Program-made: the position numbers and the translations under genes | Assembly (NCBI GenBank): GCA_964566225.1 | Contig: CAZMHV010000001.1 | Location: forward strand, 149,963-213,962 | Direction: 5' to 3' | Length of the DNA stretch: 64,000 nucleotides | DNA from: an uncultured Gammaproteobacteria bacterium | GTDB taxonomy: Bacteria > Patescibacteriota > Patescibacteriia > Magasanikbacterales > UBA922 | Notes under the pieces: generated by a model | The model's database searches: none | Told to the model about the DNA's origin: nothing | The model's input: the letters and a program-made list of their open reading frames with translations, nothing else | Part shown: piece after piece, positions 1-64,000 of the stretch | How positions within the stretch are numbered: position 1 is the stretch's first letter | How the letters are laid out: each line of letters begins with the position of its first letter

Positions 1-1
1 T

Positions 2-1012
2 GGCAGTTATAGTGCACACGAAGATGTTGCCCTTTTTGTCCGTGAAGAAAAAAATCTTGATGAAACAGAAAAAGAAATGCAAGAAGTAGAAGCCGTTCGT
101 GGGAATTCTATGGAAGACGGTGTTGCGTTGCACAACTTACCACTCTGGCAGCAAATGAAAAATGTGATGATGGTAGATGAAAAAGGAAATTTTGTTTTGG
201 CCGTTATTCGAGGGGATTTGGATGTCAACGAAACAAAACTTAAACATGTTGTCGATGCTCATGATTTGCGTTTTGCTACTGAAGAAGAAATTCGTGAACT
301 GGGCTCTGAACCTGGATTTATTTCTCCTGTTGGCATGAATAAAAAAGTGAAAATTATTGGAGATCAATCGTTACGGACTATAAAAAATGCGTATACTGGT
401 TCCAATAAAAAGCACCGAGATTTGGTGAATGTAAATATTGACCGAGATTATACCGTTGATACAGAAGCTGATATTGCCCTGGCTCAAGAAGGGTATACTG
501 CACAAAATGGAATGAAACTCGTAGCTACGAAAGGTATTGAAGTAGGAAATATTTTTCAACTTGGAAATCACTATAGTTCACGCATGCATGCAACATTTGT
601 GGACACCGAAGGCAAAGAGGTTGAATACTATATGGGTTGTTATGGTATTGGTATTGGCCGTACTTTGGCAACTATTGTTGAAAAATACCATGATGAAAAA
701 GGAATTCTTTGGCCAGAATCAGTGGCTCCATTTCGTGTTCACCTGATTTCTCTTTGTCGAACTGATGAACACAAGGCGCAAGCAGAAAGTCTGTATCAAG
801 AACTTTTAAGCAGAGGTATTGAAGTGCTCTTTGATGACCGTGAAGAAATGACTGCAGGGGCAAAATTTGCTGATTCTGATCTTATTGGTATTTCAACTCG
901 TGTCGTGGTAAGTCCACGAACACTTGAAAATAATAGTGTAGAAGTAAAAAAACGAAATGAATCTGATGCCAAAGTTGTATCAAGAGAGGAACTGTTTACT
1001 TTGTTTGCATAA
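2..1012 (+). CDS. proS: Prolyl-tRNA synthetase (bacterial type with INS editing domain), 5'-partial; only the C-terminal ~337 aa lie in the window
   Basis: The frame of the 77..1012 ORF stays open back to the window edge. The INS-like segment and C-terminal anticodon-binding domain (GCYGIGIGR, HLISL) are typical of class II ProRS. Confidence 0.88.
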   Translation, partial: GSYSAHEDVALFVREEKNLDETEKEMQEVEAVRGNSMEDGVALHNLPLWQQMKNVMMVDEKGNFVLAVIRGDLDVNETKLKHVVDAHDLRFATEEEIRELGSEPGFISPVGMNKKVKIIGDQSLRTIKNAYTGSNKKHRDLVNVNIDRDYTVDTEADIALAQEGYTAQNGMKLVATKGIEVGNIFQLGNHYSSRMHATFVDTEGKEVEYYMGCYGIGIGRTLATIVEKYHDEKGILWPESVAPFRVHLISLCRTDEHKAQAESLYQELLSRGIEVLFDDREEMTAGAKFADSDLIGISTRVVVSPRTLENNSVEVKKRNESDAKVVSREELFTLFA

Positions 1013-1054
1013 ATTGTTGTGTCGCATTCACAATTATTTCTTTGAAAGAATTGT

Positions 1055-2101
1055 ATGTTTGGTTTTGGAAAGAAAATGAATGATATTGGGATTGACCTTG
1101 GTACGGCCAATACTTTGGTATACATCAAAGAAAAAGGAATTGTGGTCAATGAACCAACGGTGGTTGCTCTCAATACCAAAACGGAACAGATTTTGGCAGT
1201 AGGAAATGAAGCTAAGCAAATGCTTGGCAAAACTCCACCTCATATTACGGTTACCCGGCCTCTCACCAATGGTATTATTTCTGACTACGAAGTAGCCGAA
1301 AAACTGTTGAAGCACTTTATAGAAAAGGTATTTGATCAAAATCCATCACTGTTTAGTCGTCCTCGCATTGTGATTGCTGTGCCAATGGGGGTGACTGAAG
1401 TAGAAGCCAAGGCCGTTGAAGACGCTGCTATTGCAGCAGGTGCTCGTGAAATTTCGATTGTCCAAGAACCTATGGCTGCTGCTATTGGTGCACGAATGCC
1501 AATCAATGATCCTATTGGGAATATGGTTATAGATATTGGTGGAGGAACTACTCAGGTTGCGGTTATTTCACTTCAGGGTGTTGTTGCTTGGAAATCAAGT
1601 CATATTGCAGGTGATGAACTCAATCGAAATATCATCCAATACGCACGTGATGTATTTAATTTATTTATTGGAGAAAGTTTAGCCGAAAATATAAAAACCA
1701 AAATTGGTTCTGCAACTGAACTTTCTGAACGAATGCAATTTGGTATGCGTGGCAGAGACGTGATGAGTGGGCTTCCAAAAGAAATCATGGTGACTGACCA
1801 TCATATTCGCGAAGCATTGTCTCGTTCAGTACGATCTATTGTAGATCTTATCAAAATGGCCCTTGAAGTGACTCCTCCGGAGCTTACCGCAGATATTCAT
1901 GAACGAGGGATCCTCCTTACGGGTGGGGGTTCATTGCTTCGAGGACTTGACACGATCATTCATAATGAAACAGAAATTCCTGTTCGTGTAGCCGACGACC
2001 CTTTGACTGCCGTGGTCCGAGGAACTGGAATTTTACTCGAAGACGAACAGCTTCTCAAACAAGTTGTTTTACCTTCTGCGAGAACGGCACGACATTATTA
2101 G
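1055..2101 (+). CDS. mreB: Rod shape-determining actin-like ATPase MreB (possible alternative start at 1076, MNDIGIDLG)
   Basis: Actin-fold phosphate motifs (IGIDLGTANT, DIGGGTT) and full-length similarity to MreB. Confidence 0.93.
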   Translation: MFGFGKKMNDIGIDLGTANTLVYIKEKGIVVNEPTVVALNTKTEQILAVGNEAKQMLGKTPPHITVTRPLTNGIISDYEVAEKLLKHFIEKVFDQNPSLFSRPRIVIAVPMGVTEVEAKAVEDAAIAAGAREISIVQEPMAAAIGARMPINDPIGNMVIDIGGGTTQVAVISLQGVVAWKSSHIAGDELNRNIIQYARDVFNLFIGESLAENIKTKIGSATELSERMQFGMRGRDVMSGLPKEIMVTDHHIREALSRSVRSIVDLIKMALEVTPPELTADIHERGILLTGGGSLLRGLDTIIHNETEIPVRVADDPLTAVVRGTGILLEDEQLLKQVVLPSARTARHY

Positions 2102-2126
2102 CATGGGTGATGATTTCACTCTCTAA

Positions 2127-2150
2127 CCCGGTTTTTCCGGGTTTTCGTTT
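2127..2150 (+). terminator. Intercistronic hairpin with T-tract between mreB and mreC (attenuator or partial terminator)
   Basis: AACCCGGTTTTTCCGGGTT followed by TTCGTTTCT. Confidence 0.45.
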
Positions 2151-2152
2151 CT

Positions 2153-2968
2153 ATGTACCGAAATCAATTTCAAAAATTTATTGGAATCTTGGTTGTCGTC
2201 GCACTTACGATTGCTTTGCATTTTTTGGGATGGCTTTCTCCTGTAGAAAATAGTATTCGATCGCTTTTGCAGCCTGGTTCAAAGTTGCTCTATCAATTAA
2301 GTCTGCGGATGCAACAAGAAAATCTTCCATTTACTGATGCTAATCAGTTTATCGCACACTATAAAAATTTGAGCATTGAAATTGACGAGTACAAACAAAA
2401 AGCAATTCAGTATGAAGTTCTCTCAGATGAGAATTCACAGTTACGTGAACAGCTTCACTTTTTTACAAGCACAACACTTGATCATGTCGGGGCAGAAGTT
2501 ATTGGAAAAAATATTGAACCACTCGCCAATACATTAGTACTTTCTCGAGGTGAAAGTGATGGGGTGCAAGTAGGTGATGCGGTAATAGTAAACAATGGGA
2601 TTCTGGTAGGAAAAATTTTACGCGTTGAAAAAGATATGTCCATTGCACGCTTGTTGAATGACCCACAGAGTAAAGTAGCGGCAACCGTACTCAACCAAAG
2701 CAAGAGTATTGGTTTGGTTGAAGGTGGATATGGGATTAGTGTGCGTATGAACTTTGTTCCACAAAATGAATTGATTGCTCCTGGTGATACGGTTATTACC
2801 TCTGGATTAGAAAAACAAATTCCTCGTGGACTTATTTTGGGAACAGTCGAAACAGTCCAAAAAGAAGCGTATGAACCATTTCAACAAGCTGTCCTTACCC
2901 CTGGAGCACCACTCGATAAAATCTATATTGTATCTATTCTGATTCATACACAGAATCAAACTCACTAA
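2153..2968 (+). CDS. mreC: Rod shape-determining protein MreC
   Basis: N-terminal TM segment, a coiled-coil segment and a C-terminal beta domain (GDAVIVNNGILVGKI...). It sits directly downstream of mreB. Confidence 0.82.
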   Translation: MYRNQFQKFIGILVVVALTIALHFLGWLSPVENSIRSLLQPGSKLLYQLSLRMQQENLPFTDANQFIAHYKNLSIEIDEYKQKAIQYEVLSDENSQLREQLHFFTSTTLDHVGAEVIGKNIEPLANTLVLSRGESDGVQVGDAVIVNNGILVGKILRVEKDMSIARLLNDPQSKVAATVLNQSKSIGLVEGGYGISVRMNFVPQNELIAPGDTVITSGLEKQIPRGLILGTVETVQKEAYEPFQQAVLTPGAPLDKIYIVSILIHTQNQTH

Positions 2969-2971
2969 AGC

Positions 2972-3505
2972 ATGAAATTTTTTCTTTCTCTTTTGACTAA
3001 AATTGTTTTTTTGCTGACGCTTGTTATTGCTCATTTTTTTATATCGTATTCTTTTGCGTTTCCTTATAATACTATCAATATTATCTTTGCCGCACTTATT
3101 TTATTTATGGTATTTTCAGAGACTGGAGTAATTGTGTGGATGTCTTTTTTTATGCATTTTTGTATTGAATTGTATAGTATCTCTCCATTTGGTGTTATTT
3201 TGCTGAGTAGTACTTTGAGTATTTTGTTTACGTATTGGCTTTTTCAAACCGTTTTTACCAACCGTTCATGGTATTCAACTATATTTTTAACGTTTGTTTC
3301 ATTATTTTTTTATCGGTTTCTTTCGTTGCTCTTTTTATTTCTTATATTTTTCTTTTTTCAAAAAAGTACAGAAATTTCTTGGGGGAATATGTTGATACTT
3401 TCTGGGTATGAGTTATTTTTTACAGAGATTTTGGTACTTATCAGTTATGCTTTTTTACCAAAATTTCGAAAAAGTTTAATACGCGTACGGTCAAAAGTTT
3501 TATGA
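2972..3505 (+). CDS. mreD: Polytopic membrane protein, probably MreD
   Basis: Five to six hydrophobic helices and no soluble domain. Position between mreC and PBP2 matches the conserved mreBCD-mrdA order. Confidence 0.55.
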   Translation: MKFFLSLLTKIVFLLTLVIAHFFISYSFAFPYNTINIIFAALILFMVFSETGVIVWMSFFMHFCIELYSISPFGVILLSSTLSILFTYWLFQTVFTNRSWYSTIFLTFVSLFFYRFLSLLFLFLIFFFFQKSTEISWGNMLILSGYELFFTEILVLISYAFLPKFRKSLIRVRSKVL

Positions 3506-5499
3506 AAAATTTGGGAACTCCATTTTTTGAAGGATTATTTGACGAGAGTTCGTACGAAGTTTCGTCAAAGCGAACAAAATTCAATTGGGTTGAGGAGTCT
3601 TTTGTATTTGATAAAGAAACAGGTAAACAGGTTGCCAGTATCCAGAGCAATGAGTATATTGGGAGTTCTCTCACGAGGCATAGACTCTATGCCTTCTTGG
3701 TTATTTTAGGTTGTATTTATGTTATTTTGTTGGTTAAAATAATTTTTTTGCAGCTGGTTCATGGTGGATCATATGCACAAAAAGCACAAGGTAACCGTCA
3801 ACGTATTATTCCTATTGCTGCTGAAAGAGGTCTTGTATTTGATCGCAATGGTGTGGAACTTACCAAAAATATTCCCAGTTTTTCGTTGGCTCTTATTCCA
3901 CAAGATTTGCCACGCAATTCTGCTGAACGTGAAAAAATTGTAACACGACTGGCAGAAATTACTCACCAAGATCAAAAAAGTATTCGTGATACACTTGAAG
4001 AATACGGCGCCTACAGCTACGAGTCTATTGTGATTGAAGAAGATATTGACTATGAAACAGCACTTCAACTACAAATTGAAAGTGCGGATCTGCCTGGTAT
4101 TTATATTAAGCGTGGAAGTAAACGCTTGTATATTTTGGGTGAAAATAGTCGCGGTGAGACAACAACGTCAACTTTGTTATCTCTCTCGCATATTTTAGGA
4201 TATGAGGGAAAATTGAATCGTAAAGAACTCGACAGTTTGTATACAAAAGGATATCTTCCGTCAGATACTATTGGCAAAAGCGGGATTGAAAAATATTATG
4301 AGACAGAGTTACGTGGAGTGTATGGAAAACAAAAAATCGAAGTCAATGCTGCTGGGAAACAACAATCGAGTATTGCTGAAGAAGCTCCTCACCCTGGGGC
4401 ACAACTCACGCTTTCGGTTGATACTATAATGCAAGAAAAGTTAGAAAGTATAATGAAAGATGAAATGAATAAAGCCGGCAAAAAACGTGGTGCTGGTGTG
4501 GTATTGAATCCAAATACTGGTGAAGTGTTGGCCTTGGTAAGTTTACCTTCTTTTGATAACAATGATTTCTCAGGAGGAATTTCTGTACAAAAATATAATG
4601 AATATATAAATGACCCTGATCATCCTTTATTTAACCGAGCTTTTGGTGGTAACTATCCTTCTGGATCAACGATCAAGCCGGTTTTTGCTGCGGCTGCATT
4701 GCAAGAAGGAATTGTTTCGCCTTCAACAGCATTTTTGAGTAATGGTGGTCTTCAGGTAGGCAAGTGGTTTTTTCCAGATTGGAAAGCAGGTGGTCATGGT
4801 ATGACCGATGTCCGTAAGTCTTTGGCTGAATCTGTCAACACATTTTATTATTACATAGGTGGTGGATACAAAGATTTTACAGGTATTGGTGTAGATAAAT
4901 TGGATGAATATTTACAAAAATTTCATTTTTCAAAGGCACTGGGTATTGATGTCCCTGGAGAAGTTGATGGTTTTGTCCCTACACGAGAGTCTCGAGAAAA
5001 ATTGGGTGAAAAGTGGTACGTAGGTGACACCTATAACTTGTCCATTGGACAGGGTGACTTACTCGTCACGCCTCTGCAGATTGCTTCGATGACATCATAC
5101 TTTGCCAATGGAGGAACAATGTATAGACCATTTGTTGCCAAGTCATTTACAGATCCTATTTCCAAAGTCTCTCGTGCTACTCCTCCCACTGTACTCACCA
5201 AAAATTTGGTGGACAAAAAAAATACTGAGATTGTTCGTCTCGGTATGAAAGATTGTGTCACTCAAGGCTCTTGTCGTCGACTGGCAACCCTTCCTTTTAG
5301 TGCCGCAGGCAAAACAGGAACGGCTCAGTGGAATGCTAACAAAGCCAATCATGCTTGGTTTACCTCTTTTGCTCCATTTGAAAATCCACAAGTTGTGGTA
5401 ACTATTTTGATAGAAGAAGGTGAAGAGGGAAGTCGTATTGCGGTACCTATTGCACATGAGTTTTATAAATGGTGGGGGACCTATGATAAAAAAAATTGA
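3502..5499 (+). CDS. mrdA: Penicillin-binding protein 2 (elongasome transpeptidase)
   Basis: N-terminal TM anchor plus PBP dimerisation domain, with transpeptidase motifs SxxK (STIKP), SxN-like SIGQGD and KTGTA. The 4-nt overlap with mreD suggests translational coupling. Confidence 0.9.
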   Translation: MKNLGTPFFEGLFDESSYEVSSKRTKFNWVEESFVFDKETGKQVASIQSNEYIGSSLTRHRLYAFLVILGCIYVILLVKIIFLQLVHGGSYAQKAQGNRQRIIPIAAERGLVFDRNGVELTKNIPSFSLALIPQDLPRNSAEREKIVTRLAEITHQDQKSIRDTLEEYGAYSYESIVIEEDIDYETALQLQIESADLPGIYIKRGSKRLYILGENSRGETTTSTLLSLSHILGYEGKLNRKELDSLYTKGYLPSDTIGKSGIEKYYETELRGVYGKQKIEVNAAGKQQSSIAEEAPHPGAQLTLSVDTIMQEKLESIMKDEMNKAGKKRGAGVVLNPNTGEVLALVSLPSFDNNDFSGGISVQKYNEYINDPDHPLFNRAFGGNYPSGSTIKPVFAAAALQEGIVSPSTAFLSNGGLQVGKWFFPDWKAGGHGMTDVRKSLAESVNTFYYYIGGGYKDFTGIGVDKLDEYLQKFHFSKALGIDVPGEVDGFVPTRESREKLGEKWYVGDTYNLSIGQGDLLVTPLQIASMTSYFANGGTMYRPFVAKSFTDPISKVSRATPPTVLTKNLVDKKNTEIVRLGMKDCVTQGSCRRLATLPFSAAGKTGTAQWNANKANHAWFTSFAPFENPQVVVTILIEEGEEGSRIAVPIAHEFYKWWGTYDKKN

Positions 5500-5603
5500 T
5501 TGTGGATAAAAATTTGACGAAACACAGCGAAAACGGTACAGTATAGAAAATAATCAATAAACTTTTTCAAATATCCGCCCTGGCGGGTATATTTTATTCT
5601 CGT

Positions 5604-6068
5604 ATGGACGACTCAGTGCTCTATGTTTCTTCTGACAAGCTGTGCAAACTTCAAGAAGAACTCAAAAACTTAAGAGATGAAAAAATTCCTACCATTGCCA
5701 AACGTATCGACGATGCTCGTCAAATGGGGGATTTATCAGAAAATGCCGAATATCATGCTGCCCGTGAAGAAATGGCATGGGTACAAAGTCGTGTACTCGA
5801 ACTTGAGTATATCATTCAAAATGCTCAAATTATTTCTGAAGACGTACACAGTGGAACTATCAATATTGGTTCTACTTTTACTGTGGAAGTAAACGGTAAA
5901 AATAAAGATTTTACCATTGTCGGTGGGCAAGAAGCAGACCCATTTAGTGGAAAGATTTCCAATGAGTCGCCACTTGGCATGGGCTTTTTGGGCAAAAAAA
6001 AGGGTGATGTGGTTGAGGTCAAAATTCCAGCTGGAGTGCAAAAGTATAAGATTGTCAAAGTTCAATAA
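5604..6068 (+). CDS. greA: Transcription elongation factor GreA
   Basis: N-terminal coiled coil carrying the acidic tip (DLSENAEYHAAREE) and a C-terminal FKBP-like domain. Confidence 0.9.
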   Translation: MDDSVLYVSSDKLCKLQEELKNLRDEKIPTIAKRIDDARQMGDLSENAEYHAAREEMAWVQSRVLELEYIIQNAQIISEDVHSGTINIGSTFTVEVNGKNKDFTIVGGQEADPFSGKISNESPLGMGFLGKKKGDVVEVKIPAGVQKYKIVKVQ

Positions 6069-6211
6069 TAGCTTAAATTAGGTAAAAATTTAAACTGTTC
6101 GCTTTTTTAAAAAAGGCGTACCTTGCCCGCCGTAGTAGAAGCTGCCGCGGGTTTGCTTTTTTCGCCCAAATTTGGTATGATTTTACAGTAATTTTAGAGA
6201 AGAACTGTTCT

Positions 6212-8119
6212 ATGAACACTGAAGAAAAACAAGTCAACATCAATGACGAACGTGAAGTACGTTTACATAAAGTAGCCGAACTCCAAAAAATGGGGATTCC
6301 TTCGTTTCCGGCACAAGCAAATAAAAAAGATTCTTTGGCATTTGCGCTTGAAGCAGCCGAAGGAACTGCCATTCAAACTGCAGGCCGTATCATGACCAAA
6401 CGCGACATGGGCAAACTTATGTTTTGTCATTTGCAAGACGAAAGTACTCGCATGCAAATTGCCCTCAAAAAAGATGACCTCGGCGAAGAAAAATACAAAA
6501 CATTTTCCAAATTGATTGATGGTGGAGACATTGTAGAAATTACTGGAGAAAAATTTATTACCCACAAAGGTGAACCTTCAATTTTAGTGAGAGATTGGAA
6601 GCTCTTGACCAAAGCAGTACGACCATTGCCAGACAAATTTCATGGCGTCTCAGATGAAGAATTAAGATTGCGCAAACGTTATTTGGATTTGGTCATGAAT
6701 CCAGAACTTCGTGAGATGTTCCACAAAAAATCTAAATTTTGGGATGTGACACGCACATTCATGAAAGAACATGGATTTTTTGAAGTAGAAACTCCACTCC
6801 TCGAAACAACGACTGGTGGAGCAGAAGCCACACCATTTAAAACACATCACAATGATTTTGATCTTGATGTGTATTTGCGTATTTCTGTAGGTGAACTTTG
6901 GCAAAAACGTTTGATGGCCGGAGGCTTTGAAAAAACGTTTGAAATTGGCCGCGTATTCCGCAATGAAGGTTCAAGTCCAGACCACTTGCAAGAATTTACC
7001 AACATGGAATTTTACTGGGCCTATGCCAACTACAAAGATGGCATGAAGCTCGCTCAAGAACTCTATCAGCGTATTGCGCTTGAAGTATTTGGTAAAACCA
7101 AATTTACGAGTAAAGGCTATGAATATGATTTGGCAGGGGAGTGGCCAGAAGTAGACTATGTGGGTGAAATCAAAAAACAAACGGGTGTAGATATTTTGTC
7201 TGCGACTGAAGAAGAAATGAAAGCAAAGCTGAGTGAACTCAAAGTGGTATACGAAGGACAAAATCGTGAACGTCTCACTGACACACTCTGGAAATACTGC
7301 CGCAAAAATATTGCTGGTCCTGCATTTTTGGTGAACCATCCAAAATTGGTTTCGGCTCTTTCAAAAGCACACTCAGAGAATCCAGAACTCACGGAACGTT
7401 TTCAAATTATTATTGCAGGAAGTGAAGTGGGCAATGGTTACTCTGAGTTGAACGATCCAATTGATCAACGCGCCCGTTTTGAAGTCCAACAAAAACTTAT
7501 TGAACGTGGTGACAGTGAAGCCATGATGCCTGACTGGGAGTTTGTGGAAATGCTTGAACATGGAATGCCACCAACCTGTGGATTTGGTTTTGGTGAACGT
7601 TTATTTGCATTCCTCATGGATAAACCAATTCGTGAATGTGTGCTCTTTCCGCTCATGAAACCAGAAGAAGGACAAGAATCTACCGAAGGAAAATCCAAAA
7701 AAACCATGGTGGCACATGCGGTCTTGCTCAACACTCCAGAAGTTCCAACCTGGAGTAAACTCAATGCTGCCGCACATCTTTCGGCATCACTGGCTGCCCG
7801 TGAAGGACGTAAACTCATTCATATTGATCATGCCACAACAACCGATGGTGAGTCTATTCCCATGAATATTCAACACGCCATCATGATGAAAGAAACTGAC
7901 TCACGAACCGCTCTTTTGGAACTCAAACGCAAAGCCGATGAACTTGGACTCGTGGTAACCTGTTTTACCGAAGAAATGCGTGATTCCAGTAATGACGAAA
8001 AAGTAAAAGCCAAACAAGAAGGAAAAAGTGCAAATGATATTTCTTTTCTTGGTGTATTAGTATTTGGTGAAATGAAAGTGGTCGAAAAATTGACTGCACA
8101 ATTTAGTCTTGTAAGTTAA
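6212..8119 (+). CDS. lysS: Class II lysyl-tRNA synthetase with an extra C-terminal PTH2/DUF2000-like domain of about 140 aa
   Basis: OB-fold anticodon domain and class II motifs 1-3 (FRNEG, GFGFGERL) are present. After residue ~490 the tail aligns to the peptidyl-tRNA hydrolase PTH2 fold (MVAHAV...KLNAAAHLSA...LLELKRKADELGL...LGVLVFG...FSLVS). Confidence 0.88.
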   Translation: MNTEEKQVNINDEREVRLHKVAELQKMGIPSFPAQANKKDSLAFALEAAEGTAIQTAGRIMTKRDMGKLMFCHLQDESTRMQIALKKDDLGEEKYKTFSKLIDGGDIVEITGEKFITHKGEPSILVRDWKLLTKAVRPLPDKFHGVSDEELRLRKRYLDLVMNPELREMFHKKSKFWDVTRTFMKEHGFFEVETPLLETTTGGAEATPFKTHHNDFDLDVYLRISVGELWQKRLMAGGFEKTFEIGRVFRNEGSSPDHLQEFTNMEFYWAYANYKDGMKLAQELYQRIALEVFGKTKFTSKGYEYDLAGEWPEVDYVGEIKKQTGVDILSATEEEMKAKLSELKVVYEGQNRERLTDTLWKYCRKNIAGPAFLVNHPKLVSALSKAHSENPELTERFQIIIAGSEVGNGYSELNDPIDQRARFEVQQKLIERGDSEAMMPDWEFVEMLEHGMPPTCGFGFGERLFAFLMDKPIRECVLFPLMKPEEGQESTEGKSKKTMVAHAVLLNTPEVPTWSKLNAAAHLSASLAAREGRKLIHIDHATTTDGESIPMNIQHAIMMKETDSRTALLELKRKADELGLVVTCFTEEMRDSSNDEKVKAKQEGKSANDISFLGVLVFGEMKVVEKLTAQFSLVS

Positions 8120-8126
8120 CCAGTAT

Positions 8127-8420
8127 ATGAAAAAATTTTTGTTTTTACTCTCATCTGTACTTATCGTCGTTGGAGCAGGATGTAATACCTCTGTTCAAAA
8201 GACTCGAGTCCCCGACACAGAGAACACCGTTCAAGAACCAGAAGTTACTCTTTCTGGTGAAGCCCAAAAAGCAAAAATAGAGTGTGAAAAACTTTCAGGT
8301 ATACCAGAAGTATATATCTCCGATATAAACATTCCGGATGAGAAAAGGATTGTTTGTAAATTTGCAGATAAAACTGAATGTGATCAAATAGATTTGAATG
8401 ATGGTTTTTGTAAAAGATAA
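8127..8420 (+). CDS. Small secreted lipoprotein with one DUF333 ('putative hemolysin'-type) Cys-rich domain
   Basis: Signal peptide with a lipobox-like VGAGC, followed by the C-x-G-x12-17-C-x-F-x-D-x-S-x-C-D pattern typical of PF03891. Confidence 0.5.
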   Translation: MKKFLFLLSSVLIVVGAGCNTSVQKTRVPDTENTVQEPEVTLSGEAQKAKIECEKLSGIPEVYISDINIPDEKRIVCKFADKTECDQIDLNDGFCKR

Positions 8421-8523
8421 ATTTTGTATAGTCTGCCAGCTGGGTATAAAATTAATACAGAGGTGATATACGTACAAAAGAAGAACTTGATTCAATTGTA
8501 AAATCATTGAAATTAAAATAAGT

Positions 8524-9069
8524 ATGCCCTTCCAAATTCTTTCTAAAAAAGAAATTTTCAAAGGAAAATTTAAAAGTCTCTGGGAGACTAAGTATTTAGA
8601 TAAAAATGGGAATGAACGAATTTGGGAATGGGTATTTAAAAAAGATTATGTTTCGGTGTTGGCGATTACGGCAGAGCAAGAGCTCGTCATTATAAAACAG
8701 TATAGAGTTGCCAATGAAAAGTATGTATATCAACCAGTGGCTGGTGAAATAGATACAACAGATGAAACACCGGAAGCAACCGCACAGCGTGAACTCATGG
8801 AAGAAATTGGTTATGGAGCAGAAAAATTTATTGCACTGCGTCCACAACTCAACTCACCTGGCACTCTCACCAACCTCTGCTATCCGTTTATTGCACTCAA
8901 CGCCTACCCAGTCAATAATAATCGTGGAGATGAGTCAGAAGAAATTGAGTTGGTGAAAATTCCCATGGATAAATTGTATGAATTTTATCAAAATTGTCCA
9001 GAGGATTGTGATTTTAGTATGCGAACTATTGCCACTTACGAAATAGCCAAACATTTACATTTACTATGA
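8524..9069 (+). CDS. Nudix hydrolase (ADP-ribose pyrophosphatase-like)
   Basis: Nudix box GEIDTTDETPEATAQRELMEEIGY. Confidence 0.8.
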   Translation: MPFQILSKKEIFKGKFKSLWETKYLDKNGNERIWEWVFKKDYVSVLAITAEQELVIIKQYRVANEKYVYQPVAGEIDTTDETPEATAQRELMEEIGYGAEKFIALRPQLNSPGTLTNLCYPFIALNAYPVNNNRGDESEEIELVKIPMDKLYEFYQNCPEDCDFSMRTIATYEIAKHLHLL

Positions 9070-9758
9070 AGTCACAAACTACATTTTATTTGTTTTTTAC
9101 AGTATTATTTTTGGTTGTGGTAGCCGAAGCAGCCTGGCAATTTTCAATACAAAAAGACAACTTGTTTGCCTCTCGTCGTATTGATGCGATTGATTTTCCA
9201 ATTACAGCGTCTTCCAAACAGCCTGAAACAAGTGGAGCACTTTTTAGTGATCCTGAATCTGATGTGACTTTTCAATATCCGCAAAGTTGGAGTCTTGAAA
9301 AAAAATTAGTTGAAAAAGAATTGCCACATGTTCGAGCTTGGCAGTTTCACGAAGGAGAAGTTATCAAAGCCAATTTTTTTTCTCCTATACATGAGACTTC
9401 TTTTGACGCATGTTCTACTGGTCAATATGCGTATTTGCATTCTTTTGGGACAAACGATCCAAGTACAAATGTCCTCGCAGAGGTTTGTGCTGCCTGTGAA
9501 GAGACAACCACAAGTACAAAAAATTGTTTTTTGAGCAATAAACCTGCAACTGCATATATTTATTGGGTACGGGGTATTCAAGCCAAAAAGCAAAAAGACC
9601 TTCTCTCAAATGTCGATACCCTTTCACTTATTCGTTTTGAACTCAAAAGTGACCAAGTTTCTATGGATCAAACGGTTGAAATGATAGAAAAAATTGCTGA
9701 AAGTTTACAATTTGTACCAATAACAAGTACATCATCTTTAATTCTTTCTTCATTGTAA
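9066..9758 (+). CDS. Hypothetical secreted protein
   Basis: N-terminal signal/TM segment and a Cys-containing soluble domain. The ATGA overlap with the upstream nudix gene suggests translational coupling. Confidence 0.45.
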   Translation: MKSQTTFYLFFTVLFLVVVAEAAWQFSIQKDNLFASRRIDAIDFPITASSKQPETSGALFSDPESDVTFQYPQSWSLEKKLVEKELPHVRAWQFHEGEVIKANFFSPIHETSFDACSTGQYAYLHSFGTNDPSTNVLAEVCAACEETTTSTKNCFLSNKPATAYIYWVRGIQAKKQKDLLSNVDTLSLIRFELKSDQVSMDQTVEMIEKIAESLQFVPITSTSSLILSSL

Positions 9759-9760
9759 GT

Positions 9761-10618
9761 ATGACAAAATTTTTTACCTATCTTATTTTTATTGGTCTGC
9801 TTATTTACGTGCTCCTCAATGGAGTCACCTGTGTTACCATCAAAAAAGAATTTTATTCTTCTTCAAATTCTGGTGATACGCCTGTGGTTGTGACAAATCC
9901 AAAACTCGCAAAAGCGAGTGAGCCAGTTCAACCACAAGAAATCACAACAGAAACAATTGCCAAACTTACGAGTCAAGGTGAAAACGCAAAGAAAATCTGT
10001 AAAGATTTACAAGGACAATCTGAACTGTATATTTCTCACGACCAAAAAATTCCAGAAGAACGAATTCGTTGTACTTTTAAACTGAGTGGATCGGGTGTAG
10101 TGACATGTGAACAACGTGAGTTGGCTGAACAAACGTGTTCTGTGCAGCTCTCCAATAAATGTAGCCAGCTTGGAGGGACATATATTCAAAGTGAAAAGTC
10201 TTCTGTCTGTTCTTTTGGTAAAGCTGGTGAGTGTACTTCAGACCAGTTGCAGTATGATAACTGTCGACTCCAAAATGTATATGTTCAAAATCTTACCTAT
10301 ACGGTTCCTGAGGCCTATACTGTTTCTATTTCAAAAACTCAGGCAACAGAAAATCCATTTATGATTACTTTTTTGAGAAAAGATATTTCCAAGTGTGGAA
10401 AATTAGAAATCTTTAAAATGGATTATTTTACCAAAAGAGAAGCCGTTGCTCCAGCTGGAACTGACGAAAGCAAATTGTGTAACTATATTCCACGAAAAAC
10501 ACAGAAAATAACTTTGGGTAACGAAACATTTGATGTATGGTTTTATGCGGATATTGCTGATGCTAACGTACTCGGTGAACTTGAAAACATTTTGACAACG
10601 ATTCAGATAAAAAAGTAG
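9761..10618 (+). CDS. Membrane-anchored secreted protein with two DUF333-like Cys-rich repeats
   Basis: N-terminal TM followed by two repeats (KKICKDLQGQSELYISHD...RCTF and CSQLGGTYIQSEKSSVCSFGKAGECTSD) resembling the 8127..8420 product. Confidence 0.5.
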   Translation: MTKFFTYLIFIGLLIYVLLNGVTCVTIKKEFYSSSNSGDTPVVVTNPKLAKASEPVQPQEITTETIAKLTSQGENAKKICKDLQGQSELYISHDQKIPEERIRCTFKLSGSGVVTCEQRELAEQTCSVQLSNKCSQLGGTYIQSEKSSVCSFGKAGECTSDQLQYDNCRLQNVYVQNLTYTVPEAYTVSISKTQATENPFMITFLRKDISKCGKLEIFKMDYFTKREAVAPAGTDESKLCNYIPRKTQKITLGNETFDVWFYADIADANVLGELENILTTIQIKK

Positions 10619-10620
10619 AT

Positions 10621-11040
10621 ATGAGGACCGTAATGATTTTTGGGACATTTGACGTCGTGCATCAAGGACATCTGCATTTTTTTCAGCAAGCCAGAAAATA
10701 TGGTGACTATCTCATCGCAGTTGTGGCTCGTGATGCTCGTGCAGAAAAGATTAAAAATAAAAAATTATTGCATACTGAAAAAGAAAGAAAATTTTTTTTG
10801 GAAGCAATCAAATATATTGATAAGGTTATACTTGGAGATAAAAAAGATGTGTATGCTGTTATTCACAAAATAAAACCAGATTGTATTGTACTTGGCTATG
10901 ATCAAAAGCATTTTACCGAAAAACTCCAAGAAAAAATTGAAGAGTTTGGATTACATACTACCGTAAAAAGATCCAAACCCTACAAACAAAATACTTTTAA
11001 AACAACACATATTCGTACTCAACTCGAAAAAAGAATGTAA
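10621..11040 (+). CDS. Cytidylyltransferase-fold nucleotidyltransferase (RibL-type FMN adenylyltransferase / TagD-like)
   Basis: (H/T)xGH motif IFGTFDVVHQGH, and the whole length resembles the archaeal FAD synthetase RibL and glycerol-3-phosphate cytidylyltransferase. Confidence 0.6.
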   Translation: MRTVMIFGTFDVVHQGHLHFFQQARKYGDYLIAVVARDARAEKIKNKKLLHTEKERKFFLEAIKYIDKVILGDKKDVYAVIHKIKPDCIVLGYDQKHFTEKLQEKIEEFGLHTTVKRSKPYKQNTFKTTHIRTQLEKRM

Positions 11041-11042
11041 CT

Positions 11043-12086
11043 ATGCCACATCGAAAACTTCTCATTGCTACACAAAACCCAGCCAAAGTGAAAGAAATCA
11101 TGCACGCGTTTGAAACGCTTCCTTTTGAGCTCGTTTCACTCAGTGATTTTTCAAATATCACTGTACCCGAAGAGCCCTATAACACGATTGAATTCAATGC
11201 TATTGCCAAGGCAAAGTACTATGCTGAGCAAACTGGACTCTTGTCACTCGCCGATGATTCTGGTATTTTTGTAGATGCTCTTGATGGCTGGCCTGGAGTC
11301 CACAGCGCACGCATTGGTGAAACCGATGACGAACGAATGAACAAAGTACTCGAGCAATTAAAAGATGTGCCCAAAGAACAACGTGGTGCCTCATTTCGGT
11401 GTGTGCTCGCGGTTGTGGATCCCAAAACAAATTCCATCCACACTTCATACGGCGAAGAGCAGGGGATACTGCTTGATGCGCCAGTGCAAGAACGTCGTGC
11501 TGGCTTTGGGTATGACCCAATCTTTTTTCTCCCAGAACTCGGCAAAACCTATGCAGAAATTCCCGTGGAAGAAAAAAATAAAACCAGTCACCGTGCCAAA
11601 GCACTGCACCAAATGGAATATGTTTTAAAAAAAGAATTTGGTGCACGTCACATTGTAGTGCCCTGTGGTTTCATTATCCAAAATGGACAACTCTATTTGC
11701 AAAAACGCAACGATCCATTCAGACCAGACTACCATGCTAAATGGGAATTTCCTGGCGGCGGAGTTGAATTCGGTGAACAAATTATTTCAAATGTGATTCG
11801 CGAAGTAAAAGAAGAAACTGGTTACGAAGTAGAAGTGGTGCAGCCACTCACTCACATTCAAGTAGAACCTCAAGAATATCCAAATTTTTCCTATCAAGTG
11901 TATCTCATTCCAATGGTCTGCAAAATAGTGGGTGGAAAATTTGAAGCACGAGATCACGAAGTGATGGAAGGAAAATGGTTTGACCTTGATGAAGTGCCAA
12001 GTTTACCACTGGTAGGGAATGATAAAGAGTTTTATGAAAAAGTGGTTGATGAGTTAAAACAAGTAGTTTTAAAATTCTCTTTATAG
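11043..12086 (+). CDS. rdgB: Fusion of RdgB/Ham1 non-canonical purine NTP pyrophosphatase (N-terminal ~200 aa) with a Nudix hydrolase domain (C-terminal ~140 aa)
   Basis: Ham1 motifs (ATQNPAKVKE, SLADDSGIFVDALDGWPGVHSAR, FGYDPIF), then the Nudix box GGGVEFGEQIISNVIREVKEETGY. Confidence 0.8.
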   Translation: MPHRKLLIATQNPAKVKEIMHAFETLPFELVSLSDFSNITVPEEPYNTIEFNAIAKAKYYAEQTGLLSLADDSGIFVDALDGWPGVHSARIGETDDERMNKVLEQLKDVPKEQRGASFRCVLAVVDPKTNSIHTSYGEEQGILLDAPVQERRAGFGYDPIFFLPELGKTYAEIPVEEKNKTSHRAKALHQMEYVLKKEFGARHIVVPCGFIIQNGQLYLQKRNDPFRPDYHAKWEFPGGGVEFGEQIISNVIREVKEETGYEVEVVQPLTHIQVEPQEYPNFSYQVYLIPMVCKIVGGKFEARDHEVMEGKWFDLDEVPSLPLVGNDKEFYEKVVDELKQVVLKFSL

Positions 12087-12091
12087 ATTCT

Positions 12092-12448
12092 ATGAAAGAC
12101 TCTGAACTAAGAGGTATTCCCCCCGAAGAATTCACTCCTCCAAAAGTCTGCTATCTTCTATTTGGTGATTATCATGCTAAGACAAATGAAGAGTTGAACA
12201 GTTTGGTAGAAAAAGTAATTGAAGAAGGGGATATGGATGCTGAACAAAAAGAGTGGTTACAAGATACCTATAAAAATGGAGGAGATTCAGACAAAAATGA
12301 TATTGCTCTGATGGCATTTATTCATTATTCACCCTATCGTGATCTGTTGCTTCAATATGCAAAAGAAAGAAAACTTGCGGGTCGCCAACCACACATTCAT
12401 AATATCGCTGATATCATGATGTCCTACTCTCGAATTTTTAAAGTATAA
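12092..12448 (+). CDS. Hypothetical protein
   Basis: ORF of native composition sitting between two annotated genes; no recognised motif. Confidence 0.4.
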   Translation: MKDSELRGIPPEEFTPPKVCYLLFGDYHAKTNEELNSLVEKVIEEGDMDAEQKEWLQDTYKNGGDSDKNDIALMAFIHYSPYRDLLLQYAKERKLAGRQPHIHNIADIMMSYSRIFKV

Positions 12449-12475
12449 ATCATATCTGTGTTTTAAGTAAGCCAT

Positions 12476-13711
12476 ATGCTCGACATGAAATTTATCCGTG
12501 AAAATGCGGAACTCGTAAAACAAAATTGTGTGAATCGTCATGTAAAGGTAGACATTGACGAACTTTTGCGTTTGGATGAACAACGAAGAGAAATAATTAA
12601 ATCACTCGAAGACTTACGTGCAGAAAAAAATAAAGGATCCAAAGGAAAACCAACTCCAGAAGAAATTGCCAAAATGAAAGAGCTCGGAGAAAAGGTGAAA
12701 GAACTCGAAGCCAAACAGATTGAAATTGATGCGCAGTACCGCGAAGTACTCATGCGTGTGCCAAACATGACACACAGTGAAACTCCAATTGGTGGTGAAG
12801 ATGATTTTACAGTACTCAGTAAAAAAGAACCACGTGATTTTGGTTTTACTCCCAAAGATCACGAAGAACTCATGCTCAATCTTGACCTCATTGATTTTGA
12901 ACGTGGTGCCAAAGTCGCTGGAGCCAAATTTTATTTTGCCAAAAATGACTTGGTTCGTCTCAATCAAGCCTTGCTCAATTACGGCATGGATGTCGTGACT
13001 GCACACGGATTTACCCTCATGGAAACTCCAGACATGGCCAAACAAGAAATTCTCGAAGGTGCAGGATTTAATCCTCGTGGAGAAGAAACACAAATTTATA
13101 CCATTCAAAACACAGACCTTTGTCTTGTAGGTACTGCAGAAATTACCGTGGGAGGTTTTCACAAAGACGAAATTCTCGATCTTTCAAACGGACCAAAAAA
13201 GTATGTGGCTATGTCACACTGTTTTCGTACCGAAGCTGGAGCGTACGGCAGAACCAGTAAAGGACTCTACCGTGTTCATCAATTTACCAAACTCGAAATG
13301 TTTATTTATTGTAAACCAGAAGAAAGTGAAGCCATGCACCAAGAATTGCTCGCTATTGAACGAGAGATCTGTGATGGTCTTGGATTCCCATATCGCGTGA
13401 TTGACATCGCCAGTGGCGATTTAGGAGGTCCTGCGTACCGCAAATACGACCTTGAGGCCTACATGACCATGAAACAAGACTACGGTGAAATTACTTCAAC
13501 CAGTAATTGTACAGACTACCAAGCCCGCCGCCTCAACATTCGTCACCGCAATGCCGAAGGAAATACTGAATTCGTGCACACACTCAATGGTACTGCCGTG
13601 GTACTCAGTCGTTTTCCCATTGCCATTTTAGAAAATTATCAAAATGAAGATGGAAGTATCACTGTTCCAGAAGTGCTCCGCAAATATATGGGAAAAGATA
13701 TTATTAAATAA
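12476..13711 (+). CDS. serS: Seryl-tRNA synthetase
   Basis: N-terminal long coiled coil plus a class II core (motif 2 FRTEAG..., motif 3 GSGLA-like region). Confidence 0.9.
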   Translation: MLDMKFIRENAELVKQNCVNRHVKVDIDELLRLDEQRREIIKSLEDLRAEKNKGSKGKPTPEEIAKMKELGEKVKELEAKQIEIDAQYREVLMRVPNMTHSETPIGGEDDFTVLSKKEPRDFGFTPKDHEELMLNLDLIDFERGAKVAGAKFYFAKNDLVRLNQALLNYGMDVVTAHGFTLMETPDMAKQEILEGAGFNPRGEETQIYTIQNTDLCLVGTAEITVGGFHKDEILDLSNGPKKYVAMSHCFRTEAGAYGRTSKGLYRVHQFTKLEMFIYCKPEESEAMHQELLAIEREICDGLGFPYRVIDIASGDLGGPAYRKYDLEAYMTMKQDYGEITSTSNCTDYQARRLNIRHRNAEGNTEFVHTLNGTAVVLSRFPIAILENYQNEDGSITVPEVLRKYMGKDIIK

Positions 13712-13715
13712 TTAC

Positions 13716-14441
13716 ATGAAAGACCAAACACTCGTGATTGTTCCAGGTTGGGGAGGAAGCCATGAAACATGGGAAAAATTTATGGTGGCTGCACGTCCGC
13801 ATTTTCAAGATGTGGTGTGTATTGATTTACCTTGTTTTGGTGGAAATGCTTGCCCAAAAACTGTGTGGGGTGTTGAGCAGTATGCTGAATACGTCAAATT
13901 AAAAATAAATAAAATTAAAGAAAATACATCAAACGAAATAATTCTCATGGGACACTCATTTGGTGGACAAGTTTCTGCCTACCTGGTTGCAAACAATCCC
14001 CACATTTGCGATAAATATATTCTCAATGCAGGAGCTGTATTTCGTCCCAGTCGTCCTATTCGTCGCGTATTTTTTTGGCTCTTGGCCAAGACAGGAAAAC
14101 TCGTTTTCAAAATTCCCATGATAGAACATGCTGGTGTGTGGGCCAAAAAAATGCTCTATAAAACTGCAGATTCACCAGATTATAGCAAAACCAGTGGCAT
14201 CCAAACCGAAATTTACAAAAAAATTATTCGCCAAGACCTCACCAATGAGCTCCCGAAAATCACCACTCCAACATTGATTGTGTGGGGAACCCTCGATAAA
14301 TATCTTCCGCTCAAAGATGGAATAAATGCCCAAAAACTCATCAAAGATTCAAAAATAGAAATCATTTCAGGCGGAACGCATGGTTTGCACCTGTTTAAAA
14401 CAGAAGAACTTTTACAAAAGGTAAAAGATTTTGTACAATAA
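13716..14441 (+). CDS. Alpha/beta-hydrolase fold protein
   Basis: Nucleophile elbow GHSFGG, and an HG-like segment near the C terminus. The start was moved to the first Met after the serS stop. Confidence 0.7.
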   Translation: MKDQTLVIVPGWGGSHETWEKFMVAARPHFQDVVCIDLPCFGGNACPKTVWGVEQYAEYVKLKINKIKENTSNEIILMGHSFGGQVSAYLVANNPHICDKYILNAGAVFRPSRPIRRVFFWLLAKTGKLVFKIPMIEHAGVWAKKMLYKTADSPDYSKTSGIQTEIYKKIIRQDLTNELPKITTPTLIVWGTLDKYLPLKDGINAQKLIKDSKIEIISGGTHGLHLFKTEELLQKVKDFVQ

Positions 14442-14446
14442 TTGAT

Positions 14447-16045
14447 ATGCCGACACTCTTGGTGGGAACAATTTATATACTCTGGCTTTTGAGCGCGCTT
14501 GTAGAGTACGCTGATTATTGTTCTCTTTGGCAACTCAAAGAATATCGTCGAGATCGATTTCGTGATTTCATGTCTACTGAGCAGGGGAAACGATACTTTA
14601 TTCGTTTTTCTTTTGTGTATCGTTTTTTAGCACTCTTTGCTGCTGTTTTTTGGCCAATAAATGATACTGAAAATATTCAGTTATTATTTTTGGGTGTACT
14701 TGCTTGTGATTTTTTTTATTTCATTTTTCGATTTTTTCGATATGGTTTGAAACGTCCCAAGCTTACCGTGAAGGCACTTCTTATTATACTCACATCAATG
14801 GCAGTAGGAGGGAGTATATTTTTTTTCAGTCAAGATTGGGTACTTCCATTTTTTCTTTTGGTAAGTCGGTTTTTTATCCTTACTGCTGTCGTGGCATTGT
14901 GGGAGTTGCCTACACGTATCTCCAAAAAATATCTTATTGCTTCCGCAACAAAAAAAATGAAAAATTATCCCAAGCTTACGGTTATTGGTATTACAGGCAG
15001 TTATGGAAAAAGTTCAGTCAAAGAATTTACATCACACCTTCTCTCACAAAAATATAATATTATCAAAACACCCAAAAATACCAATAGCGAAATTGGTATT
15101 GCCAAATTTATTTTACAAACAAATTTTTCAGAAGCTGATTTTTTTGTAGTAGAAATGGGAGCCTATACAATGGGAGAAATCAAGCTCATTTGTGATATGG
15201 TTCAACCTACCATAGGTGTACTTACTGCTGTTGCCGAGCAGCACCTTTCGCTTTTTGGGAGCATGAAAAACATCCAAACTGCCAAATATGAATTGTTGCG
15301 TTCTCTGCCACCGACTGGTCTTGTCATAACCAATGCTGACAACCATTACTGTACCGAATTACTTTCTGAACTTCAATGCAAAAATGTCATCACATTTGGT
15401 ACAGACGAAGAAAAACATCCAAATTGTCTTACCACAGATATTCGAGCTACTACCCGAGGAACAGAATTTGAAGGCACATTTGATGGTCATACCGGACGAG
15501 TTTCCACACCGGTTATTGGCGCTCATCATGCTTACAATATTGCCCCTGCAGCGATTATTGCTCTTCGTTTTGGCCTCACACGTGAACAAATTGAACATGG
15601 ATGTGCCACACTTCCTACGGATATTCATGGTTCATTGCAAATTTATCACTATGGCGCGGCAATCATTGTTGATGATAGTTACAATTCCAATCCACAAGGA
15701 TTTAAATCAGCGCTTGATGTGTTGGCTTCGTATTCATCTGAGAGAGAACGTATTGTTATCACTCGTGGTATGCTTGAACTGGGTGAAAAATCTTTTGAAA
15801 TGCACGAGCGTATTGGAGAAGAAATTGCTTTTGCGGCTGATCAATTGGTAGTGATTACACCAGATTTTTTGGAGCCACTGCAGCGTGGTGTTGGTCAAAA
15901 ATATCGCACCAAGGTTTTATTTATTGATGAGCCTGAAAAACTTTTGCAATATTTACAGACGTTGAAAGAAAAAAAATGTGTGGTCTTACTTGAAAATCGT
16001 CTTCCAGCAAATATTGTTTCTGAATTATCAACCTATCATTCATAA
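14447..16045 (+). CDS. MurF-like Mur ligase whose N-terminal substrate-binding domain is replaced by a ~170-aa polytopic membrane domain
   Basis: Five predicted TM helices, then the Mur ligase P-loop VIGITGSYGKSS and the C-terminal MurF/Mpl signature DDSYNSNP. Confidence 0.72.
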   Translation: MPTLLVGTIYILWLLSALVEYADYCSLWQLKEYRRDRFRDFMSTEQGKRYFIRFSFVYRFLALFAAVFWPINDTENIQLLFLGVLACDFFYFIFRFFRYGLKRPKLTVKALLIILTSMAVGGSIFFFSQDWVLPFFLLVSRFFILTAVVALWELPTRISKKYLIASATKKMKNYPKLTVIGITGSYGKSSVKEFTSHLLSQKYNIIKTPKNTNSEIGIAKFILQTNFSEADFFVVEMGAYTMGEIKLICDMVQPTIGVLTAVAEQHLSLFGSMKNIQTAKYELLRSLPPTGLVITNADNHYCTELLSELQCKNVITFGTDEEKHPNCLTTDIRATTRGTEFEGTFDGHTGRVSTPVIGAHHAYNIAPAAIIALRFGLTREQIEHGCATLPTDIHGSLQIYHYGAAIIVDDSYNSNPQGFKSALDVLASYSSERERIVITRGMLELGEKSFEMHERIGEEIAFAADQLVVITPDFLEPLQRGVGQKYRTKVLFIDEPEKLLQYLQTLKEKKCVVLLENRLPANIVSELSTYHS

Positions 16046-16053
16046 ATTTTTTT

Positions 16054-17310
16054 GTGTTAAAGCCATTATTTACTGGATTCATGCCAAATCTAAAGTCTGA
16101 AGATGTTGTAAAGGCGTTGTCTTTTTTGGCTCCTTGGAATGCATCAAAATTGCAGCAAGGAAATGCTGAAAAAAAAGTAGAAGAGTGGTTACAAAATTTT
16201 TATACAGGTTCCTCTGTTTTTTGTTTTGATAGTGGAAGAAGTGCACTTTATATAGCACTCAAAGCCTGCGAACTTGAACCTGGAGATGAAGTCTTGGTCC
16301 AGGCCTATACTTGTGGAGTCGTGAGTAATGCTATTGTGTGGAGTGGTGCTAAACCAGTATATGTAGACATTACTACAAATTTCACCATGGATGCTACTGA
16401 TCTTGAGAAAAAAATTACTCAAAAATCAAAGGTACTTATTATTCAACACACTTTTGGTATTCCTGCAGATATTGATGCACTTCAAGCACTTGCCAAACAG
16501 CATAATCTGCTCATAATTGAAGATTGTGCCCATGTTATGGGAGGAACATATCAAAATCAACTTTTGGGCACTTTTGGCGACATTGGCATGATGAGTTTTG
16601 GCACTGAAAAACCCGTCTCTTGTGGACGTGGAGGGGCGCTTCTGACCCAAAATTCAGCATTGGCACAAAAAATTTCTGCGTTACAAAGTTCACTCTCCTA
16701 TGCTCCAAAATCCGTTATCCAAAAACAACTGTTTACATTTGTAGTATTTTTTGTCAGTAAACCATTGTATTTTTGGGGAGTAGGGAAGTGGGTTCTTGGA
16801 TTATTCAAAAAGTTCAATCGTATAAGCAAAATTATTGAACCCCAAGAAAAAAGAGGAGAAAATCTTCCTTTTTATCCGTCACGACTTCCACATGCTTTGG
16901 CATATATTTTATTGAATCAGTTGTCTTCGTTGCAACAGTTCAATACTGTGCGACATGAGAGTGCCACCTACTATAAAACTGAGCTTGAATCAACTTCTTT
17001 TGTTCCTTCAAGTATACGAGAGTGTGATGAAATTATTTATTTTTTACGTTTTCCATTACTCGTACCAAATCCTGCCGAGCTCCATACTTTGGCCAAAGAA
17101 CAGGGGATTTTACTCGGGGATTGGTACTCCACTCCTATTGCACCTGCTGATGTACATGCTGAGCGTATGGGGTATGTTGCCAAGAGCTGTCCTGTGGCCG
17201 AAAAATTAGCCGCACAGTCAATTAATTTACCAACGCATTATAGTCTTACGCCTTCAGATCGAGAACGAATCGTCAAACTTGTACAAATGTATGCACGTTC
17301 AAATCATTAA
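16054..17310 (+). CDS. DegT/DnrJ/EryC1/StrS family PLP-dependent aminotransferase
   Basis: Family-typical N-terminal half (GDEVLVQAYTCGVVSNAIVWSGAKPVYVDI, AHVMGG), with the C-terminal part consistent with the sugar aminotransferase fold. Confidence 0.78.
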   Translation: MLKPLFTGFMPNLKSEDVVKALSFLAPWNASKLQQGNAEKKVEEWLQNFYTGSSVFCFDSGRSALYIALKACELEPGDEVLVQAYTCGVVSNAIVWSGAKPVYVDITTNFTMDATDLEKKITQKSKVLIIQHTFGIPADIDALQALAKQHNLLIIEDCAHVMGGTYQNQLLGTFGDIGMMSFGTEKPVSCGRGGALLTQNSALAQKISALQSSLSYAPKSVIQKQLFTFVVFFVSKPLYFWGVGKWVLGLFKKFNRISKIIEPQEKRGENLPFYPSRLPHALAYILLNQLSSLQQFNTVRHESATYYKTELESTSFVPSSIRECDEIIYFLRFPLLVPNPAELHTLAKEQGILLGDWYSTPIAPADVHAERMGYVAKSCPVAEKLAAQSINLPTHYSLTPSDRERIVKLVQMYARSNH

Positions 17311-18310
17311 AAATACAACAGATTGGGAACAATTTTTTTGCACGCAACCCTTTACTCCATTTGTTCAGTCTGGTCGTTATATTGATTTTTATAAACATTT
17401 ATCCGAAGATGGATTTATTTTGGGTATTTACGAAAAGGATACGATTATTGGTGGATCCGTGGTGGTTACCACTCATGCCAAACGTGGAAGTTTTTTGTAT
17501 TTGCCGTATGGTCCTTTGTTACCTGCACAGCAGACCAGTGAAGCTTTGGGTCTTTTTTTGAAATTTCTTACGGACTATGGGCGAGAAAAAAAATTCGATT
17601 TTATACGGGTAAGCCCATTTTTGGACGAAACTCTCACCACAAAAAATTTGTTTGAAACACATGGATTTCGTTCTGCTCCCATGCACGTGCTTGCCGAAAA
17701 TACCTGGCTTCTCGATGTAACTCCGAGTGAAGATGTATTGCTTCAAAACATGAATAAAAACCATCGTAATCTCATCCGTCGCTGTGAACGTGAAGGAGTT
17801 ATTATCAAGCAAACAACACTGCCTTCACATTTGTCTGGACTCAGTGATCTGCTCGATATTACAGCCAAACGTCATGGGTTTAGACGTTTTTCTGCAGAGT
17901 ATATTGAACAAGAATTCAAGAGTTACCTCCCTGACCATGTTGTTTTATTTGAGTCGTTTTTACCCGATGGTACCCTCGACGGAGCTGCTGTTATTATGTT
18001 TTATCATACCATGGCAGCATATAGGCACAGTGCGTCTTTGGGTCTTAACTCCAAACTTCCTACATCGTATTTACTTCAGTGGCGAGTGATACAAGAAGCC
18101 AAAAAAAGGGGAATGCACTGGTATAACTTCTGGGGTATTGCGCCCGAAGGATCTTCTTCAGAGCATCCATTTTTTGGTATAACTCATTTCAAAAAAGGTT
18201 TTGGAGGAATCAAAAAAGATCTTCTGCATTGTCATGATTATCCTCTCACCTATCGATATTGGCTCAACTGGATGGTTGAAACCCTGCGTCGTTTCAAACG
18301 TGGATTCTAA
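17279..18310 (+). CDS. FemAB/FemX-family aminoacyl-tRNA-dependent peptidyltransferase; start may be 17291
   Basis: C-terminal FemAB signature (YLLQWRVIQEAKKRGMHWYNFWGI...FKKGFGG). Confidence 0.72.
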   Translation: MYKCMHVQIIKNTTDWEQFFCTQPFTPFVQSGRYIDFYKHLSEDGFILGIYEKDTIIGGSVVVTTHAKRGSFLYLPYGPLLPAQQTSEALGLFLKFLTDYGREKKFDFIRVSPFLDETLTTKNLFETHGFRSAPMHVLAENTWLLDVTPSEDVLLQNMNKNHRNLIRRCEREGVIIKQTTLPSHLSGLSDLLDITAKRHGFRRFSAEYIEQEFKSYLPDHVVLFESFLPDGTLDGAAVIMFYHTMAAYRHSASLGLNSKLPTSYLLQWRVIQEAKKRGMHWYNFWGIAPEGSSSEHPFFGITHFKKGFGGIKKDLLHCHDYPLTYRYWLNWMVETLRRFKRGF

Positions 18311-18311
18311 T

Positions 18312-19316
18312 ATGAAAAAAAGCCTGTTCAACCCTTACAAGTTAAAACGAAAAGTAAAACGTGGTGTGTTTTCATCACAGCACGGTGTTGGTATTGACGA
18401 ACGACTCTCTCTTCGTCCATTTGATGGAGAAAAACGTTGGAGTCGAAATCCCTATGAACCTCGTCCTGCACAAGCACTCAAACGAAAAGTAGAAGTGGGA
18501 ATTTTTGTCGTATCACTGCTGACAATTTTTGGACTTTGCTTTTTTCATCCATATTTTTCAATTCGTGTGTATTCAGTCTCTGGACTTCACCGAATGAATG
18601 AAAGTGTTCTCACTCAATCAATTCAACATCAACTTGAAGGAAAAAAATATTTTGTTTTGAACAAAAATAACTATTTTGCTATTGATGTCTCCAAAGTACG
18701 AGATAATTTACTCAGTGAATATTCTTTTCAATCAATTCGAATTCAAAAGAAGTTTCCACATACGCTTGCGGTTGAAGCAGTTGAGAAAACACCGGTGTTT
18801 TTGTATGACAGTGGCAAGGAATACACCCTTATTGGTGAACAGGGAGAAAAACTTGAAGTTATTCGTGCTGTGGGTCCAGATGAGTGGAGTGTTGTTTCAC
18901 GTATGGTGAGTTCTACCAGCAGTACCGCAGAAGGATTTGCACAGCAAGAAATAGTAAGTCAAACACATCGTCCCAATACGGCCAACTTGGTTGTCGCCGG
19001 AGTAAGTTATCCTATTTTATTTGATGCACGTGAAATTTCACAAAGCCGTGAGTATATATTTCCAATTCATATTGTTCAAGGTATAAAAAAATGGAATGAA
19101 TTTCTCATATCCAAAGGCATGCCTCTTTCTTTTATTGAAATGCAAGGTGGGGGAGAAGAGGGGTATATTCATTCAACCAGTGGTTGTAACATTGCTATGA
19201 AGTTTGCTGATGCGGATATTGCTTTTCCTGTATTTTTGTCGCTTTTGCCACAAATTGATAAAAAGACATGTCAGTATGTGGATATGAGATATTTGAGTCG
19301 GGTGTATTGGAAATAA
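18312..19316 (+). CDS. ftsQ: Cell division protein FtsQ/DivIB-like (POTRA domain)
   Basis: Basic cytoplasmic N terminus, a single TM, then POTRA-like IRVYSVSGLHRMNESVL...FPHTLAVEAVEKTPVFLYD. The start was trimmed to the first Met after the femX stop. Confidence 0.62.
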   Translation: MKKSLFNPYKLKRKVKRGVFSSQHGVGIDERLSLRPFDGEKRWSRNPYEPRPAQALKRKVEVGIFVVSLLTIFGLCFFHPYFSIRVYSVSGLHRMNESVLTQSIQHQLEGKKYFVLNKNNYFAIDVSKVRDNLLSEYSFQSIRIQKKFPHTLAVEAVEKTPVFLYDSGKEYTLIGEQGEKLEVIRAVGPDEWSVVSRMVSSTSSTAEGFAQQEIVSQTHRPNTANLVVAGVSYPILFDAREISQSREYIFPIHIVQGIKKWNEFLISKGMPLSFIEMQGGGEEGYIHSTSGCNIAMKFADADIAFPVFLSLLPQIDKKTCQYVDMRYLSRVYWK

Positions 19317-20062
19317 ACCGAGTCAGTGGGGAAGTGTGGGCTGCTTGGTGTGAAGTTACACCATGAGTTGCCTACAAATGAGCTAAAAGAGGTGTGTTAT
19401 CAAAAGTAATATACTATGTCGCACAATGTATCTTATGCGACTTACTATACACAGGAAAGTATCTCTTACTCTTGAACTCTCTTGAGGTTATGGTATTTGA
19501 CCTTGGCTTGGAATCTGGATCTTGAGTGCTTATAATGTACTTTTTTACTGAAATATATAAACATATAACTCTGTGTTTATATGTAATATTTTTTATGGTC
19601 ACGTATCATTTGTGTACATATGTTCTGTCATTGAGGTTACATCATATACTTGAGAGGCTTTTCCCTCTGTGTAAAATCAAGTTTTAAGGTCCAATCATAC
19701 CAGCCCATTTTTTTGTTTTTTTGAGTGAGTAGTATGTTTGTACCTTTTTTTCAAAAATCGCAAAATTCAAAAAATTTTTATGTATGAAAAAAAATTATTT
19801 TTTCTTTTGAAAATATTTTTTTTATTTCTACAAAGTTTCGTTCCGGTATGAGTTGTATCTAATACAATGTTGTTCTTGTTGTTCACGTCTGTTGTCTACA
19901 AATCAGTGTCCCCTGGTGCCCTCTCTCTGACAAGGTTCAATATTGTGCGACACATGAGTAGGGTACCATGTTTTTAAACAAATAACGTGAATGCTTAGTT
20001 TTTTATATATAAAAAATATCCCTAGAATAAATCCAGGGATATTTTGATATAATGTAACTCAA

Positions 20063-20857
20063 TTACAGTAATGCTTGAATTTGAGCATCGAGTGACTCAA
20101 ATGGTTGTGCACCACTTACAGGGATCTTCTCCCCTTTTGGCCCAAGGATAATACTATGTGGAGTACCTTGTACACCGGCTCGTTGTCCATCAGCTTGATC
20201 TTCAGAGATTTTGGTAGCGTATTTTTTCTCTTTTACGCAGGCATCAAACTTACTGGTGTTGAGACCAATTGATTTGGCATATTCGGTGTAAGATCCAGTT
20301 GAAACAACTCCTTTTTCAAAAAGCATATCATGCATTTGCCAAAATTTGCCTTGTTCTGATGCACATTCTGATGCCAATGCTGCTGGCATAGCTTGTGGGT
20401 GAAAACTCAAAGGAAAGTGACGGTATACAACACGTACATCCTTTCCATATTTTTGTTCCACTTGTTTTACCGTTGCTTGAAATCTTTGACAAAATGGACA
20501 TTCAAAGTCAGAATATTCAACCAAAGTAATTTTAGCATTTTTATTTCCCAAAACATGGTCACGCTTTTCATCAACTTCACGTAAAGCAATATCTCCACTT
20601 GGGGCATCTGGAGCATCAACAATAGAAGGAGCCGCAACATCATTGTTGGCTACTGATTTTGGCATATCACCTCTCAAATACATTGAAAGCAATACAAAAA
20701 ATCCAATTGTACACAAAATTAAAAATCCACCACTGAGTCCTAAAATAAAGGTTTGTTTTGGACTGAGTGCGTTTAAAACTGAGTCACCTTTTTTTGGTGC
20801 ATCATGATGATGGTCATGTCCATGATGATCATGACTGTGGTTCTCCGTGTTTTCCAT
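20063..20857 (-). CDS. Membrane-anchored DsbA-like thiol:disulfide oxidoreductase with a His-rich N-terminal tail
   Basis: Thioredoxin CxxC motif (ECPFCQRF) in a DsbA-type domain, one TM helix, and an N terminus MENTENHSHDHHGHDHHHD. The start is set at the Met downstream of a TTGTGC-N17-TACAAT promoter, not at the ORF-track start 21028. Confidence 0.72.
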   Translation of the reverse strand: MENTENHSHDHHGHDHHHDAPKKGDSVLNALSPKQTFILGLSGGFLILCTIGFFVLLSMYLRGDMPKSVANNDVAAPSIVDAPDAPSGDIALREVDEKRDHVLGNKNAKITLVEYSDFECPFCQRFQATVKQVEQKYGKDVRVVYRHFPLSFHPQAMPAALASECASEQGKFWQMHDMLFEKGVVSTGSYTEYAKSIGLNTSKFDACVKEKKYATKISEDQADGQRAGVQGTPHSIILGPKGEKIPVSGAQPFESLDAQIQALL

Positions 20858-21030
20858 AGAGATAAAATTAAAAATATACCTAAATAAATAAGGTGACAGG
20901 ACAGCCGTATTGTAGCATAGCTCCAAAAAGGGCACAAGGGGAAAAAATATTCCCTTGTCAAGTCCACAGTAATATTTTGTTTTGCTCTCTTTAATACAAA
21001 CTTTTTTGGTTTTTTCTTTCATAAACAAAA

Positions 21031-21093
21031 AGAGAGGAAGGGGAAAATGATGCTATGCCTGTCAGCTAACATCATTTCCCCTTTCCTCTCTTT
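21031..21093 (-). terminator. Very long (~23-bp stem) hairpin downstream of lexA and upstream of the dsbA-like gene
   Basis: AAGAGAGGAAGGGGAAAATGATG-N17-CATCATTTCCCCTTTCCTCTCTT, with a U-rich tract after it on the minus strand. Confidence 0.5.
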
Positions 21094-21237
21094 TTGTGAA
21101 GAAAAATTGTATAGATCTTTCTTTCTATTATTTGTTTTTGTTTGTATTTGTTATTCATCTCTGCTCTAAAGAGCTATGACGAATAAAGCCTGCAGTTTTT
21201 CTGCTTACTGGATACTGGCTATGTTCCAATAAGATTA

Positions 21238-21816
21238 CTATATATATTTACGAACTACTCCTGTAACGACTCCTCCTACACGTAGTTGTTGGCGAGGATA
21301 TATATCTGGATACTTAGGATTTGCTGCTCGTAAAAAGACTTTGTTTCCTTTTTTCATAAAGTATTTCAGTGTCCATTCGTGATCAACCTCTGCAACTACC
21401 ATACTTCCTGGTTTTGCAGTACTGTTTTTGTTCACAATTACCATATCACCCTTTACAATACCAGCATCTTTCATAGAGTCGCCATTTACTGTGAGTAAAT
21501 AGGTGGCACTTGGTTCATGTATGAGGAGGTCATTGAGAGAAACGAAATCAACTACTTCATCTGCATCGGTTGGGAATCCTGCTTGGATAGTACCAAGCAC
21601 TCTGATGCCATAGAGTTTTGTGGTAGGGATAAGTGTCCCTCCATCACTCTTACGCATGAGTCCATCTTCAATAAATTTTTCGACATAGGAATGCACTGAT
21701 CCTTTGGATGTGATGCCAAAAACATTGGCAAGTTCCGTGTACGTGGGCAAACGTTTTTGTTTGCGATAGTACTTGATGAGTTGAGTTTTTCTTTTCTCAT
21801 AGAGGGTGTCAGTCAT
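21238..21816 (-). CDS. lexA: LexA repressor (S24 peptidase)
   Basis: N-terminal wHTH, and a C-terminal domain with the catalytic Ser in VNGDSM and the Lys in VVTGVVRKY. The start is set at the MTDTLYEK Met, which sits directly downstream of two SOS boxes. Confidence 0.85.
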   Translation of the reverse strand: MTDTLYEKRKTQLIKYYRKQKRLPTYTELANVFGITSKGSVHSYVEKFIEDGLMRKSDGGTLIPTTKLYGIRVLGTIQAGFPTDADEVVDFVSLNDLLIHEPSATYLLTVNGDSMKDAGIVKGDMVIVNKNSTAKPGSMVVAEVDHEWTLKYFMKKGNKVFLRAANPKYPDIYPRQQLRVGGVVTGVVRKYI

Positions 21817-21839
21817 ATGAAAAAAGTTAGAAGTAAAGA

Positions 21840-21851
21840 GAACGTACGTTC
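21840..21851 (-). promoter_or_regulatory. Cheo-type LexA operator (SOS box 1): GAACGTACGTTC, a perfect palindrome
   Basis: Matches the GAAC-N4-GTTC consensus of Gram-positive-type LexA boxes and lies ~25 nt upstream of the lexA start. Confidence 0.7.
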
Positions 21852-21866
21852 TATATATATTATAGA

Positions 21867-21878
21867 GAACATACGTTC
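21867..21878 (-). promoter_or_regulatory. Cheo-type LexA operator (SOS box 2): GAACATACGTTC
   Basis: Second GAAC-N4-GTTC site 27 bp from box 1, with an AT-rich -10-like TATATATATTAT between the two boxes. Confidence 0.65.
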
Positions 21879-22015
21879 TTGTGTCAACACGTGAGTTATC
21901 CACAACAAAATTCTTTTGGTTGAGAGAAAAATAGAAAAGGTACCGCTTACAAACGCTACCTTGTCTTATAACTTTTTGAAGAAAAAAGTGGATGGTGGTG
22001 TGCATCCTCCTTTCG

Positions 22016-22369
22016 TTATTTTTGGACCACATAACTCCAGCCTTTGAAGCATGAGCACGCCCACTGTCCAACAAGGGCGCTTTCGTAGCCAGAGGCTAGA
22101 GTTTGGTGAGAAGAGGCTTCCATGGCCTCCAAAAAGCCCTGTGACGCATGAAATTCAGCGATTTTGACGAGATCTGCACTGCTTTGACCGTGAGCCATCT
22201 GGCTTTGCGGATAGCAAGCAACAAATCCTCCGTCTCGCTGAAGTCCTTCGTTTGTACGGTGAATCCGTTTGAGGGCTTCTTGGTGGTCTTTGGTTACCTC
22301 TTGAGTGTGGTAGTAGGCTCCTCCACAACCATAAGAGACACAAACAGACACCAAAATGAGGCGCTGCAT
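22016..22369 (-). CDS. Hypothetical small lipoprotein-like protein (weak call)
   Basis: ORF with a signal-peptide/lipobox-like N terminus (LILVSVCVSYGCGG). GC content (~50%) is above the genome background. Confidence 0.3.
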   Translation of the reverse strand: MQRLILVSVCVSYGCGGAYYHTQEVTKDHQEALKRIHRTNEGLQRDGGFVACYPQSQMAHGQSSADLVKIAEFHASQGFLEAMEASSHQTLASGYESALVGQWACSCFKGWSYVVQK

Positions 22370-22390
22370 ACGACTCCTTATGACGCAGCG

Positions 22391-22711
22391 TCACTTCAAC
22401 AGGATGGTCCGACACCACCCAATTTTTTCTTCAATTACAAAGTCAGAGTGTACCTCAAAATTTTTATAAATGCAACCATCAAAAACAAAAACATCCCAAG
22501 TTGTCTTGAGATGTTTTATAGAAGCAAAGGCGCACGCGAACCCGAAGAGGTTCAACCAGTGGACGTCGATCAGGAGGCTGAAGACGCTGACCCTGCTGTA
22601 GATGGCACGGGAGATGAGCCCCATGGCAATCGTGGCCAGGATGGCCGCGCCGTAGACGAAGAAGGTGTTGAGGGTCCGATACTGAGAATCGTTCACGTTG
22701 ACTCCTGGTAG
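22391..22711 (-). pseudogene. GC-rich fragment encoding a membrane-protein-like peptide; probable remnant of horizontally acquired DNA
   Basis: Roughly 60% GC over ~170 bp, encoding ...YRTLNTFFVYGAAILATIAMGLISRAIYSRVSVFSLLIDVHW... with no credible start. It is overlapped by an antisense ORF and lies adjacent to a tRNA. Confidence 0.3.
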
Positions 22712-22844
22712 AGAAACAGCTGGGGAGGCTGTTTTGAAAAGAACCCCAGAGGGCGAGACTATTTTCCCCAAACGCCGCTCCGGAAGAAAACCCCCCTCTT
22801 TTGAGAGACTTTTTCTTCCAAAGCCAAGTTGACCAAAGATACTA

Positions 22845-22872
22845 ACAAAAAACAACCCTTTTGTCAAGGGCT
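22845..22872 (-). terminator. Rho-independent terminator downstream of tRNA-Val
   Basis: Hairpin AACAGCCCTTGACAAAAGGGTTGTT followed by TTTTTT on the minus strand. Confidence 0.6.
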
Positions 22873-22875
22873 GTT

Positions 22876-22952
22876 TGGTACGCACTGAGGGATTCGAACC
22901 CACGACCCTCTCGGTGTAAACGAGATGCTCTAACCAACTGAGCTAAGCGCGC
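22876..22952 (-). tRNA. tRNA-Val (anticodon TAC), CCA encoded
   Basis: The hand-folded cloverleaf has a 7-bp acceptor stem with two G-U pairs, D stem GCTC/GAGC, and a perfect 5-bp anticodon stem TCTCG/CGAGA with loop TTTACAC. The T arm GTGGG-TTCGAAT-CCCTC has one T-T mismatch. Confidence 0.8.
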
Positions 22953-23002
22953 ATTATGGGGAGTAGTATAATCTATCTCCCCTTTTTCGTCAAGTGCTTT
23001 TT

Positions 23003-24646
23003 TTATGACTTTTTCCCCAGTAGGGCTGCCTTCACAAATTCACGGAATAATGGGTGTGGACGCATGGGGCGAGATTTGAATTCAGGGTGGAATTGTGTGC
23101 CTACAAAAAATGGATGATTTTTGAGTTCGACAATTTCAACGAGTTCAGTTTCAGGATTAATTCCTACCACTTCAAGTCCTGCGCTGTCCATGGCTTCACG
23201 GTAGGTATTGTTAAATTCGTAGCGGTGGCGGTGACGCTCAGAAATAACATCTTCGCCATAGGCCTTGGCTGTTTTGGTGCCTTTGCGCAGTGCACAGTCA
23301 TAGGCTCCAAGACGCATGGTGCCACCGTATTTGCCTTCTTGAATATTGCGTGCTTGAAATGGATTCACTTGAATGACTGGATCTGGTGTTTTGGGATTTA
23401 CTTCCATGGTGTGGGCTTCTTTTTTGCCAAGTACATTGCGTACAAATTCAATACATGCCAATTGCATGCCATAGCAAAGTCCAAGGTATGGAATTTTATT
23501 TTCACGTGCAAAACGAATCGCATTTATAATTCCTTCAATACCACGTGATCCAAATCCACCTGGTACGAGAACTCCATCAAAATCTTTGAGCATTTTGACT
23601 GAAGCAGGATTTTTTTCAAATTCTTCGGAGTCAACCCAAGACAATTCTGGCTGTGCATTGTTGAACCAGCAAGCATGTTTGGCTGCTTCAATCACAGAAA
23701 TATAAGAATCAGCCAGTGTAAAGTTTCCTGTACCAAAGTATTTGCCCACCACGGCAATCTTCATGACTTTTTTGGCAGTTTTAATTTTGCCGACAAATCC
23801 TTCCCACGCAGAAAGATCAGTTTTTTTGTTTTTCATGCCAAAAATTTTGAGCAGTTTGTTGCCAACATCTTGAGACTCCAGCGTCATTGGAATTTGGTAA
23901 ATAGAAGGAACATCTGGTGCAGAAATAACATTATCCTTGTGTACCCCACAAAATACTCCGAGTTTTTCACGGCGAGGTTTATCCATTTCCATAGCACCAC
24001 GTGCCACAATCATGTCGGCATTAATACCTGCACTGTTGAGGGCACGTGCTGCATGCTGCGTTGGCTTGGTTTTCATTTCACCAATGTGTGAAGGAATTGG
24101 CAAATAACTTACCAAAACAAAAGCAACACTGTTTGGATCTTCAAGTTTCATCATGCGGGCAGCTTCGAGGAACAAAATATTTTGGTATTCACCCACGGTT
24201 CCACCAACTTCGATAATAGTAAACTCTGCCTTGTGACTACTGGCTGCGGTTTTGATACGACGAATTACTTCTTCTGGAATGTGTGGTACCACTTCTACAC
24301 AACGTCCTTTGTATTTCATGGCACGTTCATTTTCAATGACACTCAAATACACACGGCCCGTTGTCATGTAGTTTGGAGATTTTAAATCAACATCGAGAAA
24401 GCGTTCGTAGTTTCCCATGTCTTGATCGGTTTCGTCTCCATCGTCAGTCACAAATACTTCTCCATGTTCGGTTGGATTCATGGTTCCAGCATCAATGTTT
24501 ACGTACGGATCAATTTTGATGGCCGTTGCAGTAAACCCTTTGGCTTTCATAATGGCACCAATTGATGCAGAGGTAACTCCCTTGCCTACTCCACTAAGAA
24601 CACCACCAACCACGAAAATATATTTGTGCTTGAGTTGTTTTGCCAT
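23003..24646 (-). CDS. pyrG: CTP synthase
   Basis: N-terminal synthetase domain (KYIFVVGGVLSGVGKG) and a C-terminal glutamine amidotransferase with the catalytic Cys in GLCYGMQ. The start is set at MAKQLKHKYIF. Confidence 0.95.
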   Translation of the reverse strand: MAKQLKHKYIFVVGGVLSGVGKGVTSASIGAIMKAKGFTATAIKIDPYVNIDAGTMNPTEHGEVFVTDDGDETDQDMGNYERFLDVDLKSPNYMTTGRVYLSVIENERAMKYKGRCVEVVPHIPEEVIRRIKTAASSHKAEFTIIEVGGTVGEYQNILFLEAARMMKLEDPNSVAFVLVSYLPIPSHIGEMKTKPTQHAARALNSAGINADMIVARGAMEMDKPRREKLGVFCGVHKDNVISAPDVPSIYQIPMTLESQDVGNKLLKIFGMKNKKTDLSAWEGFVGKIKTAKKVMKIAVVGKYFGTGNFTLADSYISVIEAAKHACWFNNAQPELSWVDSEEFEKNPASVKMLKDFDGVLVPGGFGSRGIEGIINAIRFARENKIPYLGLCYGMQLACIEFVRNVLGKKEAHTMEVNPKTPDPVIQVNPFQARNIQEGKYGGTMRLGAYDCALRKGTKTAKAYGEDVISERHRHRYEFNNTYREAMDSAGLEVVGINPETELVEIVELKNHPFFVGTQFHPEFKSRPMRPHPLFREFVKAALLGKKS

Positions 24647-24696
24647 AGAAAAATAATTAGATTGATCGACAAAATTATAACATGAAATATATAAAA

Positions 24697-24725
24697 AAGA
24701 AACCGGTCGCCTCAGGCGACCGGTT
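24697..24725 (-). terminator. Rho-independent terminator after rplI
   Basis: Hairpin AACCGGTCGCCTGAGGCGACCGGTT (minus strand) followed by a U-run, starting right after the rplI stop. Confidence 0.75.
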
Positions 24726-25160
24726 TTAGGAGACGAGGACACTCATTTCTGCTTCGAGTCCATGTTTGAAGGCCACAAAACAGGTGTGTCTCCCAGATTC
24801 TTTGATGGGACGTTTTATTTTGATTTGTTCTGGTTTCAGGTTGACGCCAAATCGAGCCTTGATTGCTTTAACAATGTCTCCAGCCCCCACAGCAGCATAA
24901 AAAGCTCCATCTTGGGCAGAGGCTTCTATTTCGATTTCTTCACCATCAAGCTTGGCAGCCAGTTGTTGAAGTTTTTTGAGTTCTGCTTCACTCAGTTCTT
25001 TTTCTTTGGTTTTTTGTTGTTCTACTTTTTTGACCAGTTCAGGAGTAGCAAAAGTGGCTTGTTTTTGCTTGATCAAGTGACGTCCAAAACCCTCGGAAAC
25101 TTCAATAACCTGACTTTTTTGGCCAGTTTTAGGGATATCTTGAAGGAGGAGGATTTTCAT
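24726..25160 (-). CDS. rplI: Ribosomal protein L9
   Basis: N-terminal domain MKILLLQDIPKTGQKSQVIEVSEGFGRHLI and a C-terminal globular domain joined by a long helix. Confidence 0.85.
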   Translation of the reverse strand: MKILLLQDIPKTGQKSQVIEVSEGFGRHLIKQKQATFATPELVKKVEQQKTKEKELSEAELKKLQQLAAKLDGEEIEIEASAQDGAFYAAVGAGDIVKAIKARFGVNLKPEQIKIKRPIKESGRHTCFVAFKHGLEAEMSVLVS

Positions 25161-25340
25161 AAACCAGTGAGCAAAAAAGCAGTGCGCTTGCTCAGATTCT
25201 TTGGAGCAAACGAAATTTCTACTGTTTGCAAAGCAAGACAGAGAGTGAATTCTCCTTTTAGTATAGAGAAAACTTGAAATTTATGCAAGAGGGTGGTAGG
25301 ATAAGAGAATAATTCAATTGTTAAGCAAAGAATCAACCCT

Positions 25341-26318
25341 ATGGGCAAGAAACAGACAGAAGAACCAATAGTAAAAAAATCAGGCTTTGTTGCCCTTATT
25401 GGTCGTAGTAACGTGGGCAAATCAACCCTGCTCAATACATTGGTCGGCACCAAAATTGCGGCTACCAGTTTTCGTCCTCAAATGACTCGCCATATTATTC
25501 ATGGAGTTATGAATATGCCAAATGGTCAGGCTACATTTGTGGATACTCCAGGTATTTTAAAAATCAAAAAAAGTCGTCTCAGTGCAAAACTCCAACACAA
25601 AGTAGAAGATATTCTCAATGATATTGATGTACTTATTTATGTAGTTGATCCGACTCGTGATATTGGACAAGAAGAACGTGGTATTTTTGGTATGATCCGT
25701 CACCTTGATATTCCCAAGATTTTGGTTATCAATAAAAGTGACTTGCATAAAGAAGACCGTGCTTACCAAGATAGTTATGAACAGTGGTCCAAAGAATTTG
25801 ATGCTACATTTTCACTTTCTGCACTTCGTGCCTCACACATTGATCCACTCAAACAAAAAGTAATGGAATTTTTGCCAGAAGGTGAACCATTTTACTTGGA
25901 TGAACAACTCACCAACATTGATAATCGTTTTTGGATTGCAGAACTGATCCGTGAAAAAGTATTTTCTGTTTTTGAAAAAGAAGTCCCCTACTCTATTACA
26001 GTAGAAGTAGACAATGTCGAAGAAAAAATGGTTCCCAAAGCTGCTCCTAAAGTTCTCGACGAAAAGAAAAAAAATAGTTCACAGCGAAAGGCAGCTGCCA
26101 TTGCCAAAGCAGCACTTCCCAAAGAAGAAATGATTGTGATTCAAGCACGTATTCTTACAGACTTGGAACGTTTCAAAAAAGTTATTATTGGACATGGGGG
26201 AAATAAAATTAAAGAAATTGGTGTGATGGCAAGGCGTGAGCTTGAAGCAGCATTGAACCGAAGAGTATTTCTTGAGTTAGAAGTTGAAGTCGATCCACAT
26301 TGGGTGGAACGGATTTAG
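25341..26318 (+). CDS. era: GTPase Era
   Basis: G1 GRSNVGKST, G3 DTPG, G4 NKSD, and a C-terminal KH domain with an inserted Lys/Ala-rich segment. Confidence 0.88.
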   Translation: MGKKQTEEPIVKKSGFVALIGRSNVGKSTLLNTLVGTKIAATSFRPQMTRHIIHGVMNMPNGQATFVDTPGILKIKKSRLSAKLQHKVEDILNDIDVLIYVVDPTRDIGQEERGIFGMIRHLDIPKILVINKSDLHKEDRAYQDSYEQWSKEFDATFSLSALRASHIDPLKQKVMEFLPEGEPFYLDEQLTNIDNRFWIAELIREKVFSVFEKEVPYSITVEVDNVEEKMVPKAAPKVLDEKKKNSSQRKAAAIAKAALPKEEMIVIQARILTDLERFKKVIIGHGGNKIKEIGVMARRELEAALNRRVFLELEVEVDPHWVERI

Positions 26319-26327
26319 TATTTTTGT

Positions 26328-27692
26328 ATGTTGCATCTCTACAACTCTCTCACCAAACAAAAAGAAGCTTTTCATCCCCTGCACGAACATGAGGTAGGTT
26401 TGTATACCTGTGGACCAACGGTCTATCACTATGCACATATTGGCAACCTGCGTACCTATGTGTTTGAAGATATTTTGAAACGTGTTTTGAAATACAACAA
26501 CTACCATGTGAATCATGTGATGAATATCACGGATGTGGGACACCTCACTGATGATGGTGATAACGGTGAAGATAAAATGGAAAAGGGTTCCAAACGTGAA
26601 GGCAAAACTGCCTGGGAAATTGCCGAATTTTATACCAAAAAGTTCCAAGAAAACATGCAGGATTTGAATATATTGGAACCAAGTGTGTGGTGCAAGGCAA
26701 CGGACCATATTCCTGAACAAATTGCCATGGTTGAAACTCTCACCCAAAAAGGTTTTACCTACACCACCAGCGATGGCATTTATTTTGACACGACCAAAGT
26801 GCCGGACTATGGTAAGCTCGTAGATTTGCAAAATCAAGAACTTCAGGCTGGAGCACGCATTGATATGGGTGAAAAGAAAAATCCTCATGACTTTGCCTTG
26901 TGGAAATTTACTCCGGCAAATGAAAAACGACAAATGGAATGGGAAGCCTTTGGACGCATGGGATTCCCAGGTTGGCACATTGAGTGTAGTGCCATGGCTA
27001 CCAAGTACTTAGGGAATCAATTTGACATTCACTGTGGAGGCATTGACCACAAGCCTGTGCACCATACCAACGAAATTGCCCAAACTGAATCTGCAACGGG
27101 TTTGACTCCTTGGGTCAACACCTGGATGCACGGAGAGTTCCTCACCATTGATGGTGGCAAAATGGCCAAATCTGATGAAAATTTTCTCACACTGGAACTT
27201 CTTATCAAAAAAGGCTTTGATCCCCTCGCCTACCGCTATTTTTTGCTTCTAGCGCATTATCGTAAACAACTTTCATTCTCATTTGAAGCACTTGAGGCTG
27301 CTCAGAATGGTTTATACAACTTGCGCCGTAAAATTGCTGAAATCCCTGACCATGTGGCCAAAGACCAACACCACAGTGACGCATTTTTGGCAGCGATCAA
27401 TGATGATCTCAACATGCCAGAGGCATTGGCTGTGGTATGGAATGGTGTCAAAGAAGGCACTCTGAGTATAGAAACCATTATTCATTTTGATAAGGTACTC
27501 GGACTCAACTTGCACCAACCCAAAATGACCGAAGAACCTATTCCAGAATTTGTCCTCAAACTGCTCGGTGAACGTGCGAGTGCGCGTGAAGAAAAAAACT
27601 TTGAGCGCAGTGATGAACTTCGTGATGAAATGCTCCTTGCGGGATATATGGTAGAAGATACCAAAGATGGACAAAAATTGAAAAAACAATAA
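26328..27692 (+). CDS. cysS: Cysteinyl-tRNA synthetase
   Basis: HIGH-type motif HIGN in CGPTVYHYAHIGNLR, the KMSKS-type motif KMAKS, and Zn-binding Cys residues. Confidence 0.9.
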   Translation: MLHLYNSLTKQKEAFHPLHEHEVGLYTCGPTVYHYAHIGNLRTYVFEDILKRVLKYNNYHVNHVMNITDVGHLTDDGDNGEDKMEKGSKREGKTAWEIAEFYTKKFQENMQDLNILEPSVWCKATDHIPEQIAMVETLTQKGFTYTTSDGIYFDTTKVPDYGKLVDLQNQELQAGARIDMGEKKNPHDFALWKFTPANEKRQMEWEAFGRMGFPGWHIECSAMATKYLGNQFDIHCGGIDHKPVHHTNEIAQTESATGLTPWVNTWMHGEFLTIDGGKMAKSDENFLTLELLIKKGFDPLAYRYFLLLAHYRKQLSFSFEALEAAQNGLYNLRRKIAEIPDHVAKDQHHSDAFLAAINDDLNMPEALAVVWNGVKEGTLSIETIIHFDKVLGLNLHQPKMTEEPIPEFVLKLLGERASAREEKNFERSDELRDEMLLAGYMVEDTKDGQKLKKQ

Positions 27693-27697
27693 TAAAA

Positions 27698-27724
27698 AAC
27701 AGCCTGTATCAAGGCTGTTTTTTA
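27698..27724 (+). terminator. Bidirectional rho-independent terminator between cysS (+) and the downstream minus-strand gene
   Basis: Hairpin AAAACAGCCTGTATCAAGGCTGTTTTTT. Confidence 0.7.
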
Positions 27725-27739
27725 TTACATATAAAATTC

Positions 27740-28234
27740 CTAAAAGGTTACTGGGACCACATATTGATCATCGTTGGCTGGTTCACCCGATGGATTATCT
27801 TTTTTGAGAATCAATGTTCCTGTACTGCCTGCAGGTTGTGCTGGAAACGTAATGCTTACGGTAAATGGTACAAAGTTGGTGGTCATCCAGTCTGATTGGG
27901 CCTGTGCTACCCCGGTACCAATAACTACATTGGCGTTATTTTTGAGTTCTACAGGAAAGCTTGCCTCAAAATACCAGTTGCCTTTGGCTTCACCTGTTAA
28001 CACAAGTGGATTTGGAAGTGGAGAAGTTACTTGAGATGAGTTTACGTGAATGAGCTCATGTACAGGAAATGCAGGCGCAGGCAATATAGTAACAGACGTT
28101 TCTGCTGCAGAGGGGTTTCCTTCTGGGTATGAGTTGTTTTCCGTTTGTTGTATTGATTTTTGTAGGGGTATCAAAAATTTCCAAGCAAGAAAGATAATTA
28201 CTACGCAGATAATGATTCCAATAGTTTTTTTCAT
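27740..28234 (-). CDS. Secreted protein with a Gmad2-type immunoglobulin-like domain
   Basis: N-terminal TM/signal segment plus GEAKGNWYFEASFPVEL...FVPFTVSITF, resembling PF10648. Confidence 0.5.
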   Translation of the reverse strand: MKKTIGIIICVVIIFLAWKFLIPLQKSIQQTENNSYPEGNPSAAETSVTILPAPAFPVHELIHVNSSQVTSPLPNPLVLTGEAKGNWYFEASFPVELKNNANVVIGTGVAQAQSDWMTTNFVPFTVSITFPAQPAGSTGTLILKKDNPSGEPANDDQYVVPVTF

Positions 28235-28256
28235 AGGTATACAAAATAAATAAAAA

Positions 28257-28727
28257 TTATATCTTACTTTTTAAAAGAGCCATTTCAACGGCAGTATATC
28301 CCCAGCCATAACCATGATTATTTTTTCCTTTTGACCGTGTGGTTGCTTGCTTTTGGTTGAGGCAAGTAAGTACTCCAAAAACTACTGGAATTTTTTCATC
28401 CACATTGAGTTCCATGAGTCCCTGTGCTACAGAATTTGCAATATATTCAAAGTGCATCGTTTCTCCTTTGATAAGACAGCCAAGCGCAACAATAGCATCA
28501 AATTTCTTTTTGCTCTCTTGCATGGTTTTGGCTGCAAAGGGAAGTTCATATGAACCAGCAACATCAATTACTGTTATGTTTTTTTCCAAAACACCACACT
28601 CTTCAAGCGCCTGGAGTGTTCCAATCGTAAGTCCGGTGGTTATCTCTTGGTTCCAACGTGCAACCACAATACCAATTTTGAGTTTTGATCCATTGAGCTT
28701 TGGAAACAATGATTCTGTTGTCTTCAT
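28257..28727 (-). CDS. ribH: 6,7-dimethyl-8-ribityllumazine synthase
   Basis: KIGIVVARWNQEIT...VIDVAGSYELPFAAK...ALGCLIKGETMHFEY. Confidence 0.9.
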   Translation of the reverse strand: MKTTESLFPKLNGSKLKIGIVVARWNQEITTGLTIGTLQALEECGVLEKNITVIDVAGSYELPFAAKTMQESKKKFDAIVALGCLIKGETMHFEYIANSVAQGLMELNVDEKIPVVFGVLTCLNQKQATTRSKGKNNHGYGWGYTAVEMALLKSKI

Positions 28728-28729
28728 AT

Positions 28730-29338
28730 TTATTTTTTGAGTGAGTAAATATTTTGAACCGTATCGACAATGATTTTTGTATCCGTATCTATTTCAATGT
28801 TTACTTTGCTTCCCTTTTTTTGAGACCCAAAGGTCGTTGCCCGCAGTGTTTCTGGAATAAGCCACACCGCAAAGGTCCCCTTTTTCTTATTGGTTTCGTT
28901 CACGGTAAGGCTGCAGCCATTGATTGCCAAAAAACCTTTGTCAAAAATATATTTCATCCAAACAGGTTTTACTTGAAAAATCATTTTGACATTTTCTTTT
29001 TGTTTGTCTATACGCAATACCGTAGCGACATCACTTACATGTCCAGAGACTCTGTGTCCTCCCACCTCGTCACCAAAAGTTACCGATGGTTCAATATGAA
29101 CCATATCATTTACTTTGATTCGTGATATATTGGTAGCTCGTAAGGTTTCTTGCATGATATCAAAAAACAAAACATTTTTTTGAATTTTGGTGACCGTGAG
29201 GCAGACACCATTGACTGACACACTCGATCCGATCTTACATTTCTTAAGAATTTTTTGTAAACGAATACGAATATGAACTAAATTTTTTCCTTCAAGAGCC
29301 TCTACTTGTCCAAGCTGCGATATAATTCCTGTGAACAT
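28730..29338 (-). CDS. ribE: Riboflavin synthase alpha subunit
   Basis: Two lumazine-binding repeats (MFTGIISQLG..., SVNGVCLTV); start set at MFTGII. Confidence 0.85.
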   Translation of the reverse strand: MFTGIISQLGQVEALEGKNLVHIRIRLQKILKKCKIGSSVSVNGVCLTVTKIQKNVLFFDIMQETLRATNISRIKVNDMVHIEPSVTFGDEVGGHRVSGHVSDVATVLRIDKQKENVKMIFQVKPVWMKYIFDKGFLAINGCSLTVNETNKKKGTFAVWLIPETLRATTFGSQKKGSKVNIEIDTDTKIIVDTVQNIYSLKK

Positions 29339-29342
29339 AGTA

Positions 29343-29684
29343 TTAAAATATTTGTCGTATGGTTTCAATATCTCGTTCTATTTTTTGTTTGAGTTTTTCT
29401 TCTGATTCGTAGACTTCAATTTCACTTACTTTTTGGACTGGCTCAATTTCCATATATAAACCATAACAGTCTTCACCTTCATAATCAAATAAGTAGGCTT
29501 CTACTTTTTTTACATCTTCTTGAATGATAAGAGCTGCCTTATATTCTTTTTTTCGTAAATATGCCTTGGCAGCATAGACACCATCTTTACACTTGGTAAC
29601 ACGTGGAGCAATATTAAGATTGGCTGTGGGATATCCCAAGCCTTTACCTAATCCATCTCCGTGTACTACAATTCCTCCAAACAT
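29343..29684 (-). CDS. Monofunctional riboflavin kinase (RibF C-terminal-domain homolog only)
   Basis: RFK motif GDGLGKGLGYPTANL. At 113 aa there is no room for an N-terminal FMN adenylyltransferase domain. Confidence 0.75.
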   Translation of the reverse strand: MFGGIVVHGDGLGKGLGYPTANLNIAPRVTKCKDGVYAAKAYLRKKEYKAALIIQEDVKKVEAYLFDYEGEDCYGLYMEIEPVQKVSEIEVYESEEKLKQKIERDIETIRQIF

Positions 29685-29685
29685 A

Positions 29686-30936
29686 TTATTTTTTTGTAGT
29701 TAAAATTTCCATTGCTTTTTCTATACCGAGATCACGGTATCCTTTGGGGGTTTTTTTGTCTTCTTTGAGTTGATCACCCTCTATAACAACATCTGGAGTA
29801 ACACCGAGTTTATCAATAGCACGATCTTTGGGAGTAAACCAGTTTGCAATGGTGAGTTTCAGAGCTGACCCATCATCGAGTGGTTCAACGGTTTGTACAG
29901 ATCCTTTTCCAAACGTTTTTTTGCCTACCAAGGTAGCAAGCCCATAATCTTGAAGTGCTCCTGCTACAATTTCTGATCCAGAAGCGGTCCCTTCGTCAAC
30001 CAATACTACGGTAGGAATTCCCAAAAATCGATGATTTCCTATACTGGTGTATTCTTTTACTGTTTTATCATTGAATCGTTCACGCACAATGACTCCTTCT
30101 TTGATCCATTCACTCGCTACTGCTACCGAAGTATCCAAGTACCCACCTGGATTACTTCTCATGTCCAAAATCAATCCTGTTGGGTGAATAGCCAAGATTT
30201 CAGCAACACTTTTGCGAAATTGTTCCATGGTTTCTTGATTGAAAATACTCACCCGTAGGTATGCTACTCCCTTGTCTTTTTTTTCCCAAACTACTGTCGG
30301 AACCACAATTTTATCTCGTTTTATGACAATATCCTGCATTTTTTCGGGCCCTTCGTGGCTCAGGGTCAAGGTTACTTCAGTACCATGTTCACCACGGATC
30401 ATTTTGACCGCTTCTTCTACTTCAAGAGTGGTGGCATCTTTTTTATCAATAGCATAAATTTTATCTCCTGGCCTTACTCCAGCTTTTTCGGCAGGTGAAC
30501 CAGGAAGTGGTGCAATAATGGTAAGGAGATTGTCTTTTTTACCAATTTCAGCACCAATGCCTTCAAATTTACCAGAAAGATCTCCAGCAAATTCTTCGGC
30601 CTTTTTAGGAGGAAAATATACGGTATAGGGGTCTTCGAGACCAGCTACCATTCCTTGGATCGCTCCATAAAAAAGTTTTGTTTCATCAACGGGTTGATGA
30701 ACATAACTTTTTTTGACCATATCCCACACTTGCCAAAATTGATCAAACTTTACTTCGCTGGAGCGAGTTTTGGAATACAAATCGAGTACTTTGGTAATTT
30801 CAACATTACCACTGCTATCGGTGAGTTGTTTTTGAATATTGTGAGTGGTGCCAGCAAAAAATCCAAGTACAAATGCCAGGACTATATTGATAAGGGCAAC
30901 GGCTATAAAAATTTTCTTTTTGGAATGTGATTCCAT
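29686..30936 (-). CDS. ctpA: Carboxyl-terminal processing protease (S41) with PDZ domain
   Basis: N-terminal TM, PDZ (PGSPAEKAGVRPGDKI), and an S41 catalytic region (GTASGSEIVAGAL, VGKKTFGKGSVQ). Confidence 0.85.
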   Translation of the reverse strand: MESHSKKKIFIAVALINIVLAFVLGFFAGTTHNIQKQLTDSSGNVEITKVLDLYSKTRSSEVKFDQFWQVWDMVKKSYVHQPVDETKLFYGAIQGMVAGLEDPYTVYFPPKKAEEFAGDLSGKFEGIGAEIGKKDNLLTIIAPLPGSPAEKAGVRPGDKIYAIDKKDATTLEVEEAVKMIRGEHGTEVTLTLSHEGPEKMQDIVIKRDKIVVPTVVWEKKDKGVAYLRVSIFNQETMEQFRKSVAEILAIHPTGLILDMRSNPGGYLDTSVAVASEWIKEGVIVRERFNDKTVKEYTSIGNHRFLGIPTVVLVDEGTASGSEIVAGALQDYGLATLVGKKTFGKGSVQTVEPLDDGSALKLTIANWFTPKDRAIDKLGVTPDVVIEGDQLKEDKKTPKGYRDLGIEKAMEILTTKK

Positions 30937-30973
30937 AGGTGAAATAAAAGATGTGAAATGAAATTTTGAAAAA

Positions 30974-32275
30974 TTAATCTATACGTTCAATTTTTACACC
31001 TATACTGTGCAAACGTTCAATTAAATTTTCGTATGCTCGTTCAATTGGGTAAATATTTCGTAAAATGGAAGTCCCTTTGGCGGCGCACATAGCAATGAGT
31101 AAGGCCATGCCGGGACGGATAGCAGGTGGACAAACAACTTCGTTGCCTATGAGCTTGGTAGGTCCTTGTACGAGCAAACGGTGTGGGTCCATGAGGATCA
31201 CGTTGGCACCGAGTTTTTGAAATTCAAGGCTATACACCGCTCTATTTTCATATGGCCAGTCGTGTACCAATGTTTGACCCTTGGCTTGCGTGGCAATAGG
31301 AACAAACAGAGGGAGACTATCAATATTTAAACCAGGAAATGGTCGACCATAAATCTTATCAGGGAGTGCTTTGAGTGTAGAGGGTTCAATGACCACATCT
31401 GCCACATCAAAAAATTTACTTTTGGATTTTCGTCTGTTGATAAGGGTAAATTTTTGTCCCATTACACGGAGTTTTTCAAGTTCAAGTTCCAAAAATTCAA
31501 GAGGACAATTTTTTATGGTCATCTTGGATTTAGTAGTCACTGCCAGTGAAATCCAGGCCATAGCGTCAACTGGATCTGGAACCATATAGTAGTTACTCAC
31601 TGGTTTTAGTTTTTTTACGCCTTCAATGACCAGTGTTGTCGTACCAATACCAGAAATTTTGGCACCTGCTTGTACCAAAAAGTTACACACATCTTGTACC
31701 ATATAATTGGCCGATGCCATTTTGAGTGTAGTAGTGCCTTTGGCCAGCACGGCTGCCATCACTGCATTTTCGGTTGGGGTATCTCCGGACTCATACATGA
31801 CAATATAGGCAGCCCTCAGTGGATCATTTTTTACATCGTAGTACTCATCTTTGGACTCTACGTGGATACCAAACTGCTCCAGTACCAAGGTATGTGGTCG
31901 AATACTTCGAGCACCAAGTTTACATCCACCTGTCTTATACAATTTGAAAGTCTTTTTTCGTGCAGCCAAAGCTCCGAGGAGCAAAATAGATACACGAGTG
32001 TTACTACACACCTGCTTGTTTATTTTTTCCATCAAAAGAGGACCACTGGCATCAACTTCCAAAGTTTGTTTGTCTCCCCAAGTCACCTTGACCCCAATGC
32101 TTTCCAAAATCTCAATCATGCGAAAGACCTCTTCTACCTTGGGCATTTCTCGAAAAGTGGTTTTTCCTTCAATAAGAAGAGTCGCACACAAAAGTGCTAC
32201 GGGAGAGTTTTTTCCTGAACCAACTACAATCTCACCTCCGAGTTTTTGTCCACCTTGAATTTTATAATAAGGCAT
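30974..32275 (-). CDS. murA: UDP-N-acetylglucosamine 1-carboxyvinyltransferase
   Basis: EPSP-synthase fold with the MurA signature (KIQGGQKLGGEIVVGSGKNS, catalytic Cys region KLGARSI...); start set at MPYYKIQGG. Confidence 0.9.
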   Translation of the reverse strand: MPYYKIQGGQKLGGEIVVGSGKNSPVALLCATLLIEGKTTFREMPKVEEVFRMIEILESIGVKVTWGDKQTLEVDASGPLLMEKINKQVCSNTRVSILLLGALAARKKTFKLYKTGGCKLGARSIRPHTLVLEQFGIHVESKDEYYDVKNDPLRAAYIVMYESGDTPTENAVMAAVLAKGTTTLKMASANYMVQDVCNFLVQAGAKISGIGTTTLVIEGVKKLKPVSNYYMVPDPVDAMAWISLAVTTKSKMTIKNCPLEFLELELEKLRVMGQKFTLINRRKSKSKFFDVADVVIEPSTLKALPDKIYGRPFPGLNIDSLPLFVPIATQAKGQTLVHDWPYENRAVYSLEFQKLGANVILMDPHRLLVQGPTKLIGNEVVCPPAIRPGMALLIAMCAAKGTSILRNIYPIERAYENLIERLHSIGVKIERID

Positions 32276-32356
32276 AAGAGAAAAAAATTGCAAAAATGGC
32301 TAAAGTACGGTATTATTGTATCGTATATTGCTTTGTCTGTCTACCCATATATTTTT

Positions 32357-33721
32357 ATGTCAAATAAGCCACAAAAACCAATTCCTCCCCTCCCCTATCC
32401 TCTTTCACGCAAAACTCGGGTGGCTATTATGCTGACTTTGCTGAGTGTCTTTTTGATTTTGACTCCTGTTATTGTGATGTATGCCCGTGGATATACCTAT
32501 GATTTCAAAGAAAAAACCCTTATCCATGGAGGAGCCCTGAGTATTGAAACCACCCCCCGAGACGTTACTATTTCAATGAATGGTATCACCCTCAGTACTC
32601 TCCCCCCAGTGCGTTTACCAAATGTTTTGCCTGGGAATTATCACATAAAAATTGAAAAGGACGGATACTTCACTTGGGAAAAAAATATTTCTTTGGTGAG
32701 CAATCAAACCACCTATCTCCACGATATTGATTTGTTTCCTCAGCAAAAACCTGAAATGGCAATAACAAATGCCAACAATATTGTTCGTTTTTTTGCGTCT
32801 CCAAGTGCAAATGCTCTTTTGCTTTTGCGAAAACAGGGAGAAAATTTTGAATTGTCGCTCTACAACCCACTTCTTTCGCAAGAAACTTTTATCACCAAAA
32901 TTCTCTCTCCCAAGGTACCACCTCAAGTTGAGTGGTCACCAAGTGGTGAATTGATACGTATTGAATCAGTACGTGGAAATGAAAAAAACATCATGCTGCT
33001 CAATCCACTGAATCCAACCCTCATACAAACCAATAGTACCTCGAGTGAGGCAAACCAAATATTTCAATGGGAAGAAGGGTTACTTTCTACCGCACTTCTG
33101 TTGCAAGAAGGTACACAAATTCAAAGAATTGATTTAAATTCACTCCGTACGGTTTTTGATGTTACGCCATCTACTACCTCTTGGTACGCAGAAAATCAAA
33201 ATATTCTATGGCAGTATGCAGATCATACACTGAGTAAATACAAAAATGGAGTTGAAGTTTTTTCTGTACCTATCAAACAAAGTATCACTTCATTTTTGCA
33301 AACCAATCAAAACAGAATTCTGGCAACCAACGGAAGTAATTTGGTTATGATGGTACTCAAAGAAGATGGTACGGTAGAAGAAAATGAACTCCCCCTTTCG
33401 CATATATCCATGGTCAAAGACCAAGACTATTACTTAGCATGGCAAAATGGTGAACTGTGGGCTTTGTCTCCAGAAGGCACCGCGACACTTATCAATCGTT
33501 TCAGTGACGATATTATGTCAGTTATACCACTGACCAAAAGTGGCACCTTGCTGATTGCTACCCAAAATAAACTGTATACATTTCATCCTCGATACTATAT
33601 CACTCACGAACTTGTTTCCGCCGAAAATATTGAACGCGTGAGTGTTGATACCAGTAGTCGTCAAATCTTTTTTTTGGGAACGGTTGAAGGAAAAAATGCA
33701 GTTTGGAAGTTGGGGTATTAG
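32357..33721 (+). CDS. Membrane-anchored PEGA-domain protein with a large C-terminal beta-rich domain
   Basis: TM helix followed by a PEGA-like segment (DVTISMNGITLSTLPPVRLPNVLPGNYHIKIEKDGYFTWEK). The start was moved to the first Met outside the murA overlap. Confidence 0.55.
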   Translation: MSNKPQKPIPPLPYPLSRKTRVAIMLTLLSVFLILTPVIVMYARGYTYDFKEKTLIHGGALSIETTPRDVTISMNGITLSTLPPVRLPNVLPGNYHIKIEKDGYFTWEKNISLVSNQTTYLHDIDLFPQQKPEMAITNANNIVRFFASPSANALLLLRKQGENFELSLYNPLLSQETFITKILSPKVPPQVEWSPSGELIRIESVRGNEKNIMLLNPLNPTLIQTNSTSSEANQIFQWEEGLLSTALLLQEGTQIQRIDLNSLRTVFDVTPSTTSWYAENQNILWQYADHTLSKYKNGVEVFSVPIKQSITSFLQTNQNRILATNGSNLVMMVLKEDGTVEENELPLSHISMVKDQDYYLAWQNGELWALSPEGTATLINRFSDDIMSVIPLTKSGTLLIATQNKLYTFHPRYYITHELVSAENIERVSVDTSSRQIFFLGTVEGKNAVWKLGY

Positions 33722-36700
33722 GCAGCGTTACTTTGCCAGTCGTAGTTGGGAGTTGAATCAAGTTCTAAGTTTTCTTTTGTATTTTTTAGACTTACCCAGT
33801 ACACTTTCTCACCAGGGATAGTGTATTTTTGATTTACGTGACTTCCGCCAATGGTATCCACGTACTCGGTATCTCCAGGTCCACCGTAGGATACGAGTTG
33901 TCCATCGTACGGAGGAAGGATTTGGTTGGGTCGAAATTTGGCAGATACCACCAAATCTATGCCCATTTTGGTTGCTTTTTCTTGAGCGAGACGGAATAAC
34001 AGTTCATTACTGGTTTGAACAGAAGCGTCACTGCGGTGATAGCTGTGTTCCATGTTAATAACAGGTTTCTCCGCTTCTTCATCGTACAAAATTCTCATAA
34101 TGGCACGAGAAACAATATCGCCGGCTGCATCACGAACTACCACTGTTTTTACTTTGCCATCCATTAAGTAAGAAATAAGATTTCGGTTGAGACTTGGAGT
34201 ACCGTTCACATTCTGACAGGAACCAACCACATCAGTTCCCATACGTAACATAAGGTCAGGGTCTTCGGTTTCTTCAGCATAGAGTCCAGCAGTGGTATTT
34301 TGCACTGCTGGTTTTTCTTTTTGGAGTTCTCCAATGACGGTTTCCATATCACTCACATCTTGTAAAAATTGTGAGCCTTCGGTAAACGCTGCTTTTATTT
34401 CTGCCAGTAATTCAGATATTTTCTTTTCTTGCATGCCAGTCGAAGTTTTTTCTTTTATTATTCCTTCTTTGAATTGCTCCACTTTGAGTGACAAAAGTTT
34501 CATTGTGTTGTACAAAGCCACTGCTGTTTTTTCTGAAGCACTCAGATTTTTTTCTTTTTCAAAAGCGGCAACTTTGTCTTGCCAAACTTTTCTTATTTTG
34601 GCGCGTTCGATATCAGTACTCTCTAAGTACTGTTCCATAACTTCTTTAAATTCACCTTCAACGTGACTATGACGAATAGCTTCGGTAATAAATTCTTTGA
34701 CACGTTGTTTTACCATCATTTCACTATTTTCTGAAGTATCCGTCACTTCTCCTTTGTGGGAGAGTCGTGAGTCCATTTTCCACAATTTTTCTAAACGTGC
34801 GTCTCCGTTGAAAACTTTATCTAAATGTTCTCGGTGTTCATATCTTACGTGTGAAAGATTTCCTTTGGCTACTGCTTCAATGAATTTTTGAAACAAGGCA
34901 CGTTGGTGAGGGTATGCTTCCAATTTTGCTAAGTACACTACTACCAACTGAGGATTTTTGAATCTTTCAAGAAAACGATTGACTTCTTCTTTGCTAAGTT
35001 CAACTCCACACTTTTCGGCAAACAATTTTGGTACAAGATCTGAGAATTCATTGACAACTTGCTCTAGTTGCTGCTGTAGCACCTGAGCCGCTTGCTTTTT
35101 GTGCTCTGCCAAATCACGACCTTCAGGACCACGTGCTATTTGAGATTGTTTTTTTCTTATTTTTTGTTCAACTTTTTTGTATTGTTTTTCGTCATCTTGC
35201 ACAGTTTGTAGTTCTGCTGAAAGTGCCACTATCTCAGCTTGCAGGGGCTCTGACCATTCTTGTTTTTTTGCATTCAAAAAGTTACCATAATTTTGGTGTA
35301 CTTCCAAAAGTTTATTATTCATGAGAGTGAGTCCCTGACGAAAAAATGAACCTTGCAAAAAGGAACAACTTCTGAGGAGTTGACTCATTTCAAAAACTTT
35401 TTTCTTACACTCAGGGACTGCTTCCATAAGAGGAGTCGATCGATTGACAAAATTTCTTATATCATTTGCTTGTATCCCTTCACGAGTGATCTTATCTTGA
35501 TCTATTTTCTCATGCATTTCAACTAAAAAATATAAAAATCTGTCTTTATCTGTCTGTTTCTTGAGTACTTGTCCACTAAACATGTGGCCTGAAAACTCTT
35601 GTGCTTCTTTCACACTAAAATTAAAACTATTTGCTAGGAGGTGAAGTACTGGATATGTAGCTTCAGGGAAAGATTTAAGAATTTCTGCACTACAAGCCAG
35701 TGGAGACTGTTCAAAGATGTGAAATAAACGCAAACGTAAATTTTTATTGGCCAGAGCTTCTTGCGCTCCAATCATAGATAAAATAGAACGAATTTTATCT
35801 TGAGGAGAAAGAATTCTGAAATTTTCTTTTGCTCCTGTTACTTCCTCTGCTTTTTTTATGTGCTTTGCTATTTCTCCTACTTGTGCCCAGGCAAAGTCAA
35901 AATCTCTGTCAGTATTCAAATGTTTTTTTATAATATCGGCAATAACTTTACCACCTTGTTCTTCAAGCAAAGTCATTCTTCTGAGCAAGGATTCCCGCAT
36001 CTTCAAAGCAACATCAGTAGGCATTCTGTAACAGAGTGACCAGTCAAATGGTTGCTCTGGATTTTCGATTGCTTCTTGGAGAGCAGACTTAAATTTATTT
36101 ACATAGATTTCACAGCTTTCTTTGCCGCCTGTTTTAAATAAAAATTCTGACTCTGTATAATTATTGACACGGTGCTTAATACTCAAATGGTCTTCGGGCT
36201 GCTTTTCTGAAGATACAATCTCTAGGTTGTTACTTTGACCAATATAACGTGCCAAACAGGTTTGTTCTTGATCAGGAGTAAGCTCAATCACGCCTGCTTC
36301 CTGGTGCCAAAAAATGAGTCTTGCAGCCATACCATCGGTACAGATAGGAACCAGAGCGTCGGCTATTTTTTGACGGTATTCGGTAAGTCTTGTATCACTA
36401 AATGAAGTATCTAACAGTATCTCTACAACAGATACTTCTTGAGAGTCAATAATTCTTTGAACTATTTGGGGTATGAGTTCATTATCAACCTTATTTTTAC
36501 CATACGTGCTTCGAAGTATAATAAGTAAATTTTCAGCAGTTCCTCTTTCTAAAAGAGAACGGACAAAAAGAGAGTCGTCTTCTCGTGAAAATTCAACATT
36601 TTGATTTTGATGTCCAAGTCCACCAAGTATATCCATGAGCAGAGCTGAGCTTCCTACTTCAGCTATTCTCTTTTTTAAAATTTGTTGCTCTTGGGATGAA

Positions 36701-38883
36701 AAAGTGCAATGCATCCACGTATGTCCATTATACCCTGCACTCTGTGTGGATTTGTAAATAATATTTACACTTGCCTCATCTGTAGTAGGCAAAATCATTT
36801 TACAAATTCGTTCAAAGTGTCCTGGTCCTAATTGTAGACTATACTCATTACCCACTTTAATCTGATTCATAATCATTTGTGCTACCGCAGTATCACCTGT
36901 TGCGAGCATTTTTTCTATAATTTCTTTGCGAATATCTGAGCATTCTTTGGGTGAGGCAAAAGAATCTTCATAGGAACGCAATGAAAGATGGAGTTGAAAC
37001 CAAAATTTTGGATTTTCAAGTTTAAGAAACCCTTGGAGTAACTCTTTAAATGAAGCTTCTGAATTTTTGTCAATTTCTATACCAAAAAATTCTTTAAAAA
37101 AGGCAACCTCACCAGTTGTTTTTTTAGTACGACGAGAATAACCATGTTGGTGATACCCTTCATAAGTATTTTTAAACTGTCTAACAATTGGTTCAAAAAA
37201 TAAACATGATTTTGCATACTCTCTACGTAAAAATTCTTTTGTTTCTTTGCTGATCGCTGGTGATGCAAGTATTGGAGAAAAAAATTCTATTTTTTTGTTT
37301 TCATATTCAGGGTTCACAACGAGGCCAGGGTCAACAACTAACGCTTTGATTTGTTCCAAAAAAAGAAGACACCATTCTCTCAGAGCGTTCTCGACTTCTT
37401 CTTTTGTAAACTCTGGAAATTTTTCTTTGTACAATAAAATGGATTCAAAAAACTGAATCCTTGTTCGATAGGTATGAAGGTTACTTCGAGAGGAGTCCTG
37501 AGATACCTTTTGATTTTCAAAAAATTCTCTTTTTTCTTCTGGAGTTACGCCCCACAGTTCACCATTGAGAAGAGTGGAAAATGGATAGTCTGCTCTATTG
37601 GCTGCCATTGCTGCTTCTATCTGTTCATGTGAATTATATAACTGAAGAGCCAGATTGTCTTTTAGAATTTCATATTCGTCTGAAGTAATAGACACATAGC
37701 TTAAAAATTTGTCTGACAAAGGAAGACACCCTCTACCCACAGCAGCAAAAACCCTTTTAATGAGTTCAATTTTCTTTTTTGCAGGGAGCGCTCCTATTTC
37801 TTTATAAAAAACATCAGCATGGTTAATTATTTCTTTGGGATTCCACTGGTAGTATGCTTCAAAAAGTTGAACTCGAGTTTGGTCATCAATATAATCCGGA
37901 TTGAGTCCCTCGGAGGAATAATCTTCGAGAACAAACTCAGCCACCACTGCATTTCGTTGAGGAATATCACGTAATCTCTTGAGAACTTCTACTTGCTCGT
38001 CGTAGCTGCCCTTTCGTTGGTGTGGAGCAGGGGTATTAAGATCAATAACAGTAATAGCATAAATATCTGGATACTGTTTCAAAAATGCATTTTTTTGTTC
38101 AGTGATGAGCCTCTTTGCTGATTGTTTTGACTCTGAGTAAAGTAAAACTTCTTCTTTTTTTCTAAAATGTATTTGAATAGCTTTTTCAATCATTTTGGCT
38201 GTTTCGACATTTTGGTCAGGAGAAGCTTGCCAAAGCAAAAGAACTTGGTCAAGCATGTGTTCACGAACCTTTTCATCTGTCTCAATAGAAATTCTATGAA
38301 GACCATGACTTCCCAGAAGATCCATTATTTGTTGATTCAATATATCTCTTATAGGTTTATCTACCTGTCGCCATAATGTAGTATTCTCTCTTTGGGCCTG
38401 TATTGAAATAGCGTGTATGCTCTGTATTTCGGCCAACGGGAAGCTTTTTGGATCAGAATGTTTTCTTTGAGAGTACTGTTTTATCATTTTTTTCACTCTG
38501 TTTTCAAGTTCTCTAATGATTTTTGGATTATCTGTCACAGACAATTCTTGCTGTCTTTTTTGTTCCTGCCAATTTTTTACTGTTTCAATCGGTGCCGATA
38601 AGAATTTTCCTACTCTACCGAGAAACGAATTTTCAATCCGAGCGAGCTCTGCTTTGATTTCTTCGAGTTCACGTACCGTATCATGGTCTTCGGACATACC
38701 CGGGAGTGACTCCAGGGCATGACGAAGCTGAGCGCGCAGGTCTGCGGCTTGATCGGTAATGTGAGATTCGGCTTCTGAGAGTTTCTCTTTATCGGTAAGT
38801 TCAACTGGCTCAACTTTCTTTTCGTCGACACTTTCTAGATCAACTTCTCTAATTTTTTCTTCTTGGTCTGTTGGCATAGACAA
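33718..38883 (-). CDS. Giant hypothetical protein (1721 aa), soluble, largely alpha-helical/repetitive, with no recognised catalytic motif
   Basis: A single uninterrupted 5.2-kb ORF of native codon composition. It has an acidic low-complexity N terminus and a conserved-looking C-terminal ~200 aa (DVVGSCQNVNGTPSLNRNLISYLMDG...YGGPGDTEYVDTIGG). Confidence 0.7.
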   Translation of the reverse strand: MSMPTDQEEKIREVDLESVDEKKVEPVELTDKEKLSEAESHITDQAADLRAQLRHALESLPGMSEDHDTVRELEEIKAELARIENSFLGRVGKFLSAPIETVKNWQEQKRQQELSVTDNPKIIRELENRVKKMIKQYSQRKHSDPKSFPLAEIQSIHAISIQAQRENTTLWRQVDKPIRDILNQQIMDLLGSHGLHRISIETDEKVREHMLDQVLLLWQASPDQNVETAKMIEKAIQIHFRKKEEVLLYSESKQSAKRLITEQKNAFLKQYPDIYAITVIDLNTPAPHQRKGSYDEQVEVLKRLRDIPQRNAVVAEFVLEDYSSEGLNPDYIDDQTRVQLFEAYYQWNPKEIINHADVFYKEIGALPAKKKIELIKRVFAAVGRGCLPLSDKFLSYVSITSDEYEILKDNLALQLYNSHEQIEAAMAANRADYPFSTLLNGELWGVTPEEKREFFENQKVSQDSSRSNLHTYRTRIQFFESILLYKEKFPEFTKEEVENALREWCLLFLEQIKALVVDPGLVVNPEYENKKIEFFSPILASPAISKETKEFLRREYAKSCLFFEPIVRQFKNTYEGYHQHGYSRRTKKTTGEVAFFKEFFGIEIDKNSEASFKELLQGFLKLENPKFWFQLHLSLRSYEDSFASPKECSDIRKEIIEKMLATGDTAVAQMIMNQIKVGNEYSLQLGPGHFERICKMILPTTDEASVNIIYKSTQSAGYNGHTWMHCTFSSQEQQILKKRIAEVGSSALLMDILGGLGHQNQNVEFSREDDSLFVRSLLERGTAENLLIILRSTYGKNKVDNELIPQIVQRIIDSQEVSVVEILLDTSFSDTRLTEYRQKIADALVPICTDGMAARLIFWHQEAGVIELTPDQEQTCLARYIGQSNNLEIVSSEKQPEDHLSIKHRVNNYTESEFLFKTGGKESCEIYVNKFKSALQEAIENPEQPFDWSLCYRMPTDVALKMRESLLRRMTLLEEQGGKVIADIIKKHLNTDRDFDFAWAQVGEIAKHIKKAEEVTGAKENFRILSPQDKIRSILSMIGAQEALANKNLRLRLFHIFEQSPLACSAEILKSFPEATYPVLHLLANSFNFSVKEAQEFSGHMFSGQVLKKQTDKDRFLYFLVEMHEKIDQDKITREGIQANDIRNFVNRSTPLMEAVPECKKKVFEMSQLLRSCSFLQGSFFRQGLTLMNNKLLEVHQNYGNFLNAKKQEWSEPLQAEIVALSAELQTVQDDEKQYKKVEQKIRKKQSQIARGPEGRDLAEHKKQAAQVLQQQLEQVVNEFSDLVPKLFAEKCGVELSKEEVNRFLERFKNPQLVVVYLAKLEAYPHQRALFQKFIEAVAKGNLSHVRYEHREHLDKVFNGDARLEKLWKMDSRLSHKGEVTDTSENSEMMVKQRVKEFITEAIRHSHVEGEFKEVMEQYLESTDIERAKIRKVWQDKVAAFEKEKNLSASEKTAVALYNTMKLLSLKVEQFKEGIIKEKTSTGMQEKKISELLAEIKAAFTEGSQFLQDVSDMETVIGELQKEKPAVQNTTAGLYAEETEDPDLMLRMGTDVVGSCQNVNGTPSLNRNLISYLMDGKVKTVVVRDAAGDIVSRAIMRILYDEEAEKPVINMEHSYHRSDASVQTSNELLFRLAQEKATKMGIDLVVSAKFRPNQILPPYDGQLVSYGGPGDTEYVDTIGGSHVNQKYTIPGEKVYWVSLKNTKENLELDSTPNYDWQSNAA

Positions 38884-38908
38884 AAACCTGCACCAAAGCA
38901 GGTTGGGA

Positions 38909-39070
38909 TTAGAGTGATTGGATGTTGCTGATGATATTTTTCAAATGTTCAACACGATGTTCCTCGTATTTCTTGAGTACAGCGTGAAATTTGTGACGTA
39001 AACGGTTCATTTCACTATCAAACTCACTGAGTAACTCATCAACTGCTCTTTGTTTTTGAGAAATTTGCAT
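38909..39070 (-). CDS. Small hypothetical coiled-coil protein (53 aa) immediately upstream of the giant ORF
   Basis: ATG-initiated ORF MQISQKQRAVDELLSEFDSEMNRLRHKFHAVLKKYEEHRVEHLKNIISNIQSL, below the 60-aa cut-off of the ORF track and separated from the giant gene by a short hairpin. Confidence 0.3.
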   Translation of the reverse strand: MQISQKQRAVDELLSEFDSEMNRLRHKFHAVLKKYEEHRVEHLKNIISNIQSL

Positions 39071-39107
39071 AGAAAATATTTTATTTATTATACCATTTTT
39101 TTACACT

Positions 39108-39141
39108 TTCTAAAACAAAAAACCCGGGGGTGAACCGGGTT
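39108..39141 (-). terminator. Rho-independent terminator after leuS
   Basis: Minus-strand hairpin AACCCGGTTCACCCCCGGGTT followed by TTTTTGTTTT. Confidence 0.7.
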
Positions 39142-39157
39142 GTTGTGTGTATAAGTT

Positions 39158-42100
39158 TTACACTACAATACTCACTAATTTTCCTTTGACATAAATCACT
39201 TTTTGAGGAGTTTTGCCATCGAGAAATTTTTGAACATTTTCTTGTGCTATTGCTTGTGCTGTAATATCTTCTTCAGTAATATTTGCATCAACTTCGAGAC
39301 TGGCACGAACCTTGCCATTGACCTGCACCACAATCGTGAGTGTATCTGAGACGATTTTTGCAGCATCATGAGTTGGAAATGGTTGAATCGTTACAGAATC
39401 GGTGTGTCCTTGATTTGCCCACATTTCTTCGGCAATATGTGGTGCAAATGGTGCCAAAATTTTGATAAACAGTTCAAAGTGTTCCGGTGCAATAGTTTCT
39501 TCTTTGCTGAGCACGTTGACGAGTTCCATCATTTTGGCAATCGCTGTGTTATATTGCATATTTGATAGGTCTTCACCAACTTTTTTGACAGTGAGGTGAA
39601 CGGTTCGTTCGGCTTCGGATGAAGGTGCTGCTGATGCAGTCACTTTTTCTTGCAATTTCCACACACGATCAAAAAATCTGCGTACGCCTTTGACACTGTC
39701 CGTATTCCAAGGCTTGGTTTGCTCGAGTGGACCCATGAACATTTCATACACGCGCATGGTGTCTGCGCCGTATTCGTTGATCACATCCGTTGGATTGATC
39801 ACATTCCCCCATCGTTTACTCATTTTGCGATTGTCTTCGCCGAGAATAAGACCTTGGTGACGAGTTTTGGTAAATGGTTCGTCAAAGGTGATATAACCAG
39901 CATCGTACAAAACTTTGGTAAAGAAACGTGAGTAGAGCAAATGTCCATTCACATGTTCTTCTCCGCCAAGATAGAAATCTACTGGCATCCATGTTTTGAG
40001 AGCCTCAGGGGAAGCAAACGCACCATCATTTTTTGGATCAAGATAACGATAATAATACCATGATGAACACATGAATGTGTCGAGGGTGTCCGGTTCACGT
40101 TTCCAACCTTTGCCATATTTTTCTTCGACTCCTGCATTGAATGATTCAGCATACATGAGTGGAGATTGACCGGTTGGTTTGAAGTCGACGTCGTCGGGGA
40201 GGATGACCGGAAGGTCTGTTTCGGGAAGTGCTTTCAAATCCATGCGAACTGGCGCGAGAACTTCTTGCAATAATTGAGGGAATTCTACAAAACCATCTTG
40301 CGCACCAAAGTGCCCAGCATTGCGCATACGTGTAACACGTGCAAAAGGCAAATGCTGATTGAAAAATTGTTGGGTAGAAGCCAGATCAATGTATGGATCA
40401 GTAGTAGAAAGAATAACCACAACTTCACCTACATTTTCTTGCACTTTTTGGAAATCAACAGGAGTACTCATGAATGTTTTGAGCATCTCCCACATGTTGT
40501 CTCCATCACAAAAATTACGAATGTTGGTGTACCAAATATCTGTTGGCAAAGTCGGTGCAATGAGCACAAGCTTACGCAATTTGTGAGTCTCTGCTAATTT
40601 TAAAGCATTCCAACAACTGAGTGATCGTCCAATAACAATACTATTTCCATCTCCGACTACTGGTTCTGCAACAGCTTGCCATTTTTCAAAGACGGGTAAA
40701 TTTGCTTCGGGAAGTTCAGGCGTAGAAACGTTGATGTTTTTTGCTCTCAACTTTTCTCCAAGCCATGGATGAAAATGATCAGCAGGACTACTTCCCCATG
40801 CATGAAGTTGCAACACTGAACTTGGTGCCTGTTGGTATTGTTCCAATAATTCTGGCGAAACATTTTCAACATGAAGCATCGGAATCGGTGCACCCCAAAA
40901 ACGCTGGCGAGACACAGACCAGTCGCGGAGTTTGTATTGCACTTTGCGGGTGCCGATTTCACGTTGTTCGAGGTGTTCGATGATTTTCTTTTTGGCTTCT
41001 TCCACAGAAAGACCGTTCAAAAAATCTGAATTTGTGAGGTGACCAGATCCGGTGTGAGGTTGGTTGGTAATTTCCATATCGGGTCCTTTCACCACTTGAC
41101 GAATTGTTAAACCAAACTTCGTTGCAAACTCAAAATCCCGCTCATCATGCGCAGGCACAGCCATAATCGCACCGGTTCCGTAGGATGCAAACACATAATC
41201 TGCCATCCACACAGGAATCTCTTCACCTGAAACAGGATTTACAGCCTTGAGGCCCTTGAGTTCAACACCTGACTTTTCTTTTTGGGTTTGACGATCCATG
41301 TCTGTTTTCAATTTTGTTTCATCAATATATTTTTTTACTTCATCCCAATTCGTGATCAAAGATTGCAATTCGGGAACCAAAGCATGTTCTGGAGCAACCA
41401 CCAAATACGTTGCACCAAAAATAGTATCTGGGCGTGTGGTAAACACTCGAATATTTTTGGCAGTTTGCAAAACAGGAAAATCAACTTCTGCACCTTCACT
41501 TCGTCCAATCCAATTGCGCTGGCGCATTTTGGTTTCTTCGGGCCAGTCGATGCGATCAAGTCCTTCAAGAAGTTTGTCAGCGTAGTCAGTGATTTTTAAA
41601 TACCATTGTTCCATGGGGCGTTGCACCACAACCGTGTCACAGCGTTCACATTTTCCTTCACCAGTCACCTGTTCGTTGGCGAGCGCAGTTTTACAACTAT
41701 CACACCAATTTACATTTTGATTTTTGCGATATGCCAAACCTTGTTTGTACATGAGGAGAAAAAACCACTGTGTCCATTTGTAATAATCACTATTGTGACT
41801 CCCCACTTCTCTGTCCCAGTCAACTGAAATTCCGAGGCCTTTGATTTGACTCCGAAAGTTATCAATGGCAGCGTTAGTACTCACGCGTGGATGTACATTG
41901 GTTTTAATCGCATAATTTTCAGCAGGCAAACCAAAAGAATCCCAGCCAATCACCTGGAGCACCTTTTTGCCCATCATACGTTGATAGCGCGCATAAATGT
42001 CACACGCTGTGTACACTTCGGCATGACCCACGTGAAGACCGCTTCCTGAAGGGTATGGAAGCTGTGGGAGGATGTACATTTTATTTTCGGGAGTAACATT

Positions 42101-42181
42101 GGTGGGTGTCTTATACAGGTTTTGCTTTTCCCACTCTGCTTGCCACTTTGGTTCAATTTCTTTGGGGTTGTATTGATTCAT
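39158..42181 (-). CDS. leuS: Leucyl-tRNA synthetase carrying a ~215-aa inserted RBBP9/YdeN-type serine hydrolase domain
   Basis: HIGH (HVGHAE), CP1 editing motifs (TTRPDT, AHDERD) and KMSKS (KMSKR) are all present. Residues ~436-655 align to the PF06821 family (HFHPWLGEKL, GRSLS, TTDPYI, NAGHFGAQDGFVEFP). Confidence 0.9.
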   Translation of the reverse strand: MNQYNPKEIEPKWQAEWEKQNLYKTPTNVTPENKMYILPQLPYPSGSGLHVGHAEVYTACDIYARYQRMMGKKVLQVIGWDSFGLPAENYAIKTNVHPRVSTNAAIDNFRSQIKGLGISVDWDREVGSHNSDYYKWTQWFFLLMYKQGLAYRKNQNVNWCDSCKTALANEQVTGEGKCERCDTVVVQRPMEQWYLKITDYADKLLEGLDRIDWPEETKMRQRNWIGRSEGAEVDFPVLQTAKNIRVFTTRPDTIFGATYLVVAPEHALVPELQSLITNWDEVKKYIDETKLKTDMDRQTQKEKSGVELKGLKAVNPVSGEEIPVWMADYVFASYGTGAIMAVPAHDERDFEFATKFGLTIRQVVKGPDMEITNQPHTGSGHLTNSDFLNGLSVEEAKKKIIEHLEQREIGTRKVQYKLRDWSVSRQRFWGAPIPMLHVENVSPELLEQYQQAPSSVLQLHAWGSSPADHFHPWLGEKLRAKNINVSTPELPEANLPVFEKWQAVAEPVVGDGNSIVIGRSLSCWNALKLAETHKLRKLVLIAPTLPTDIWYTNIRNFCDGDNMWEMLKTFMSTPVDFQKVQENVGEVVVILSTTDPYIDLASTQQFFNQHLPFARVTRMRNAGHFGAQDGFVEFPQLLQEVLAPVRMDLKALPETDLPVILPDDVDFKPTGQSPLMYAESFNAGVEEKYGKGWKREPDTLDTFMCSSWYYYRYLDPKNDGAFASPEALKTWMPVDFYLGGEEHVNGHLLYSRFFTKVLYDAGYITFDEPFTKTRHQGLILGEDNRKMSKRWGNVINPTDVINEYGADTMRVYEMFMGPLEQTKPWNTDSVKGVRRFFDRVWKLQEKVTASAAPSSEAERTVHLTVKKVGEDLSNMQYNTAIAKMMELVNVLSKEETIAPEHFELFIKILAPFAPHIAEEMWANQGHTDSVTIQPFPTHDAAKIVSDTLTIVVQVNGKVRASLEVDANITEEDITAQAIAQENVQKFLDGKTPQKVIYVKGKLVSIVV

Positions 42182-42201
42182 AAAATAAGTCCAAAAAAAG
42201 T

Positions 42202-43008
42202 TTATTCTAAATTATTATTTACCATATCCAAAACTCTTTTGTGGAGAAGTGGATTTGAGATAACATAATCTTGTCTGCCGCGTTTCCATGGATTGCCATG
42301 ACTATCACTTACCACAGCACCAGCCTGTTCACAAATAAATAAATTTGGAAGTAAGTCCCAATCAAGGCCAGCATTTCCAAATGCAAAATCAATTGATCCT
42401 TTTGCAATATACGACAGCATTCCTGCACATCCAAAGTTTGACATGGCAGCATTGGTACTCAGAGCAAAATTTGATACGGCTGCTCTGTATTTTTCAAAAT
42501 AATCACCATATAAACCAAAAGGAGAACAACGAAACATTATCCCATACCCTTTTTCAAGGGTATCTGTATTGTTCACCATAATTTTTTTGTCATTCACAAA
42601 TGCACCCACTCCTTGCTCAGCAAAAAAAAGTTCATCAGAAATTGGATGGTATACCGCAGCCATATGCATGGTTCCATTTTTCAAAACAGCAATCATCACT
42701 GCCCAGACTGGAATACCAATTGCAAAATTTCTCGTGCCATCAATGGGATCAATCACCCATTCATATTCAGTCTCAGCTGCATTGATATCTTCGGTAAGCT
42801 CTTCACTTTTAATATGATGCGTTGGATACTTGGAATGAATTTGCTTTACCAAAAATTCACTTACTGCTAAATCAGCTATCGTAACAAAGTCTTTGCTATC
42901 TGCTTTGGTTTGAATTTCTACTCCTTGATAAAAATAAGGTTTGGCAATATCCCCCGCTTCACGAATAATCTGCTTTAAAAAGTCTCTCATATCAGAATTT
43001 GGTGTCAA
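42202..43008 (-). CDS. Inositol monophosphatase family protein (SuhB-like)
   Basis: Metal-binding motifs WVIDPIDGT and a WAVMIAV...GGMHMAAV-type core. Confidence 0.8.
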   Translation of the reverse strand: MTPNSDMRDFLKQIIREAGDIAKPYFYQGVEIQTKADSKDFVTIADLAVSEFLVKQIHSKYPTHHIKSEELTEDINAAETEYEWVIDPIDGTRNFAIGIPVWAVMIAVLKNGTMHMAAVYHPISDELFFAEQGVGAFVNDKKIMVNNTDTLEKGYGIMFRCSPFGLYGDYFEKYRAAVSNFALSTNAAMSNFGCAGMLSYIAKGSIDFAFGNAGLDWDLLPNLFICEQAGAVVSDSHGNPWKRGRQDYVISNPLLHKRVLDMVNNNLE

Positions 43009-43094
43009 AAATATACCCGGTATGATACAAAATTTTCTCTAAAATTGCAAGAGTTTTGGCTTTTTTGGCTTGACAGAGAGAGAAAAATAGTATA

Positions 43095-43375
43095 GTGTAC
43101 GACTGGCTCAAAAGGAGGGAGCCAAGCTATGGTGGTTGCCACCATGCATTTCACGTCTCTCGAAGATGCGGTCACGTTTTTGTTGACCGCAGCGGCAGTG
43201 TTTGGAGTTCTGCTCAGCGTGGGAATTTCACGACGCAACAAGCGTGACCCACGACGACTGCGACTACCGGGCGAGGAATAAGTCCCCTCGCCACCCCCGA
43301 GAGACTCTTCCCCTAGGCTTTGTCGAGCCCAGAGGAAGAAAAAGATCCCTGTCTATGAGGGATCTTTTTTATTTT
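43095..43375 (+). ncRNA. Candidate GC-rich structured small RNA; alternatively a 50-aa membrane peptide ORF at 43129..43281
   Basis: Promoter-like TTGACA-N17-TAGTGT, four or more stable hairpins in ~250 nt, ~55% GC against a ~38% genome, and an intrinsic terminator at 43341..43375. No + strand gene lies downstream. Confidence 0.35.
43341..43375 (+). terminator. Bidirectional rho-independent terminator, shared by the small + strand unit and minus-strand gdhA
   Basis: Hairpin AGATCCCTGTCTATGAGGGATCT flanked by T-runs on both strands. Confidence 0.75.
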
Positions 43376-43379
43376 TGTA

Positions 43380-44612
43380 TTATCCACGAGCCTTCATGGC
43401 ATCGCTGACTCTTTCTACTGCCCGGACAAATGCAGCTACACGCATATTCACATTATATTTTTCTTTGGTTGCCCAGACTTCATTAAAGGCACGCACCATG
43501 ATTGTTTCAAGTTTTGCCAAAACTTCTTCTTCGGTCCAATAGTAATTGGAAGCATTTTGTACTTGTTCAAAATAACTGACGGTCACACCACCGGCATTGG
43601 ACAAAATATCTGGTACAAACAAAATTCCTTTGCTGTGCAAAATTTCATCGGCTTCTGGAGTGACTGGGCCATTGGCAAGTTCTACAATCATCTTGGCTTG
43701 AATACGTGCGGCATTTTCACCAGTAATAACATTTTCAAGTGCGGCTGGAACAAGAATGTGGACACCGAGTTCGAGCAATGCTTCGTTGCTCACCGCTTCA
43801 CTGCCAGCAAAGCCAACCACAGAACCAGTTTGTTCTTTGTGTGATTCAAGTGCGGCGACATCAAGACCATTCATATTCATCACACCACCTTTGGAGTCAC
43901 TCGCAGCAACAATTTTGTATCCTTCATGGGCCAAAATTTTCGCCATAAAACTTCCAGCATTGCCAAACCCTTGTACTGCCACAGTCACGTCACTCGCATT
44001 CCATCCCATTTTTTTGACTGCTTCTTTGGTTACATACACACCACCTTGCGCAGTAGAAAATCCACGTCCAGCAGAACCACCCAGGCTGAGGGGTTTGCCC
44101 GTAATCATTCCTGGTGCATGTTGCCCCACCAACTTTTCGTATTCATCGAGCATCCAGCCCATGATTTGTGGTGTGGTATATACGTCTGGTGCAGGCACAT
44201 CTTGTGTTGGGCCAAGGTACTTATAGATTTGACCAATGTAACCACGAGAGAGACGTTCGAGTTCAGCTTCGGAAAGTTCTTTGGGATTAACAATAATACC
44301 ACCTTTGCCACCACCAAGTGGAATACCCACCACAGAACACTTCATGGTCATCCAAAATGACAAAGCTTTTACTTCGTCGAGACTCACATTCCAGTGATAG
44401 CGAATACCACCTTTGTATGGGCCACAGGCATTGTTGTATTGACTTCGAAATCCCGTAAACACTTTGACCTCTCCACTATCCATTTTTACAGGGATAGATA
44501 CGGTGAGCACACGATTTGGCTGCTGGAGCTCTGCCAAAATATTTTTATCAAGATTGAGTGTAGAGGCTGCCAAAGAAAGCTGCTTCATGGCATTTTCAAA
44601 TGGATTATTCAT
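43380..44612 (-). CDS. gdhA: Glutamate dehydrogenase
   Basis: Glu/Leu/Phe/Val dehydrogenase signature (KGGIRYH, GGGKGG) and a Rossmann region (VAVQGFGNAG); start set at MNNPFENAMKQ. Confidence 0.9.
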   Translation of the reverse strand: MNNPFENAMKQLSLAASTLNLDKNILAELQQPNRVLTVSIPVKMDSGEVKVFTGFRSQYNNACGPYKGGIRYHWNVSLDEVKALSFWMTMKCSVVGIPLGGGKGGIIVNPKELSEAELERLSRGYIGQIYKYLGPTQDVPAPDVYTTPQIMGWMLDEYEKLVGQHAPGMITGKPLSLGGSAGRGFSTAQGGVYVTKEAVKKMGWNASDVTVAVQGFGNAGSFMAKILAHEGYKIVAASDSKGGVMNMNGLDVAALESHKEQTGSVVGFAGSEAVSNEALLELGVHILVPAALENVITGENAARIQAKMIVELANGPVTPEADEILHSKGILFVPDILSNAGGVTVSYFEQVQNASNYYWTEEEVLAKLETIMVRAFNEVWATKEKYNVNMRVAAFVRAVERVSDAMKARG

Positions 44613-44887
44613 ATGCAATACAAATAGAAGTAAGTACACAGTAGTGTACCTAAAACAGTCAACCACCGTCAAGTATGGTGAGGAAAAATAAAACAGCCCC
44701 TGCAGAGGGCTGTTTCCGAGCTCGTTGTTCCCCCCTGCTGTTGCAACAACAGAGAAGAGAAGTTTTTTTTCTTTTTGCCTTTAGGTAAATTTTTCCCATT
44801 GGCAATGTTTGTTTGATTTGTGATAATTATACTCTTTTTTTTGGTTTTAATCAAACCAAGTTTTACACAGTTTCTACACAGTATAAA

Positions 44888-44916
44888 ATGCCCCTTTTTG
44901 GGGGCATTTTTCATTA
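44888..44916 (-). terminator. Rho-independent terminator after trxA (bidirectional)
   Basis: Hairpin GCCCCCAAAAAGGGGC flanked by A/T runs. Confidence 0.65.
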
Positions 44917-45237
44917 CATGTGTTTTTCCATAAAAGCCTTGAGCTTGTCTTTGGGCATACCACCCATTTCTTCTCCTACTACCTCACCATTTTTGAAAAT
45001 AAGAAAGGTAGGAATACTCATAATATTGTACTTGCCTGGAGTTTGTGAATTTTCGTCACAGTTCATTTTGCCGATTTTGAGTTTACTCGAATCTATTTCT
45101 GCAGCCAATTCCTCTACCATTGGCCCCATTTGTTGACATGGTCCACACCAAGGCGCCCAAAAATCTACAAATACTGGAATTGGTGAGTTTAACACTTCCT
45201 CCTGAAAATTGTCGTCGGTAAAAATTGTATCTTCCAT
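44914..45237 (-). CDS. trxA: Thioredoxin
   Basis: WCGPC active site within a ~105-aa thioredoxin fold. Confidence 0.9.
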   Translation of the reverse strand: MEDTIFTDDNFQEEVLNSPIPVFVDFWAPWCGPCQQMGPMVEELAAEIDSSKLKIGKMNCDENSQTPGKYNIMSIPTFLIFKNGEVVGEEMGGMPKDKLKAFMEKHM

Positions 45238-45277
45238 AAAATAAAATTAATGAATACGGGAACTGATTGTAACATGT

Positions 45278-46324
45278 TTATGCTGCGGCTGCAAGATCTG
45301 GGGAGTCCTCGGCAGGAGCCTGGGTTTCTGCGGCGTTGGCAGCGTTTCTTTGCATCTGTACTACCGTGGCAGTAGGAGTTTGTTCGTCATCTCGTGCTAC
45401 CGGAGGAGCTTCTTCTTTTTGTGCAGGTGTTTCGACTGCCTGTGCCGTTTGTGCCTCTTTTAGTTCTTTTTGTTTTTGTCGTTCTGCTCTTTTTTGAGCA
45501 ACCATGTCTTCAACCTGTGCCGCTGGCATATTTTTTATTTCTTCTTTCACTTCTTCTGGTGTTTTTTCTTTTGCTGGTTGTTCTTTTTTGGAGGCTTCTA
45601 TTGTTTTTGCAGTCTCTGCCTTTTGTTTGGCTTCTGCAACTTCTTGGCTATCATCAAAATAAAAAAATGTGAGTTTGGCTTCTTGGGGTTTGCCGTTCAG
45701 CATATATCTGTGAACTGCTTCAAAACCAGTGTCTTTATTGAGTGTATCTCTGTGTTTAATATGAAATAGTCCTTGTGCTTCACCAAGTCCTGCCGAAGCG
45801 TTTCGTAATAAGTTTTGCATCTCTTGTGCTCGACTAAAGGGAATAACAAACTGTCCACCTTCAATTTCACTTTTTTGATTGCCGAGCTTGGCCATATTCA
45901 CCTCATTTTTCACAGCATACACTTCTTTAAATTGTTCACATGCTTCAGACCACATTTTAAAAATATTTCCAGAAACATTTGATTTTTCAACTTGTTTTTG
46001 TACTACTTGTTTGCCTTCTTCAAGTTGATCTCCTTTCATAAGCGCACTTGCCTCAGCAGCAGTATCAACTTCTGTTTCTTTTACCAAATTAACAGATTGT
46101 CCGAGTGCATCTTTTACTTTTACACGCTGCAATTCTACTTCTGGACCATGACCATCATGTCCAAGACGAGCTTTTCTTTCTCCAAACAAAGACCGGAATG
46201 TTTCTACTTTTCCACTTCCTATTTCTTGAGAAGGTTGCTCTGCTTGTTTTTCTTGTTCTCGGTCATCGTTTGCTGCCTCAGGAGGAAGTTCTTGTGAGGC
46301 AATTTGTCTGGCGGTTTGGGTCAT
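45278..46324 (-). CDS. Hypothetical protein, Glu/Lys/Gln/Ala-rich with low-complexity termini
   Basis: Long ORF of native composition between trxA and infB; no recognised motif. Confidence 0.45.
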   Translation of the reverse strand: MTQTARQIASQELPPEAANDDREQEKQAEQPSQEIGSGKVETFRSLFGERKARLGHDGHGPEVELQRVKVKDALGQSVNLVKETEVDTAAEASALMKGDQLEEGKQVVQKQVEKSNVSGNIFKMWSEACEQFKEVYAVKNEVNMAKLGNQKSEIEGGQFVIPFSRAQEMQNLLRNASAGLGEAQGLFHIKHRDTLNKDTGFEAVHRYMLNGKPQEAKLTFFYFDDSQEVAEAKQKAETAKTIEASKKEQPAKEKTPEEVKEEIKNMPAAQVEDMVAQKRAERQKQKELKEAQTAQAVETPAQKEEAPPVARDDEQTPTATVVQMQRNAANAAETQAPAEDSPDLAAAA

Positions 46325-46394
46325 AGTGAAAAAATAAAGAGACACCCCAGTCAGGGCGTCTCATGTTTGGGGTATGGTAATAATACCAAATTTT

Positions 46395-48422
46395 TTATTG
46401 GAATACAATTTTACGTACTTTGGATTCTTCGGTATAAAATTCAAGCACATCATCTACTTCAATTTTGGTTTTTCCTTCAAAAGTAAGTCCACATTCACTT
46501 CCACCTGGAATTTCTTTCATTTCTTGTTTGCCAGTTTGACACTTACTAATTTTACCCGTAGCAATGATTTCACCATCACGTTTAATACGTGCCAAACAAT
46601 CACGTTTTACTTTACCACTTTCTACACGTCCACCAACAATCATAGAAGTTTTTTCGGTACGGAAAATAGCCAGTACTTTGAAATTACCAAGTTCAGTAAC
46701 AATTTTTTCATGCTCGAGCAATTTTTCAAGTTCGCCTTTGACCCAGTCAAAGAGAGCATAGATCACTTCAAATTGATAAAATGGCATGTTTTTTTCACGC
46801 ATGAGACTCTCGGCATCTGGTGTTTGACGAACTTTAAATCCTACTACCAAACCATTGCCGGCTTCGGCTTTGTGAATATCGTCTTCATTAATATTTCCAA
46901 GTCCTTTTCCAATAATTTGGATACCTACTTCGTCGTGTTTAATTTTTTCAAAACTTCCAATAATGGCTTCGAGAGATCCAAGTACATCGGTTTTGACCAC
47001 CAAATTAAGCATTTTCTTTTTGGTTTCTTCGTCAGCCTGCGTAGCGACTTGTTGCACGGTCTGTTTTTCGGCACCCGTTTGCTGTGTTCGTTTTTGTTTT
47101 ACATCAATTTTTTCGGCAGTTGCGGCAAGTGAGACATCCAAAATATCTCCTACTTCTGGAGCAACTTTGAAACCAATAATTTGTACTGGCACCGAAGGAC
47201 CCGCATCATCGACTTGGATACCTTTATAGTTTTTCATGGCGCGCATTTTGCCGTAAATTTCTCCGTGTACTACGAGAGGGTCGTTTTTGTGCAAGGTTCC
47301 AGCTTGGATAAGAATAGTCGCTACTGGTCCAGTGTGTTTGTCAAGATGAGATTCAATAACCGTTCCGACTGCAGGAATTTGTGGATCTGCTTGGATACTA
47401 CTTTCATTTAAGTCAGTAACCAGAAGCAATACATCGAGCAGTTTGTCGATGTTCATTTTTTTCTTGGCAGAAATTTGTACTACAGGCACAGTTCCACCCC
47501 ATTCTTCGGTCAAAATATCATGCTTTGAAAGTTCTGTGAGCACTCGTTGTGGGTCAGCACCTTCTTTATCAATTTTGTTCATGGCCACTACAAATGGAAT
47601 TTTGGCAGCTTTGATAATTTGGATAACTTCTTCGGTTTGAGGTTTCACACCGTCATCAGCCGCAACCACAAGAATAGCAATATCTGCTACTTTGGCACCA
47701 CGACTTCGCATCACAGTAAACGCTTCGTGTCCTGGAGTATCAATAAATGTAAGGGCACGTTCTTCCTTGGTTTTGGGATCTTTCCAAATAGTTTGGTACG
47801 CACCAATATGCTGAGTGATACCACCAGATTCACCACTGGCAATATTGGCTTCACGAATAGTATCAAGCAGAGTTGTTTTACCATGATCAACGTGACCCAT
47901 GACCACAATAACTGGTGGACGAGTTTGCAGATCTTTGGCATTTTTGAGTGCCGCTTCAAGGGCTTCGGATTGAACGGTTTGTTTTTCTTGATCAACTTTT
48001 CCTTCGGCTTCTCTGTCTACATTGTAGCCCATTTCACCGGCAAGAATCGCAGCAGTATCAAAATCGATATTTTGATTTTGGTTGGCCAAAATACCATTTT
48101 TCATGAGCTCGGTAATAATTTGTGTCACTGGAAGTTGTAAACGTTCAGCAAAATCACGCACCGTAATAATAGAAGGAAGAATTACAGAAAGTCCACTTTC
48201 GCGGCGGAGTTCTTTTTCTTTGAGTTTTTTTTCTTCGGCTTCTTTACGTTTTTTTTCTTCTAAGTCTCGCTTGATAAATTTCCATTGTTTGATAATTTGA
48301 CTTGCAACTTTATCATCAATTTTTACCGCTTTCATACCAATATCAAAACCATACTGAGGCAGTACAGTCAGCATTTCTTTGGGGTGTGCACGAAGTTGGC
48401 GGGCGAGTTCGGAGACGTTCAT
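46395..48422 (-). CDS. infB: Translation initiation factor IF-2
   Basis: G domain ([21 protein letters not shown]), beta-barrel domains, and an N-terminal Lys/Glu-rich region. Confidence 0.95.
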
Positions 48423-48514
48423 AGAGTGGATCGAAAATACGAAATATACGAAGTTAAAAAGTTGGCCTCAGTGTAGCAGAATTTTGCGATTTCGTCAATT
48501 TTTGTTTGTTCTGA

Positions 48515-48541
48515 TACAAAAAAACGTCTCAAGGGACGTTT
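48515..48541 (-). terminator. Rho-independent terminator between ppa and infB (bidirectional hairpin)
   Basis: AACGTCTCAAGGGACGTT flanked by A7/T7 runs; a TTGACG-N17-TACACT promoter-like element follows upstream of infB. Confidence 0.65.
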
Positions 48542-48560
48542 TTTTGCTCTAAAATCAGGC

Positions 48561-49097
48561 TTATTTTGCGTATTTTTCGTTATACATCTCAATTGATTTT
48601 TCTACGGCTGCCATAGCTTCTGCCTTGCCTTTCACCGCATTCACAGTCACTACATCACCTTTGCCTTTGAGAATTTTGTAGGTTTCCCAAAAATGAGAAA
48701 ATTCTTTGAGACTGTGTGGGTTTACATCAGCGATATCTTGTACGTGATCAAAACGTTTGTCGTTTGCTGGTACAGCAATCACTTTGTAATCAGAGTCCCC
48801 AGAATCAATCATTTCCATGATTCCGACTGGTCGAACCGCAACCTGAATTCCAACATTGAGTGGATAGGTAGTGAGCACAATTACATCGAGTGCATCACCG
48901 TCGTCCCACAAAGTTTGGGGTACATATCCATAGTCAAATGGATATGGGGCAGAACTGTAGTTGACACGGTCAAGGGCAATCAGCCCAGTTTCTTTGTCAA
49001 TTTCGTATTTGTTATATGATCCTTTTGGAATTTCAATAATAACATTTACTTCGTTTGGTGCATTTTTGCCACGTGGTACATCATGCCAAAGATTCAT
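48561..49097 (-). CDS. ppa: Inorganic pyrophosphatase (family I)
   Basis: Signature DGDALDVIVL together with family I pyrophosphatase metal-binding Asp residues. Confidence 0.9.
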   Translation of the reverse strand: MNLWHDVPRGKNAPNEVNVIIEIPKGSYNKYEIDKETGLIALDRVNYSSAPYPFDYGYVPQTLWDDGDALDVIVLTTYPLNVGIQVAVRPVGIMEMIDSGDSDYKVIAVPANDKRFDHVQDIADVNPHSLKEFSHFWETYKILKGKGDVVTVNAVKGKAEAMAAVEKSIEMYNEKYAK

Positions 49098-49161
49098 AGA
49101 GTAATATTAAGAATGATTGCTGTAGGATAGCAAAAAGTGATAAAAAAATCAAGTCTTTTGT

Positions 49162-49638
49162 TTAGAGAGAAATTCCCCCGGAGCGTGCAGACCCGGGTTT
49201 CTTTTTTGGAGACCCAACACCTGGTGTATACCCGCCAAAAGATATTCCCGCAGAGCGATCAGTCTTGGACTTTTGATCCTGCGCCTCTTGTTCTTTACGG
49301 TGAGCATCTCTGTCGGCCTGACGAAGATATGACGTGGCACGATAGTATGCTTGTCGTACCGCATCCAATTCGTTTTTGAGACTATACACTTTTCGTTTGG
49401 CAACACTTTGGTCCAAACTTGTGTCAGGAAACAAAATCAATTTTTTGTATTCAGCGTTTAAGTGGTTGACTTTGGCCTCTATAGAATTTTTTTCGCGTGA
49501 CCAAATTTCTTGAACCGTACGAGCCATTTTGGGGACTTCTCTCTCCCAATGTGACATTTTTTCGACAAAGATATCAACCTCAGACTTCATACCCTGTGCC
49601 TGAAGTATTACTTTGTCCCAAGGGGTTGAATTTGTCAT
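49162..49638 (-). CDS. Hypothetical coiled-coil protein with a Gly/Lys-rich C-terminal tail
   Basis: ORF of native composition; no recognised motif. Confidence 0.4.
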   Translation of the reverse strand: MTNSTPWDKVILQAQGMKSEVDIFVEKMSHWEREVPKMARTVQEIWSREKNSIEAKVNHLNAEYKKLILFPDTSLDQSVAKRKVYSLKNELDAVRQAYYRATSYLRQADRDAHRKEQEAQDQKSKTDRSAGISFGGYTPGVGSPKKKPGSARSGGISL

Positions 49639-49680
49639 ATGTTTTGATATACTATTATCTCTTTACTTTGATTGTAGCAC

Positions 49681-50367
49681 ATGCCTTTCATTCTTATCAA
49701 CAAAGAAGCTGGGTGGACCAGTCATGACGTGGTTGGATATTTGCGCAAAGTCACCCGCCTCAAAAAAATTGGCCATGCCGGAACCCTGGACCCATTTGCT
49801 ACGGGTTTGCTTATTGTTGGCATTGGACGGGACGCTACCAAGCGCCTCGATGAATTTAAAAATAAAAAAAAGACGTATGAGGCCACGGTGCATTTGGGAG
49901 CAGTGAGTGATACCTATGATAGCACCGGAATTATAACCCCTACTGGGGCAAATATAAAAAGTATTCAAAAAGAACAAATTGAGCTGTTACTAGCACAATT
50001 TTTTGGTACTCAAGAGCAAATTCCACCTATGTACTCTGCCAAAAAAGTAGGTGGTGAAAAATTGTATGACCTGGCAAGAAAAGGTATAGAAATAGAGCGC
50101 AAACCCCATACTATTACCATCGAGAGTATTCGCCTTGGAGAAATCAAGGACAATGAATTTACTCTACAAGTGACCTGCTCGCCTGGGACCTATATTCGTA
50201 CCCTAGTGCATGATATTGGAAGTAAACTTGGCGTAGGCGCCTACTGTGAGACGCTCAAACGAACAGCCATTGGTGAATTTTTGGTTGAGAGTGCCCATGA
50301 AGTAAAAACCCTCACCCGTGAAAATTGGGAGACCGTGTGCTTTGACCTGCCCACCTTGTCCCCATGA
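49681..50367 (+). CDS. truB: tRNA pseudouridine(55) synthase
   Basis: Catalytic Asp motif GHAGTLDPFATGLL. Short form lacking a PUA domain. Confidence 0.9.
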   Translation: MPFILINKEAGWTSHDVVGYLRKVTRLKKIGHAGTLDPFATGLLIVGIGRDATKRLDEFKNKKKTYEATVHLGAVSDTYDSTGIITPTGANIKSIQKEQIELLLAQFFGTQEQIPPMYSAKKVGGEKLYDLARKGIEIERKPHTITIESIRLGEIKDNEFTLQVTCSPGTYIRTLVHDIGSKLGVGAYCETLKRTAIGEFLVESAHEVKTLTRENWETVCFDLPTLSP

Positions 50368-50474
50368 CAAGACTTGACAGAGGTGGTATTATAGGATATA
50401 TTTGGCTATCTTTCCGCAATTCTGCGGCGAGATCTGGCTCTGTGCCAGAATCCTTAAAACCAACTCTGTGGTAG

Positions 50475-51068
50475 GTGAATATGGACCACCCTGTCGACAT
50501 CATGTTCGACAATCCTCGGGTGGACAAGTTCACCCGTGATTTATTTGTCGATCTTGCGATCGACCTCGGACTCGGCTTGTCTGAGCCAGACATTGAATTG
50601 ACCACCCTGGTGGTGAAGCAATTCATGAATGGTTTGTACACGCTCCTGTGTGAGTGGGAGGCTGGAACCGGGAGAACTGACAACCCGTACGCTTTGCTGC
50701 TCCTGCTGAACGAAATGGCAACGTTTCCCATGCGAGAGGACTGGAAAGCGCGCACACGGCAGCAGTTCGAATGCTTCCAGTTTCAACTGAGGCACCGATT
50801 CGAGCAAGAACCATGGGCCAAACGTCAGTCACCGCAGGATCCGACCATCCGAGAAGTCCAACCTGCTCGGTGGTGGAAGATCATGACCGGCACCGGCATG
50901 ATCTTGTTTCACAGGTTCCTCGTGAGAGACCTGAGGAAACGCGACCTGCACATTCGACGTGGGATACGTACGGTCGCACGAGCGAACCGAGCCAAGCGCA
51001 TGCCCATGGCTACGGCCACAGCCGAAACTGATGCTACGTCCGACGACGAGCACAAGCGTTCGGCCTGA
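50475..51068 (+). CDS. Hypothetical protein encoded in a GC-rich (~58-60%) island
   Basis: ORF with balanced amino-acid composition and GC-rich codon usage unlike flanking genes; the competing antisense ORFs are Arg/Pro-rich. Confidence 0.45.
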   Translation: MNMDHPVDIMFDNPRVDKFTRDLFVDLAIDLGLGLSEPDIELTTLVVKQFMNGLYTLLCEWEAGTGRTDNPYALLLLLNEMATFPMREDWKARTRQQFECFQFQLRHRFEQEPWAKRQSPQDPTIREVQPARWWKIMTGTGMILFHRFLVRDLRKRDLHIRRGIRTVARANRAKRMPMATATAETDATSDDEHKRSA

Positions 51069-51451
51069 GCTACCCTACAGAGGAAATCACGTGGTGGTTG
51101 TAGAATCGTATTCTCTCCACCACGTTCCCCTGCCCTTTGGTATCAAACATGTTTGGTAACAGTGGGCAGGGTTTTGTATTTTGCAAAACAAAAAAAGAAT
51201 GTTATACTTTTTTTGTTTTGATTCTGAAACTCCGTAAATAAAACCTTTGTTCTTTACTTATAATCAACTTGAATAGAGTGAATGTTTGATGGGTAAAAAA
51301 ATAATTTTTCAATTTTCAAGAATTATTTTTCAACCCGTCAACGTTTCTCTGTTCCCCGAAAATCACCGGGGTCGTTGACTAGCCACTGTTTCAAAAAGGC
51401 AATTTCTGCCTTGCGAGACTTTGCCGATAATACGGAGAAGGGGTAAGGGTC

Positions 51452-51907
51452 TTGAAGAAACTTTTTGACCTGATCGAGGCGTTTCAAAGGCTCCTCCTGG
51501 CTCGGATCGCCGAGTACAACCTGGGCAGTCCCCCTGCCCTCTCGAGCGACCAACTGGCTACCCTGCTGGAACTCTTCAGCAAGCTCGACCGCTACGACGC
51601 GGCGTCCCTCGCCATGAGGCACACTGGCGCCAAGGCGGGCAACCGCCTCTATGAGGCGAAGCGCGAGCAGTTCTGTCTCGCCCTCCCCGAGGAGCTGCGC
51701 CCGTTCTTCGTCGAGGCGCAGACGATGGGGCGTGTCATCGCCGAGGCAGGGTGCTACACCCTGAATGACGCTCGTTGGTGGGATCCCCCACAGGTTCCGC
51801 TGCAACGGCGAGTCTTGGCGGTGCGACCGCTGCCAAGTGTCGACACTGCGTCGGAGACAGTCCGGCGAGCAATGCTCTCCCCTCGAACCGCGCGCATCGG
51901 GCCGTAG
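51452..51907 (+). CDS. Hypothetical protein in a GC-rich island (TTG start per the ORF track, preceded by GGAGAAGGGG)
   Basis: Balanced composition on the + strand against Arg-rich antisense frames, with an SD-like purine tract upstream and a strong terminator downstream. Confidence 0.4.
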   Translation: MKKLFDLIEAFQRLLLARIAEYNLGSPPALSSDQLATLLELFSKLDRYDAASLAMRHTGAKAGNRLYEAKREQFCLALPEELRPFFVEAQTMGRVIAEAGCYTLNDARWWDPPQVPLQRRVLAVRPLPSVDTASETVRRAMLSPRTARIGP

Positions 51908-51936
51908 ACCTCCCAGGTCTCCGGCTTGTATCTTTT

Positions 51937-52010
51937 GGCGCACGAACGTTTCGTGCGCCAGTCCTGATTTTTTTTATCACACTCTGTGGTAGAAAAAATC
52001 AGGACTTTTT
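51937..52010 (+). terminator. Tandem hairpin terminator closing the GC-rich island, possibly also serving minus-strand uvrC
   Basis: GGCGCACGAACGTTTCGTGCGCC followed by AGTCCTGATTTTTTTT...AAAAAATCAGGACTTTTTTATTTT. Confidence 0.7.
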
Positions 52011-53362
52011 TATTTTCGAGAAATTTTTCTTTGTTTGCGTTGAAACGTAATAGCAAAGCGATGTGCTTCGTCACGAGTACGAATGAGAATTTCTTGATGT
52101 TCGTTCACCCAGTTCACAAAATTTCTTCTGGCTTCCAAAACATCTCGCGCCACTTGCTCAGAGTTTTCAAAGAGTGAACGTGCAAAAGTAAACTCATTTT
52201 TTTTACGATCTGGGCCTTTGGCAATACCCACGAGTGGAATAAAAATGTGAAGTTCTTGGAGAACGTGGTCCACACGATTGACTTGTGGTTTACCACCATC
52301 AATGAGGAGCACATCTGGAAATGGCCACTCAGGATGATTGAACCTTCGGCGCATTACTTCTTCAAGACAGTCAACATCACTTTGACCTTCGACTGTTTTT
52401 ATTTTAAATTTTCGATATTCAGATTTTACTGGTCCGGCACTATCTGATACAACCATACTTGCTACCTTACCAGTGGTACCGAGATTAGAAATATCATAGC
52501 CTTCAATACGACGAACACGATACTCAGTTTCGTCAGTCGTAGAAATTTGTCCTGGCAAACTTACGTCAGAAACCATTTCACGATTGATGAGTGTCACATC
52601 TTGGATATGATACAGTGACTGCAGTATATCTCGCACTCTCCCTGCTTCTTCAAAATTTTCTTCTTTGGCCGAGCGTGTCATTTTCTTTTCAAGTTCTTGA
52701 ATCAGTTTTTTCTTTTCACCTTTCAAAAACATGATGAGTGGACGAATGACTTTTGCTTTGTATTCTGCTGGAGAAATTGCACGCACACAAACACCCAAAC
52801 ACTGCCCCATTTGATAATACAAACACGGACGCTTTTGATCGGGCACACAGGATGAAAAGTGAAAAATTTGTCTGAGTATTTTGAGCGCTGCTGCAGTGTT
52901 GAGTCCAGGGTAAGGACCAAACACATATTGAAATTGTTTCAAATCCATTTCATCTTTTTCATCAAATTTTTTTCCTTGTTTTTCGGCTTTTTTGCGCAAT
53001 TCAAATTCGTGCTGACGCATGGTTTTGATATGTGGGTATTCGTCTTTGGTTATGACAATGTAATTCCAACTTCGATTGTCCTTGCCAAGCACATTGTATT
53101 TGGGCAAGTACGCTTTGATGGTGTTGGCTTCCAAAATAACTGCTTCGAGCACTGAATCGGTAACTTTGTATTTGATACTCACCACTTCGTGCATCATGGC
53201 CTCAATAGGACGAGTCACTTTTTTGATACGAAAATAACTCCGCACACGGTTGATGAGCGAAGTCGCTTTGCCAACATACACCAGCTCCTTTTGATTATTG
53301 TAAAACAAATAAATTCCAGGAGAGTCGGGTAAATGGAGTTGTTCAAATTGTTCTTTGGTCAT
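52010..53362 (-). CDS. uvrC: Excinuclease ABC subunit C, short form lacking the C-terminal (HhH)2 domain
   Basis: GIY-YIG N terminus (GIYLFYNNQKELVYVGKATSLINRVRSYF), a Cys-containing UvrBC region, and an RNase H-like endonuclease domain (YDISN...IDGGKPQ). Confidence 0.8.
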   Translation of the reverse strand: MTKEQFEQLHLPDSPGIYLFYNNQKELVYVGKATSLINRVRSYFRIKKVTRPIEAMMHEVVSIKYKVTDSVLEAVILEANTIKAYLPKYNVLGKDNRSWNYIVITKDEYPHIKTMRQHEFELRKKAEKQGKKFDEKDEMDLKQFQYVFGPYPGLNTAAALKILRQIFHFSSCVPDQKRPCLYYQMGQCLGVCVRAISPAEYKAKVIRPLIMFLKGEKKKLIQELEKKMTRSAKEENFEEAGRVRDILQSLYHIQDVTLINREMVSDVSLPGQISTTDETEYRVRRIEGYDISNLGTTGKVASMVVSDSAGPVKSEYRKFKIKTVEGQSDVDCLEEVMRRRFNHPEWPFPDVLLIDGGKPQVNRVDHVLQELHIFIPLVGIAKGPDRKKNEFTFARSLFENSEQVARDVLEARRNFVNWVNEHQEILIRTRDEAHRFAITFQRKQRKISRK

Positions 53363-53569
53363 ACGCTATATAATAGCACAAAATTTTAAACTTATCCACA
53401 TGCCAAAATTGACAAGAGTATAAAAAATTGCATAAAGTATGCTCATATGATGAAAAAAGTACAGAGATTTTTTGACCTGTCACCGTTTTCACCGTTTCGT
53501 CCGGATATTCTTTTTTATAGGTAAACTGTACGCCCACGTTTGGGCGTTTTTTATTTTTTATTTTCGCGT

Positions 53570-54244
53570 ATGCGGATACTCATTATTGAAGACCAAATAG
53601 AAATCCTCGACTTTTTGAAAATGAATTTGGAAGCAAACTGTTTTGTGGTAGATACGGTGACCGACGGACGACAAGGTGCCCGACTCGCCTGTGCCTTTAA
53701 TTATGATTTGATTGTACTTGATAACCACTTACCTTCAAAAAAGGGCATTGATATTTGCACCGAAATCCGTGAAGCAGGCAGGAGAACCCCCATTTTGATG
53801 CTGTCTGTAGAATCTGACGTGGTCAAAAAAGTTCAAGTACTTGAAAAAGGTGCTGATGATTACATGACCAAACCATTTGCTTTTGAAGAACTTCTCGCTC
53901 GAATACGAGCACTTATTCGTAGGCCGTCGCACATGATTCACGAAACCTATCAACTTGAAGATTTAGTTGTTAACTTTAGCACACTCCAAGTAACCCGTGG
54001 TCAAACCGTGTTACGTCTCACCAAAAAAGAATTTATGATCTTACAACAGCTTATACGCAATCGTGGTGAGGTTGTTTCTCGCGTATCACTCATGGAGCAT
54101 GTATGGGACGTACAAGGAGATTTGTTTTCCAATACCATTGAGACCCACATGGCGACACTGCGCAAAAAAATTGATGCCAAATTTGATAAAAAACTTATCC
54201 ACACGGTATCAGGGAGAGGTTACAAAATAGCGGCTTACCTATAG
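53570..54244 (+). CDS. OmpR-family response regulator
   Basis: Receiver domain (phospho-acceptor D in LIVLDNHLP, conserved T/K) plus a winged-helix trans_reg_C domain; start set at MRILIIED. Confidence 0.85.
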   Translation: MRILIIEDQIEILDFLKMNLEANCFVVDTVTDGRQGARLACAFNYDLIVLDNHLPSKKGIDICTEIREAGRRTPILMLSVESDVVKKVQVLEKGADDYMTKPFAFEELLARIRALIRRPSHMIHETYQLEDLVVNFSTLQVTRGQTVLRLTKKEFMILQQLIRNRGEVVSRVSLMEHVWDVQGDLFSNTIETHMATLRKKIDAKFDKKLIHTVSGRGYKIAAYL

Positions 54245-54345
54245 TTTTTCTCTCTTTTTAGCCCCATTTTTGTGACCGTGAGACTTTATGAAAACTTTAT
54301 CTCCACTTTGCTATACTACACAGGAGTTACTCTTGACCCCTCTCT

Positions 54346-54972
54346 ATGAGCGAAACATCTTTGAAAGAAATGGAAACACTTTCTTCCAACCTTTTTCACA
54401 ATATTCTCAATCCACTCACCGTCCTTTCGCTTCAAATTGACGATCAGTTTCGTCGTGGTCCCAACATGCAACGACAGATCGACGCAATGATTCACCACAT
54501 AACACATTTGGAATACTTTGTTTCACTCTTGTGTGAAAACATTACCCCCACTTCTTTTGAAAAAAAATTTTCTGTCAACGAAGAAATTGAGTCCGCATTG
54601 GAGATAACTTCATACCGAGCCAAAAAAAATAATATTCAAGTGTTGTCCCTCCTGCTCCAAGAAACTTCGTTGCAAGGAAACCAACTCCAATTTCATAAAC
54701 TTTTGCTTGATCTCATGAGTATTTTTATGAACGAAGCGAAGTTAGAAGAAAATTTTGATATTGAAGTTGTGCATGAAAAAAAAATTGAAATTTTACTGGA
54801 AAAACGAAAAAGAAATAGTGTCCTCATATTTTCGGTAACTGGTATACCTGTGCACGAAGAAACACTGCAAGACTTACGTCAGCTGTTTGAATATGCCTTT
54901 GATATGAAAGGTGAAGTATTTGTACGTGGAACCCGAGCAGAGATAACCTTACGGTTTAGTTCCGAAAAATAA
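54346..54972 (+). CDS. Sensor-less, cytoplasmic histidine kinase-like protein (HisKA H-box plus a degenerate HATPase_c)
   Basis: H-box FHNILNPLTVL, an N-box-like HKLLLDLMSIFMNEAK, and weak G-boxes. No TM or sensor domain, and adjacent to the response regulator. Confidence 0.55.
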   Translation: MSETSLKEMETLSSNLFHNILNPLTVLSLQIDDQFRRGPNMQRQIDAMIHHITHLEYFVSLLCENITPTSFEKKFSVNEEIESALEITSYRAKKNNIQVLSLLLQETSLQGNQLQFHKLLLDLMSIFMNEAKLEENFDIEVVHEKKIEILLEKRKRNSVLIFSVTGIPVHEETLQDLRQLFEYAFDMKGEVFVRGTRAEITLRFSSEK

Positions 54973-54981
54973 TACCAGTAG

Positions 54982-55686
54982 TTATTTGAGATGCAAATAG
55001 TACTTTCTTTTGAGAGGAGAAAATTTTTCAATAGCATAGCGAAGCATCGTACGAGGCATTTTGTGAGCATGTTTATCCAAAAATGCTTCTTCGATCACTT
55101 GGTCACGCTTGCCAACTTCCCGCAGCATCCAGCCTACGGCTTTGTGTATGAGATCGTGTTTGTCGTGGAGTAAAATTGTGGCAATGTCAAATGTAGGTTG
55201 AAATTTATTTTTGCGAATAAATGCAGCCGTGGCAACTATGGCAATGCGTCTTTCCCACAAATTTTGAGAATGTGCCAGTGTGGTCAAAATACTCACGTCT
55301 TTATCGAGAAGGTATTCACCCACGATTTTGTGTGCCGAAGTATCTACCAAGTCCCAGTTGTTGATGTGTTTGGTGTTTTGCAAATAAAAATTATATACTT
55401 TTTCTTTTTGTATTTCCGTACCCTTTTCAAATTGGTGGACCAAAATAATCAGCGCGATAAGACGTGATTCGTGTACTGGTGAATCCAAAAGTTTTTTTAT
55501 TTCATCAAAAGCAAGGGTGAAAAACTCTTTGGCAATTTTACGCGACTGTGGCACGGTGATGCCATAAAATACATCACCCTCACCATATTGCCCTTTGCCA
55601 GTTTTAAAAAAGCCACTGAGTAATTTGGCTTTGATTGGATCTTTGTGTGCAGTAAGTTTTTGGTGAACGTCTTTTGAGTGTAACAT
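54982..55686 (-). CDS. alkD: DNA alkylation repair enzyme (AlkD/AlkC-like HEAT-repeat glycosylase)
   Basis: PF08713-like helical repeats with WDLVDTSA and WERRIAIVATAAF. Confidence 0.72.
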   Translation of the reverse strand: MLHSKDVHQKLTAHKDPIKAKLLSGFFKTGKGQYGEGDVFYGITVPQSRKIAKEFFTLAFDEIKKLLDSPVHESRLIALIILVHQFEKGTEIQKEKVYNFYLQNTKHINNWDLVDTSAHKIVGEYLLDKDVSILTTLAHSQNLWERRIAIVATAAFIRKNKFQPTFDIATILLHDKHDLIHKAVGWMLREVGKRDQVIEEAFLDKHAHKMPRTMLRYAIEKFSPLKRKYYLHLK

Positions 55687-55705
55687 ATTTTGTAATCAAG
55701 TTCGC

Positions 55706-56191
55706 TTAGGGTTGCAAAAGATATACCACCAAAAGTGCCACACTCCCCCACCATCCAATGTCTGAAACAATCAAACTCAGTGCAATTTTGGTTTGCCACA
55801 CAGCAGGCAATAATTCTTTTTGTTTTCCTTTTTTTTCTCGCTCAAGCATGTAGGGGCTCACCACAAACGACAGAAAACAACCATTGAGTATCAGCAGCAC
55901 CCCAAGCAAAGCATGCAGGGCGGGAATTCCCCAAAAGGGTTGTTGTCGATACAAAAATATTCCTCCAATGGTAGCAAGTATAATGCCTACCCAAATCATG
56001 GGTTTGGTCACTTTGTGTGTGCGAGTGGTTGCTTCTGTCCAATAGGCAGATTTTCGTCCCAAAAATCCGTGTATATCAATAACGGTGACCGCACCAAGTC
56101 CAATAATGAACCCTGCAATAAACGAAAAAAGCCCAATAAAATCCAATACATTAATTGAGAGACCAAATAGCATAATTGAGGTAACTAGCAA
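55706..56191 (-). CDS. Hypothetical integral membrane protein
   Basis: Four predicted TM helices; overlaps the tspO 3' end. Confidence 0.45.
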   Translation of the reverse strand: MLVTSIMLFGLSINVLDFIGLFSFIAGFIIGLGAVTVIDIHGFLGRKSAYWTEATTRTHKVTKPMIWVGIILATIGGIFLYRQQPFWGIPALHALLGVLLILNGCFLSFVVSPYMLEREKKGKQKELLPAVWQTKIALSLIVSDIGWWGSVALLVVYLLQP

Positions 56192-56666
56192 AACTCACCC
56201 AGAGTAAATATGGAATAAGTAAATACGCTGCGACTCGAGAGATTCTGTAAAACGAAAGCATGGTCGCCACAATAGCAAGCCACAAAGCAGCAATTTCAAG
56301 CAAAGCAAGTCCAGGACTTTGGAGACCAAAAAATAAAATTGACCACAGTGTGTTGAGAAATAACTGAAACAGAAACAGGGCCAGCGCCATGGTAATGTGG
56401 TTGTGCATGCCTGTAAACTTATAAATTTGTTTGCGAATACCAGACCCAGGCAAACGGCGCCATACCAAAAAAGCTGCGACGCCCATGAGAATAAACAGCA
56501 GTGTCCACACAGGACCAAATACCCATGAAGGTGGATTGAGTGCGGGTTTTTCAAGAGCTGCATACCAGGTAGGAATGCGAGACGAAGTAAACAGTGCTCC
56601 AATGCCTCCAGCGAGCTGTGGCAAAAGTAGTGAAACAAAAAGTTTGATGGGGTGTTTGATGGTCAT
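56151..56666 (-). CDS. tspO: TspO/MBR family tryptophan-rich sensory protein
   Basis: WYAALEKPALNPPSWVFGPVWTLLFILMGVAAFLVW and five TM helices. Confidence 0.72.
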   Translation of the reverse strand: MTIKHPIKLFVSLLLPQLAGGIGALFTSSRIPTWYAALEKPALNPPSWVFGPVWTLLFILMGVAAFLVWRRLPGSGIRKQIYKFTGMHNHITMALALFLFQLFLNTLWSILFFGLQSPGLALLEIAALWLAIVATMLSFYRISRVAAYLLIPYLLWVSFASYLNYAIWSLN

Positions 56667-56706
56667 ATGTAGAGAATTGTATCACAAATAGCACTGGTGG
56701 TGAATG

Positions 56707-57921
56707 TTATTTGGTTTGTTCACTCAGATCACTCTTTTGATCCACTGACTCCACCACAAAACTCATGCGGCCCAGCACCTGTCCATTTGCGGTTTTTACA
56801 TACACGCGCCACTTGCCTGCAGGAACATTATTTTTGAACGAAAATCCACGGAATCCTTGACTGCGTCCACCCGTGAGCACAAACGACAAATCACTTTTGT
56901 TTACCCACTCTTTTTTGGTTTCATCAAAATATTTCCACTCATGAATAATTTTGGTTTGAAGTTTGCCTGGTGCAAAAATAGCGGTGTACACATACACACT
57001 TTCGCCGCTACTTTTGTGAAATACTTCAGTTTGAAATAATTTTTGCCACCAGGTGCGAGGTTCTACGCTCACCGTATAGCCACTCGCATTTTTTTCAATG
57101 CTGTGCGCCAGTGACATTTCACGAATAGAAAGTGGAATAGGTGGAATGAGTTTGGCAAAATACAGTGCGTTCAAAAAGACAAAAAGTGTGAGAATGGTTG
57201 AAGCCACTCGAATGCGAAATTTTTGGATATCTTTGTTGGCAAACATGAGCAGCTCAGCAAAGCCAAACATAAACACCAAACTTGAAACTCCAGCGATAAC
57301 AAATACTTTGGCGGACAAAGACTGCGTAGCAAAAGCAACAAAAATAGTTGACAGGGTAAACAAAATAAAATAGTACACGCCCAGTTGTATGGTGATGCGT
57401 GAATAGTATTTTTTGAATACGTCGTTGGAAACCATGAGCAGCACCAATAATGCCAAGAGGAGCCAACTCACAAAAAATGTTCCACTAAAAAAGTAAAAAA
57501 TAAATACGCCACTAAGGAGCGCTCCATAGGTGAGCTGCACTACCAATGGTGAAAGCAGCCGCAGGTACTCAAATGCTCGGTAGTGAGGCAAACGGTGGGC
57601 ATCGTAGGCTTGCATCCACACCAGTGTGCCACTCGCAATGGCAAAGTAAATGCCGAGCAAAATAAACGTGGAAGTAATGTTGATGTTTTGAAATGTAAAC
57701 GCATCAAGCAGCACACCAAAAACAAGCGTGGCCGGCATAAGCACACGCTCGTATTTTTGATACCAGTGTTTTATTTTTTGAAAACGAAGAAGTGAGGTGA
57801 GGTGGTGAAGAATTGGCACAGGGTGGAAATAAATATGTGTGTAGTGTAGCAAAAAAGTTGTTTTGTGGCAAAACAAAAACACACCATTCCCTTCTCCTCC
57901 GCAAGACATTGAATGCATCAA
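56707..57921 (-). CDS. Hypothetical polytopic membrane protein with a C-terminal soluble beta-rich domain; start uncertain, possibly Met62 at 57738
   Basis: Seven to eight TM helices then a ~120-aa soluble tail; the first ~60 codons lack TM character. Confidence 0.5.
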   Translation of the reverse strand: MMHSMSCGGEGNGVFLFCHKTTFLLHYTHIYFHPVPILHHLTSLLRFQKIKHWYQKYERVLMPATLVFGVLLDAFTFQNINITSTFILLGIYFAIASGTLVWMQAYDAHRLPHYRAFEYLRLLSPLVVQLTYGALLSGVFIFYFFSGTFFVSWLLLALLVLLMVSNDVFKKYYSRITIQLGVYYFILFTLSTIFVAFATQSLSAKVFVIAGVSSLVFMFGFAELLMFANKDIQKFRIRVASTILTLFVFLNALYFAKLIPPIPLSIREMSLAHSIEKNASGYTVSVEPRTWWQKLFQTEVFHKSSGESVYVYTAIFAPGKLQTKIIHEWKYFDETKKEWVNKSDLSFVLTGGRSQGFRGFSFKNNVPAGKWRVYVKTANGQVLGRMSFVVESVDQKSDLSEQTK

Positions 57922-58015
57922 TATATTGCGGCGTTGCGGGAATGATGTGTTGTTTGTTTCCCCACGAACGTGAACAGGATGTTCATGTTCGTGCGCCTGG
58001 GCGCGTGGTGTTGGC

Positions 58016-58867
58016 TTAGGCGGCCGAGGCCACCTGCTCCTGATAGCCGAGCACCAGCGCGCTGAAGCGATCGTAGGCCAGGCGGCCCGCTTCGGTGACC
58101 TCGTCGTGCGAGAGCTCGGCGCCGGTGATGCCGGCCGCCATGTTGGTCATGAGCGACACACCGGCCACACGCAGACCACACCAGTTGGCCGCGATGGCCT
58201 CGGGCACGGTCGACATGCCCACGGCATCAGCCCCGAGGACGCGGAGCATCCGAATCTCGGCAGGGGTCTCGTAGTTGGGCCCCTTGAACGCGGCGTAAAC
58301 ACCCTGCTGGAGTTCCCCCACTCCACACTTGCTGGCCGCTTGCATGAGCATCAGCTCACCGTGACGGTACAGATTGCTCTGCCCGGGGAAACGCGGTCCG
58401 AGCTTGTTGTTGTTCGGCCCGACCAGGGGGTTCTCGCCCGTGAGGTTGAGGTGATCCACGATGGCCATGAGGTCACCACGCTTCCAATCCACCCGGATGC
58501 ACCCGGCGGCGTTGGTGAGCAGGATGTCGTTGACACCCATCTCCTTGGCCAAAAGCACCGACTGCACCACCTGCTGGGCCGTGTAGCCCTCGTTGAGGTG
58601 CAGACGACCCGCGAACGCGATGGTGGGCACGCCACTGAGCATACCCATGAACACCTTGCGGTCGTGGCCCTCGACCTCGGTGTTGATGAACGGCCACAGG
58701 GTGCGGAAGTCCACCACCAGCGCCCCCTGGTCGAACTTCTCGACCAGCTTGCCGAGGCCGCTCCCGAGCACGAGCGCGACCTTGGGGCCGGTCCAGCCAT
58801 TGGGCTTTTTCCAGGCCGCGAGACGGGGCAAGAGCACAGACATCACAGTCGAATCGAGTCGAAGCAT
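58016..58867 (-). CDS. Purine nucleoside phosphorylase / 5'-methylthioadenosine phosphorylase family (PNP family 2)
   Basis: VALVLGSGLG phosphate loop, MSTVPEA and NMAAG motifs. About 65% GC. The start is set at MLRLDS, preceded by AAGGAGAAG 7 nt upstream. Confidence 0.8.
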   Translation of the reverse strand: MLRLDSTVMSVLLPRLAAWKKPNGWTGPKVALVLGSGLGKLVEKFDQGALVVDFRTLWPFINTEVEGHDRKVFMGMLSGVPTIAFAGRLHLNEGYTAQQVVQSVLLAKEMGVNDILLTNAAGCIRVDWKRGDLMAIVDHLNLTGENPLVGPNNNKLGPRFPGQSNLYRHGELMLMQAASKCGVGELQQGVYAAFKGPNYETPAEIRMLRVLGADAVGMSTVPEAIAANWCGLRVAGVSLMTNMAAGITGAELSHDEVTEAGRLAYDRFSALVLGYQEQVASAA

Positions 58868-58925
58868 CGCAGCTTCTCCTTTGCGGTAAAGCCCAGTACA
58901 CATTGACTGGGACGGTTGTGGCCGG

Positions 58926-58954
58926 ATACTACCCTTTTTTAAAAAAATTTGCAA
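58926..58954 (-). promoter_or_regulatory. Sigma70-like promoter TTGCAA-N17-TAGTAT driving the GC-rich PNP gene
   Basis: Near-consensus -35/-10 hexamers with 17-nt spacing, upstream of the Shine-Dalgarno sequence and start. Confidence 0.5.
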
Positions 58955-58966
58955 GGGGCCAAGCAC

Positions 58967-58994
58967 AAAAAATCACCTCTTGTAAGGTGATTTT
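58967..58994 (-). terminator. Rho-independent terminator after the DUF1697 gene, end of the accessory operon
   Basis: Hairpin AAAATCACCTTACAAGAGGTGATTTT with flanking T-runs. Confidence 0.7.
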
Positions 58995-59008
58995 ATTTTT
59001 ATTCTTTT

Positions 59009-59536
59009 TTACTTTTCTTCACAAAGTTTCCGCGCTGTGTTCACATTGCGCACAGTCATGAGTTTGTAATACTTGTGGCTAATAACTTTGTTCAAATGAC
59101 TCTTGTTTACATTCTCTCGGCGTATATTCCAAATCAAGGCACCCTTTACATAGCGAATATCCACACATTCTTTTTTGATGGGAAGTTCATCAATAGTTTT
59201 TTTGGAGTCAATTTCTGGGAATAAATAGGCAACGTCGGTTCTTTGGATAGCATCATTGGCCCACTCAGGCGGAATGGCCTTGGCAATGGTCTGCATTTGT
59301 GTGCGAGTTTTAACAAGCGTCGCAACTTCAAAACCAAATGTTTTTTCAATTGCTTTTTCCATTTCTTTTTGGAGCAGCTCAGGTTTTTTGTTTGATTCAA
59401 ACAGTACGTTGCCAGAGTTGATGTAGGTGGAAACGTTGGAGTAGCCAAGTGACTCACACATGGCTTTGAGTTTTTTCATGTTGACTTGGCGAGTGGTGCC
59501 GACGTTGATGCCGCGCAGGAGGGCGATGTGGTGCAT
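59009..59536 (-). CDS. DUF1697 family protein
   Basis: N-terminal signature IALLRGINVG...STYINSGNVLF; start set at MHHIALLRG. Confidence 0.7.
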   Translation of the reverse strand: MHHIALLRGINVGTTRQVNMKKLKAMCESLGYSNVSTYINSGNVLFESNKKPELLQKEMEKAIEKTFGFEVATLVKTRTQMQTIAKAIPPEWANDAIQRTDVAYLFPEIDSKKTIDELPIKKECVDIRYVKGALIWNIRRENVNKSHLNKVISHKYYKLMTVRNVNTARKLCEEK

Positions 59537-59550
59537 AAAAATATACCTAA

Positions 59551-59835
59551 TTAACAAACACTAAACGCAGAACTTTCATCGATAGAAATATCATCTGTTT
59601 TACACTTTGGACATCGGTCAGCTGCATTTTGACAGACCTCTCCCCCACACGCTTCGCACACTCCAATTTGTTCTGGCAAAAGAACAACTTCGTAGGCTCG
59701 TCGTTCAGGATGGTCGATTCGTTTTGATTTTCCGCAGTCTTTGCATTTGTACAGGGTAAAATAAAAACCACGACCACCTGAGACCGTACACTCTTCACCA
59801 CACACATTACATTTTGCAAAAAAGTAGGTTGCCAT
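59551..59835 (-). CDS. Small zinc-ribbon protein with four CxxC pairs
   Basis: CNVCGEEC...CKDCGK...CEACGGEVC...CPKC. Confidence 0.5.
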   Translation of the reverse strand: MATYFFAKCNVCGEECTVSGGRGFYFTLYKCKDCGKSKRIDHPERRAYEVVLLPEQIGVCEACGGEVCQNAADRCPKCKTDDISIDESSAFSVC

Positions 59836-59840
59836 AAAAT

Positions 59841-60593
59841 TTAGAGAGCTTTACCCACCGCCCCCACATACGCACAAAAATCACAGTTCGCACTCGCCTT
59901 GGGCACACTTTTTTTATCAAGACATTTTTTGGCAGCGACAATTGCGTCCTCCACCCATGCGTCGTCGCCATCGTACGCAATGAGTGTAATATCAAATTCA
60001 AGTTTGGCGTCAAAGGCTTTTCGGTCGGTTTGACCATTGCAGTACACAAAGTATCCGGTGCTCGAAACTTTGTATCCATTGCAGCGAAGCAGCCACTGAT
60101 ACATTTCCATTTGGCGTTTGTATCCGTCTTGCCAGTCTTTGTTTAGCTCGGTAATTTCTTCACTCTTCGAAGTTGACTTGTAGTCCACCACAATATACTC
60201 GCCTTTTGAATTTTGCCACAAATCATCAATGGCACCAAACACCAAAAAATTGGTGGCCTCATGGAGATATTGAACACCGGTAAAATTGTGTCGCCACGCA
60301 TCCAAATTTTCATGCGCTACAGGCCGAGCATCCACACCATATTTTTTGATTAAAGGATGCGCATTGCCACTGGCGCGATGAATATCAAACTCAAGCTTGA
60401 GCAAATGATCAACCGCCGAATTGAGCGCAAACGGAAATCCAGGTGGCCGCCCTACGCCGAGGCGTCGATCGAGGTAGAAGCAACGTGGACAGTCGAGAAA
60501 GAGTTCAATTTTGGAGCGGGAGAGTTTGAAGGGGGTTTCTTGTTTAGGCGTGTAGAGGTTTTTGGTGCGGTGAGGGGTGTAGTACTCGGACAT
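59841..60593 (-). CDS. Cas4-like PD-(D/E)XK nuclease with probable Fe-S cluster cysteines (stand-alone, no CRISPR array)
   Basis: RecB-fold motifs (GAIDDL, VVDYKSTSK, QMEMYQWLL) plus Cys at the N terminus (CPRCFY) and C terminus (C...CDFCAY). Confidence 0.65.
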   Translation of the reverse strand: MSEYYTPHRTKNLYTPKQETPFKLSRSKIELFLDCPRCFYLDRRLGVGRPPGFPFALNSAVDHLLKLEFDIHRASGNAHPLIKKYGVDARPVAHENLDAWRHNFTGVQYLHEATNFLVFGAIDDLWQNSKGEYIVVDYKSTSKSEEITELNKDWQDGYKRQMEMYQWLLRCNGYKVSSTGYFVYCNGQTDRKAFDAKLEFDITLIAYDGDDAWVEDAIVAAKKCLDKKSVPKASANCDFCAYVGAVGKAL

Positions 60594-60607
60594 AAAAAAT
60601 AGTTAAT

Positions 60608-60994
60608 CTACAAAATATCTTTATACTCAGGATAATTTTCTCGAATAATATTTTTCCAAATAGAAGTTTCATTCCCTCCAGCAATATCATTTTTATGATA
60701 TACCAAAAGCACATGCACCCTGCCACTTTCTTTGTACACTGCCACAATACATCGATTCCCCGAAGCATGACGAGAAACATTTGTCCCCGCAATTTTAAAT
60801 TCTGTTTTGCAAATTTGGATTTCACCAGCTTCAACAATAACCTCTGCCACACTTTTTTGAAATAACAAATCAATTTGCTCAAACTCTTTTTGCAAAAGTG
60901 TCAAAGTAAAATCCCAAGCAGTTTTATATTTTTTGGCAAAAGTTTTTATGAAATGCCTCTCGGCATAATTTTCAAAAACAACTTCATAACCCAT
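60608..60994 (-). CDS. Putative toxin, RelE/ParE-fold-like, cognate to the Panacea-domain antitoxin
   Basis: The C-terminal beta-strands (RCIVAVYKESGRVHVLLVYHKND) resemble the RelE/ParE core, and the gene lies 3 nt downstream of the antitoxin gene. Confidence 0.45.
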   Translation of the reverse strand: MGYEVVFENYAERHFIKTFAKKYKTAWDFTLTLLQKEFEQIDLLFQKSVAEVIVEAGEIQICKTEFKIAGTNVSRHASGNRCIVAVYKESGRVHVLLVYHKNDIAGGNETSIWKNIIRENYPEYKDIL

Positions 60995-60996
60995 AG

Positions 60997-61671
60997 TTAA
61001 AAAATCTCATCAGGATCCTCCTGAGTAAACAGACCATACGAGACTATCTCATTTTCTTTGGCATACAAATATGGAAACTGTTTATGGGTAAAATCAACAA
61101 TTTCAGACGTTTTTTTATTTTTCCATTTTTTTTCAATTTTTTGAATCAACTTTTTTTCTTCGTTATTTAAAAGAGACAAATCAACTTTTGCGCCACTTCG
61201 CGACTGCGAAATCATCATGGCTCCATCTCGAGTTTGGGTAATATTAATTTCACCATTTTCAAACATTTCATCAACCAGTCGAAAATACACCTCTGAAACG
61301 GGGCCGTAGGGCAGCTTGCGATACTGCATTCCGCTCATGCTTTCGAGATGAAAGTAGAACCACCCAAAATCTGCAAAATACAAAAGCTTGGCAAGTTTTG
61401 TTTTGGTAATTTCCCCATCCAAACGCAAAAAAGCCAATATCATTTGTCTGTATTTTTCATAATTTGGGATATCTCCGTTTTCAAGCTCCTGCAATGAAAT
61501 GCCAAAAAGATTCGAAAGCTTTTGCGCTTCAGAAAGAGTGAGCTCTTTTTTGCCTTGTTCGAGAGCAATATAGGAAGGACGAGAAATACCAAGCCGAGTG
61601 GCAATTTCTGCTTGGGAAATATTGGCCTTGAGACGGAGGTCTTTTAATTTTATGCGTGTGGGTTGATTCAT
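60997..61671 (-). CDS. HTH-XRE plus Panacea (DUF4065/SocA-like) domain antitoxin (PanA-type)
   Basis: N-terminal XRE HTH (LRLKANISQAEIATRLGISRPSYIALEQG) and C-terminal KLAKLLYFADFGWFYFHLESMSGMQYRKLPYGPV, typical of PF13274. Confidence 0.7.
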   Translation of the reverse strand: MNQPTRIKLKDLRLKANISQAEIATRLGISRPSYIALEQGKKELTLSEAQKLSNLFGISLQELENGDIPNYEKYRQMILAFLRLDGEITKTKLAKLLYFADFGWFYFHLESMSGMQYRKLPYGPVSEVYFRLVDEMFENGEINITQTRDGAMMISQSRSGAKVDLSLLNNEEKKLIQKIEKKWKNKKTSEIVDFTHKQFPYLYAKENEIVSYGLFTQEDPDEIF

Positions 61672-61750
61672 ATGTATTTATACTACAAAATTTGTGTTAA
61701 GATGTCAAACATTGGGTGTTAGGATATTTGACACCCATGTCTTAAAACCA

Positions 61751-62014
61751 CTATGAATTAGATTTTTTCATAGCTTTTATTGACCAAACTATAGATCTGA
61801 CAAACTGAACAAAAAAATACGGTAATAATATAAATAGGTATACTCCTTCCTCTCGATCGAAAATTGCTATAAAAAATCTTTTATATATCTTTGAAAAAGT
61901 GTGCTCGTCAGCTATGAATAAATTTATAATTACAGGAAGTATTAACAAACCAAATAATACGGATAAAATTAAAATAATCCACTCTTTTGCAAATATTTTT
62001 TTTTCAAACTTCAT
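61751..62014 (-). CDS. Small hypothetical membrane protein (2 TM)
   Basis: ORF with two hydrophobic helices in the accessory island. Confidence 0.35.
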   Translation of the reverse strand: MKFEKKIFAKEWIILILSVLFGLLILPVIINLFIADEHTFSKIYKRFFIAIFDREEGVYLFILLPYFFVQFVRSIVWSIKAMKKSNS

Positions 62015-62051
62015 AAATTTAATAATAAAAGTAATATTTTAAAAATCCACA

Positions 62052-62507
62052 CTAAAAATTCCATTCAATTTTTTCAATCTTTAAAGTCCAAACTCGAAAT
62101 TCAATTTTTTGATTATCAATCAATGTACTTTCCCCTTGACCTAATATTATATATTTTGAATCATACTCATCAGTCAACCAAACTCTTAAATTAAATTCTC
62201 CACTGGATGGTATATTCCCATCAACAGGTAACCAATAAAATGATGCATCCAAACTCCCTGCGGGTATTAGTCGTCCTTTTTTAAAAAATTTAGTTACATT
62301 GCCTATCTCAAAACCGTGAATATATAAATTAATTTTTCCAGTATTTAAGACTTTAATTTTATTTTCCATAGGCAAAAAAGAAGCTGCAACAAAATCATTT
62401 AACTTCTTTAAACGTCTATTAATTAAAATTTGCCATACCGCAAATATACAAGCAGCGATTCCGGTAATACCCTGAATCCCTAACGAATATATTTCATACT
62501 GTGTCAT
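62052..62507 (-). CDS. Hypothetical membrane-anchored protein translationally coupled to the DUF2075 ATPase
   Basis: ATGA start/stop overlap with the upstream gene; an N-terminal TM then a beta-rich ~110-aa domain. Confidence 0.5.
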   Translation of the reverse strand: MTQYEIYSLGIQGITGIAACIFAVWQILINRRLKKLNDFVAASFLPMENKIKVLNTGKINLYIHGFEIGNVTKFFKKGRLIPAGSLDASFYWLPVDGNIPSSGEFNLRVWLTDEYDSKYIILGQGESTLIDNQKIEFRVWTLKIEKIEWNF

Positions 62508-64000
62508 ATACTAGTTTTTACTGATTTATTTTTAAACCACTCCCTCGCCTCATCATCCACAAAATACACATAACACCCCTTCATCCCTCGTGTCATCAAT
62601 GTACGATATGTATTTTTTATAATCCTATCCGCGGTCTTCATTGCACTTTCAGGATCCTTTTTATATTGAGTTTTAAAACCTTGTAAAGATTTATCTGTTT
62701 TAGCACGCTTAAACGGATCGGTCACAATTTTTCCATTTCGTACGGTTAAATCTGGTCCAACGATAACTCCAACATAGTCCATTTCAAGCCCCTGACAAGT
62801 ATGAATGCAGCCAACTTCATTGACTGATTTTGACGCCATGATCCACAAATTTCCATCACTTGCCAAATTCCATTTCATACCAAAATTTTTTTCAGGAATT
62901 TGAATATCCGCAACTTCAGGATTTTTTTTGCTTACCCAGTTCCAACAGTATCCAGCGACAAGACGTGCTTTATTTGCAAGTTTATTTTTCTCAAAAATAA
63001 TATCTCGAAGAATATTTGGATCATCAATAACTTGAAAATCATACTCAATATCTTTCAAATCAGTATTTGCCGTTTCATGAATTTGCAAAGCATTATCGAG
63101 CCATGCTAAGTAACCATCTGATCCATTACATCGAAATTGTGAACTGAGTTGTAATGTATGAACATTGGCTCTTTCAAATCCCGCCCACATTTTAATTTCT
63201 CCTATTTCTCCGATGTCACTCATGGTGACTTTTTGGTCTTCATCTATAAAAAATACAGAAAATTTTGAAGCTTGAATAATTTCTTTAATCTGATTTTCTC
63301 CAAGATGTTTAAACATTCCTGATTTTTCATTAAGTCGATGTGCTTCATCTACGATAAGTGCATCAAAAAAGTTATTTTCAACATCAATAAAAGCACCTGA
63401 CCCTGTAAAAAAATGAGAAAACTCTGTTCTTTTCATCTGCCCTGTCAGTTTACTCTCATAAACAGCACGTGGAGCTGCATTTTTTGTAACATACTTTGCA
63501 AGTAAATTATATTTTTTTGTCAGCTCTACAAGCAAGTTTACTGCCACTACAGTTTTGCCTGTTCCAGGACCTCCTTCAATAATTAAAACATTCTTATTAT
63601 TTTCAGAAGATTGTCTCGCAAGATTTAGTGCTGTTTCATATACTACTTTTTGATCATCAATCATGATAAACTCTTTGTTCCCTTTCAATAACTTTCCAAG
63701 ACTATCAGCCAAACTTTTTGAAGGTCGAATTTTTCCATTTTCAATTCGATACATTATTTTATTTTTATCACCTTGTTTTACAAATCGTTTAATGAATGCT
63801 TGCAATTTTTTTGCATCTCCACGAAAAAAAGCTGGCGCTTTCTGCAAGTATTCTGAATAAAAATCATTATCAATAACATTATCCTGTAAATAATTATGCA
63901 AATAAGCACACGGTTGTAATAGAATATTTTCTTGATAAACAGTTTCATTAAAACTTTGTAACAACGATGTATACGACCAAGCTTGATATGATGGATGACT
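62504..64000 (-). CDS. DUF2075 domain ATPase (AAA/helicase-like), 5'-partial; N terminus lies beyond the window
   Basis: The frame stays open to the window edge. Walker A GGPGTGKT, Walker B LIVDEAHRL, and a PF09848-typical C-terminal region (YRTLMTRGMKGCYVYFVD). Confidence 0.8.
   Translation of the reverse strand, partial: SHPSYQAWSYTSLLQSFNETVYQENILLQPCAYLHNYLQDNVIDNDFYSEYLQKAPAFFRGDAKKLQAFIKRFVKQGDKNKIMYRIENGKIRPSKSLADSLGKLLKGNKEFIMIDDQKVVYETALNLARQSSENNKNVLIIEGGPGTGKTVVAVNLLVELTKKYNLLAKYVTKNAAPRAVYESKLTGQMKRTEFSHFFTGSGAFIDVENNFFDALIVDEAHRLNEKSGMFKHLGENQIKEIIQASKFSVFFIDEDQKVTMSDIGEIGEIKMWAGFERANVHTLQLSSQFRCNGSDGYLAWLDNALQIHETANTDLKDIEYDFQVIDDPNILRDIIFEKNKLANKARLVAGYCWNWVSKKNPEVADIQIPEKNFGMKWNLASDGNLWIMASKSVNEVGCIHTCQGLEMDYVGVIVGPDLTVRNGKIVTDPFKRAKTDKSLQGFKTQYKKDPESAMKTADRIIKNTYRTLMTRGMKGCYVYFVDDEAREWFKNKSVKTSI

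Follow-up and report, generated by a model that had tools for sequence, protein, structure and literature searches.

Several aminoacyl-tRNA synthetases possess hydrolytic editing domains: CP1 in LeuRS, IleRS and ValRS, INS/YbaK in ProRS, N2 in ThrRS, AlaRS/AlaX, and B3/B4 in PheRS. In LeuRS, CP1 binds the CCA end. Such extra domains are textbook translational proofreading, and they set the precedent for a second hydrolytic domain, placed in or on a synthetase core, that acts on an aminoacyl ester. To our knowledge, none of the known editing domains is an alpha/beta hydrolase or works through a Ser-His-Asp acyl-enzyme. The LeuRS described here retains a canonical CP1 besides a predicted hydrolase of exactly that kind. 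The closest described relatives of this hydrolase are B. subtilis YdeN (1UXO) and human RBBP9 (2QS9, 7OEX), both free-standing proteins of ~190 aa, and RBBP9 is the only relative that we know to have been defined biochemically. Human RBBP9 acts as an aminopeptidase on N-terminal residues that are hydrophobic or aromatic; Leu/Ile, Met, Phe, Tyr and Trp give acyl-enzymes with it, for which a free alpha-amine is needed (PMC8866121). RBBP9 also activates valacyclovir, a nucleoside analogue esterified with L-valine, according to Shenoy 2020 as cited in PMC7730578.

The host synthetase

The window (the whole 64-kb stretch of DNA that was analysed) encodes a bacterial-type LeuRS sharing the HIGH and KMSKS motifs, the ZN1 knuckle, and the CP1, anticodon-binding and C-terminal domains with the enzymes of T. 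thermophilus (1H3N), E. coli (4AQ7/4ARC) and N. gonorrhoeae. The 1007-aa product matches Pfam families PF00133 (170 bits), PF13603, PF08264 and PF06821, and its alignment with T. thermophilus LeuRS 1H3N (E=6e-206) reaches the last residue. All the LeuRS elements listed in the original prediction were located: HIGH as HVGH at residue 50, the CP1 motifs TTRPDT at 248 and AHDERD at 344, and KMSKS as KMSKR at 786. The features of the host enzyme are as follows.

39158 to 42181, minus strand: leuS, a continuous ORF of 1007 aa; bacterial-type class Ia LeuRS with a nested hydrolase
42023 to 42034, minus strand: HIGH motif HVGH (aa 50-53)
41633 to 41710, minus strand: ZN1/CP1-hairpin zinc knuckle (aa 158-183), with Cys160, Cys163, Cys178 and Cys181
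40967 to 41518, minus strand: CP1 editing domain (aa 222-405); PF13603, 217 bits, profile positions 1-185 of 185
39812 to 39826, minus strand: KMSKS motif KMSKR (aa 786-790), with no leucine-specific domain before it
39272 to 39604, minus strand: anticodon-binding domain (aa 860-970); PF08264, 67 bits; the C-terminal domain comes next and ends at aa 1007

CP1 is placed after the ZN1 knuckle, and both its TTRPDT (248-253) and AHDERD (344-349) motifs, including D346 and D349, are intact. Among 120 LeuRS homologues, three residues of HVGH (H50, G52 and H53) never vary and the fourth, V51, hardly does; HIGH, KMSKS, the cysteines of ZN1, and the T-rich motif and aspartates of CP1 are equally conserved with and without the insert. 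As judged from sequence, all LeuRS motifs, the CP1 editing site included, are intact in the leuS product. With these residues intact, there is no decayed CP1 site for the hydrolase to stand in for, and that idea was rejected.

Besides the insert, two features set the enzyme apart from typical bacterial-type LeuRS. It has no cysteines in the hairpin that carries the insert or in the second knuckle, and, in the alignment with 1H3N, T. thermophilus residues 580-636, which form the leucine-specific domain, have no counterpart. The same short spacing before KMSKS is seen in 115 of the 120 relatives, and on this alignment evidence the missing leucine-specific domain is a lineage trait unlinked to the insert. 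Because the whole lineage lacks this domain, insert-free relatives are only 785-865 aa long. The original prediction had put the protein 150-200 aa above ordinary LeuRS; measured against its own insert-free relatives, the excess is corrected to ~200 aa.

The nested hydrolase

The insert occupies the exact turn of a hairpin running from WGAPIPM (GAPIPM being aa 430-435) to LPVILP (LPVILPDDV starting at aa 657). This hairpin is 15 residues long in insert-free relatives and, we take it, also in E. coli LeuRS, so that the ~17 residues given earlier for the latter need correcting. In T. thermophilus LeuRS, the hairpin tip is HCEACG (residues 439-446), which here is replaced by a 221-aa hydrolase. 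An insert at this place had been predicted at 40217-40876 with ~215 aa; its existence stands, but its exact limits are slightly wider, as listed here with its functional elements.

40868 to 40894, minus strand: GAPIPMLHV (aa 430-438), a conserved LeuRS strand leading into the first stalk strand (modelled strand 435-438, pLDDT 90)
40214 to 40876, minus strand: nested PF06821 (YdeN/RBBP9-type) alpha/beta serine hydrolase (aa 436-656, 221 aa), from motifs, Pfam, HMMER, AF2 and Foldseek
40802 to 40804, minus strand: His460, in the H-A/G turn after the first hydrolase strand; invariant, oxyanion-hole region by analogy
40616 to 40630, minus strand: nucleophile elbow GRSLS (aa 518-522), with the predicted nucleophile Ser520 at 40622-40624
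40397 to 40399, minus strand: Asp595, predicted triad acid (TTDPYI), aligned with STDDPF of RBBP9 and SKDDQI of YdeN
40310 to 40312, minus strand: His624, predicted triad histidine (AGHF), invariant among inserts
40187 to 40243, minus strand: return strand of the stalk and LeuRS re-entry, MDLKALPETDLPVILPDDV (aa 647-665; modelled strand 649-651, pLDDT 91-93)

Several comparisons confirmed that the insert is a genuine PF06821 alpha/beta serine hydrolase. The insert alone matches PF06821 with E=3.8e-13 and 50.2 bits (cutoff 22), over profile positions 3-167 of 172 and aa 458-638 of the protein. A profile built from 42 inserts retrieves YdeN with E=7e-31 and RBBP9 with E=5e-22. The AF2 model of the insert (pLDDT 96.1, pTM 0.92) has as its top Foldseek matches in the PDB 1UXO (E=6e-15) and the RBBP9 structures 7OEX and 2QS9 (~1e-11), with rmsd of 2.5-2.8 A over ~194 columns and TM scores, normalised to the target, of 0.80-0.83. 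The Pfam match and the alpha/beta-hydrolase fold were both anticipated by the original prediction, whose by-eye pairings with YdeN recur residue for residue in the HMMER alignment. Only alpha/beta-hydrolase families and structures were matched; none of the known editing folds (CP1, INS/YbaK, N2, AlaX, DTD and B3/B4) was found in the insert.

Modelling shows the hydrolase as a predicted alpha/beta domain of its own on a two-stranded stalk. In the full-length AF2 model (pTM 0.85), the linkers have pLDDT of 90-93, and the domain may therefore be held rigidly. Asp656, the last residue of the insert, is kept in 61 of 62 homologous inserts. The net charge of the insert, -9, as compared with -7 for CP1, does not discriminate for or against RNA binding. 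None of the solved LeuRS chains among the structure matches covers the insert.

Ser520, His624 and His460 are invariant in the 62 homologous inserts, even though these are only 19-47% identical to that of leuS. The characteristic motifs start at residues 469 (HFHPWLGEKL), 518 (GRSLS), 593 (TTDPYI) and 621 (NAGHFGAQDGFVEFP). Ser520 aligns with the serines of YdeN AHSLG and RBBP9 GHSSG, the elbow being GRSLS here and G/AHSxG in those proteins, and a serine is found at this position in 99% of free-standing homologues. The acid is somewhat more variable: an aspartate stands at position 595 in 30 of the 62 inserts, which make up the clade of the leuS insert, whereas the other clade has Asp or Glu three residues earlier; in free-standing homologues it is Asp in 98%. 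In the model, Ser520 directly follows the central strand 514-519, while Asp595 and His624 come after the last two strands, 584-592 and 615-619, each at the place that the fold demands. The triad predicted to be intact thus appears to be so, and the invariant residues make the nested hydrolase apparently catalytically competent.

Besides the Ser/Asp/His positions and the H-G/A turn, the likeness to YdeN and RBBP9 extends to Tyr597/Ile598, which align with and resemble the RBBP9 cage residues Phe140/Leu141. On the other hand, the identity is only ~21%, the leuS copy is nested in another enzyme, its lid region contains an additional helix of ~12 residues, and a linker helix is present at its N-terminus. 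Four residues, K537, E586, R615 and E640, are conserved only in copies at the post-WGxPIP site of LeuRS and show a constraint specific to that site.

Distribution and evolution of LeuRS-hydrolase fusions

A hydrolase is present at the post-WGxPIP site in 64 of the 120 nearest LeuRS homologues, a survey that the original prediction had called for, and all of these come from Patescibacteria where the source names the organism. A full-length search and a locus scan, the latter with 321 aa of query covering the insert plus flanking sequence, show dozens of homologous architectures in databases, and JGI entries already bear automatic double names for the fusion. The architecture is therefore widespread in Patescibacteria and not a singleton. 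In keeping with the earlier statement that no characterised LeuRS of this architecture was known, our literature search found no paper on a LeuRS with a nested hydrolase.

PF06821-family hydrolases are nested at three LeuRS sites, one following WGxPIP and two inside CP1, early and late in that domain. NUDIX, Ham1/ITPase, HAD and SAM-methyltransferase domains are also found at the two CP1 sites (e.g. in P0028, P0072, P0066 and P0081), often combined with the post-WGxPIP hydrolase in one polypeptide. These patescibacterial enzymes, known from database sequences only, share with ours both the lineage and the principle of nesting; however, the leuS product here carries the post-WGxPIP hydrolase and no other nested domain.

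The presence of the insert is patchy among close relatives, and insert states are interleaved on the tree of the LeuRS core (trees were built by neighbour-joining, without support values). The core of the present enzyme is ~70% (at most 74.7%) identical to insert-free LeuRS, but 58-68% identical to LeuRS having only an insert of the same clade, or up to 71% if they have NUDIX as well. The insert itself is 36-40% identical to free-standing proteins, as opposed to 19-25% to post-WGxPIP inserts of the other clade. Such closeness to free-standing proteins implies repeated capture or replacement. We found no meaningful covariation of LeuRS core positions with insert presence.

An HMMER search with the insert gave 1099 matches, and the best 150 served for a host census. 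They include 17 long proteins, of which 10 were scanned with Pfam; nine turned out to be LeuRS and one FtsY. The other seven either align with LeuRS or bear the WGxPIP motif, and no IleRS, ValRS or MetRS was seen among the 17. Near-exclusive use of LeuRS as the host is not explained by a pure carrier model and hints at a leucine- or tRNA-Leu-specific link.

Possible roles of the nested hydrolase

We consider it about an even chance that the protein is bifunctional: a LeuRS acting as the carrier of a competent passenger hydrolase that works on a diffusible substrate, rather than a LeuRS with a geometry-dependent cis-editing site for tRNA-Leu. The synthetase would keep its usual aminoacylation and CP1 editing. 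The hydrolase would follow the usual acyl-enzyme mechanism, with Ser520 as the attacking nucleophile and His624 and Asp595 as the proton relay; the turn at His460-Ala461, together with the backbone that follows Ser520, would hold the oxyanion. From the comparative data we infer a housekeeping enzyme, which may gain co-expression or co-localisation from its carrier. By analogy with RBBP9, the substrate is probably an ester or amide of an alpha-amino acid whose amine is free and whose side chain is hydrophobic. In favour of the passenger reading are the three nesting sites of one hydrolase family, which a role depending on the CCA end should not tolerate, and the unrelated domains that share the CP1 sites; the interleaved insert states and the closeness of the insert to free-standing proteins; the lack of covariation with the LeuRS core; the abundance of free-standing homologues in Patescibacteria and DPANN, some of them near NUDIX or HAD genes; and the fusion of FtsY to the same hydrolase family. 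Against it stand the near-exclusive LeuRS host, two free-standing homologues beside translation genes (see below), the confidently modelled linkers and the site-specific conservation of K537, E586, R615 and E640.

The main rival, which we regard as doubtful, is a third proofreading site. It would remove the amino acid from mischarged tRNA-Leu, acting in cis, or from other aminoacyl-tRNAs, acting in trans, or else hydrolyse a non-cognate aminoacyl-adenylate. By analogy, the chemistry of the RBBP9 family would suit an aminoacyl ester, given the free alpha-amine, the acyl-enzymes with Leu/Ile, Met and aromatic residues, and the L-valyl ester. The almost exclusive LeuRS host, the repeated capture of the domain and the confidently modelled stalk are also consistent with proofreading. 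So are two of the 11 loci of free-standing homologues (PF06821 proteins common in Patescibacteria and DPANN), where the gene lies directly after TyrRS in one case and directly before a tRNA_bind protein in the other. However, most of these 11 contexts, admittedly a small sample, are not related to translation: NUDIX genes occur within ~2.5 kb in three of the 11 loci and a HAD gene lies directly upstream once, the same families that share LeuRS. The CP1 editing residues are intact here and in nearly all insert-bearing LeuRS, which leaves no lost function to replace. The hydrolase sits at three very different positions, and the two in CP1 are shared with NUDIX, ITPase, HAD and methyltransferase domains; close relatives lack the insert; the covariation analysis found no co-adapted LeuRS surface; and the fold is unrelated to every known editing domain. 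The extra editing role raised in the original prediction is not favoured by these data.

A related proposal, which we think unlikely, keeps patescibacterial LeuRS as a modular carrier with three nesting sites but makes the nested hydrolase a site of aminoacyl-ester hydrolysis with a new mechanism, directed at the chemistry of LeuRS. Through its Ser-His-Asp acyl-enzyme, the hydrolase would act on mischarged tRNA as a deacylase, or break down molecules resembling aminoacyl-adenylates that are non-cognate or toxic; nucleotide by-products of this reaction would be cleared by the NUDIX, ITPase and HAD domains nested alongside.

Leucine supply offers another, quite improbable, role. Patescibacteria generally lack amino-acid biosynthesis, and a domain working beside the LeuRS synthetic site as an N-terminal aminopeptidase or esterase, with scavenged peptides as its source of leucine or other hydrophobic amino acids, would suit an auxotrophic epibiont and explain the strong host preference. 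RBBP9, which as an aminopeptidase traps Leu/Ile (PMC8866121), would provide the analogy. Nonetheless, the data give no sign of leucine specificity, and the RBBP9 amine anchor Glu108 lacks a clearly conserved counterpart: ungapped back-counting from the alignment places it at Glu565, where the inserts compared differ from one another. The NUDIX, ITPase, HAD and methyltransferase co-tenants and the patchy distribution would also remain unexplained.

Very unlikely, in our view, is a non-catalytic module, that is, a structural, binding or regulatory block, compensating for instance for the missing Zn2 zinc or leucine-specific domain. The residues conserved only at the post-WGxPIP site do face away from the triad in the model, as such a module would have it, but the serine, the histidine and the His460 turn are invariant across deep divergence, and the acid is maintained. 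Compensation for either loss was rejected on the ground that insert-free relatives also lack both. Finally, although a conserved site in an essential gene is the usual location of inteins, an assembly chimera, a frameshifted gene pair, an intein or a mobile element is effectively refuted by the uninterrupted frame, an identical protein on an independent Logan contig (SRR16481186), the many homologous architectures, uniform GC across leuS (0.413 in the insert, 0.436 in the rest), PF06821 filling almost all of the insert with no Hint or endonuclease family matched in Pfam, and junctions (M435-L436 and D656-L657) that are not splicing residues.

Whichever reading holds, an essential enzyme of the smallest known bacteria appears to have repeatedly taken in a complete enzyme of the esterase/aminopeptidase type and, in relatives, NUDIX, ITPase, HAD and methyltransferase domains as well. 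If the hydrolase is a passenger, it would show a way for organisms with reduced genomes to accommodate housekeeping enzymes, using the permissive loops of proteins that are abundant, and the three nesting sites would be naturally validated LeuRS domain-insertion sites useful for engineering. If instead it acts on aminoacyl-tRNA or aminoacyl-adenylate, it would represent a new kind of quality control. Either way, the fusion provides a way to learn what YdeN/RBBP9 proteins act on in the cell.

Two minor observations concern the rest of the window. An alpha/beta hydrolase gene adjacent to serS was considered as a second synthetase-hydrolase link and rejected, since the gene with which it is conserved is the Mur ligase gene downstream and not serS. 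An Rfam scan of the 64-kb window revealed a single tRNA.

A serine hydrolase domain nested in leucyl-tRNA synthetase

The leucyl-tRNA synthetase (LeuRS) encoded in the window contains a complete, well-folded PF06821 (YdeN/RBBP9-type) alpha/beta serine hydrolase domain with a conserved catalytic triad, nested in an otherwise intact synthetase.

39158..42181, minus strand: leuS ORF, 1007-aa product
40214-40876, within leuS: extra segment, aa 436-656 (221 aa)

The segment lies between GAPIPM, whose last residue is aa 435, and LPVILPDDV, whose first is aa 657. The original prediction had placed the insert at 40217-40876; it does lie there, but its true range is three bases longer, and the motifs quoted were all found in the leuS protein at the positions named. 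The GC content of the insert is 0.413 vs 0.436 for the remaining leuS. The identical protein is also encoded in run SRR16481186, on a contig that was assembled independently, so that the insert is real and an assembly chimera could be rejected; the chance that the nested hydrolase is an artefact of any kind is practically nil.

The insert alone scores 50.2 bits against PF06821 in Pfam (cutoff, 22 bits), and when 42 homologous inserts are combined into a profile, it hits YdeN of B. subtilis at E=7e-31 and human RBBP9 at E=5e-22. Profile alignments of these inserts to YdeN and RBBP9 reproduced the pairings with YdeN that had been proposed by eye. The AlphaFold2 model of the insert, built from the 42-insert alignment, has pLDDT 96.1 and pTM 0.92; with this model, Foldseek ranks 1UXO first and six RBBP9 chains next (target-normalised TM 0.79-0.83, rmsd 2.5-2.8 A). 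In the full-length AlphaFold2 model (pLDDT 88.6, pTM 0.85; linkers, pLDDT 90-93), Ser520, Asp595 and His624 are each located just past a strand's C terminus, where this fold needs them. Thus, none of the three outcomes named beforehand as telling against the domain (no PF06821 or alpha/beta-hydrolase match, a different fold, misplaced triad residues) was observed: the match reaches 50.2 bits, 1UXO is the best structural neighbor and the triad lies at strand ends. Among 62 inserts from the nearest LeuRS homologues, Ser520, His624 and His460, the latter in the turn after the first hydrolase strand, are invariant. Asp595 is kept in the window's insert clade, and the other clade has Asp/Glu three residues earlier, at the same strand end. 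Judging from sequence, the nested hydrolase is most probably catalytically active.

As for the host, Pfam recognizes the class I core, the full LeuRS editing domain (CP1; 217 bits) and the anticodon-binding domain. The alignment with the closest solved structure, T. thermophilus LeuRS (E=6e-206), has its break precisely where the insert lies, with query residues 439 and 651 matched to Thermus 440 and 446, respectively, and therefore the insert takes the place of a hairpin tip (HCEACG in Thermus). In insert-free relatives this hairpin is plain, 15 residues long and devoid of cysteines. This LeuRS lineage lacks all four of the cysteines (hairpin aa 430-438 / 647-700) that form the second zinc site of T. 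thermophilus LeuRS. Unlike the latter, the window leuS also has no counterpart of the leucine-specific domain (Thermus residues 580-636); the resulting short spacing before KMSKS (aa 775-790) is common to 115 of 120 relatives. Across 120 homologues, H50, G52 and H53 of HIGH, M787-R790 of KMSKS and the CP1 residues D346 and D349 are invariant. Conservation is almost complete for V51, K786, the ZN1 cysteines and the T-rich motif. HIGH, KMSKS, ZN1, the T-rich motif and the CP1 aspartates are equally conserved with and without the insert.

Nesting sites and evolution of the insert

A full-length search returned 8000 LeuRS, the best 120 of which (~70% identity to the window protein in the core) were analysed. 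The hydrolase occupies the window's site in 64 of them, and many are 1100-1340 aa long with further domains. Their source names are Magasanikbacteria, Dojkabacteria, Nomurabacteria, Roizmanbacteria and "Patescibacteria group". In Pfam coordinates, there are three nesting sites:

Site 1, early CP1 (~PF13603 position 20): Ham1/ITPase or PF06821
Site 2, late CP1 (~PF13603 position 146): most commonly NUDIX, otherwise SAM-methyltransferase, HAD or PF06821
Site 3, after WGxPIP: PF06821 only

NUDIX, SAM-methyltransferase, HAD and Ham1/ITPase guests in CP1 were seen in the related proteins P0002, P0006, P0028, P0066, P0072, P0081, P0112, P0122, P0131, P0145 and P0198, LeuRS of the same lineage; some of these carry a second or tandem PF06821 hydrolase too, with lengths up to 1342 aa. 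At site 3, the full-length model shows the insert on a stalk formed by strands 435-438 and 649-651. Conserved in site-3 copies only are L490, K537, E586, I598, R615, E640, L649 and D656. Since K537, E586 and R615 mark the N-terminal starts of three adjacent parallel strands on the face opposite the triad, the modeled hydrolase would pack on the stalk via its "bottom", with the active site directed outward.

Among one-per-species genomes, the insert is present in 25 of the 80 closest loci. The best insert-bearing one is only 57% identical to the window protein (321-aa query, insert plus flanks), and thus the window's own species is not among these representatives. An exhaustive HMMER search with the insert yielded 1099 matches at E<=1e-3, and the best 150, inspected for length, included 17 long proteins. 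Pfam assigned ten of these (nine LeuRS, one FtsY-type GTPase), the other seven align with LeuRS or bear the WGxPIP motif, and no other synthetase was found as a host among the 17. P0232 (909 aa), an FtsY/SRP54-type GTPase that has a PF06821 hydrolase at its N terminus as well as a histidine-phosphatase domain, is a second essential housekeeping protein bearing this passenger family.

The window insert is 36-40% identical to the free-standing proteins P0128 and P0129/P0273 (204-230 aa) vs 19-25% to the second insert clade at the same site. In a neighbor-joining tree of 214 domains, computed without support values, nested and free-standing copies interleave, and insert states are scattered over the LeuRS core tree. 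The window core is ~70% (maximum 74.7%) identical to insert-free LeuRS, compared with 58-68% to LeuRS bearing a same-clade insert alone and 64-71% to those with NUDIX as well. No position of the LeuRS core was found to co-vary with insert presence. Because of the interleaved trees, the scattered states and the absence of co-varying core positions, the hydrolase domain appears to come and go, captured or replaced more than once with no remodeling of the host.

The sequences are public and automatically annotated, some insert-bearing LeuRS already have automatic double names at JGI, and synthetases in which an additional domain is nested are a known kind of protein. The nested domain has even misled the product naming of this essential enzyme: full-length LeuRS P0029 and P0036 are "alpha/beta fold hydrolase" at NCBI. 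A full-text literature search covering part of the journals found no paper on LeuRS or another synthetase with a nested alpha/beta hydrolase, nor on one with NUDIX, ITPase, HAD or methyltransferase guests. The interest lies chiefly in the modular pattern across the lineage and in a possible new proofreading chemistry.

Possible role of the nested hydrolase

RBBP9 is an aminopeptidase acting on hydrophobic/aromatic N-terminal residues; it requires a free alpha-amine, has been trapped as acyl-enzymes with Leu/Ile, Met, Phe, Tyr and Trp, and its scissile bond could, according to the authors, be an amide, ester or thioester (PMC8866121). Valacyclovir, an L-valyl ester, is activated by RBBP9 (Shenoy 2020, as cited in PMC7730578). 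Tyr597/Ile598 of the insert are aligned with Phe140/Leu141 of the RBBP9 cage, and 57 of 62 inserts have Ile598. For the RBBP9 amine anchor, Glu108, ungapped back-counting points to Glu565, a position variable among the inserts compared. By analogy, the substrate is probably an aminoacyl ester or amide.

Free-standing PF06821 copies are common in Patescibacteria and DPANN archaea. We considered the gene context of 11 loci, a small sample.

L090-L092 (Woesebacteria-type contigs), about 2037-3597: free-standing PF06821 gene tightly clustered on one strand with NUDIX and PNPOx-like genes
L096, 2408-3549: hydrolase directly after HAD; HIT, NUDIX and beta-CASP nuclease genes near

NUDIX genes lie within ~2.5 kb at three of the 11 loci; at one of these the hydrolase belongs to a tight operon with NUDIX and PNPOx-like genes, and at another it comes immediately after a HAD gene, HIT and beta-CASP genes being close by. 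NUDIX and HAD are also families co-nested in LeuRS. One copy directly follows TyrRS, another lies immediately before a tRNA_bind gene and has a class II synthetase in its vicinity, and the remaining ones are among glycolysis or unrelated genes. These contexts hint at a link to the housekeeping hydrolases also nested in LeuRS and, less strongly, to translation.

The reading we prefer, at about even confidence, is a passenger enzyme acting on a diffusible substrate, with LeuRS as its carrier. An editing or deacylase role is rather unlikely, even though LeuRS is the near-exclusive host and free-standing copies occur in two translation-linked contexts. Geometry-dependent editing in cis is at odds with an intact CP1 site and a host that shows no co-adaptation, and also with the patchy occurrence of the insert, the existence of three nesting sites and the unrelated domains that share CP1; all these points favor a passenger. 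The same near-exclusive host and two contexts would also suit a role in leucine supply, to which we give still less credence. That the domain, with its invariant Ser520 and His624, serves non-catalytically is very improbable.

Neighboring genes

33718-38883, minus strand: 1721-aa ORF directly downstream of leuS
42202-43008, minus strand: inositol-monophosphatase-family gene
43129-43281, plus strand: 50-aa ORF
43380-44672, minus strand: Glu/Leu/Phe/Val (ELFV)-dehydrogenase-family gene
12476-13711, plus strand: seryl-tRNA synthetase gene (serS)
13644-14441, plus strand: Abhydrolase_1/S33-type alpha/beta hydrolase gene, 265 aa

The 1721-aa ORF matches no Pfam family at E<=1e-3; on the independent Logan contig, leuS is likewise followed by a gene of nearly this size (1719 aa as called). 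The genes just before leuS, also on the minus strand, are those of the phosphatase and dehydrogenase families, the former likely co-transcribed with leuS because the gap is only 20 nt. The intergenic stretch between the two (43009-43379) is GC-rich (0.50-0.53), has no Rfam match and has an RNA fold with z=-7.9. Within it, the dehydrogenase gene is followed by a clean terminator hairpin. Its 50-aa ORF, MVVATMHFTSLEDAVTFLLTAAAVFGVLLSVGISRRNKRDPRRLRLPGEE, is preceded by an AAGGAGG-like site and includes a hydrophobic segment; the element may encode a small membrane protein or be an unclassified RNA.

Elsewhere in the window, serS overlaps the hydrolase gene that follows it by 68 nt. The closest metagenome relatives (50-72% identity) have the two genes in the same order; since more distant ones retain only the linkage of the hydrolase gene to a downstream Mur-ligase gene, the adjacency to serS is probably inherited gene order.

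Follow-up and report, generated by a model that had tools for sequence, protein, structure and literature searches.

A GC-rich, strongly folded intergenic unit in a Magasanikbacteria genome as a candidate gene for a 50-residue single-pass membrane peptide

The intergenic unit and its transcription signals

The window, by which we mean the whole 64-kb stretch of DNA analysed here, carries a gene for glutamate dehydrogenase (GDH) and a gene for inositol monophosphatase (IMPase) that are separated by 371 nt. Both genes lie on the minus strand, and the gap between them holds a small plus-strand unit that spans positions 43071-43375, promoter through terminator. The features of the locus are as follows:

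42202..43008, minus strand: IMPase (PF00459)
43022..43050, minus strand: promoter-like site TTGCAA-N17-TATCAT of IMPase, which belongs to the neighbour and lies outside the unit
43071..43099, plus strand: sigma-70-type promoter TTGACA-N17-TAGTGT of the small gene (TTGACA at 43071-43076, TAGTGT at 43094-43099)
43129..43281, plus strand: ORF of 50 codons plus stop, MVVATMHFTSLEDAVTFLLTAAAVFGVLLSVGISRRNKRDPRRLRLPGEE
43171..43227, plus strand: predicted transmembrane helix VTFLLTAAAVFGVLLSVGI, codons 15-33
43231..43278, plus strand: basic C-terminal tail RRNKRDPRRLRLPGEE, ending in RRLRLPGEE
43338..43375, both strands: symmetric intrinsic terminator (A-tract, 11-13-bp stem, T-tract), stem at 43338-43370
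43380..44672, minus strand: GDH (PF00208 and PF02812)

The original prediction for this locus had named a near-consensus promoter, an intrinsic terminator closing the unit and the absence of any plus-strand gene downstream, and each of these points is borne out. The -35 and -10 positions of the promoter are kept in three relatives, where the corresponding sequences are TTGACA-17-TAGAGT (L164), TTGACA-17-TATGCT (L163) and TTGACA-17-TATACT (L165). The terminator stem comprises 13 pairs; it is additionally symmetric and bidirectional, being common to the small gene on the plus strand and to the convergent GDH on the minus strand, whose stop lies at 43380. Counterpart bidirectional terminators are present in L164, L163 and L004.

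The promoter of the small gene was missed by the promoter scan, because TAGTGT agrees with TATAAT at just 3 of 6 positions.

The promoter-like site of IMPase stands back to back with that of the small gene, and its -35 region, which reads CTAAAATTGCAAG on the plus strand, is kept upstream of IMPase in several Magasanikbacteria loci. Since the small unit has minus-strand genes on both sides and the promoter of IMPase is separate and conserved, we regard the unit as an independent plus-strand transcription unit. A reading of the GC-rich stretch as the 5' UTR or leader of IMPase is ruled out by the conserved promoter beside the IMPase start, and a reading as the 3' UTR of GDH by the terminator that directly follows the GDH stop. 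A repeat or mobile element is likewise ruled out, the unit having no second copy in the 64-kb window.

The embedded 50-aa ORF is found at the position originally given, and the single transmembrane helix ascribed to its product is recovered with a best 19-residue Kyte-Doolittle window of 2.34. By the positive-inside rule, the basic C-terminal tail would be cytoplasmic and the short acidic N-terminus outside. Two Logan contigs (L001 and L002), which come from the same strain, also have the ORF among their called genes and contain no informative differences.

Base composition, RNA fold and initiation region

At 54-59% GC over ~270 nt, the unit stands out from the whole window (40% GC), and the GC elevation that had been claimed is equally seen in 150-nt windows, whose values across 43100-43349 are 0.55-0.59, the whole window averaging 0.40. 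Folding of the plus strand yields an MFE of -118.8 kcal/mol and z = -6.2 (200 dinucleotide shuffles), the lowest z among 160 sampled 280-nt windows of the 64-kb window (mean -0.44, sd 1.37). The hairpin-dense fold described before is hence the most structured of the stretches sampled, and its strength exceeds chance. The minus strand of the unit folds equally well (z = -7.05). In the related loci, the L164 ortholog reaches z = -6.7, while L163 and L017 reach merely z = -2.6. Coding alone does not account for the values of two orthologs, -6.2 and -6.7. The structural elements of the transcript are as follows:

43105..43123, plus strand: 5' hairpin GGCUC/GAGCC, with AAGGAGG (43112-43118) in its 9-nt loop
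43129..43145, plus strand: start-codon hairpin AUGGUGG-UUG-CCACCAU, 7 bp
43155..43305, plus strand: predicted multibranch domain, closed by a helix of GUCUCUCG (43155-43162) with CGAGAGAC (43298-43305)
43168-43190, plus strand: hairpin GCGGTCA/TGACCGC
43270-43292, plus strand: hairpin GGCGAGG/CCTCGCC, with the stop codon within its span
43306..43339, plus strand: fifth hairpin, 34 nt, in the 3' UTR immediately before the terminator, with a CU-rich 5' arm and a GA-rich 3' arm

All four stable hairpins of the original prediction exist, with one correction: the eighth pair of the second hairpin is U-G and not C-G, because the base before ATGGTGG is a T. The 5' hairpin probably forms the extreme 5' end of the transcript, to judge from the position of the -10 hexamer, and its GGCTC...GGAGGGAGCC sequence is near-identical in L164 and similar in L165. 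The start-codon hairpin is kept neither in L164 nor in L163, and the majority of the internal hairpins are unshared between the window and L164. The predicted multibranch domain encloses the hairpins at 43168-43190 and 43270-43292; in L164 a predicted helix also closes the ORF body by pairing early codons with the region around and past the stop, with different partners. L164 furthermore has a 34-nt hairpin in the position that matches 43306-43339. In the window, the GAGGAAGAAAAAGA arm of this 3' UTR hairpin doubles as the complement of the T-tract that belongs to the GDH terminator. The 3' hairpin displayed apparent compensatory changes in the structure-guided register only; the MAFFT register shifts the arms, and the changes were discounted. 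The comparison of structures rests on two complete orthologs, a number with which covariation is underpowered.

A perfect AAGGAGG Shine-Dalgarno (SD) motif had been reported upstream of the ORF and is present at 43112-43118. It had been placed, together with the start codon, inside the first two hairpins; this holds for the AUG, which is sequestered (unpaired probability 0.02), but not for the SD motif, which is exposed in the loop of the 5' hairpin (unpaired probability 1.0). Of three orthologs, two (the window and L164) have the motif exposed, and the gap between GGAGG and the start codon is 9-10 nt in four homologs, long for a canonical SD. With -21.5 kcal/mol against -6.0 +/- 4.0 kcal/mol for 51 long ORFs, the initiation region from -30 to +30 is ~4 sd more structured. 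The AUG hairpin and the folded initiation region would impede translation in this lineage, whose leaders are normally unstructured and free of an SD. The rarity of strong SDs noted earlier is confirmed by the long ORFs, 48 of 52 in the window and 144 of 156 in the related loci being without an SD-like motif (~92%). Elevated GC marks each of the few ORFs in the window that are SD-led, including a 65% GC PNP-like gene and ORFs beside tRNA-Val. Tsurumaki et al. (2022, PMC9297842) report that no anti-SD motif can be detected in roughly half of the Parcubacteria. The Rfam scan of the 64-kb window yielded no rRNA genes.

The original prediction leaned toward a stable structured RNA (6S, SRP or an sRNA). 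A purely non-coding structured small RNA with an incidental ORF would fit the promoter and terminator without a downstream gene, the lowest folding z of the window along with the z of L164, and a GC content that is raised in the UTRs and at third codon positions as well (GC3 of the ORF 0.56); a 50-codon open frame is, moreover, not rare at such composition, with an estimate of ~14% per frame. The Rfam check that had been proposed speaks against it and assigns the unit to no family: at gathering thresholds, the 64-kb window gave just a tRNA and six related loci gave zero matches, and at E<=10 the region 42900-43500 gave sub-threshold noise, in which sroB scored highest (25.4 bits, the threshold being 44) with a minus-strand match that covers the terminator. 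The unit had earlier defied matching to SRP, RNase P or tmRNA by eye, and ARAGORN found no tmRNA in the window. The argument that high GC and dense structure are the signature of a stable RNA fails in this case, because the other GC-rich islands of the window hold ORFs. Being GC-rich, hairpin-dense and orphan is no reliable sign of a stable RNA in this genome. The sole family match within these islands is the PNP-family gene:

50475-51943: group of GC-rich ORFans
58016..58867, minus strand: PNP/UDP-phosphorylase-family gene, 65% GC

Related loci and conservation of the reading frame

Homologs of IMPase assign the window to Candidatus Magasanikbacteria, a group of uncultured bacteria in the Patescibacteria/CPR. 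The order GDH, gap, IMPase and LeuRS is kept across Magasanikbacteria, with a gap that ranges from 0 to ~2400 nt. Three Magasanikbacteria contigs (L164, L165 and L163; IMPase 68-71% identical) carry a unit of like design in the same slot and on the same strand, consisting of TTGACA-N17-TAKNNT, GGAGG-like purines in a 5' hairpin and a GC-elevated ORF. The ORF has 50 codons in the window, 50 in L164, 53 in L163 and at least 60 in L165, whose contig ends inside it; gene callers left the orthologous ORFs uncalled in L164 and L165. The window unit was aligned with the L164 unit by nhmmer over 282 nt (E = 1.9e-7), and the similarity of the two peptides is weak, at 36% over 39 aa; the L163 peptide alone is not significant. 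In the relative that stands closest, with 76% IMPase identity, gene calling gave a 58-aa ORF at the matching place and strand. The ORF of L004 contains RRLR, but is without a transmembrane helix.

The orthologs L163, L164 and L165 were reached solely by looking up the closest IMPases as exact proteins. When the GTDB genomes were queried with the single IMPase sequence, zero relatives emerged. An IMPase alignment query of the GTDB genomes gave 79 loci and a metagenome scan 79 more, and among these 79 GTDB and 79 metagenome loci no unit is alignable to the window unit. Scanning viral contigs for the 5' hairpin pattern produced 26 chance matches without further similarity. At distant loci the slot holds other, divergently oriented ORFs, for example of 27 aa (L003), 47 aa (L017), 44 aa (L005), 181-194 aa depending on the start (L018) and 96 aa (L033). 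All of the distant ORFs are GC-elevated, and each of these five has a hydrophobic helix; they were found by a script demanding an SD-like motif, and their SD is partly by construction. In L084, L193 and L194, the slot is occupied by other genes or tandem IMPases.

The best 19-residue Kyte-Doolittle windows of the four homologous ORFs all lie between 2.19 and 2.61 and are accompanied by a net positive tail, as compared with 0.11% of random 45-60-aa ORFs of matching composition that reach a hydropathy of at least 2.0. Hydrophobicity is retained even though the helix-encoding DNA has diverged almost beyond alignment (low posterior in nhmmer). Over the whole ORF, the protein-guided alignment of the window with L164 gives identities of 0.47, 0.45 and 0.24 at the first, second and third codon positions. 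The nhmmer nucleotide alignment of the 27-nt tail with L164, a small sample for a substitution pattern, shows 6 of 8 differences at third positions (binomial estimate p ~0.02). Within it, the LRLPGE codons of the window and L164 differ five times, each time by a synonymous third-position change. The RRLR codons read AGG AGG CTG AGG in L004 versus CGA CGA CTG CGA in the window. Codon-periodic conservation, which the original prediction had named beforehand as evidence against a non-coding RNA, is therefore what the alignments contain. The synonymous-only changes in the tail point to purifying selection, which would act at the protein level on the small ORF.

These observations bear on the non-coding reading in several ways. 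A transmembrane helix in the same frame in four taxa stands against an expectation of 0.1%, the substitutions are third-position or synonymous, and both ORF length and the placement of the start codon 9-10 nt past GGAGG are conserved among the four homologs. The RNA side shows less constancy: the internal hairpins are mostly unshared with L164, z is just -2.6 in L163 and L017, and the apparent compensatory changes of the 3' hairpin depend on the register. With zero Rfam matches in addition, the lean toward a stable structured RNA is not sustained, and we consider a purely non-coding RNA very unlikely. The alternative offered along with it, a 50-aa membrane peptide, gains support because conservation is codon-periodic and the helix is kept in all four homologous ORFs. 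An antisense protein gene, suggested by a 118-aa ORF called in L163, was rejected, as this ORF is not conserved and neither the window nor L164 has a minus-strand ORF of at least 40 aa.

The variable slot could also have received a GC-rich, SD-bearing fragment by horizontal acquisition that has no current function. Consistent with such a remnant of foreign DNA, GC is raised as well in the window's remaining SD-led ORFs, among them the PNP-like gene (65% GC) and those by tRNA-Val, and the GDH-IMPase gap varies from 0 to ~2400 nt, often with GC-elevated ORFans. However, promoter, ORF and terminator are intact in at least four lineages whose IMPases are just 68-71% identical, the GC content stays raised instead of drifting to the genome level, and the synonymous-only changes of the tail speak for purifying selection. 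We hold this origin to be extremely unlikely, the least probable of the readings.

Searches of protein databases recovered the peptide itself at most. Against Pfam, NCBIfam and PADLOC at E<=1, the peptide gave just noise well below the cut-offs; against 5.8 billion proteins, the peptide alone and a 3-sequence profile found nothing beyond itself, and the same was the case for the peptide alone against 1.84 billion cluster representatives. Judged by its sequence, the peptide appears to represent a previously unrecorded small-protein family, with the features of a known type of membrane protein.

Proposed function and comparison with known systems

We posit that the unit is a monocistronic, stand-alone gene for a predicted 50-residue single-pass membrane peptide, a reading that we regard as probable. 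We infer that the peptide is produced with the topology given above and that the transcript starts at the 5' hairpin. The sigma-70-type promoter would drive an mRNA of ~270 nt that starts at or near the GGCUC hairpin, so placed by the -10 position; the first 19 nt would form the hairpin that shows GGAGG in its loop, with the AUG ten nt downstream. The 5' hairpin and the two 3' hairpins probably stabilise the transcript, and the two 3' hairpins would also end it, the last one being the bidirectional terminator common to the convergent GDH. Provided that an anti-SD exists, the loop GGAGG may recruit the small ribosomal subunit, while the start-codon hairpin, which is not conserved, is predicted to limit initiation. 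Synthesis would in this way be set by the mRNA itself, through SD-like recruitment, folding of the initiation region and a stable structure that resists exonucleases. The peptide would insert N-out/C-in according to the positive-inside rule and, more speculatively, may serve an accessory role as a small membrane protein by way of its basic tail, which is conserved. The gene belongs to a fast-evolving family that is limited to a subclade of Candidatus Magasanikbacteria, in which slot and orientation between GDH and IMPase are kept.

Among the bacterial small single-pass membrane proteins are AcrZ (49 aa), MgrB (47 aa), MgtS, KdpF and CydX. Like the peptide of the unit, these have ~30-50 aa, one transmembrane helix and a charged cytoplasmic tail, a likeness of design and not of compared sequence; they are also poorly conserved and often omitted by gene callers, as is the window family. 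Unlike them, the window peptide has no Pfam or NCBIfam match, partner protein or operon context, its mRNA is far more structured, and its use of an SD is exceptional for the genome.

The main functional rival to an accessory role is that of a type I toxin-like module, in which a membrane-damaging peptide would be held down at translation by a folded mRNA and by an RNA antitoxin. The type I toxin mRNAs (Hok/Gef, TisB, Fst/par, TxpA, BsrG and AapA1) likewise encode a hydrophobic peptide of <60 aa in a stand-alone unit, and they are strongly folded with predicted 5'-3' closure. The peptide of the window, with <60 aa, one transmembrane helix and a charged tail, fits this pattern, as does its placement in an intergenic slot with a promoter and terminator of its own. 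The same can be said of the very strongly folded mRNA, in which the AUG is sequestered in the window and the ORF, in the window and L164, is closed by pairing of early codons with the 3' UTR. In sharing its bidirectional terminator with a convergent transcript, the unit is reminiscent of the par/Fst locus of pAD1, and a toxin would be in keeping with the fast evolution of the peptide and with the different small transmembrane ORFs that the slot holds in other lineages.

Several features set the unit apart from these systems. A consensus scan, which can miss weak or non-canonical promoters and is blind to a trans-encoded RNA antitoxin, found no opposite-strand promoter-like site within the units of the window, L164 and L163. 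The toxin families of Pfam, NCBIfam and PADLOC gave no match. The type I toxins known so far tend to have a patchy distribution and several copies, whereas the unit is present as a single copy in the 64-kb window and in one syntenic slot across several genera. Finally, both the window and L164 have an exposed SD, and sequestration of the start codon is not conserved. We thus judge a toxin-like role to be unlikely, if the foremost of the alternatives, and the small accessory membrane protein is our committed guess in preference to it.

The fold of the transcript leaves room for a role at the RNA level. The RNA could be dual-function, coding for the peptide and in addition acting through the loop GGAGG or a C-rich stretch past the stop (CACCC), or the transcript could work beside or instead of the peptide as a ribosome-recruiting or ribosome-titrating element. 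In favour of an action of the RNA are the 5' hairpin with GGAGGGAGCC, which ranks among the best-conserved parts between the window and L164, the extreme fold in two orthologs, and the CACCC just past the stop in both the window and L164, which is predicted to be unpaired in the window. In a lineage otherwise without SD motifs, the conserved GGAGG may also serve another purpose. The UTRs, on the other hand, are 55-63% identical, which is below the flanking genes (69-79%) and near the CDS, and the GA-rich 3' arm is accounted for by the T-tract of the GDH terminator. Both as a dual-function RNA and as a ribosome-directed element, such a role seems to us improbable, somewhat more so than a toxin. 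Structured RNAs of ~200-500 nt that encode peptides of 26-43 aa are represented by SgrS/SgrT, RNAIII/delta-haemolysin and SR1/SR1P. They are alike in having their own promoter and terminator, a structured RNA and an encoded peptide; a point of difference is that the RNA of the unit has no Rfam match.

Returning to the preferred reading as a peptide gene, it may be noted that the annotation of small membrane proteins is badly deficient, above all in CPR/Patescibacteria. Because the genomes of these bacteria are tiny, a gene that is kept in one slot across genera likely matters. Parcubacteria ribosomes are reduced and may lack the anti-SD. A strong SD-like motif with a folded leader, set against long ORFs of which ~92% are SD-free, could reveal how initiation is organised in Parcubacteria. 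Two kinds of 5' mRNA stabiliser, the 5'-terminal hairpin (ompA) and the STAB-SD element of cryIIIA, are comparable to the unit, which has a hairpin at its inferred 5' end and an SD-like sequence very near that end. In contrast to these, the window motif lies 9-10 nt before the start codon and could be a true ribosome-binding site.

Divergent promoters and the gap upstream of IMPase

The small gene (43071-43375, plus strand), which holds a 50-aa ORF (43129..43281) for a predicted single-pass membrane peptide, and the inositol monophosphatase gene (IMPase; 42202..43008, minus strand) are served by a divergent, back-to-back promoter pair. It is kept as a block in the window (43022-43099) and in two loci of Magasanikbacteria relatives, L164 (1612-1689) and L163 (411-487). 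In all three, the IMPase side reads TTGCAA-N17-TATSAT and the small-gene side TTGACA-N17-TAKNNT, with about 20 nt between the two -35 boxes. IMPase paralogs stand in tandem in L164 (1681-3270) and in two further relatives, L084 (1900-3271) and L194 (657-2211), and the window holds a single copy.

Among the Magasanikbacteria loci L003-L054, the gap between the glutamate dehydrogenase gene and IMPase, upstream of the latter, is a variable spot of 0 to about 2400 nt, where a GC-elevated ORFan in divergent orientation is often present. L026 and L054 have in common a non-membrane ORF of 59-61 aa in this gap, with 57-58% GC as against 37-39% for the loci.

Shine-Dalgarno motifs and GC-rich islands

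Shine-Dalgarno (SD) motifs are almost absent from this lineage. No SD motif lies upstream of any candidate start in 48 of the 52 long ORFs of the window, and the same motif is lacking from 144 of 156 long ORFs in the related loci (L003-L043, L054, L163-L165); leaders in the window and these loci are AT-rich.

Several parts of the window are richer in GC or carry SD-led ORFs:

58016..58966, minus strand, PNP/UDP-phosphorylase-family gene (PF01048), ~65% GC
50475..51068, plus strand, ORFan
51338..51943, minus strand, ORFan
51452..51907, plus strand, ORFan
22016..22369, minus strand, SD-led ORF
22391..22696, minus strand, SD-led ORF

A foreign origin would fit the phosphorylase-family gene, given its GC content (vs 40% for the genome) and the SD-like AAAGGAGAAG preceding it. 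The overlapping ORFans, none with a Pfam match, lie within a GC-rich stretch (50400-52000), where ORFs have 56-61% GC and local maxima reach 69%; this stretch is predicted to be strongly structured (folding z-scores of -4.4 to -5.3). The two SD-led ORFs, of which 22016..22369 had no Pfam match, belong to a region of ~50% GC (21600-22950; z as low as -4.8) that adjoins tRNA-Val (22876-22952, minus strand) and may be a small island inserted next to this tRNA gene.

Variable proteins of the neighborhood

Between thioredoxin and IF-2, the window encodes a low-complexity protein of 355 aa (45278..46345, minus strand) in which A, E, K and Q abound and which has no Pfam match; ORFs at this position in relatives are shorter or split.

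The leucyl-tRNA synthetase (LeuRS) of the window (39158..42181, minus strand; 1007 aa) carries an inserted Ser_hydrolase domain (PF06821) at residues 457-637. In the LeuRS of the relative L003 (4782-7631), a NUDIX domain lies between two tRNA-synt_1 matches and, being flanked by them, is within the synthetase core. Variable enzyme domains appear to be inserted in LeuRS of Magasanikbacteria.

Follow-up and report, generated by a model that had tools for sequence, protein, structure and literature searches.

A probable type II toxin-antitoxin operon that joins a DNA-binding Panacea antitoxin to a RelE/HigB2-like protein of a mostly patescibacterial family

The 64,000-nucleotide stretch of DNA analysed here (the window) contains, on its reverse strand, a two-gene cassette that is probably a toxin-antitoxin (TA) operon of the PanAT kind, predicted to be type II and to pair a DNA-binding Panacea antitoxin with a RelE/HigB2-like toxin. 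The first gene, panA (60997..61671, stop codon included), encodes a predicted antitoxin and repressor of 224 amino acids that has a helix-turn-helix (HTH) and a Panacea domain, as judged from its open reading frame and Pfam matches. The second gene, panT (60608..60994), encodes a predicted toxin of 128 amino acids with a HigB2/RelE-like fold (open reading frame, AlphaFold, Foldseek and hhalign). An earlier note on this DNA had placed both reading frames at these coordinates, where we also find them, and the two peptides that it quoted are present as well: KLAKLLYFADFGWFYFHLESMSGMQYRKLPYGPV corresponds to PanA residues 92-125 and RCIVAVYKESGRVHVLLVYHKND to residues 81-103 of the 128-residue protein. 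The gap of 3 nt that it gave needs correction, in that the TAA stop codon of panA (60997-60999) and the ATG of panT (60994) are separated by a spacer of 2 nt on the reverse strand (60995..60996; read directly from the sequence). Because the panT ATG lies 2 nt past the panA stop, panT is predicted to be translated by coupling to panA. Taken as a whole, the cassette is a fairly ordinary member of a system type that was already catalogued in 2022.

The two genes are paired far more often than chance would allow. Of 80 genomic loci, 79 have a PanA homologue directly upstream of panT and on its strand, the one unpaired locus being truncated by the end of its contig, and the partners of PanT carry a PF13274 domain at each locus examined. 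An HTH-Panacea gene is also directly upstream in a PanT branch of about 37% identity, and the pairing is kept in three unrelated genomic contexts. At each junction the genes either overlap or lie no more than 6 nt apart: among 77 loci, the second gene starts at -11 nt in 32, at -14 nt in 27, at +2 nt in 14 (the window among them), at +3 nt in three and at +6 nt in one. The flanking genes, on the other hand, vary by locus, and no third gene is common to more than 7 of 81 loci. Kurata et al. (2022) defined PanAT systems by a conserved two-gene locus with a gap of at most 100 nt, found in at least two species and not part of a longer conserved operon (PMC8832971); the panAT loci, with 79 of 80 paired, junctions of -14 to +6 nt and no longer operon, have the two-gene organisation so defined.

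The domain organisation of PanA is clear from Pfam, and agrees with the earlier description of the 224-residue protein as an XRE-type HTH followed by a SocA/Panacea domain. Residues 9-63 (61483..61647, reverse strand) match HTH_3 with an E-value of 2.5e-14, above the gathering score, and residues 93-198 (61078..61395, reverse strand) match SocA_Panacea (PF13274; SocA-like, DUF4065) with an E-value of 9.9e-15 and a score of 55.9 bits (gathering score 25.7), so that the Panacea match on which the earlier note had made its reading depend is indeed present. In 76 PanA sequences the core motif of the Panacea domain, TKLAKLLYFADFxWFY...SMSGMxYRK..YGPV, is invariant or nearly so, and close homologues carry the public names 'SocA domain-containing antitoxin' or 'DUF4065 domain-containing protein'. 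The AlphaFold model of the PanA monomer reaches a pLDDT of 83-92 only at residues 11-50, within the HTH, and is too poor outside the HTH (pLDDT 64.8) to support a fold search.

The same note had suggested that the 128-residue protein is RelE/ParE-like, and its predicted structure bears this out. The AlphaFold model is confident (pLDDT 91.7, pTM 0.86), with the topology b-a-a-b-b-b-b-a, and contains the elements that define the superfamily fold, namely an N-terminal strand and two helices, followed by three or four strands that form an antiparallel sheet. The top 29 Foldseek matches in the PDB, which include RelE, HigB2, HigB, PfiT, ParE2 and Cami1, are all toxins of the RelE/ParE superfamily, with Pyrococcus horikoshii aRelE (1WMI) at the head of the list (E-value 1.2e-3, target-normalised TM-score 0.72); homology of the 128-residue protein to a non-toxin family, which the note had named as a ground for giving up its reading, was not found. 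The protein is longer than a typical RelE, as claimed, but the surplus is not a simple N-terminal extension: in the model it is shared among a long first helix (residues 9-39), an additional strand (50-56), a 12-residue loop that is conserved (69-80) and a helix at the C-terminal end (109-120).

Sequence comparisons give a modest link between PanT and the RelE/HigB2 toxins. The window PanT has no significant match in Pfam, NCBIfam, PADLOC or PHROGs, and neither phmmer nor the family profile matches it to any PDB sequence. Searches with 50 diverse family members gave no significant match to the Pfam families of the RelE/ParE clan (ParE_toxin, RelE PF06296, HigB, YafQ, YoeB, MqsR and others); the sole Pfam family touched is PF06296, by one of the 50 members and below threshold (E-value 0.014). 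PF06296 is the family of Vibrio cholerae HigB2, and hhalign aligns the PanT family profile with HigB2 over 62 columns with an E-value of 1.6e-5 and a probability of 79.2%, a value that lies below the usual confidence level of 90-95% and refers to one HigB2 sequence as target. The RelE subfamily, considered as the nearest sequence relative of PanT, was rejected in favour of HigB2 because the control comparison with the E. coli RelE family alignment was not significant (0.67%).

The putative active site occupies PanT residues 63-101 (60692..60808, reverse strand), and comprises K63, a loop of the form AGTxxSx(K/H)xSGN, R81, Y99 and K101. In 224 family members these positions are almost fully conserved (K63 0.99, S74 0.98, R81 0.99, Y99 0.98, K101 0.99), as is Glu109 (98%), where the C-terminal helix begins. 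In the hhalign alignment R81, Y99 and K101 are paired with HigB2 R64, Y82 and K84, and K63 with K49, and these four PanT residues are the predicted catalytic residues. HigB2 is an mRNA endonuclease that acts in a ribosome-dependent manner, and mutagenesis has validated its residues R51, R64, Y82 and K84, with alanine substitutions of R64, Y82 or K84 lowering activity 350- to 3000-fold (PMC5416850). Three of the four HigB2 catalytic residues (R64, Y82 and K84) thus have conserved counterparts in PanT; R51 has none, since about half of the divergent members have neither Lys nor Arg at the position of PanT K67. The hhalign result and the conserved Arg/Tyr/Lys set are together suggestive of a resemblance to V. 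cholerae HigB2 that is more precise than one to the RelE/ParE superfamily at large, and from fold and residues PanT would most likely cut mRNA on the ribosome. As both RNase and gyrase-poisoning activities occur on the RelE/ParE fold (PMC10440598), as PfiT (9w3a) and Mycobacterium tuberculosis ParE2 (8c26) are among the Foldseek matches, and as ParE-like PanTs exist, the 128-residue protein might instead be a ParE-type poison of DNA gyrase that has only its fold in common with RelE-type RNases. We consider this very unlikely: the best structural and profile matches are to the RNases aRelE, HigB2, Thermus thermophilus RelE and E. coli RelE, the most conserved PanT residues coincide with the catalytic Arg, Tyr and Lys of HigB2, and none of the 50 members examined matches Pfam ParE_toxin.

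The PanT family is large and is drawn mostly from metagenome-assembled genomes (MAGs) of Patescibacteria. Its homologues number at least 950, counted as at least 950 clusters at 90% identity, and no Pfam domain is assigned to any of them; at 50% identity it is compact, with 209 clusters among 1.84 billion representatives. A pattern-limited count finds matching proteins in 130 species among 185,579 representatives, with a patchy spread. The family is well conserved, and identities of 55-77% across many lineages are unusually high for a toxin and could reflect a less disposable role. This conservation, the near-neutral charge of the window PanT (pI 6.9, so that it is not basic; the family median is 9.06) and the several predicted PanTs that are not toxic in E. 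coli could also be explained by a RelE-fold protein that does not arrest growth, for example a domesticated RNA-binding or co-repressor partner of the HTH-Panacea protein. The patchy spread and varied contexts, the two copies in one genome (loci L020 and L080), and a locus (L013) in which the toxin gene is nonsense-mutated and the antitoxin beside it intact are, however, typical of mobile TA modules, and catalytic-type residues are kept at 98-99%, which makes a partner protein of that kind quite improbable.

Several described systems resemble the toxin-antitoxin pair proposed here. The association of Panacea with RelE/ParE-fold toxins has already been described by Kurata et al. 2022 (PMC8832971), whose survey also found HTH-PanAs to be common (343 cases) and listed RelE/ParE-like PanTs. 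Their Dataset S1 contains a cluster, T14, with 16 RefSeq loci and a predicted toxin that was neither tested nor discussed (PMC8832971), and the PanT family probably corresponds to it, judging from architecture, junctions, hosts and HHpred listing. In T14, as in the loci studied here, an HTH-Panacea antitoxin gene comes first and is followed after an overlap or a very short gap by a 'hypothetical protein' with remote RelE/HigB-2-like homology (a HigB-2 HHpred match). T14 hosts include Saccharibacteria (junction -11) and Bacteroidetes (+2, +6 and -4), with the same junction classes as in the PanT loci. The PanT family differs from T14 in being much larger and concentrated in Patescibacteria MAGs, which their survey, based on RefSeq, hardly sampled. 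The earlier note had proposed an uncharacterised PanT; that adjective still applies, whereas 'unknown' probably would not. In the full-text literature we found no paper on Panacea or on the 128-residue toxin in Patescibacteria.

Other known toxins are alike in fold and differ in detail. HigB2 (PF06296; PDB 5JA8, 5JA9 and 8A0X), which accounts for Foldseek matches 2 and 4-9, has the PanT fold, a Gly/Ser/Lys-rich loop ahead of the strand with the catalytic Arg and a C-terminal helix. PanT, however, lies below the PF06296 threshold and has a longer first helix and an extra strand; its loop is strongly conserved (S74, K/H76, S78, G79 and N80), whereas that of HigB2 is merely basic and disordered, and Glu109 has no assigned HigB2 counterpart. 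The antitoxins are unrelated, HigA2 having a disordered N-terminus and a C-terminal HTH and following the toxin, and PanA having an N-terminal HTH and a Panacea domain and preceding it. E. coli relBE is, like panAT, bicistronic and antitoxin-first, and is autoregulated, as is predicted for panAT, but RelB is a ribbon-helix-helix protein, and the catalytic Tyr87 of RelE is on the C-terminal helix, whereas the conserved Tyr of PanT is on the last strand, as in HigB2. MqsR, which is the most frequent of the annotated PanTs of Kurata et al. (PMC8832971), is a RelE-superfamily RNase toxin paired with Panacea antitoxins that also carry an HTH. PanT has no match to Pfam MqsR_toxin, and MqsR structures are absent from its top Foldseek matches; moreover, in MqsR-paired PanAs a zinc-binding domain does the neutralising, and the PanA described here is without such a domain (Pfam).

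The region upstream of panA (61680..61737, reverse strand) contains a promoter and a putative PanA operator, delineated by the best promoter match, by inverted repeats and by recurrence in other loci. The promoter has a -35 box TTGACA (61708-61703) and a -10 box TAGTAT (61685-61680), and is the best match in the region (10 of 12 positions). Since the -10 box lies only 8 nt ahead of the ATG, the panA mRNA is predicted to be leaderless or nearly so. Inverted repeats are found at 61733-61724/61712-61703 and at 61737-61731/61719-61713. In 66 of 77 loci a promoter ends 6-9 nt ahead of the panA ATG, and a TGTCA-N7-nnACA dyad occurs in 44 of the 77, at -58 to -63 in 42 of them, as compared with 0.4 in shuffles; overall, these conserved positions are seen in 44-66 of 77 loci and in about 0-1 of shuffled controls. 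Variants of the operator half-sites track variants of the PanA recognition helix, and binding of PanA to 61680-61737 would fit this pattern.

Taking these features together, we propose that panA and panT are co-transcribed from the sigma-70-like promoter, and that the XRE-type HTH of PanA represses the operon by binding half-sites of the TGTCA/TGACA type, which lie on both sides of the -35 box and overlap it. By analogy with tested PanAT pairs, the Panacea domain, the acidic C-terminal tail of PanA or both would bind PanT and hold it inactive. PanT, a protein of a basic family of about 130 residues with the RelE/HigB2 fold, would most likely, once freed by some trigger, enter the ribosomal A site and cleave mRNA under translation, and protein synthesis and growth would stop. 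PanA-PanT pairs form complexes and are of type II, as in all nine validated cases, and eight of the PanTs in the tests of Kurata et al. had no toxic effect in E. coli (PMC8832971). It was in SocA that the Panacea domain first became known, and PanA has a weak match to SocA_antitoxin (NCBIfam NF047745), which might suggest a SocAB-like (type VI) mode in which PanA hands the toxin to a protease without inhibiting it directly. This is extremely unlikely: the NF047745 match scores 17.3 bits where the cut-off is 190, the toxin has a RelE-like fold and no relationship to SocB, the validated pairs behave as type II complexes, and the arrangement of HTH and operator is one that is usual for type II autoregulation.

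The role of the predicted type II cassette is a separate matter from its molecular mechanism. A possible, though on balance doubtful, alternative to plasmid-style addiction or stress response is anti-phage abortive infection, in which a Panacea sensor would respond to infection by freeing or activating the HigB2-like toxin; such a role is compatible with the mechanism proposed above. Where neutralisation is done by other elements, Ernits et al. [quoted passage not shown] In the window, the cassette adjoins a Schlafen-group-3/DUF2075 helicase, with weak PADLOC matches to PDC-S41, Nhi and AbiO, and a Cas4-like PD-(D/E)XK nuclease, and a homologous helicase is found just upstream of the cassette in three other loci (L061, L072 and L073). 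Such neighbours are nevertheless infrequent (of 81 loci, only about 5 have the helicase and 3 the nuclease), and many copies of the cassette are located among housekeeping genes. PADLOC gives no convincing defence-system match for PanA or PanT, PanT has no tblastn match among 50,697 phage records, and a Foldseek comparison with viral structures (BFVD) yielded no meaningful match. A further and rather unlikely possibility rests on the loop S74-x-(K/H)76-x-S78-G79-N80 and Glu109, which are new within the RelE fold and could give PanT another chemistry or another target (such as rRNA, tRNA or cleavage independent of the ribosome), with Panacea as the sensor of a trigger; in that case the cassette could serve ultra-small Patescibacteria as a growth switch or defence module spread across lineages and, if so, would be the first such module in them to be experimentally tractable.

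If the toxin-antitoxin assignment is confirmed, a large toxin family that has no Pfam model, mostly from uncultured Patescibacteria, would join the PanAT catalogue, with the catalytic candidates K63, R81, Y99 and K101, together with E109, and the operator at 61680-61737 as concrete points for testing. The gain would be incremental, because the pairing of Panacea with many toxins, RelE/ParE-like ones included, is already established. The cassette would also offer a clean case for a question raised by Ernits et al. 2023, namely whether, in an HTH-PanA without a dedicated neutralising domain, the Panacea domain or the acidic tail neutralises a RelE-type toxin. The tail (residues 199-224; 61000..61077, reverse strand) is a candidate toxin-binding element on the grounds of its conservation, charge and low model confidence, with a calculated pI of 4.05 and a pLDDT below 50 in the AlphaFold monomer model. 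The tail region is kept across 76 PanAs as F194-T195-H196-x-Q198-x-P200 ... Q217-E-D/N-P220. A mirror-tree comparison of PanT distances with single regions of PanA gave r values of 0.46-0.56 everywhere, and no region stands out. At the DNA level, a terminator-like hairpin lies inside panA at 61010-61024, and matches of this kind occur at chance level in the region.

The genes panA (60997..61671, minus strand; 224 aa) and panT (60608..60994, minus strand; 128 aa) form a PanAT pair with a HigB2/RelE-like putative toxin. The earlier note had proposed a Panacea antitoxin with a RelE/ParE-like partner here, and this interpretation holds wherever in silico checks can reach. Both ORFs, of 224 and 128 aa, lie on the same strand at these positions, and the two peptides that it quoted occur in their products; its intergenic gap of 3 nt is off by one, because just 2 nt (CT) separate the panA stop TAA from the panT ATG. 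As had been read from the sequence, the 224-aa protein joins an HTH to a Panacea domain: Pfam places HTH_3 at residues 9-63 (E 2.5e-14) and SocA_Panacea (PF13274) at residues 93-198 (E 9.9e-15; 55.9 bits versus a gathering score of 25.7).

PanT gives no significant match in Pfam, NCBIfam, PADLOC or PHROGs, and none among PDB sequences even when the family profile is used as query. Its AlphaFold2 model (pLDDT 91.7, pTM 0.86, from a 30-sequence alignment) runs from strand 4-7 through helices 9-39 and 41-46 and strands 50-56, 59-66, 80-87 and 92-100 to a helix at 109-120. In a Foldseek comparison with the PDB, the top 29 matches are all RelE/ParE-superfamily toxins, as the likeness claimed for the 128-aa protein would have it, and only low-probability noise ranks below them. 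These include archaeal RelE (1WMI; E 1.2e-3, target-normalised TM 0.72), Vibrio cholerae HigB2, the RelEs of Thermus thermophilus and Escherichia coli, the HigBs of E. coli and Shigella, PfiT, Mycobacterium tuberculosis RelE1/2 and ParE2, and Cami1.

Profile comparison is suggestive for HigB2: the PanT family profile matches the single V. cholerae HigB2 sequence (identical to PDB 5JA9_C; itself Pfam PF06296) with 79.2% probability (E 1.6e-5, 62 columns), against a non-significant 0.67% for an E. coli RelE alignment. HigB2 cleaves mRNA in a ribosome-dependent manner, and alanine mutants of R51, R64, Y82 and K84 reduce its activity 170-, 350-, 1200- and 3000-fold, respectively (Hadzi et al., PMC5416850). 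In the alignment, PanT R81, Y99, K101 and K63 correspond to HigB2 R64, Y82, K84 and K49. Across 224 full-length members the most conserved PanT residues are K63 (0.99), R81 (0.99), Y99 (0.98) and K101 (0.99), with S74 and E109 equally conserved (both 0.98) and position 76 almost always K, H or R. PanT loop 69-80 aligns with the Gly/Lys-rich loop between HigB2 strands b2 and b3. Because of the fold and the conserved residues, PanT most likely acts like HigB2/RelE.

The PanT family is real and compact. A word-indexed search (E <= 0.01) recovers at least 950 clusters at 90% identity, the best 120 of which are 63-98% identical, 127-154 aa long and free of Pfam domains, their named members coming from Patescibacteria MAGs. 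When 1.84 billion representatives are searched exhaustively with the profile (E <= 1e-3), just 209 clusters at 50% identity emerge, nearly all of about 125-150 aa. None of 50 diverse members reaches a Pfam threshold, and one of them touches PF06296 'RelE' below threshold (E 0.014). Scanning a single genome for each species finds a relative in 130 species, a count bounded by the search patterns used, and the best 80 loci comprise 60 labelled CPR/Patescibacteria, 13 labelled only 'bacterium' and 7 with other labels. The family is basic (median pI 9.06); the window protein has a pI of 6.9. One Paceibacterota MAG, DATDSR01, carries two cassette copies on separate contigs (loci L020 and L080).

For panT, an HTH-Panacea gene is a practically obligatory partner. 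Directly upstream of panT, in three unrelated genomic contexts, lies a gene for a 224-231-aa HTH_3 plus SocA_Panacea protein, and at 79 of the best 80 loci tblastn locates a PanA homologue (48-74% identical) in that position and in the same orientation; at the remaining locus the toxin begins at contig base 1. The partner is also present in a branch whose identity to the window protein is only about 37%, where the two genes overlap by 17 nt. Clustering of flanking ORFs leaves panA and panT alone common to the loci, the next commonest neighbour occurring at 7 of 81. Among 77 loci the distance from panA stop to panT start is -14 nt (27 loci), -11 (32), +2 (14, the window included), +3 (3) or +6 (1), which makes translational coupling a conserved feature. 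At L013:3986-4381 one in-frame TAA, at codon 49, interrupts the panT homologue and panA is intact, so that this locus appears to hold an inactivated toxin copy, with the pattern expected of one. In the divergent branch P0147/P0520 (loci L092-L103, for example L092:1801-4401) a 499-aa gene lacking a Pfam match overlaps the panT 3' end by 4 nt in every copy, suggesting that the module has a variant with three genes. Within the panA 3' end, 15-30 nt before the panT ATG, lies a hairpin (TCAGGA-GGA-TCCTGA plus T-run; 61010-61024, minus strand) containing an AGGAGG motif; it could gate panT translation, but hairpin matches of this kind are no more frequent in the region than chance predicts.

Upstream of panA stands the region's highest-scoring promoter match, TTGACA, a 17-nt spacer and TAGTAT (61708-61680), with the -10 box ending 8 nt ahead of the panA ATG. 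The interdigitated inverted repeats there occupy 61733-61724/61712-61703 and 61737-61731/61719-61713. This arrangement is repeated at other loci: 66 of 77 have a sigma-70-like promoter that stops 6-9 nt short of the panA ATG, the distance being exactly 6 nt for 40 of these. A TGTCA-N7-nnACA dyad is present at 44 of 77 loci (shuffle mean 0.4), starting at -58 to -63 in 42 of the 44, and a second site overlaps the -35 box at 51 of 77 (1.1 in shuffles). Half-sites differ where the PanA recognition helix differs; for instance, SRSTY(L/V)xIEKGTK accompanies TGTACA-type half-sites. The layout is consistent with an HTH that represses its own operon, transcribed as a bicistronic mRNA with little or no leader. 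Just 2 of 77 loci have a Shine-Dalgarno-like motif before panA; its absence before the window's panA is not special, because only 1 of 27 long ORFs in the window has one, and host translation initiation seems largely independent of Shine-Dalgarno pairing. The -10 box position is the stronger evidence for a (near-)leaderless mRNA.

PanA is conserved over its full length, Panacea core included (76 sequences), and so is its acidic C-terminal tail (residues 199-224, pI 4.05). The monomer model (overall pLDDT 64.8) is good for the HTH only, with residues 100-125 and 190-224 below 50, and therefore says nothing firm on which element binds the toxin. Ernits et al. 2023 (PMC10440598) report direct toxin neutralisation by standalone Panacea; multidomain PanAs rely for this on other elements (Phd-C, PAD1, the zinc-binding domain), and their Panacea may be a sensor. 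The tail is a candidate neutralising element on the model of RelB and HigA2, each of which has a toxin-binding segment.

PanA and PanT were defined by Kurata et al. 2022 (PMC8832971), who demonstrated complex-forming type II behaviour for nine pairs and reported HTH N-termini in 343 PanAs and 88 toxin clusters, MqsR-, ParE- and RelE-like ones among them. Cluster T14 of their Dataset S1 holds 16 antitoxin-first loci, predicted only and all 'hypothetical protein', from 2 Saccharibacteria (HTH-PanA, junction -11), 10 Bacteroidetes (HTH-PanA; junctions +2 at five loci, +6, -4 at three, and +32), 1 Cryosericota and 3 Methanobacteria; its representative has HigB-2 as top HHpred match (99.73%). T14 matches the present family in architecture, junction classes, hosts and remote homology, and there is a good chance, comparing by description rather than by sequence, that the two are the same. 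The family has probably been catalogued computationally already; our literature search found no papers on it in Patescibacteria. The added interest is modest: family size, concentration in uncultured Patescibacteria, unusually strong conservation, the conserved loop and Glu lacking assigned HigB2 counterparts, and a clean, conserved putative operator.

A Cas4-like PD-(D/E)XK nuclease gene (59841-60593, minus strand) begins 14 nt past the panT stop; homologues occur at 3 of 81 loci, elsewhere never adjoining the cassette, and it is probably outside the module. Just upstream of the cassette, a Schlafen-group-3/DUF2075 helicase (62504-64000, minus strand; full length 623 aa, judged from locus L090), for which PADLOC gives weak matches (PDC-S41, Nhi and AbiO), is followed by two ORFs without a match (151 aa, 62052-62507; 87 aa, 61751-62014). 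The cassette is also preceded by a homologous helicase at loci L061, L072 and L073 and followed by one at L068, which may reflect a defence-island association. Elsewhere in the window, a PNP_UDP_1 phosphorylase gene (58016-58966, minus strand; E 2.9e-42) sits in a 1-kb block of 62% GC versus a window average of about 39%, which has the look of a recent acquisition from elsewhere or of a chimeric assembly. A 1007-aa leucyl-tRNA synthetase (39158-42181, minus strand) has an apparent Ser_hydrolase (PF06821) insertion at residues 458-638, and a class II aminoacyl-tRNA synthetase (tRNA-synt_2; 6212-8119, plus strand) carries a C-terminal DUF2000 fusion.

Follow-up and report, generated by a model that had tools for sequence, protein, structure and literature searches.

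A probable nuclease-helicase defence gene of the DUF2075 family and its neighbours in a low-GC3 genomic island

At one end of a 64,000-nt stretch of bacterial DNA (contig CAZMHV010000001.1, positions 149,963 to 213,962; this whole stretch is referred to here as the window), the stop codon of a truncated gene for a DUF2075 ATPase overlaps the start codon of a gene for a small membrane protein. Such an arrangement raises the question of whether the two genes work together, and in what. The original prediction regarded them as a possible abortive-infection module in which the ATPase is paired with a membrane effector.

The DUF2075 gene and its full-length product

The open frame of the DUF2075 gene encodes 498 aa in the window and runs off its end. 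Its truncated 5' end, both Walker motifs and the C-terminal motif had been described before, and all of them are present on the minus strand:

62504..64000, minus strand: DUF2075 gene, 5'-partial coding sequence (residues 126-623 of 623), matching PF09848
63551..63574, minus strand: Walker A motif GGPGTGKT; G268-K274 invariant in the 40-sequence family alignment
63338..63349, minus strand: Walker B motif DEAH; D343, E344, A345 and H346 invariant in the same alignment
62561..62608, minus strand: family-typical C-terminal motif YRTLMTRGMKGCYVYF; Y590-R596 invariant or nearly so in the family alignment

The translation matches PF09848, formerly DUF2075 and at present named 'SLFN-g3_helicase', from end to end (model positions 1-354 of 354, E 9e-103, 344.6 bits, cut-off 24). 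Membership of the family is given by this above-threshold match over the whole model together with an intact Walker A and a DExH-type Walker B motif.

The missing N terminus was taken from contig L001, which has 0 mismatches to the window in an overlap of 4490 nt. The full-length protein has 623 aa and consists of an N-terminal PD-(D/E)xK nuclease and a C-terminal SF1B helicase of the DUF2075/Schlafen-helicase type (PF09848, E 1.7e-102). The window holds the 3' four-fifths of the gene, and the nuclease domain is encoded beyond position 64000. That a nuclease would be found in the missing part had been guessed correctly: residues E69, D80, E98, K100 and Q101 (E98-L-K100-Q101) are invariant in 40 relatives, and the beta-strand core of the nuclease is present in the AlphaFold model (pLDDT 83.5). 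The model matches the structures of RecD2, SLFN14, SLFN11, Dna2, RecD, Dda and Upf1. By sequence, a search of the PDB with the single protein gave zero matches, and a search with the family profile gave only weak matches in the P-loop region (best E 0.004). Some relatives carry a LexA-type Peptidase_S24 domain at their C terminus.

At 50-69% identity, the family is found in Patescibacteria, Bacteroidota, Bacillota, Proteobacteria, Spirochaetes, Bifidobacteriaceae and methanogenic archaea, and on plasmids. For a defence gene, identities of 65-69% across phyla are unusually high; they would fit a repair function too. A conserved chromosomal context is absent around the relatives. Their neighbours include type I, type IIG and type IV restriction enzymes, pAgo, HamA, a defence dCTPase, PbeA, AriA and the candidates PDC-S01, PDC-S23 and PDC-S32, and on a Hymenobacter plasmid a relative lies beside a restriction-modification (R-M) system. 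The gene belongs to a horizontally spread, widely transferred family. The expectation of a defence-like protein in a horizontally acquired island is supported.

The membrane-protein gene and the low-GC3 island

The DUF2075 gene is followed in the window by several smaller genes and sites:

62504..62507, minus strand: ATGA stop/start overlap of the DUF2075 gene and p151 (stop TGA 62504-62506, start ATG 62505-62507)
62052..62507, minus strand: p151, a membrane-anchored beta-sandwich protein of 151 aa (15 relatives; AlphaFold model)
62421..62492, minus strand: single transmembrane segment of p151, residues ~6-29, followed by basic RRLKK (hydropathy scan)
61751..62014, minus strand: p87, an 87-aa ORF with two hydrophobic segments (ORF list and hydropathy scan)
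61680..61708, minus strand: promoter-like site TTGACA-17-TAGTAT upstream of the HTH-Panacea gene, by consensus match only (10/12)
60997..61671, minus strand: gene with an HTH and a SocA/Panacea antitoxin-type domain (SocA_Panacea 55.9 bits, cut-off 25.7; HTH_3 53.5 bits)
60608..60994, minus strand: p128, a 128-aa ORF whose start overlaps the HTH-Panacea stop (GC3 0.26, like the island)

An overlapping product with one N-terminal transmembrane helix and a beta-rich domain is present, as foreseen, and p151 is a real conserved gene: 15 relatives were found at 54-65% identity, with invariant NTGKxNLY and GF motifs. The family is small, with 120 representatives among 1.84 billion proteins; its named members are Patescibacteria. 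In the AlphaFold model (pLDDT 89), a helix at residues 3-37 precedes an eight-strand beta sandwich. Foldseek gave no significant match to this fold (best E 0.18 in the PDB and 0.027 in BFVD), which is, as modelled, a generic beta sandwich and not that of a pore-former. Searches of Pfam, NCBIfam, PADLOC and PHROGs gave no match for p151, p87 or p128. With neither a family nor a significant fold match, the part of effector that had been assigned to the membrane protein is not supported. Multi-repeat matches of the p151 profile, one with a WSC-domain protein and one with a protein of 2224 aa, were judged likely compositional and were left unused. A phage origin was rejected because a scan of viral contigs contained no relatives.

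The junction of the two genes also has parallels elsewhere. Seven of the eight family members read start with ATGAC or ATGAG (Met-Thr or Met-Ser), and a tight junction of the same type is found behind secY (locus L004) and behind the gene for a 341-aa unknown protein (locus L008). Because the start of p151 carries its own out-of-frame TGA, the ATGA overlap is no evidence of partnership. More generally, where either gene is a mobile add-on, a stop/start overlap does not count as evidence that the two function together. The relatives of p151 occupy unrelated sites (secY/adk, aaRS/mreB, gatB), often directly abutting the upstream gene, and their GC3 is 0.24-0.37 versus 0.46-0.77 for the surrounding housekeeping genes. 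A defence context for p151 was rejected, an R-M methylase adjoining a relative in only one of about 18 loci. p151 was acquired on its own, as a single gene of foreign composition that has landed in many unrelated sites, and its family illustrates the entry of single foreign genes into core operons of reduced CPR genomes.

Co-occurrence was counted from both sides. No relative of p151 or p87 was found within 4 kb of a DUF2075 relative in 46 GTDB loci. The three closest DUF2075 relatives each have a different gene next downstream, and no same-strand unannotated product of ~150 aa was called there, which brings the count for p151 to 0/49. A DUF2075 gene was likewise found in none of 18 loci of p151 relatives (7 homologue contexts and 11 metagenome loci). 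Since the two genes are not conserved together in other genomes, their pairing is unsupported, and the abortive-infection module of ATPase and membrane effector falls with it; p151 is a chance neighbour of the DUF2075 gene. In this one genome a local functional link may exist, as the GC3 of p151 is low like that of the rest of the island.

The second miniprotein with two transmembrane helices that had been placed behind p151 corresponds to p87, whose ORF and two hydrophobic segments stood up while its place in the module did not. Because its sole match in 5.8 billion proteins is itself, p87 gives no sign of being a functional gene. It is an orphan, and its status as a functional gene is doubtful. 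A conserved pair of p151 and a small transmembrane protein was rejected: the small ORFs that follow p151 relatives are dissimilar from one another, and p87 resembles none of them.

All of these genes lie in an island of low GC3: values are 0.17-0.36 for the MazG-like gene described below, the DUF2075 gene, p151, p87, the HTH-Panacea gene and p128, versus 0.39-0.49 for flanking genes. It covers positions ~60600-64000 of the window and ~770 nt beyond. A 5-kb accessory island on a single strand had been proposed; its composition shows the island to be real, but strand alone is uninformative because all large ORFs at ~55000-64000 are on the minus strand. The borders were set by composition only: no tRNA gene was found at 50000-64000, and in L001 neither direct nor inverted repeats flank the island convincingly. 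The HTH-Panacea gene is a separate unit within the same island. It may form with p128 a Panacea-type toxin-antitoxin pair (60608-61671), in which a SocA/Panacea antitoxin domain stands beside a small ORF without a family match, and p128 is a candidate toxin partner.

The MazG-like neighbour and possible functions

A two-gene module does exist at this locus, with another partner than the membrane protein and in another direction, upstream of the DUF2075 gene and outside the window:

L001 7417-7776 (397-756 nt beyond the window end): MazG-like gene, 119 aa, 21 nt upstream of the DUF2075 gene

Its product matches PF12643, a family of all-alpha NTP pyrophosphatases (62.6 bits, cut-off 27), and aligns over nearly its full length with structures of DCTPP1/RS21-C6 (E 2.3e-16), the metal-binding E..E and EE..D positions being conserved in this alignment. 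The gene adjoins the DUF2075 gene in 26 of 46 GTDB loci, or in 26 of the 37 with both flanks intact, and it is the sole recurrent neighbour in these loci. In the 26 adjacent loci it is on the same strand 24 times and on the opposite strand twice; it lies directly upstream in 16 loci and directly downstream in 8. In many loci the two genes overlap by 4 bp or are separated by 2-3 nt. All 14 DUF2075 loci at >=56% identity contain the MazG-like gene, as do the three closest relatives (68-69% identity), with a gap of 2-3 nt. Because it is missing from 11 intact loci, mostly of Bacillota, the partner is facultative. The literature searched contained nothing relevant on a link of MazG to DUF2075 or to Schlafen proteins, or on PDC-S41. 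An informative partner gene can sit just outside the edge of a window. Here a nuclease-helicase related to eukaryotic Schlafen helicases and to Nhi-like is paired with a DCTPP1-like pyrophosphatase, and this coupling extends across Bacteroidota, Patescibacteria, Proteobacteria, Bacillota and methanogenic archaea.

These results suggest that the DUF2075 gene is probably a defence gene whose partner had been misassigned. The reading that we favour, and consider reasonably probable, is that of a nuclease-helicase defence gene with the MazG-like gene as its recurrent partner and with p151 outside the system. The helicase motor would load on foreign DNA and feed it to the nuclease, which would degrade it. 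Loss of a DNA methylase lets phages escape Nhi-like (10.1101/2022.08.27.505566), and by analogy the target here may be modified (methylated) DNA. The MazG-like protein would act on the nucleotide pool, either by clearing modified dCTP-type nucleotides that arise from degradation or by reducing the amount of dCTP. For DCTPP1, 5-methyl-dCTP is a substrate, as are other abnormal cytosine nucleotides (PMC4491611, PMC13510388). The roles of the MazG-like protein and of DNA modification are drawn by analogy. If the coupling is functional, it would tie immunity by DNA degradation to a nucleotide pool that is either sanitised or depleted.

The arrangement from which the analysis started, in which the DUF2075 ATPase senses infection and p151, with or without p87, kills the cell, is highly improbable. 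The ATGA overlap, a junction in which no terminator-like site was found, the low GC3 that p151 shares with the island and its membrane anchor all speak for it; the two proteins are nevertheless found apart in all 49 DUF2075 loci and all 18 p151 loci, abutting junctions also occur behind secY and the unrelated 341-aa gene, p151 offers a single transmembrane segment and a generic beta sandwich matched by neither PADLOC, PHROGs nor known folds, p87 is an orphan, and the DUF2075 protein has a nuclease effector of its own. The same nuclease-helicase might instead be a stand-alone defence enzyme like Nhi-like. The MazG-like gene would then often travel along without a part in its action, or be a nucleotide-depletion defence gene in its own right within the same island. 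Verified Nhi-like does work as a single gene, 11 intact loci lack the MazG-like gene, and its placement varies between upstream and downstream, with 2 loci having it on the opposite strand. This explanation appears unlikely in view of the tight adjacency in many loci, with 4-bp overlaps or gaps of 2-3 nt, which is kept across Bacteroidota, Proteobacteria, Patescibacteria, Bacillota and methanogens while all other neighbours change.

A role in DNA repair or genome maintenance, in which damaged or misincorporated bases are processed and the pool is sanitised by the pyrophosphatase, would account for the very high conservation across phyla (65-69%), and it has in its favour that two enzymes of similar structure, Dna2 and RecD2, act in repair, that DCTPP1 is a housekeeping sanitiser and that the Peptidase_S24 (LexA-type) domain of some relatives hints at a linkage to SOS. 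The patchy, HGT-like distribution that includes archaea and plasmids, the foreign composition of the window locus, the lack of a conserved chromosomal context and the defence genes among the neighbours argue against such a role, as do the architecture and the remote homology shared with Nhi-like, a verified defence protein, and we regard it as improbable. More tentatively, the MazG-like protein and the PD-(D/E)xK/DUF2075 protein could be an undescribed two-component variant of Nhi-like directed at modified DNA. The nuclease-helicase would destroy modified (e.g., cytosine-methylated) invading DNA, and the MazG-like protein would be required to keep modified dCTP released from that DNA from being built back into the host chromosome, where it would expose the host's own DNA to the nuclease; alternatively, it would be a second, dCTP-depleting arm. 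As a separate part of this tentative proposal, p151 could be a promoter-less mobile cassette, inserted as a single gene at the 3' ends of expressed Patescibacteria genes and translationally coupled to them via its ATGAC start.

Comparison with known defence and Schlafen proteins

The favoured assignment of the DUF2075 gene to defence, with the MazG-like gene as partner, can be set against several known systems. The MazG-like protein resembles DCTPP1/RS21-C6, but differs from it in being a bacterial protein of 119 aa. Among PADLOC models, none covers the DUF2075 protein over its full length. The best match is the candidate PDC-S41 (E 1.8e-19; of its two stretches the better covers profile positions 439-622 of 657), likewise a single large protein of DUF2075 type, although this match reaches its C-terminal third only. 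Eukaryotic group III Schlafens (SLFN11, SLFN14, SLFN5) share the PF09848 helicase domain, and the structures of SLFN11 and SLFN14 are among the top fold matches of the model. They also join a nuclease to this helicase and have an antiviral role, as is predicted for the window protein. Their N-terminal nuclease, however, is another domain that cleaves tRNA, in contrast to the PD-(D/E)xK domain found here, and no sequence-level match to the Schlafens in the PDB was obtained with the single sequence or the profile.

Nhi consists of a PD-(D/E)xK domain and DUF2075 and degrades phage DNA (bioRxiv 10.1101/776245). The organisation of nuclease and DUF2075 helicase is common to the window protein, Nhi (SERP2475 of S. 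epidermidis; Bari et al. 2022) and AbiO, and Dda, Upf1 and Dna2, reported as structural neighbours of Nhi, were also found for the present model. The DUF2075 protein nevertheless lies outside the sequence family of Nhi and AbiO, since the PADLOC matches are confined to the Walker A-B region (Nhi, PDLC02372, profile positions 185-331 of 470; AbiO, PDLC02350, 174-329 of 468; E ~1e-11).

Nhi-like has the same PD-(D/E)xK and DUF2075 organisation as Nhi (10.1101/2022.05.11.491447). The reference used was B. cereus FSL H8-0482 gene 2729017301, with the sequence from the supplement of Millman et al. 2022. In hhalign, the family profile aligned with the first 399 of the 611 aa of Nhi-like, to which the comparison is confined (probability 90.4%, E 1.4e-6, 22% identity); collinearity extends over 273 columns (residues 35-349), in which the IEY, RxD, IExK and Walker A/B motifs coincide. 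This suggests that the DUF2075 protein is a distant homologue of the verified Nhi-like, remote as it is at this identity. Both are single polypeptides of ~610-620 aa, in which an N-terminal PD-(D/E)xK nuclease is joined through a linker to a DUF2075 SF1 helicase; Nhi-like was verified as a single gene, whereas the DUF2075 family of the window usually travels with a MazG-like gene.

Domain composition of the DUF2075 protein

The DUF2075 gene, the p151 gene (a 151-aa membrane-anchored protein) and the p87 gene (an 87-aa ORF) all lie on the minus strand.

62504-64000, minus strand: DUF2075 gene, 5'-partial; 498 stop-free codons on translation, open past the window end
63551-63574, minus strand: Walker A GGPGTGKT, read in the DUF2075 translation
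63338-63349, minus strand: Walker B DEAH, read in the same translation
62561-62608, minus strand: motif YRTLMTRGMKGCYVYF, likewise read in the translation
62052-62507, minus strand: p151 ORF, 151 aa, its ATG overlapped by the DUF2075 stop TGA
61751-62014, minus strand: p87 ORF, 87 aa, downstream of p151, with two hydrophobic segments

The original prediction of a 5'-partial DUF2075 ATPase with Walker A, DEAH and C-terminal motifs is borne out by the translation and by Pfam PF09848, the entire model of which is matched (E 9e-103; 344.6 bits, cut-off 24). PF09848 is DUF2075, now named 'SLFN-g3_helicase'. The N terminus, expected on an adjoining contig, is supplied by L001, a 12.6-kb contig found via exact-sequence look-up of p151, which has 0 mismatches to window positions 59511-64000 (4490 nt) and reaches 8.2 kb beyond the window end. 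The complete protein has 623 aa. Residues 1-125, coded beyond the window, contain ...IEY...RVDF...IFIELKQW, and E69, D80, E98, K100 and Q101 are invariant across the family in an alignment of 40 sequences; these N-terminal residues constitute a PD-(D/E)xK nuclease signature. The full-length AlphaFold model (pLDDT 83.5) matches RecD2, SLFN14, SLFN11, Dna2, RecD, IGHMBP2, Dda and Upf1, which makes the C-terminal part an SF1B helicase.

p151 and the proposed membrane-effector module

The ATGA overlap, the single transmembrane segment and beta-rich domain of p151, and the following miniprotein with two such segments were all recovered from the ORFs, hydropathy and an AlphaFold model. p151 has one hydrophobic segment (residues 6-29), and its confident model (pLDDT 89) comprises a helix (3-37) followed by an eight-strand beta sandwich. 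From this layout of a single-pass anchor, RRLKK and beta sandwich, the positive-inside rule would place the sandwich in the cytoplasm. No match to p151 was found in the Pfam, NCBIfam, PADLOC (defence-gene models) and PHROGs family libraries, no significant match to its fold in the PDB and BFVD, and no relatives in viral sequences. At E <= 0.01, only 15 relatives occur among 5.8 billion clusters (54-65% identical across most of the protein), with Patescibacteria as the sole source name, and a profile run against 1.84 billion representatives found 120. The p151 family is real but small. The neighbourhoods of its members were inspected at seven loci and 11 further metagenome loci.

Positions of p151 relatives at the seven loci
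L004, 6001-6471: directly after secY, before adk
L006, 6001-6465: between an aminoacyl-tRNA synthetase (aaRS) gene and mreB
L008: overlapping the stop of a 341-aa gene of unknown kind
L010: near Pur_DNA_glyco and VanY
L012: after mgtE
L013, 5597-6052: gatB on one side, a UPF0004 (MiaB-type)/radical-SAM gene pair on the other
L014: between ArsP and DUF6938

GC at third codon positions (GC3) is 0.24-0.37 in these relatives against 0.46-0.77 in the housekeeping genes on either side (secY/adk, aaRS/mreB, gatB/radical-SAM); the values are 0.72, 0.27 and 0.77 for aaRS, p151 relative and mreB in L006, and 0.52, 0.24 and 0.58 for gatB, p151 relative and radical-SAM in L013, where the non-coding flanks measure only 28 and 33 nt. 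The GC3 contrast and short flanks look like recent, independent and repeated single-gene insertions into Patescibacteria core operons. No ends or repeats delimiting a mobile unit were found around p151 or its relatives.

The DUF2075 gene and p151 had been proposed to form a two-gene abortive-infection module. DUF2075 is absent from the seven loci above, and neither it nor the MazG-like gene described below occurs in the 11 metagenome loci. A phmmer search up to 4 kb from DUF2075 relatives at 46 GTDB loci detected no relative of either p151 or p87. The gene that comes next downstream differs in each of the three closest DUF2075 relatives (68-69% identity): one has Bact_hydrolase, and the other two have opposite-strand genes, an unannotated one of 257 aa and nSTAND3-Mrr. 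The pair is thus not conserved in either direction, the outcome named beforehand as refuting the module. In seven of the eight p151-family members whose start was read, the coding sequence opens with ATGAC or ATGAG. The gene thus brings its own out-of-frame TGA, which simply explains the overlap; equivalent abutting junctions are seen behind secY and behind the 341-aa gene. For these reasons, and because database sequence searches found no relatives of p87, the two-gene module was rejected. Its underlying sequence features are real.

A MazG-like pyrophosphatase beside the DUF2075 gene

L001, 7417-7776: MazG-like gene, 119 aa, PF12643, directly upstream, 21 nt before the DUF2075 start codon

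The MazG-like protein scores 62.6 bits against PF12643 (cut-off 27). Its closest solved structures are pyrophosphatase 4qgp and dCTP pyrophosphatase 1/RS21-C6, to which it aligns over nearly its full length (2.3e-16), the E..E and EE..D metal-binding positions included. It adjoins DUF2075 in 26 of the 46 GTDB loci (phmmer), or 26 of 37 with both flanks intact; the 11 intact loci that lack it are mostly from Bacillota at ~50% identity. In 24 loci it shares the strand of DUF2075; 16 of these place it directly upstream, often with the two genes overlapping by 4 bp, and eight directly downstream. It is present in all 14 loci with at least 56% DUF2075 identity, and also in all three closest relatives (gap 2-3 nt). 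All-against-all clustering of flanking ORFs revealed no other recurrent neighbour. The conserved partner of DUF2075 is this DCTPP1-like MazG pyrophosphatase, just beyond the window. No paper in the literature searched connects MazG with DUF2075 or Schlafen in this way, and the pairing appears to be undescribed.

The 21-nt spacer in L001 is created by a 19-nt tandem duplication of the MazG-like 3' end (7755-7792; TACTAAGTATAATCAATTG / TAATTATTATAATCAATTG), where many other loci have the 4-bp overlap. In the Bacillota clade, the pair is joined by a ~200-aa SAM methyltransferase and a ~390-aa protein in about four loci (L029 5694-7486 and three or more others), which may represent a larger module variant. 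PADLOC mad2 and Pfam HNH_4 gave five matches each, counted over all flanking proteins scanned.

Defence, housekeeping and known nuclease-helicases

The DUF2075 family has >8000 relatives. Full-length identities of 65-69% are found in Patescibacteria, Spirochaetia, Elusimicrobiota, Melainabacteria, Betaproteobacteria and Peregrinibacteria, and 50-61% in Bacteroidota, Bacillota, Gammaproteobacteria, Bifidobacteriaceae and Methanobrevibacter; carriers also include Methanosphaera and Hymenobacter plasmids. The Hymenobacter canadensis plasmid NZ_CP114769.1 (L061 5001-8987) carries two tandem DUF2075 genes adjoining a restriction endonuclease and DNA methyltransferase (R-M system) and a DUF4747 gene, with no nucleotide pyrophosphohydrolase among the annotated genes of that segment. 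Strong PADLOC matches among 147 proteins that flank the gene at the 46 loci included type IV methyl-directed restriction enzymes (1e-302), pAgo (4e-289), a defence dCTPase (4e-155), HamA (5e-107), type IIG and type I restriction enzymes, PbeA, AriA, Vsr and PDC-S01/S23/S32. In the present genome, the gene lies in a low-GC3 island (MazG 0.17, DUF2075 0.22, p151 0.21, p87 0.23, HTH-Panacea 0.36, p128 0.26; flanks 0.39-0.49). A housekeeping repair or SOS-linked function would suit the unusually high conservation of the family and the C-terminal LexA-type Peptidase_S24 fusion of some relatives (~770-790 aa; P0036, P0070, P0074, P0080, P0085, P0096, P0106, P0119), a domain pointing to control of the nuclease-helicase by autocleavage or through the SOS response. 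Such a function is nevertheless unlikely, since the spread including plasmids, the PADLOC-matched neighbours and the low-GC3 island together favour a mobile defence function.

The island also contains a probable separate Panacea-type toxin-antitoxin unit, formed by the HTH-Panacea gene and p128; the latter has no match in Pfam, NCBIfam, PADLOC and PHROGs.

61708-61680, minus strand: promoter-like site TTGACA-17-TAGTAT, downstream of p87 and before the HTH-Panacea gene
60997-61671, minus strand: HTH plus SocA/Panacea antitoxin-type gene (Pfam)
within 60608-61671, minus strand: p128, 128-aa ORF overlapping the HTH-Panacea stop

Next after the island, at normal GC (59009-60593, minus strand), are a 250-aa Cas4-like PD-(D/E)xK protein (PDDEXK_1 E 1.5e-14; Cas4 models ~1e-8), a cysteine-rich 94-aa ORF, possibly a zinc ribbon, and a DUF1697 protein. 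GC rises locally to 0.51-0.52 (window average 0.40) at 50001-52000 and 58016-58966; the latter is a 316-aa ORF on which many long spurious ORFs are superimposed, typical of GC-rich DNA, and this segment may also be foreign.

A nuclease + DUF2075 organisation is known in the verified anti-phage proteins Nhi of S. epidermidis (bioRxiv 10.1101/776245) and Nhi-like (Millman et al. 2022, 10.1101/2022.05.11.491447), and the present 623-aa protein has it in common with them. In PADLOC, matches to the Nhi and AbiO models are confined to its Walker A-B region (~1e-11), and membership of that sequence family was rejected on this ground. The best PADLOC match is PDC-S41 (1.8e-19), with the best stretch confined to the C-terminal third of the profile. 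In hhalign, the family profile and residues 1-399 of verified Nhi-like, taken from the supplement of Millman et al. 2022, align over 273 collinear columns (probability 90.4%, E 1.4e-6), and both the nuclease motifs and Walker A/B fall in register. This points to a remote homologue of the same architecture, short of proven membership of one family. Loss of a DNA methylase lets phages escape Nhi-like (10.1101/2022.08.27.505566), and DCTPP1 substrates include 5-methyl-dCTP and other abnormal cytosine nucleotides (PMC4491611, PMC13510388). These observations motivate, rather than demonstrate, a mechanism by analogy in which the nuclease-helicase would degrade modified DNA while the MazG-like protein would sanitise the nucleotide pool. 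The DUF2075 gene probably encodes a defence nuclease-helicase of Nhi-like architecture.
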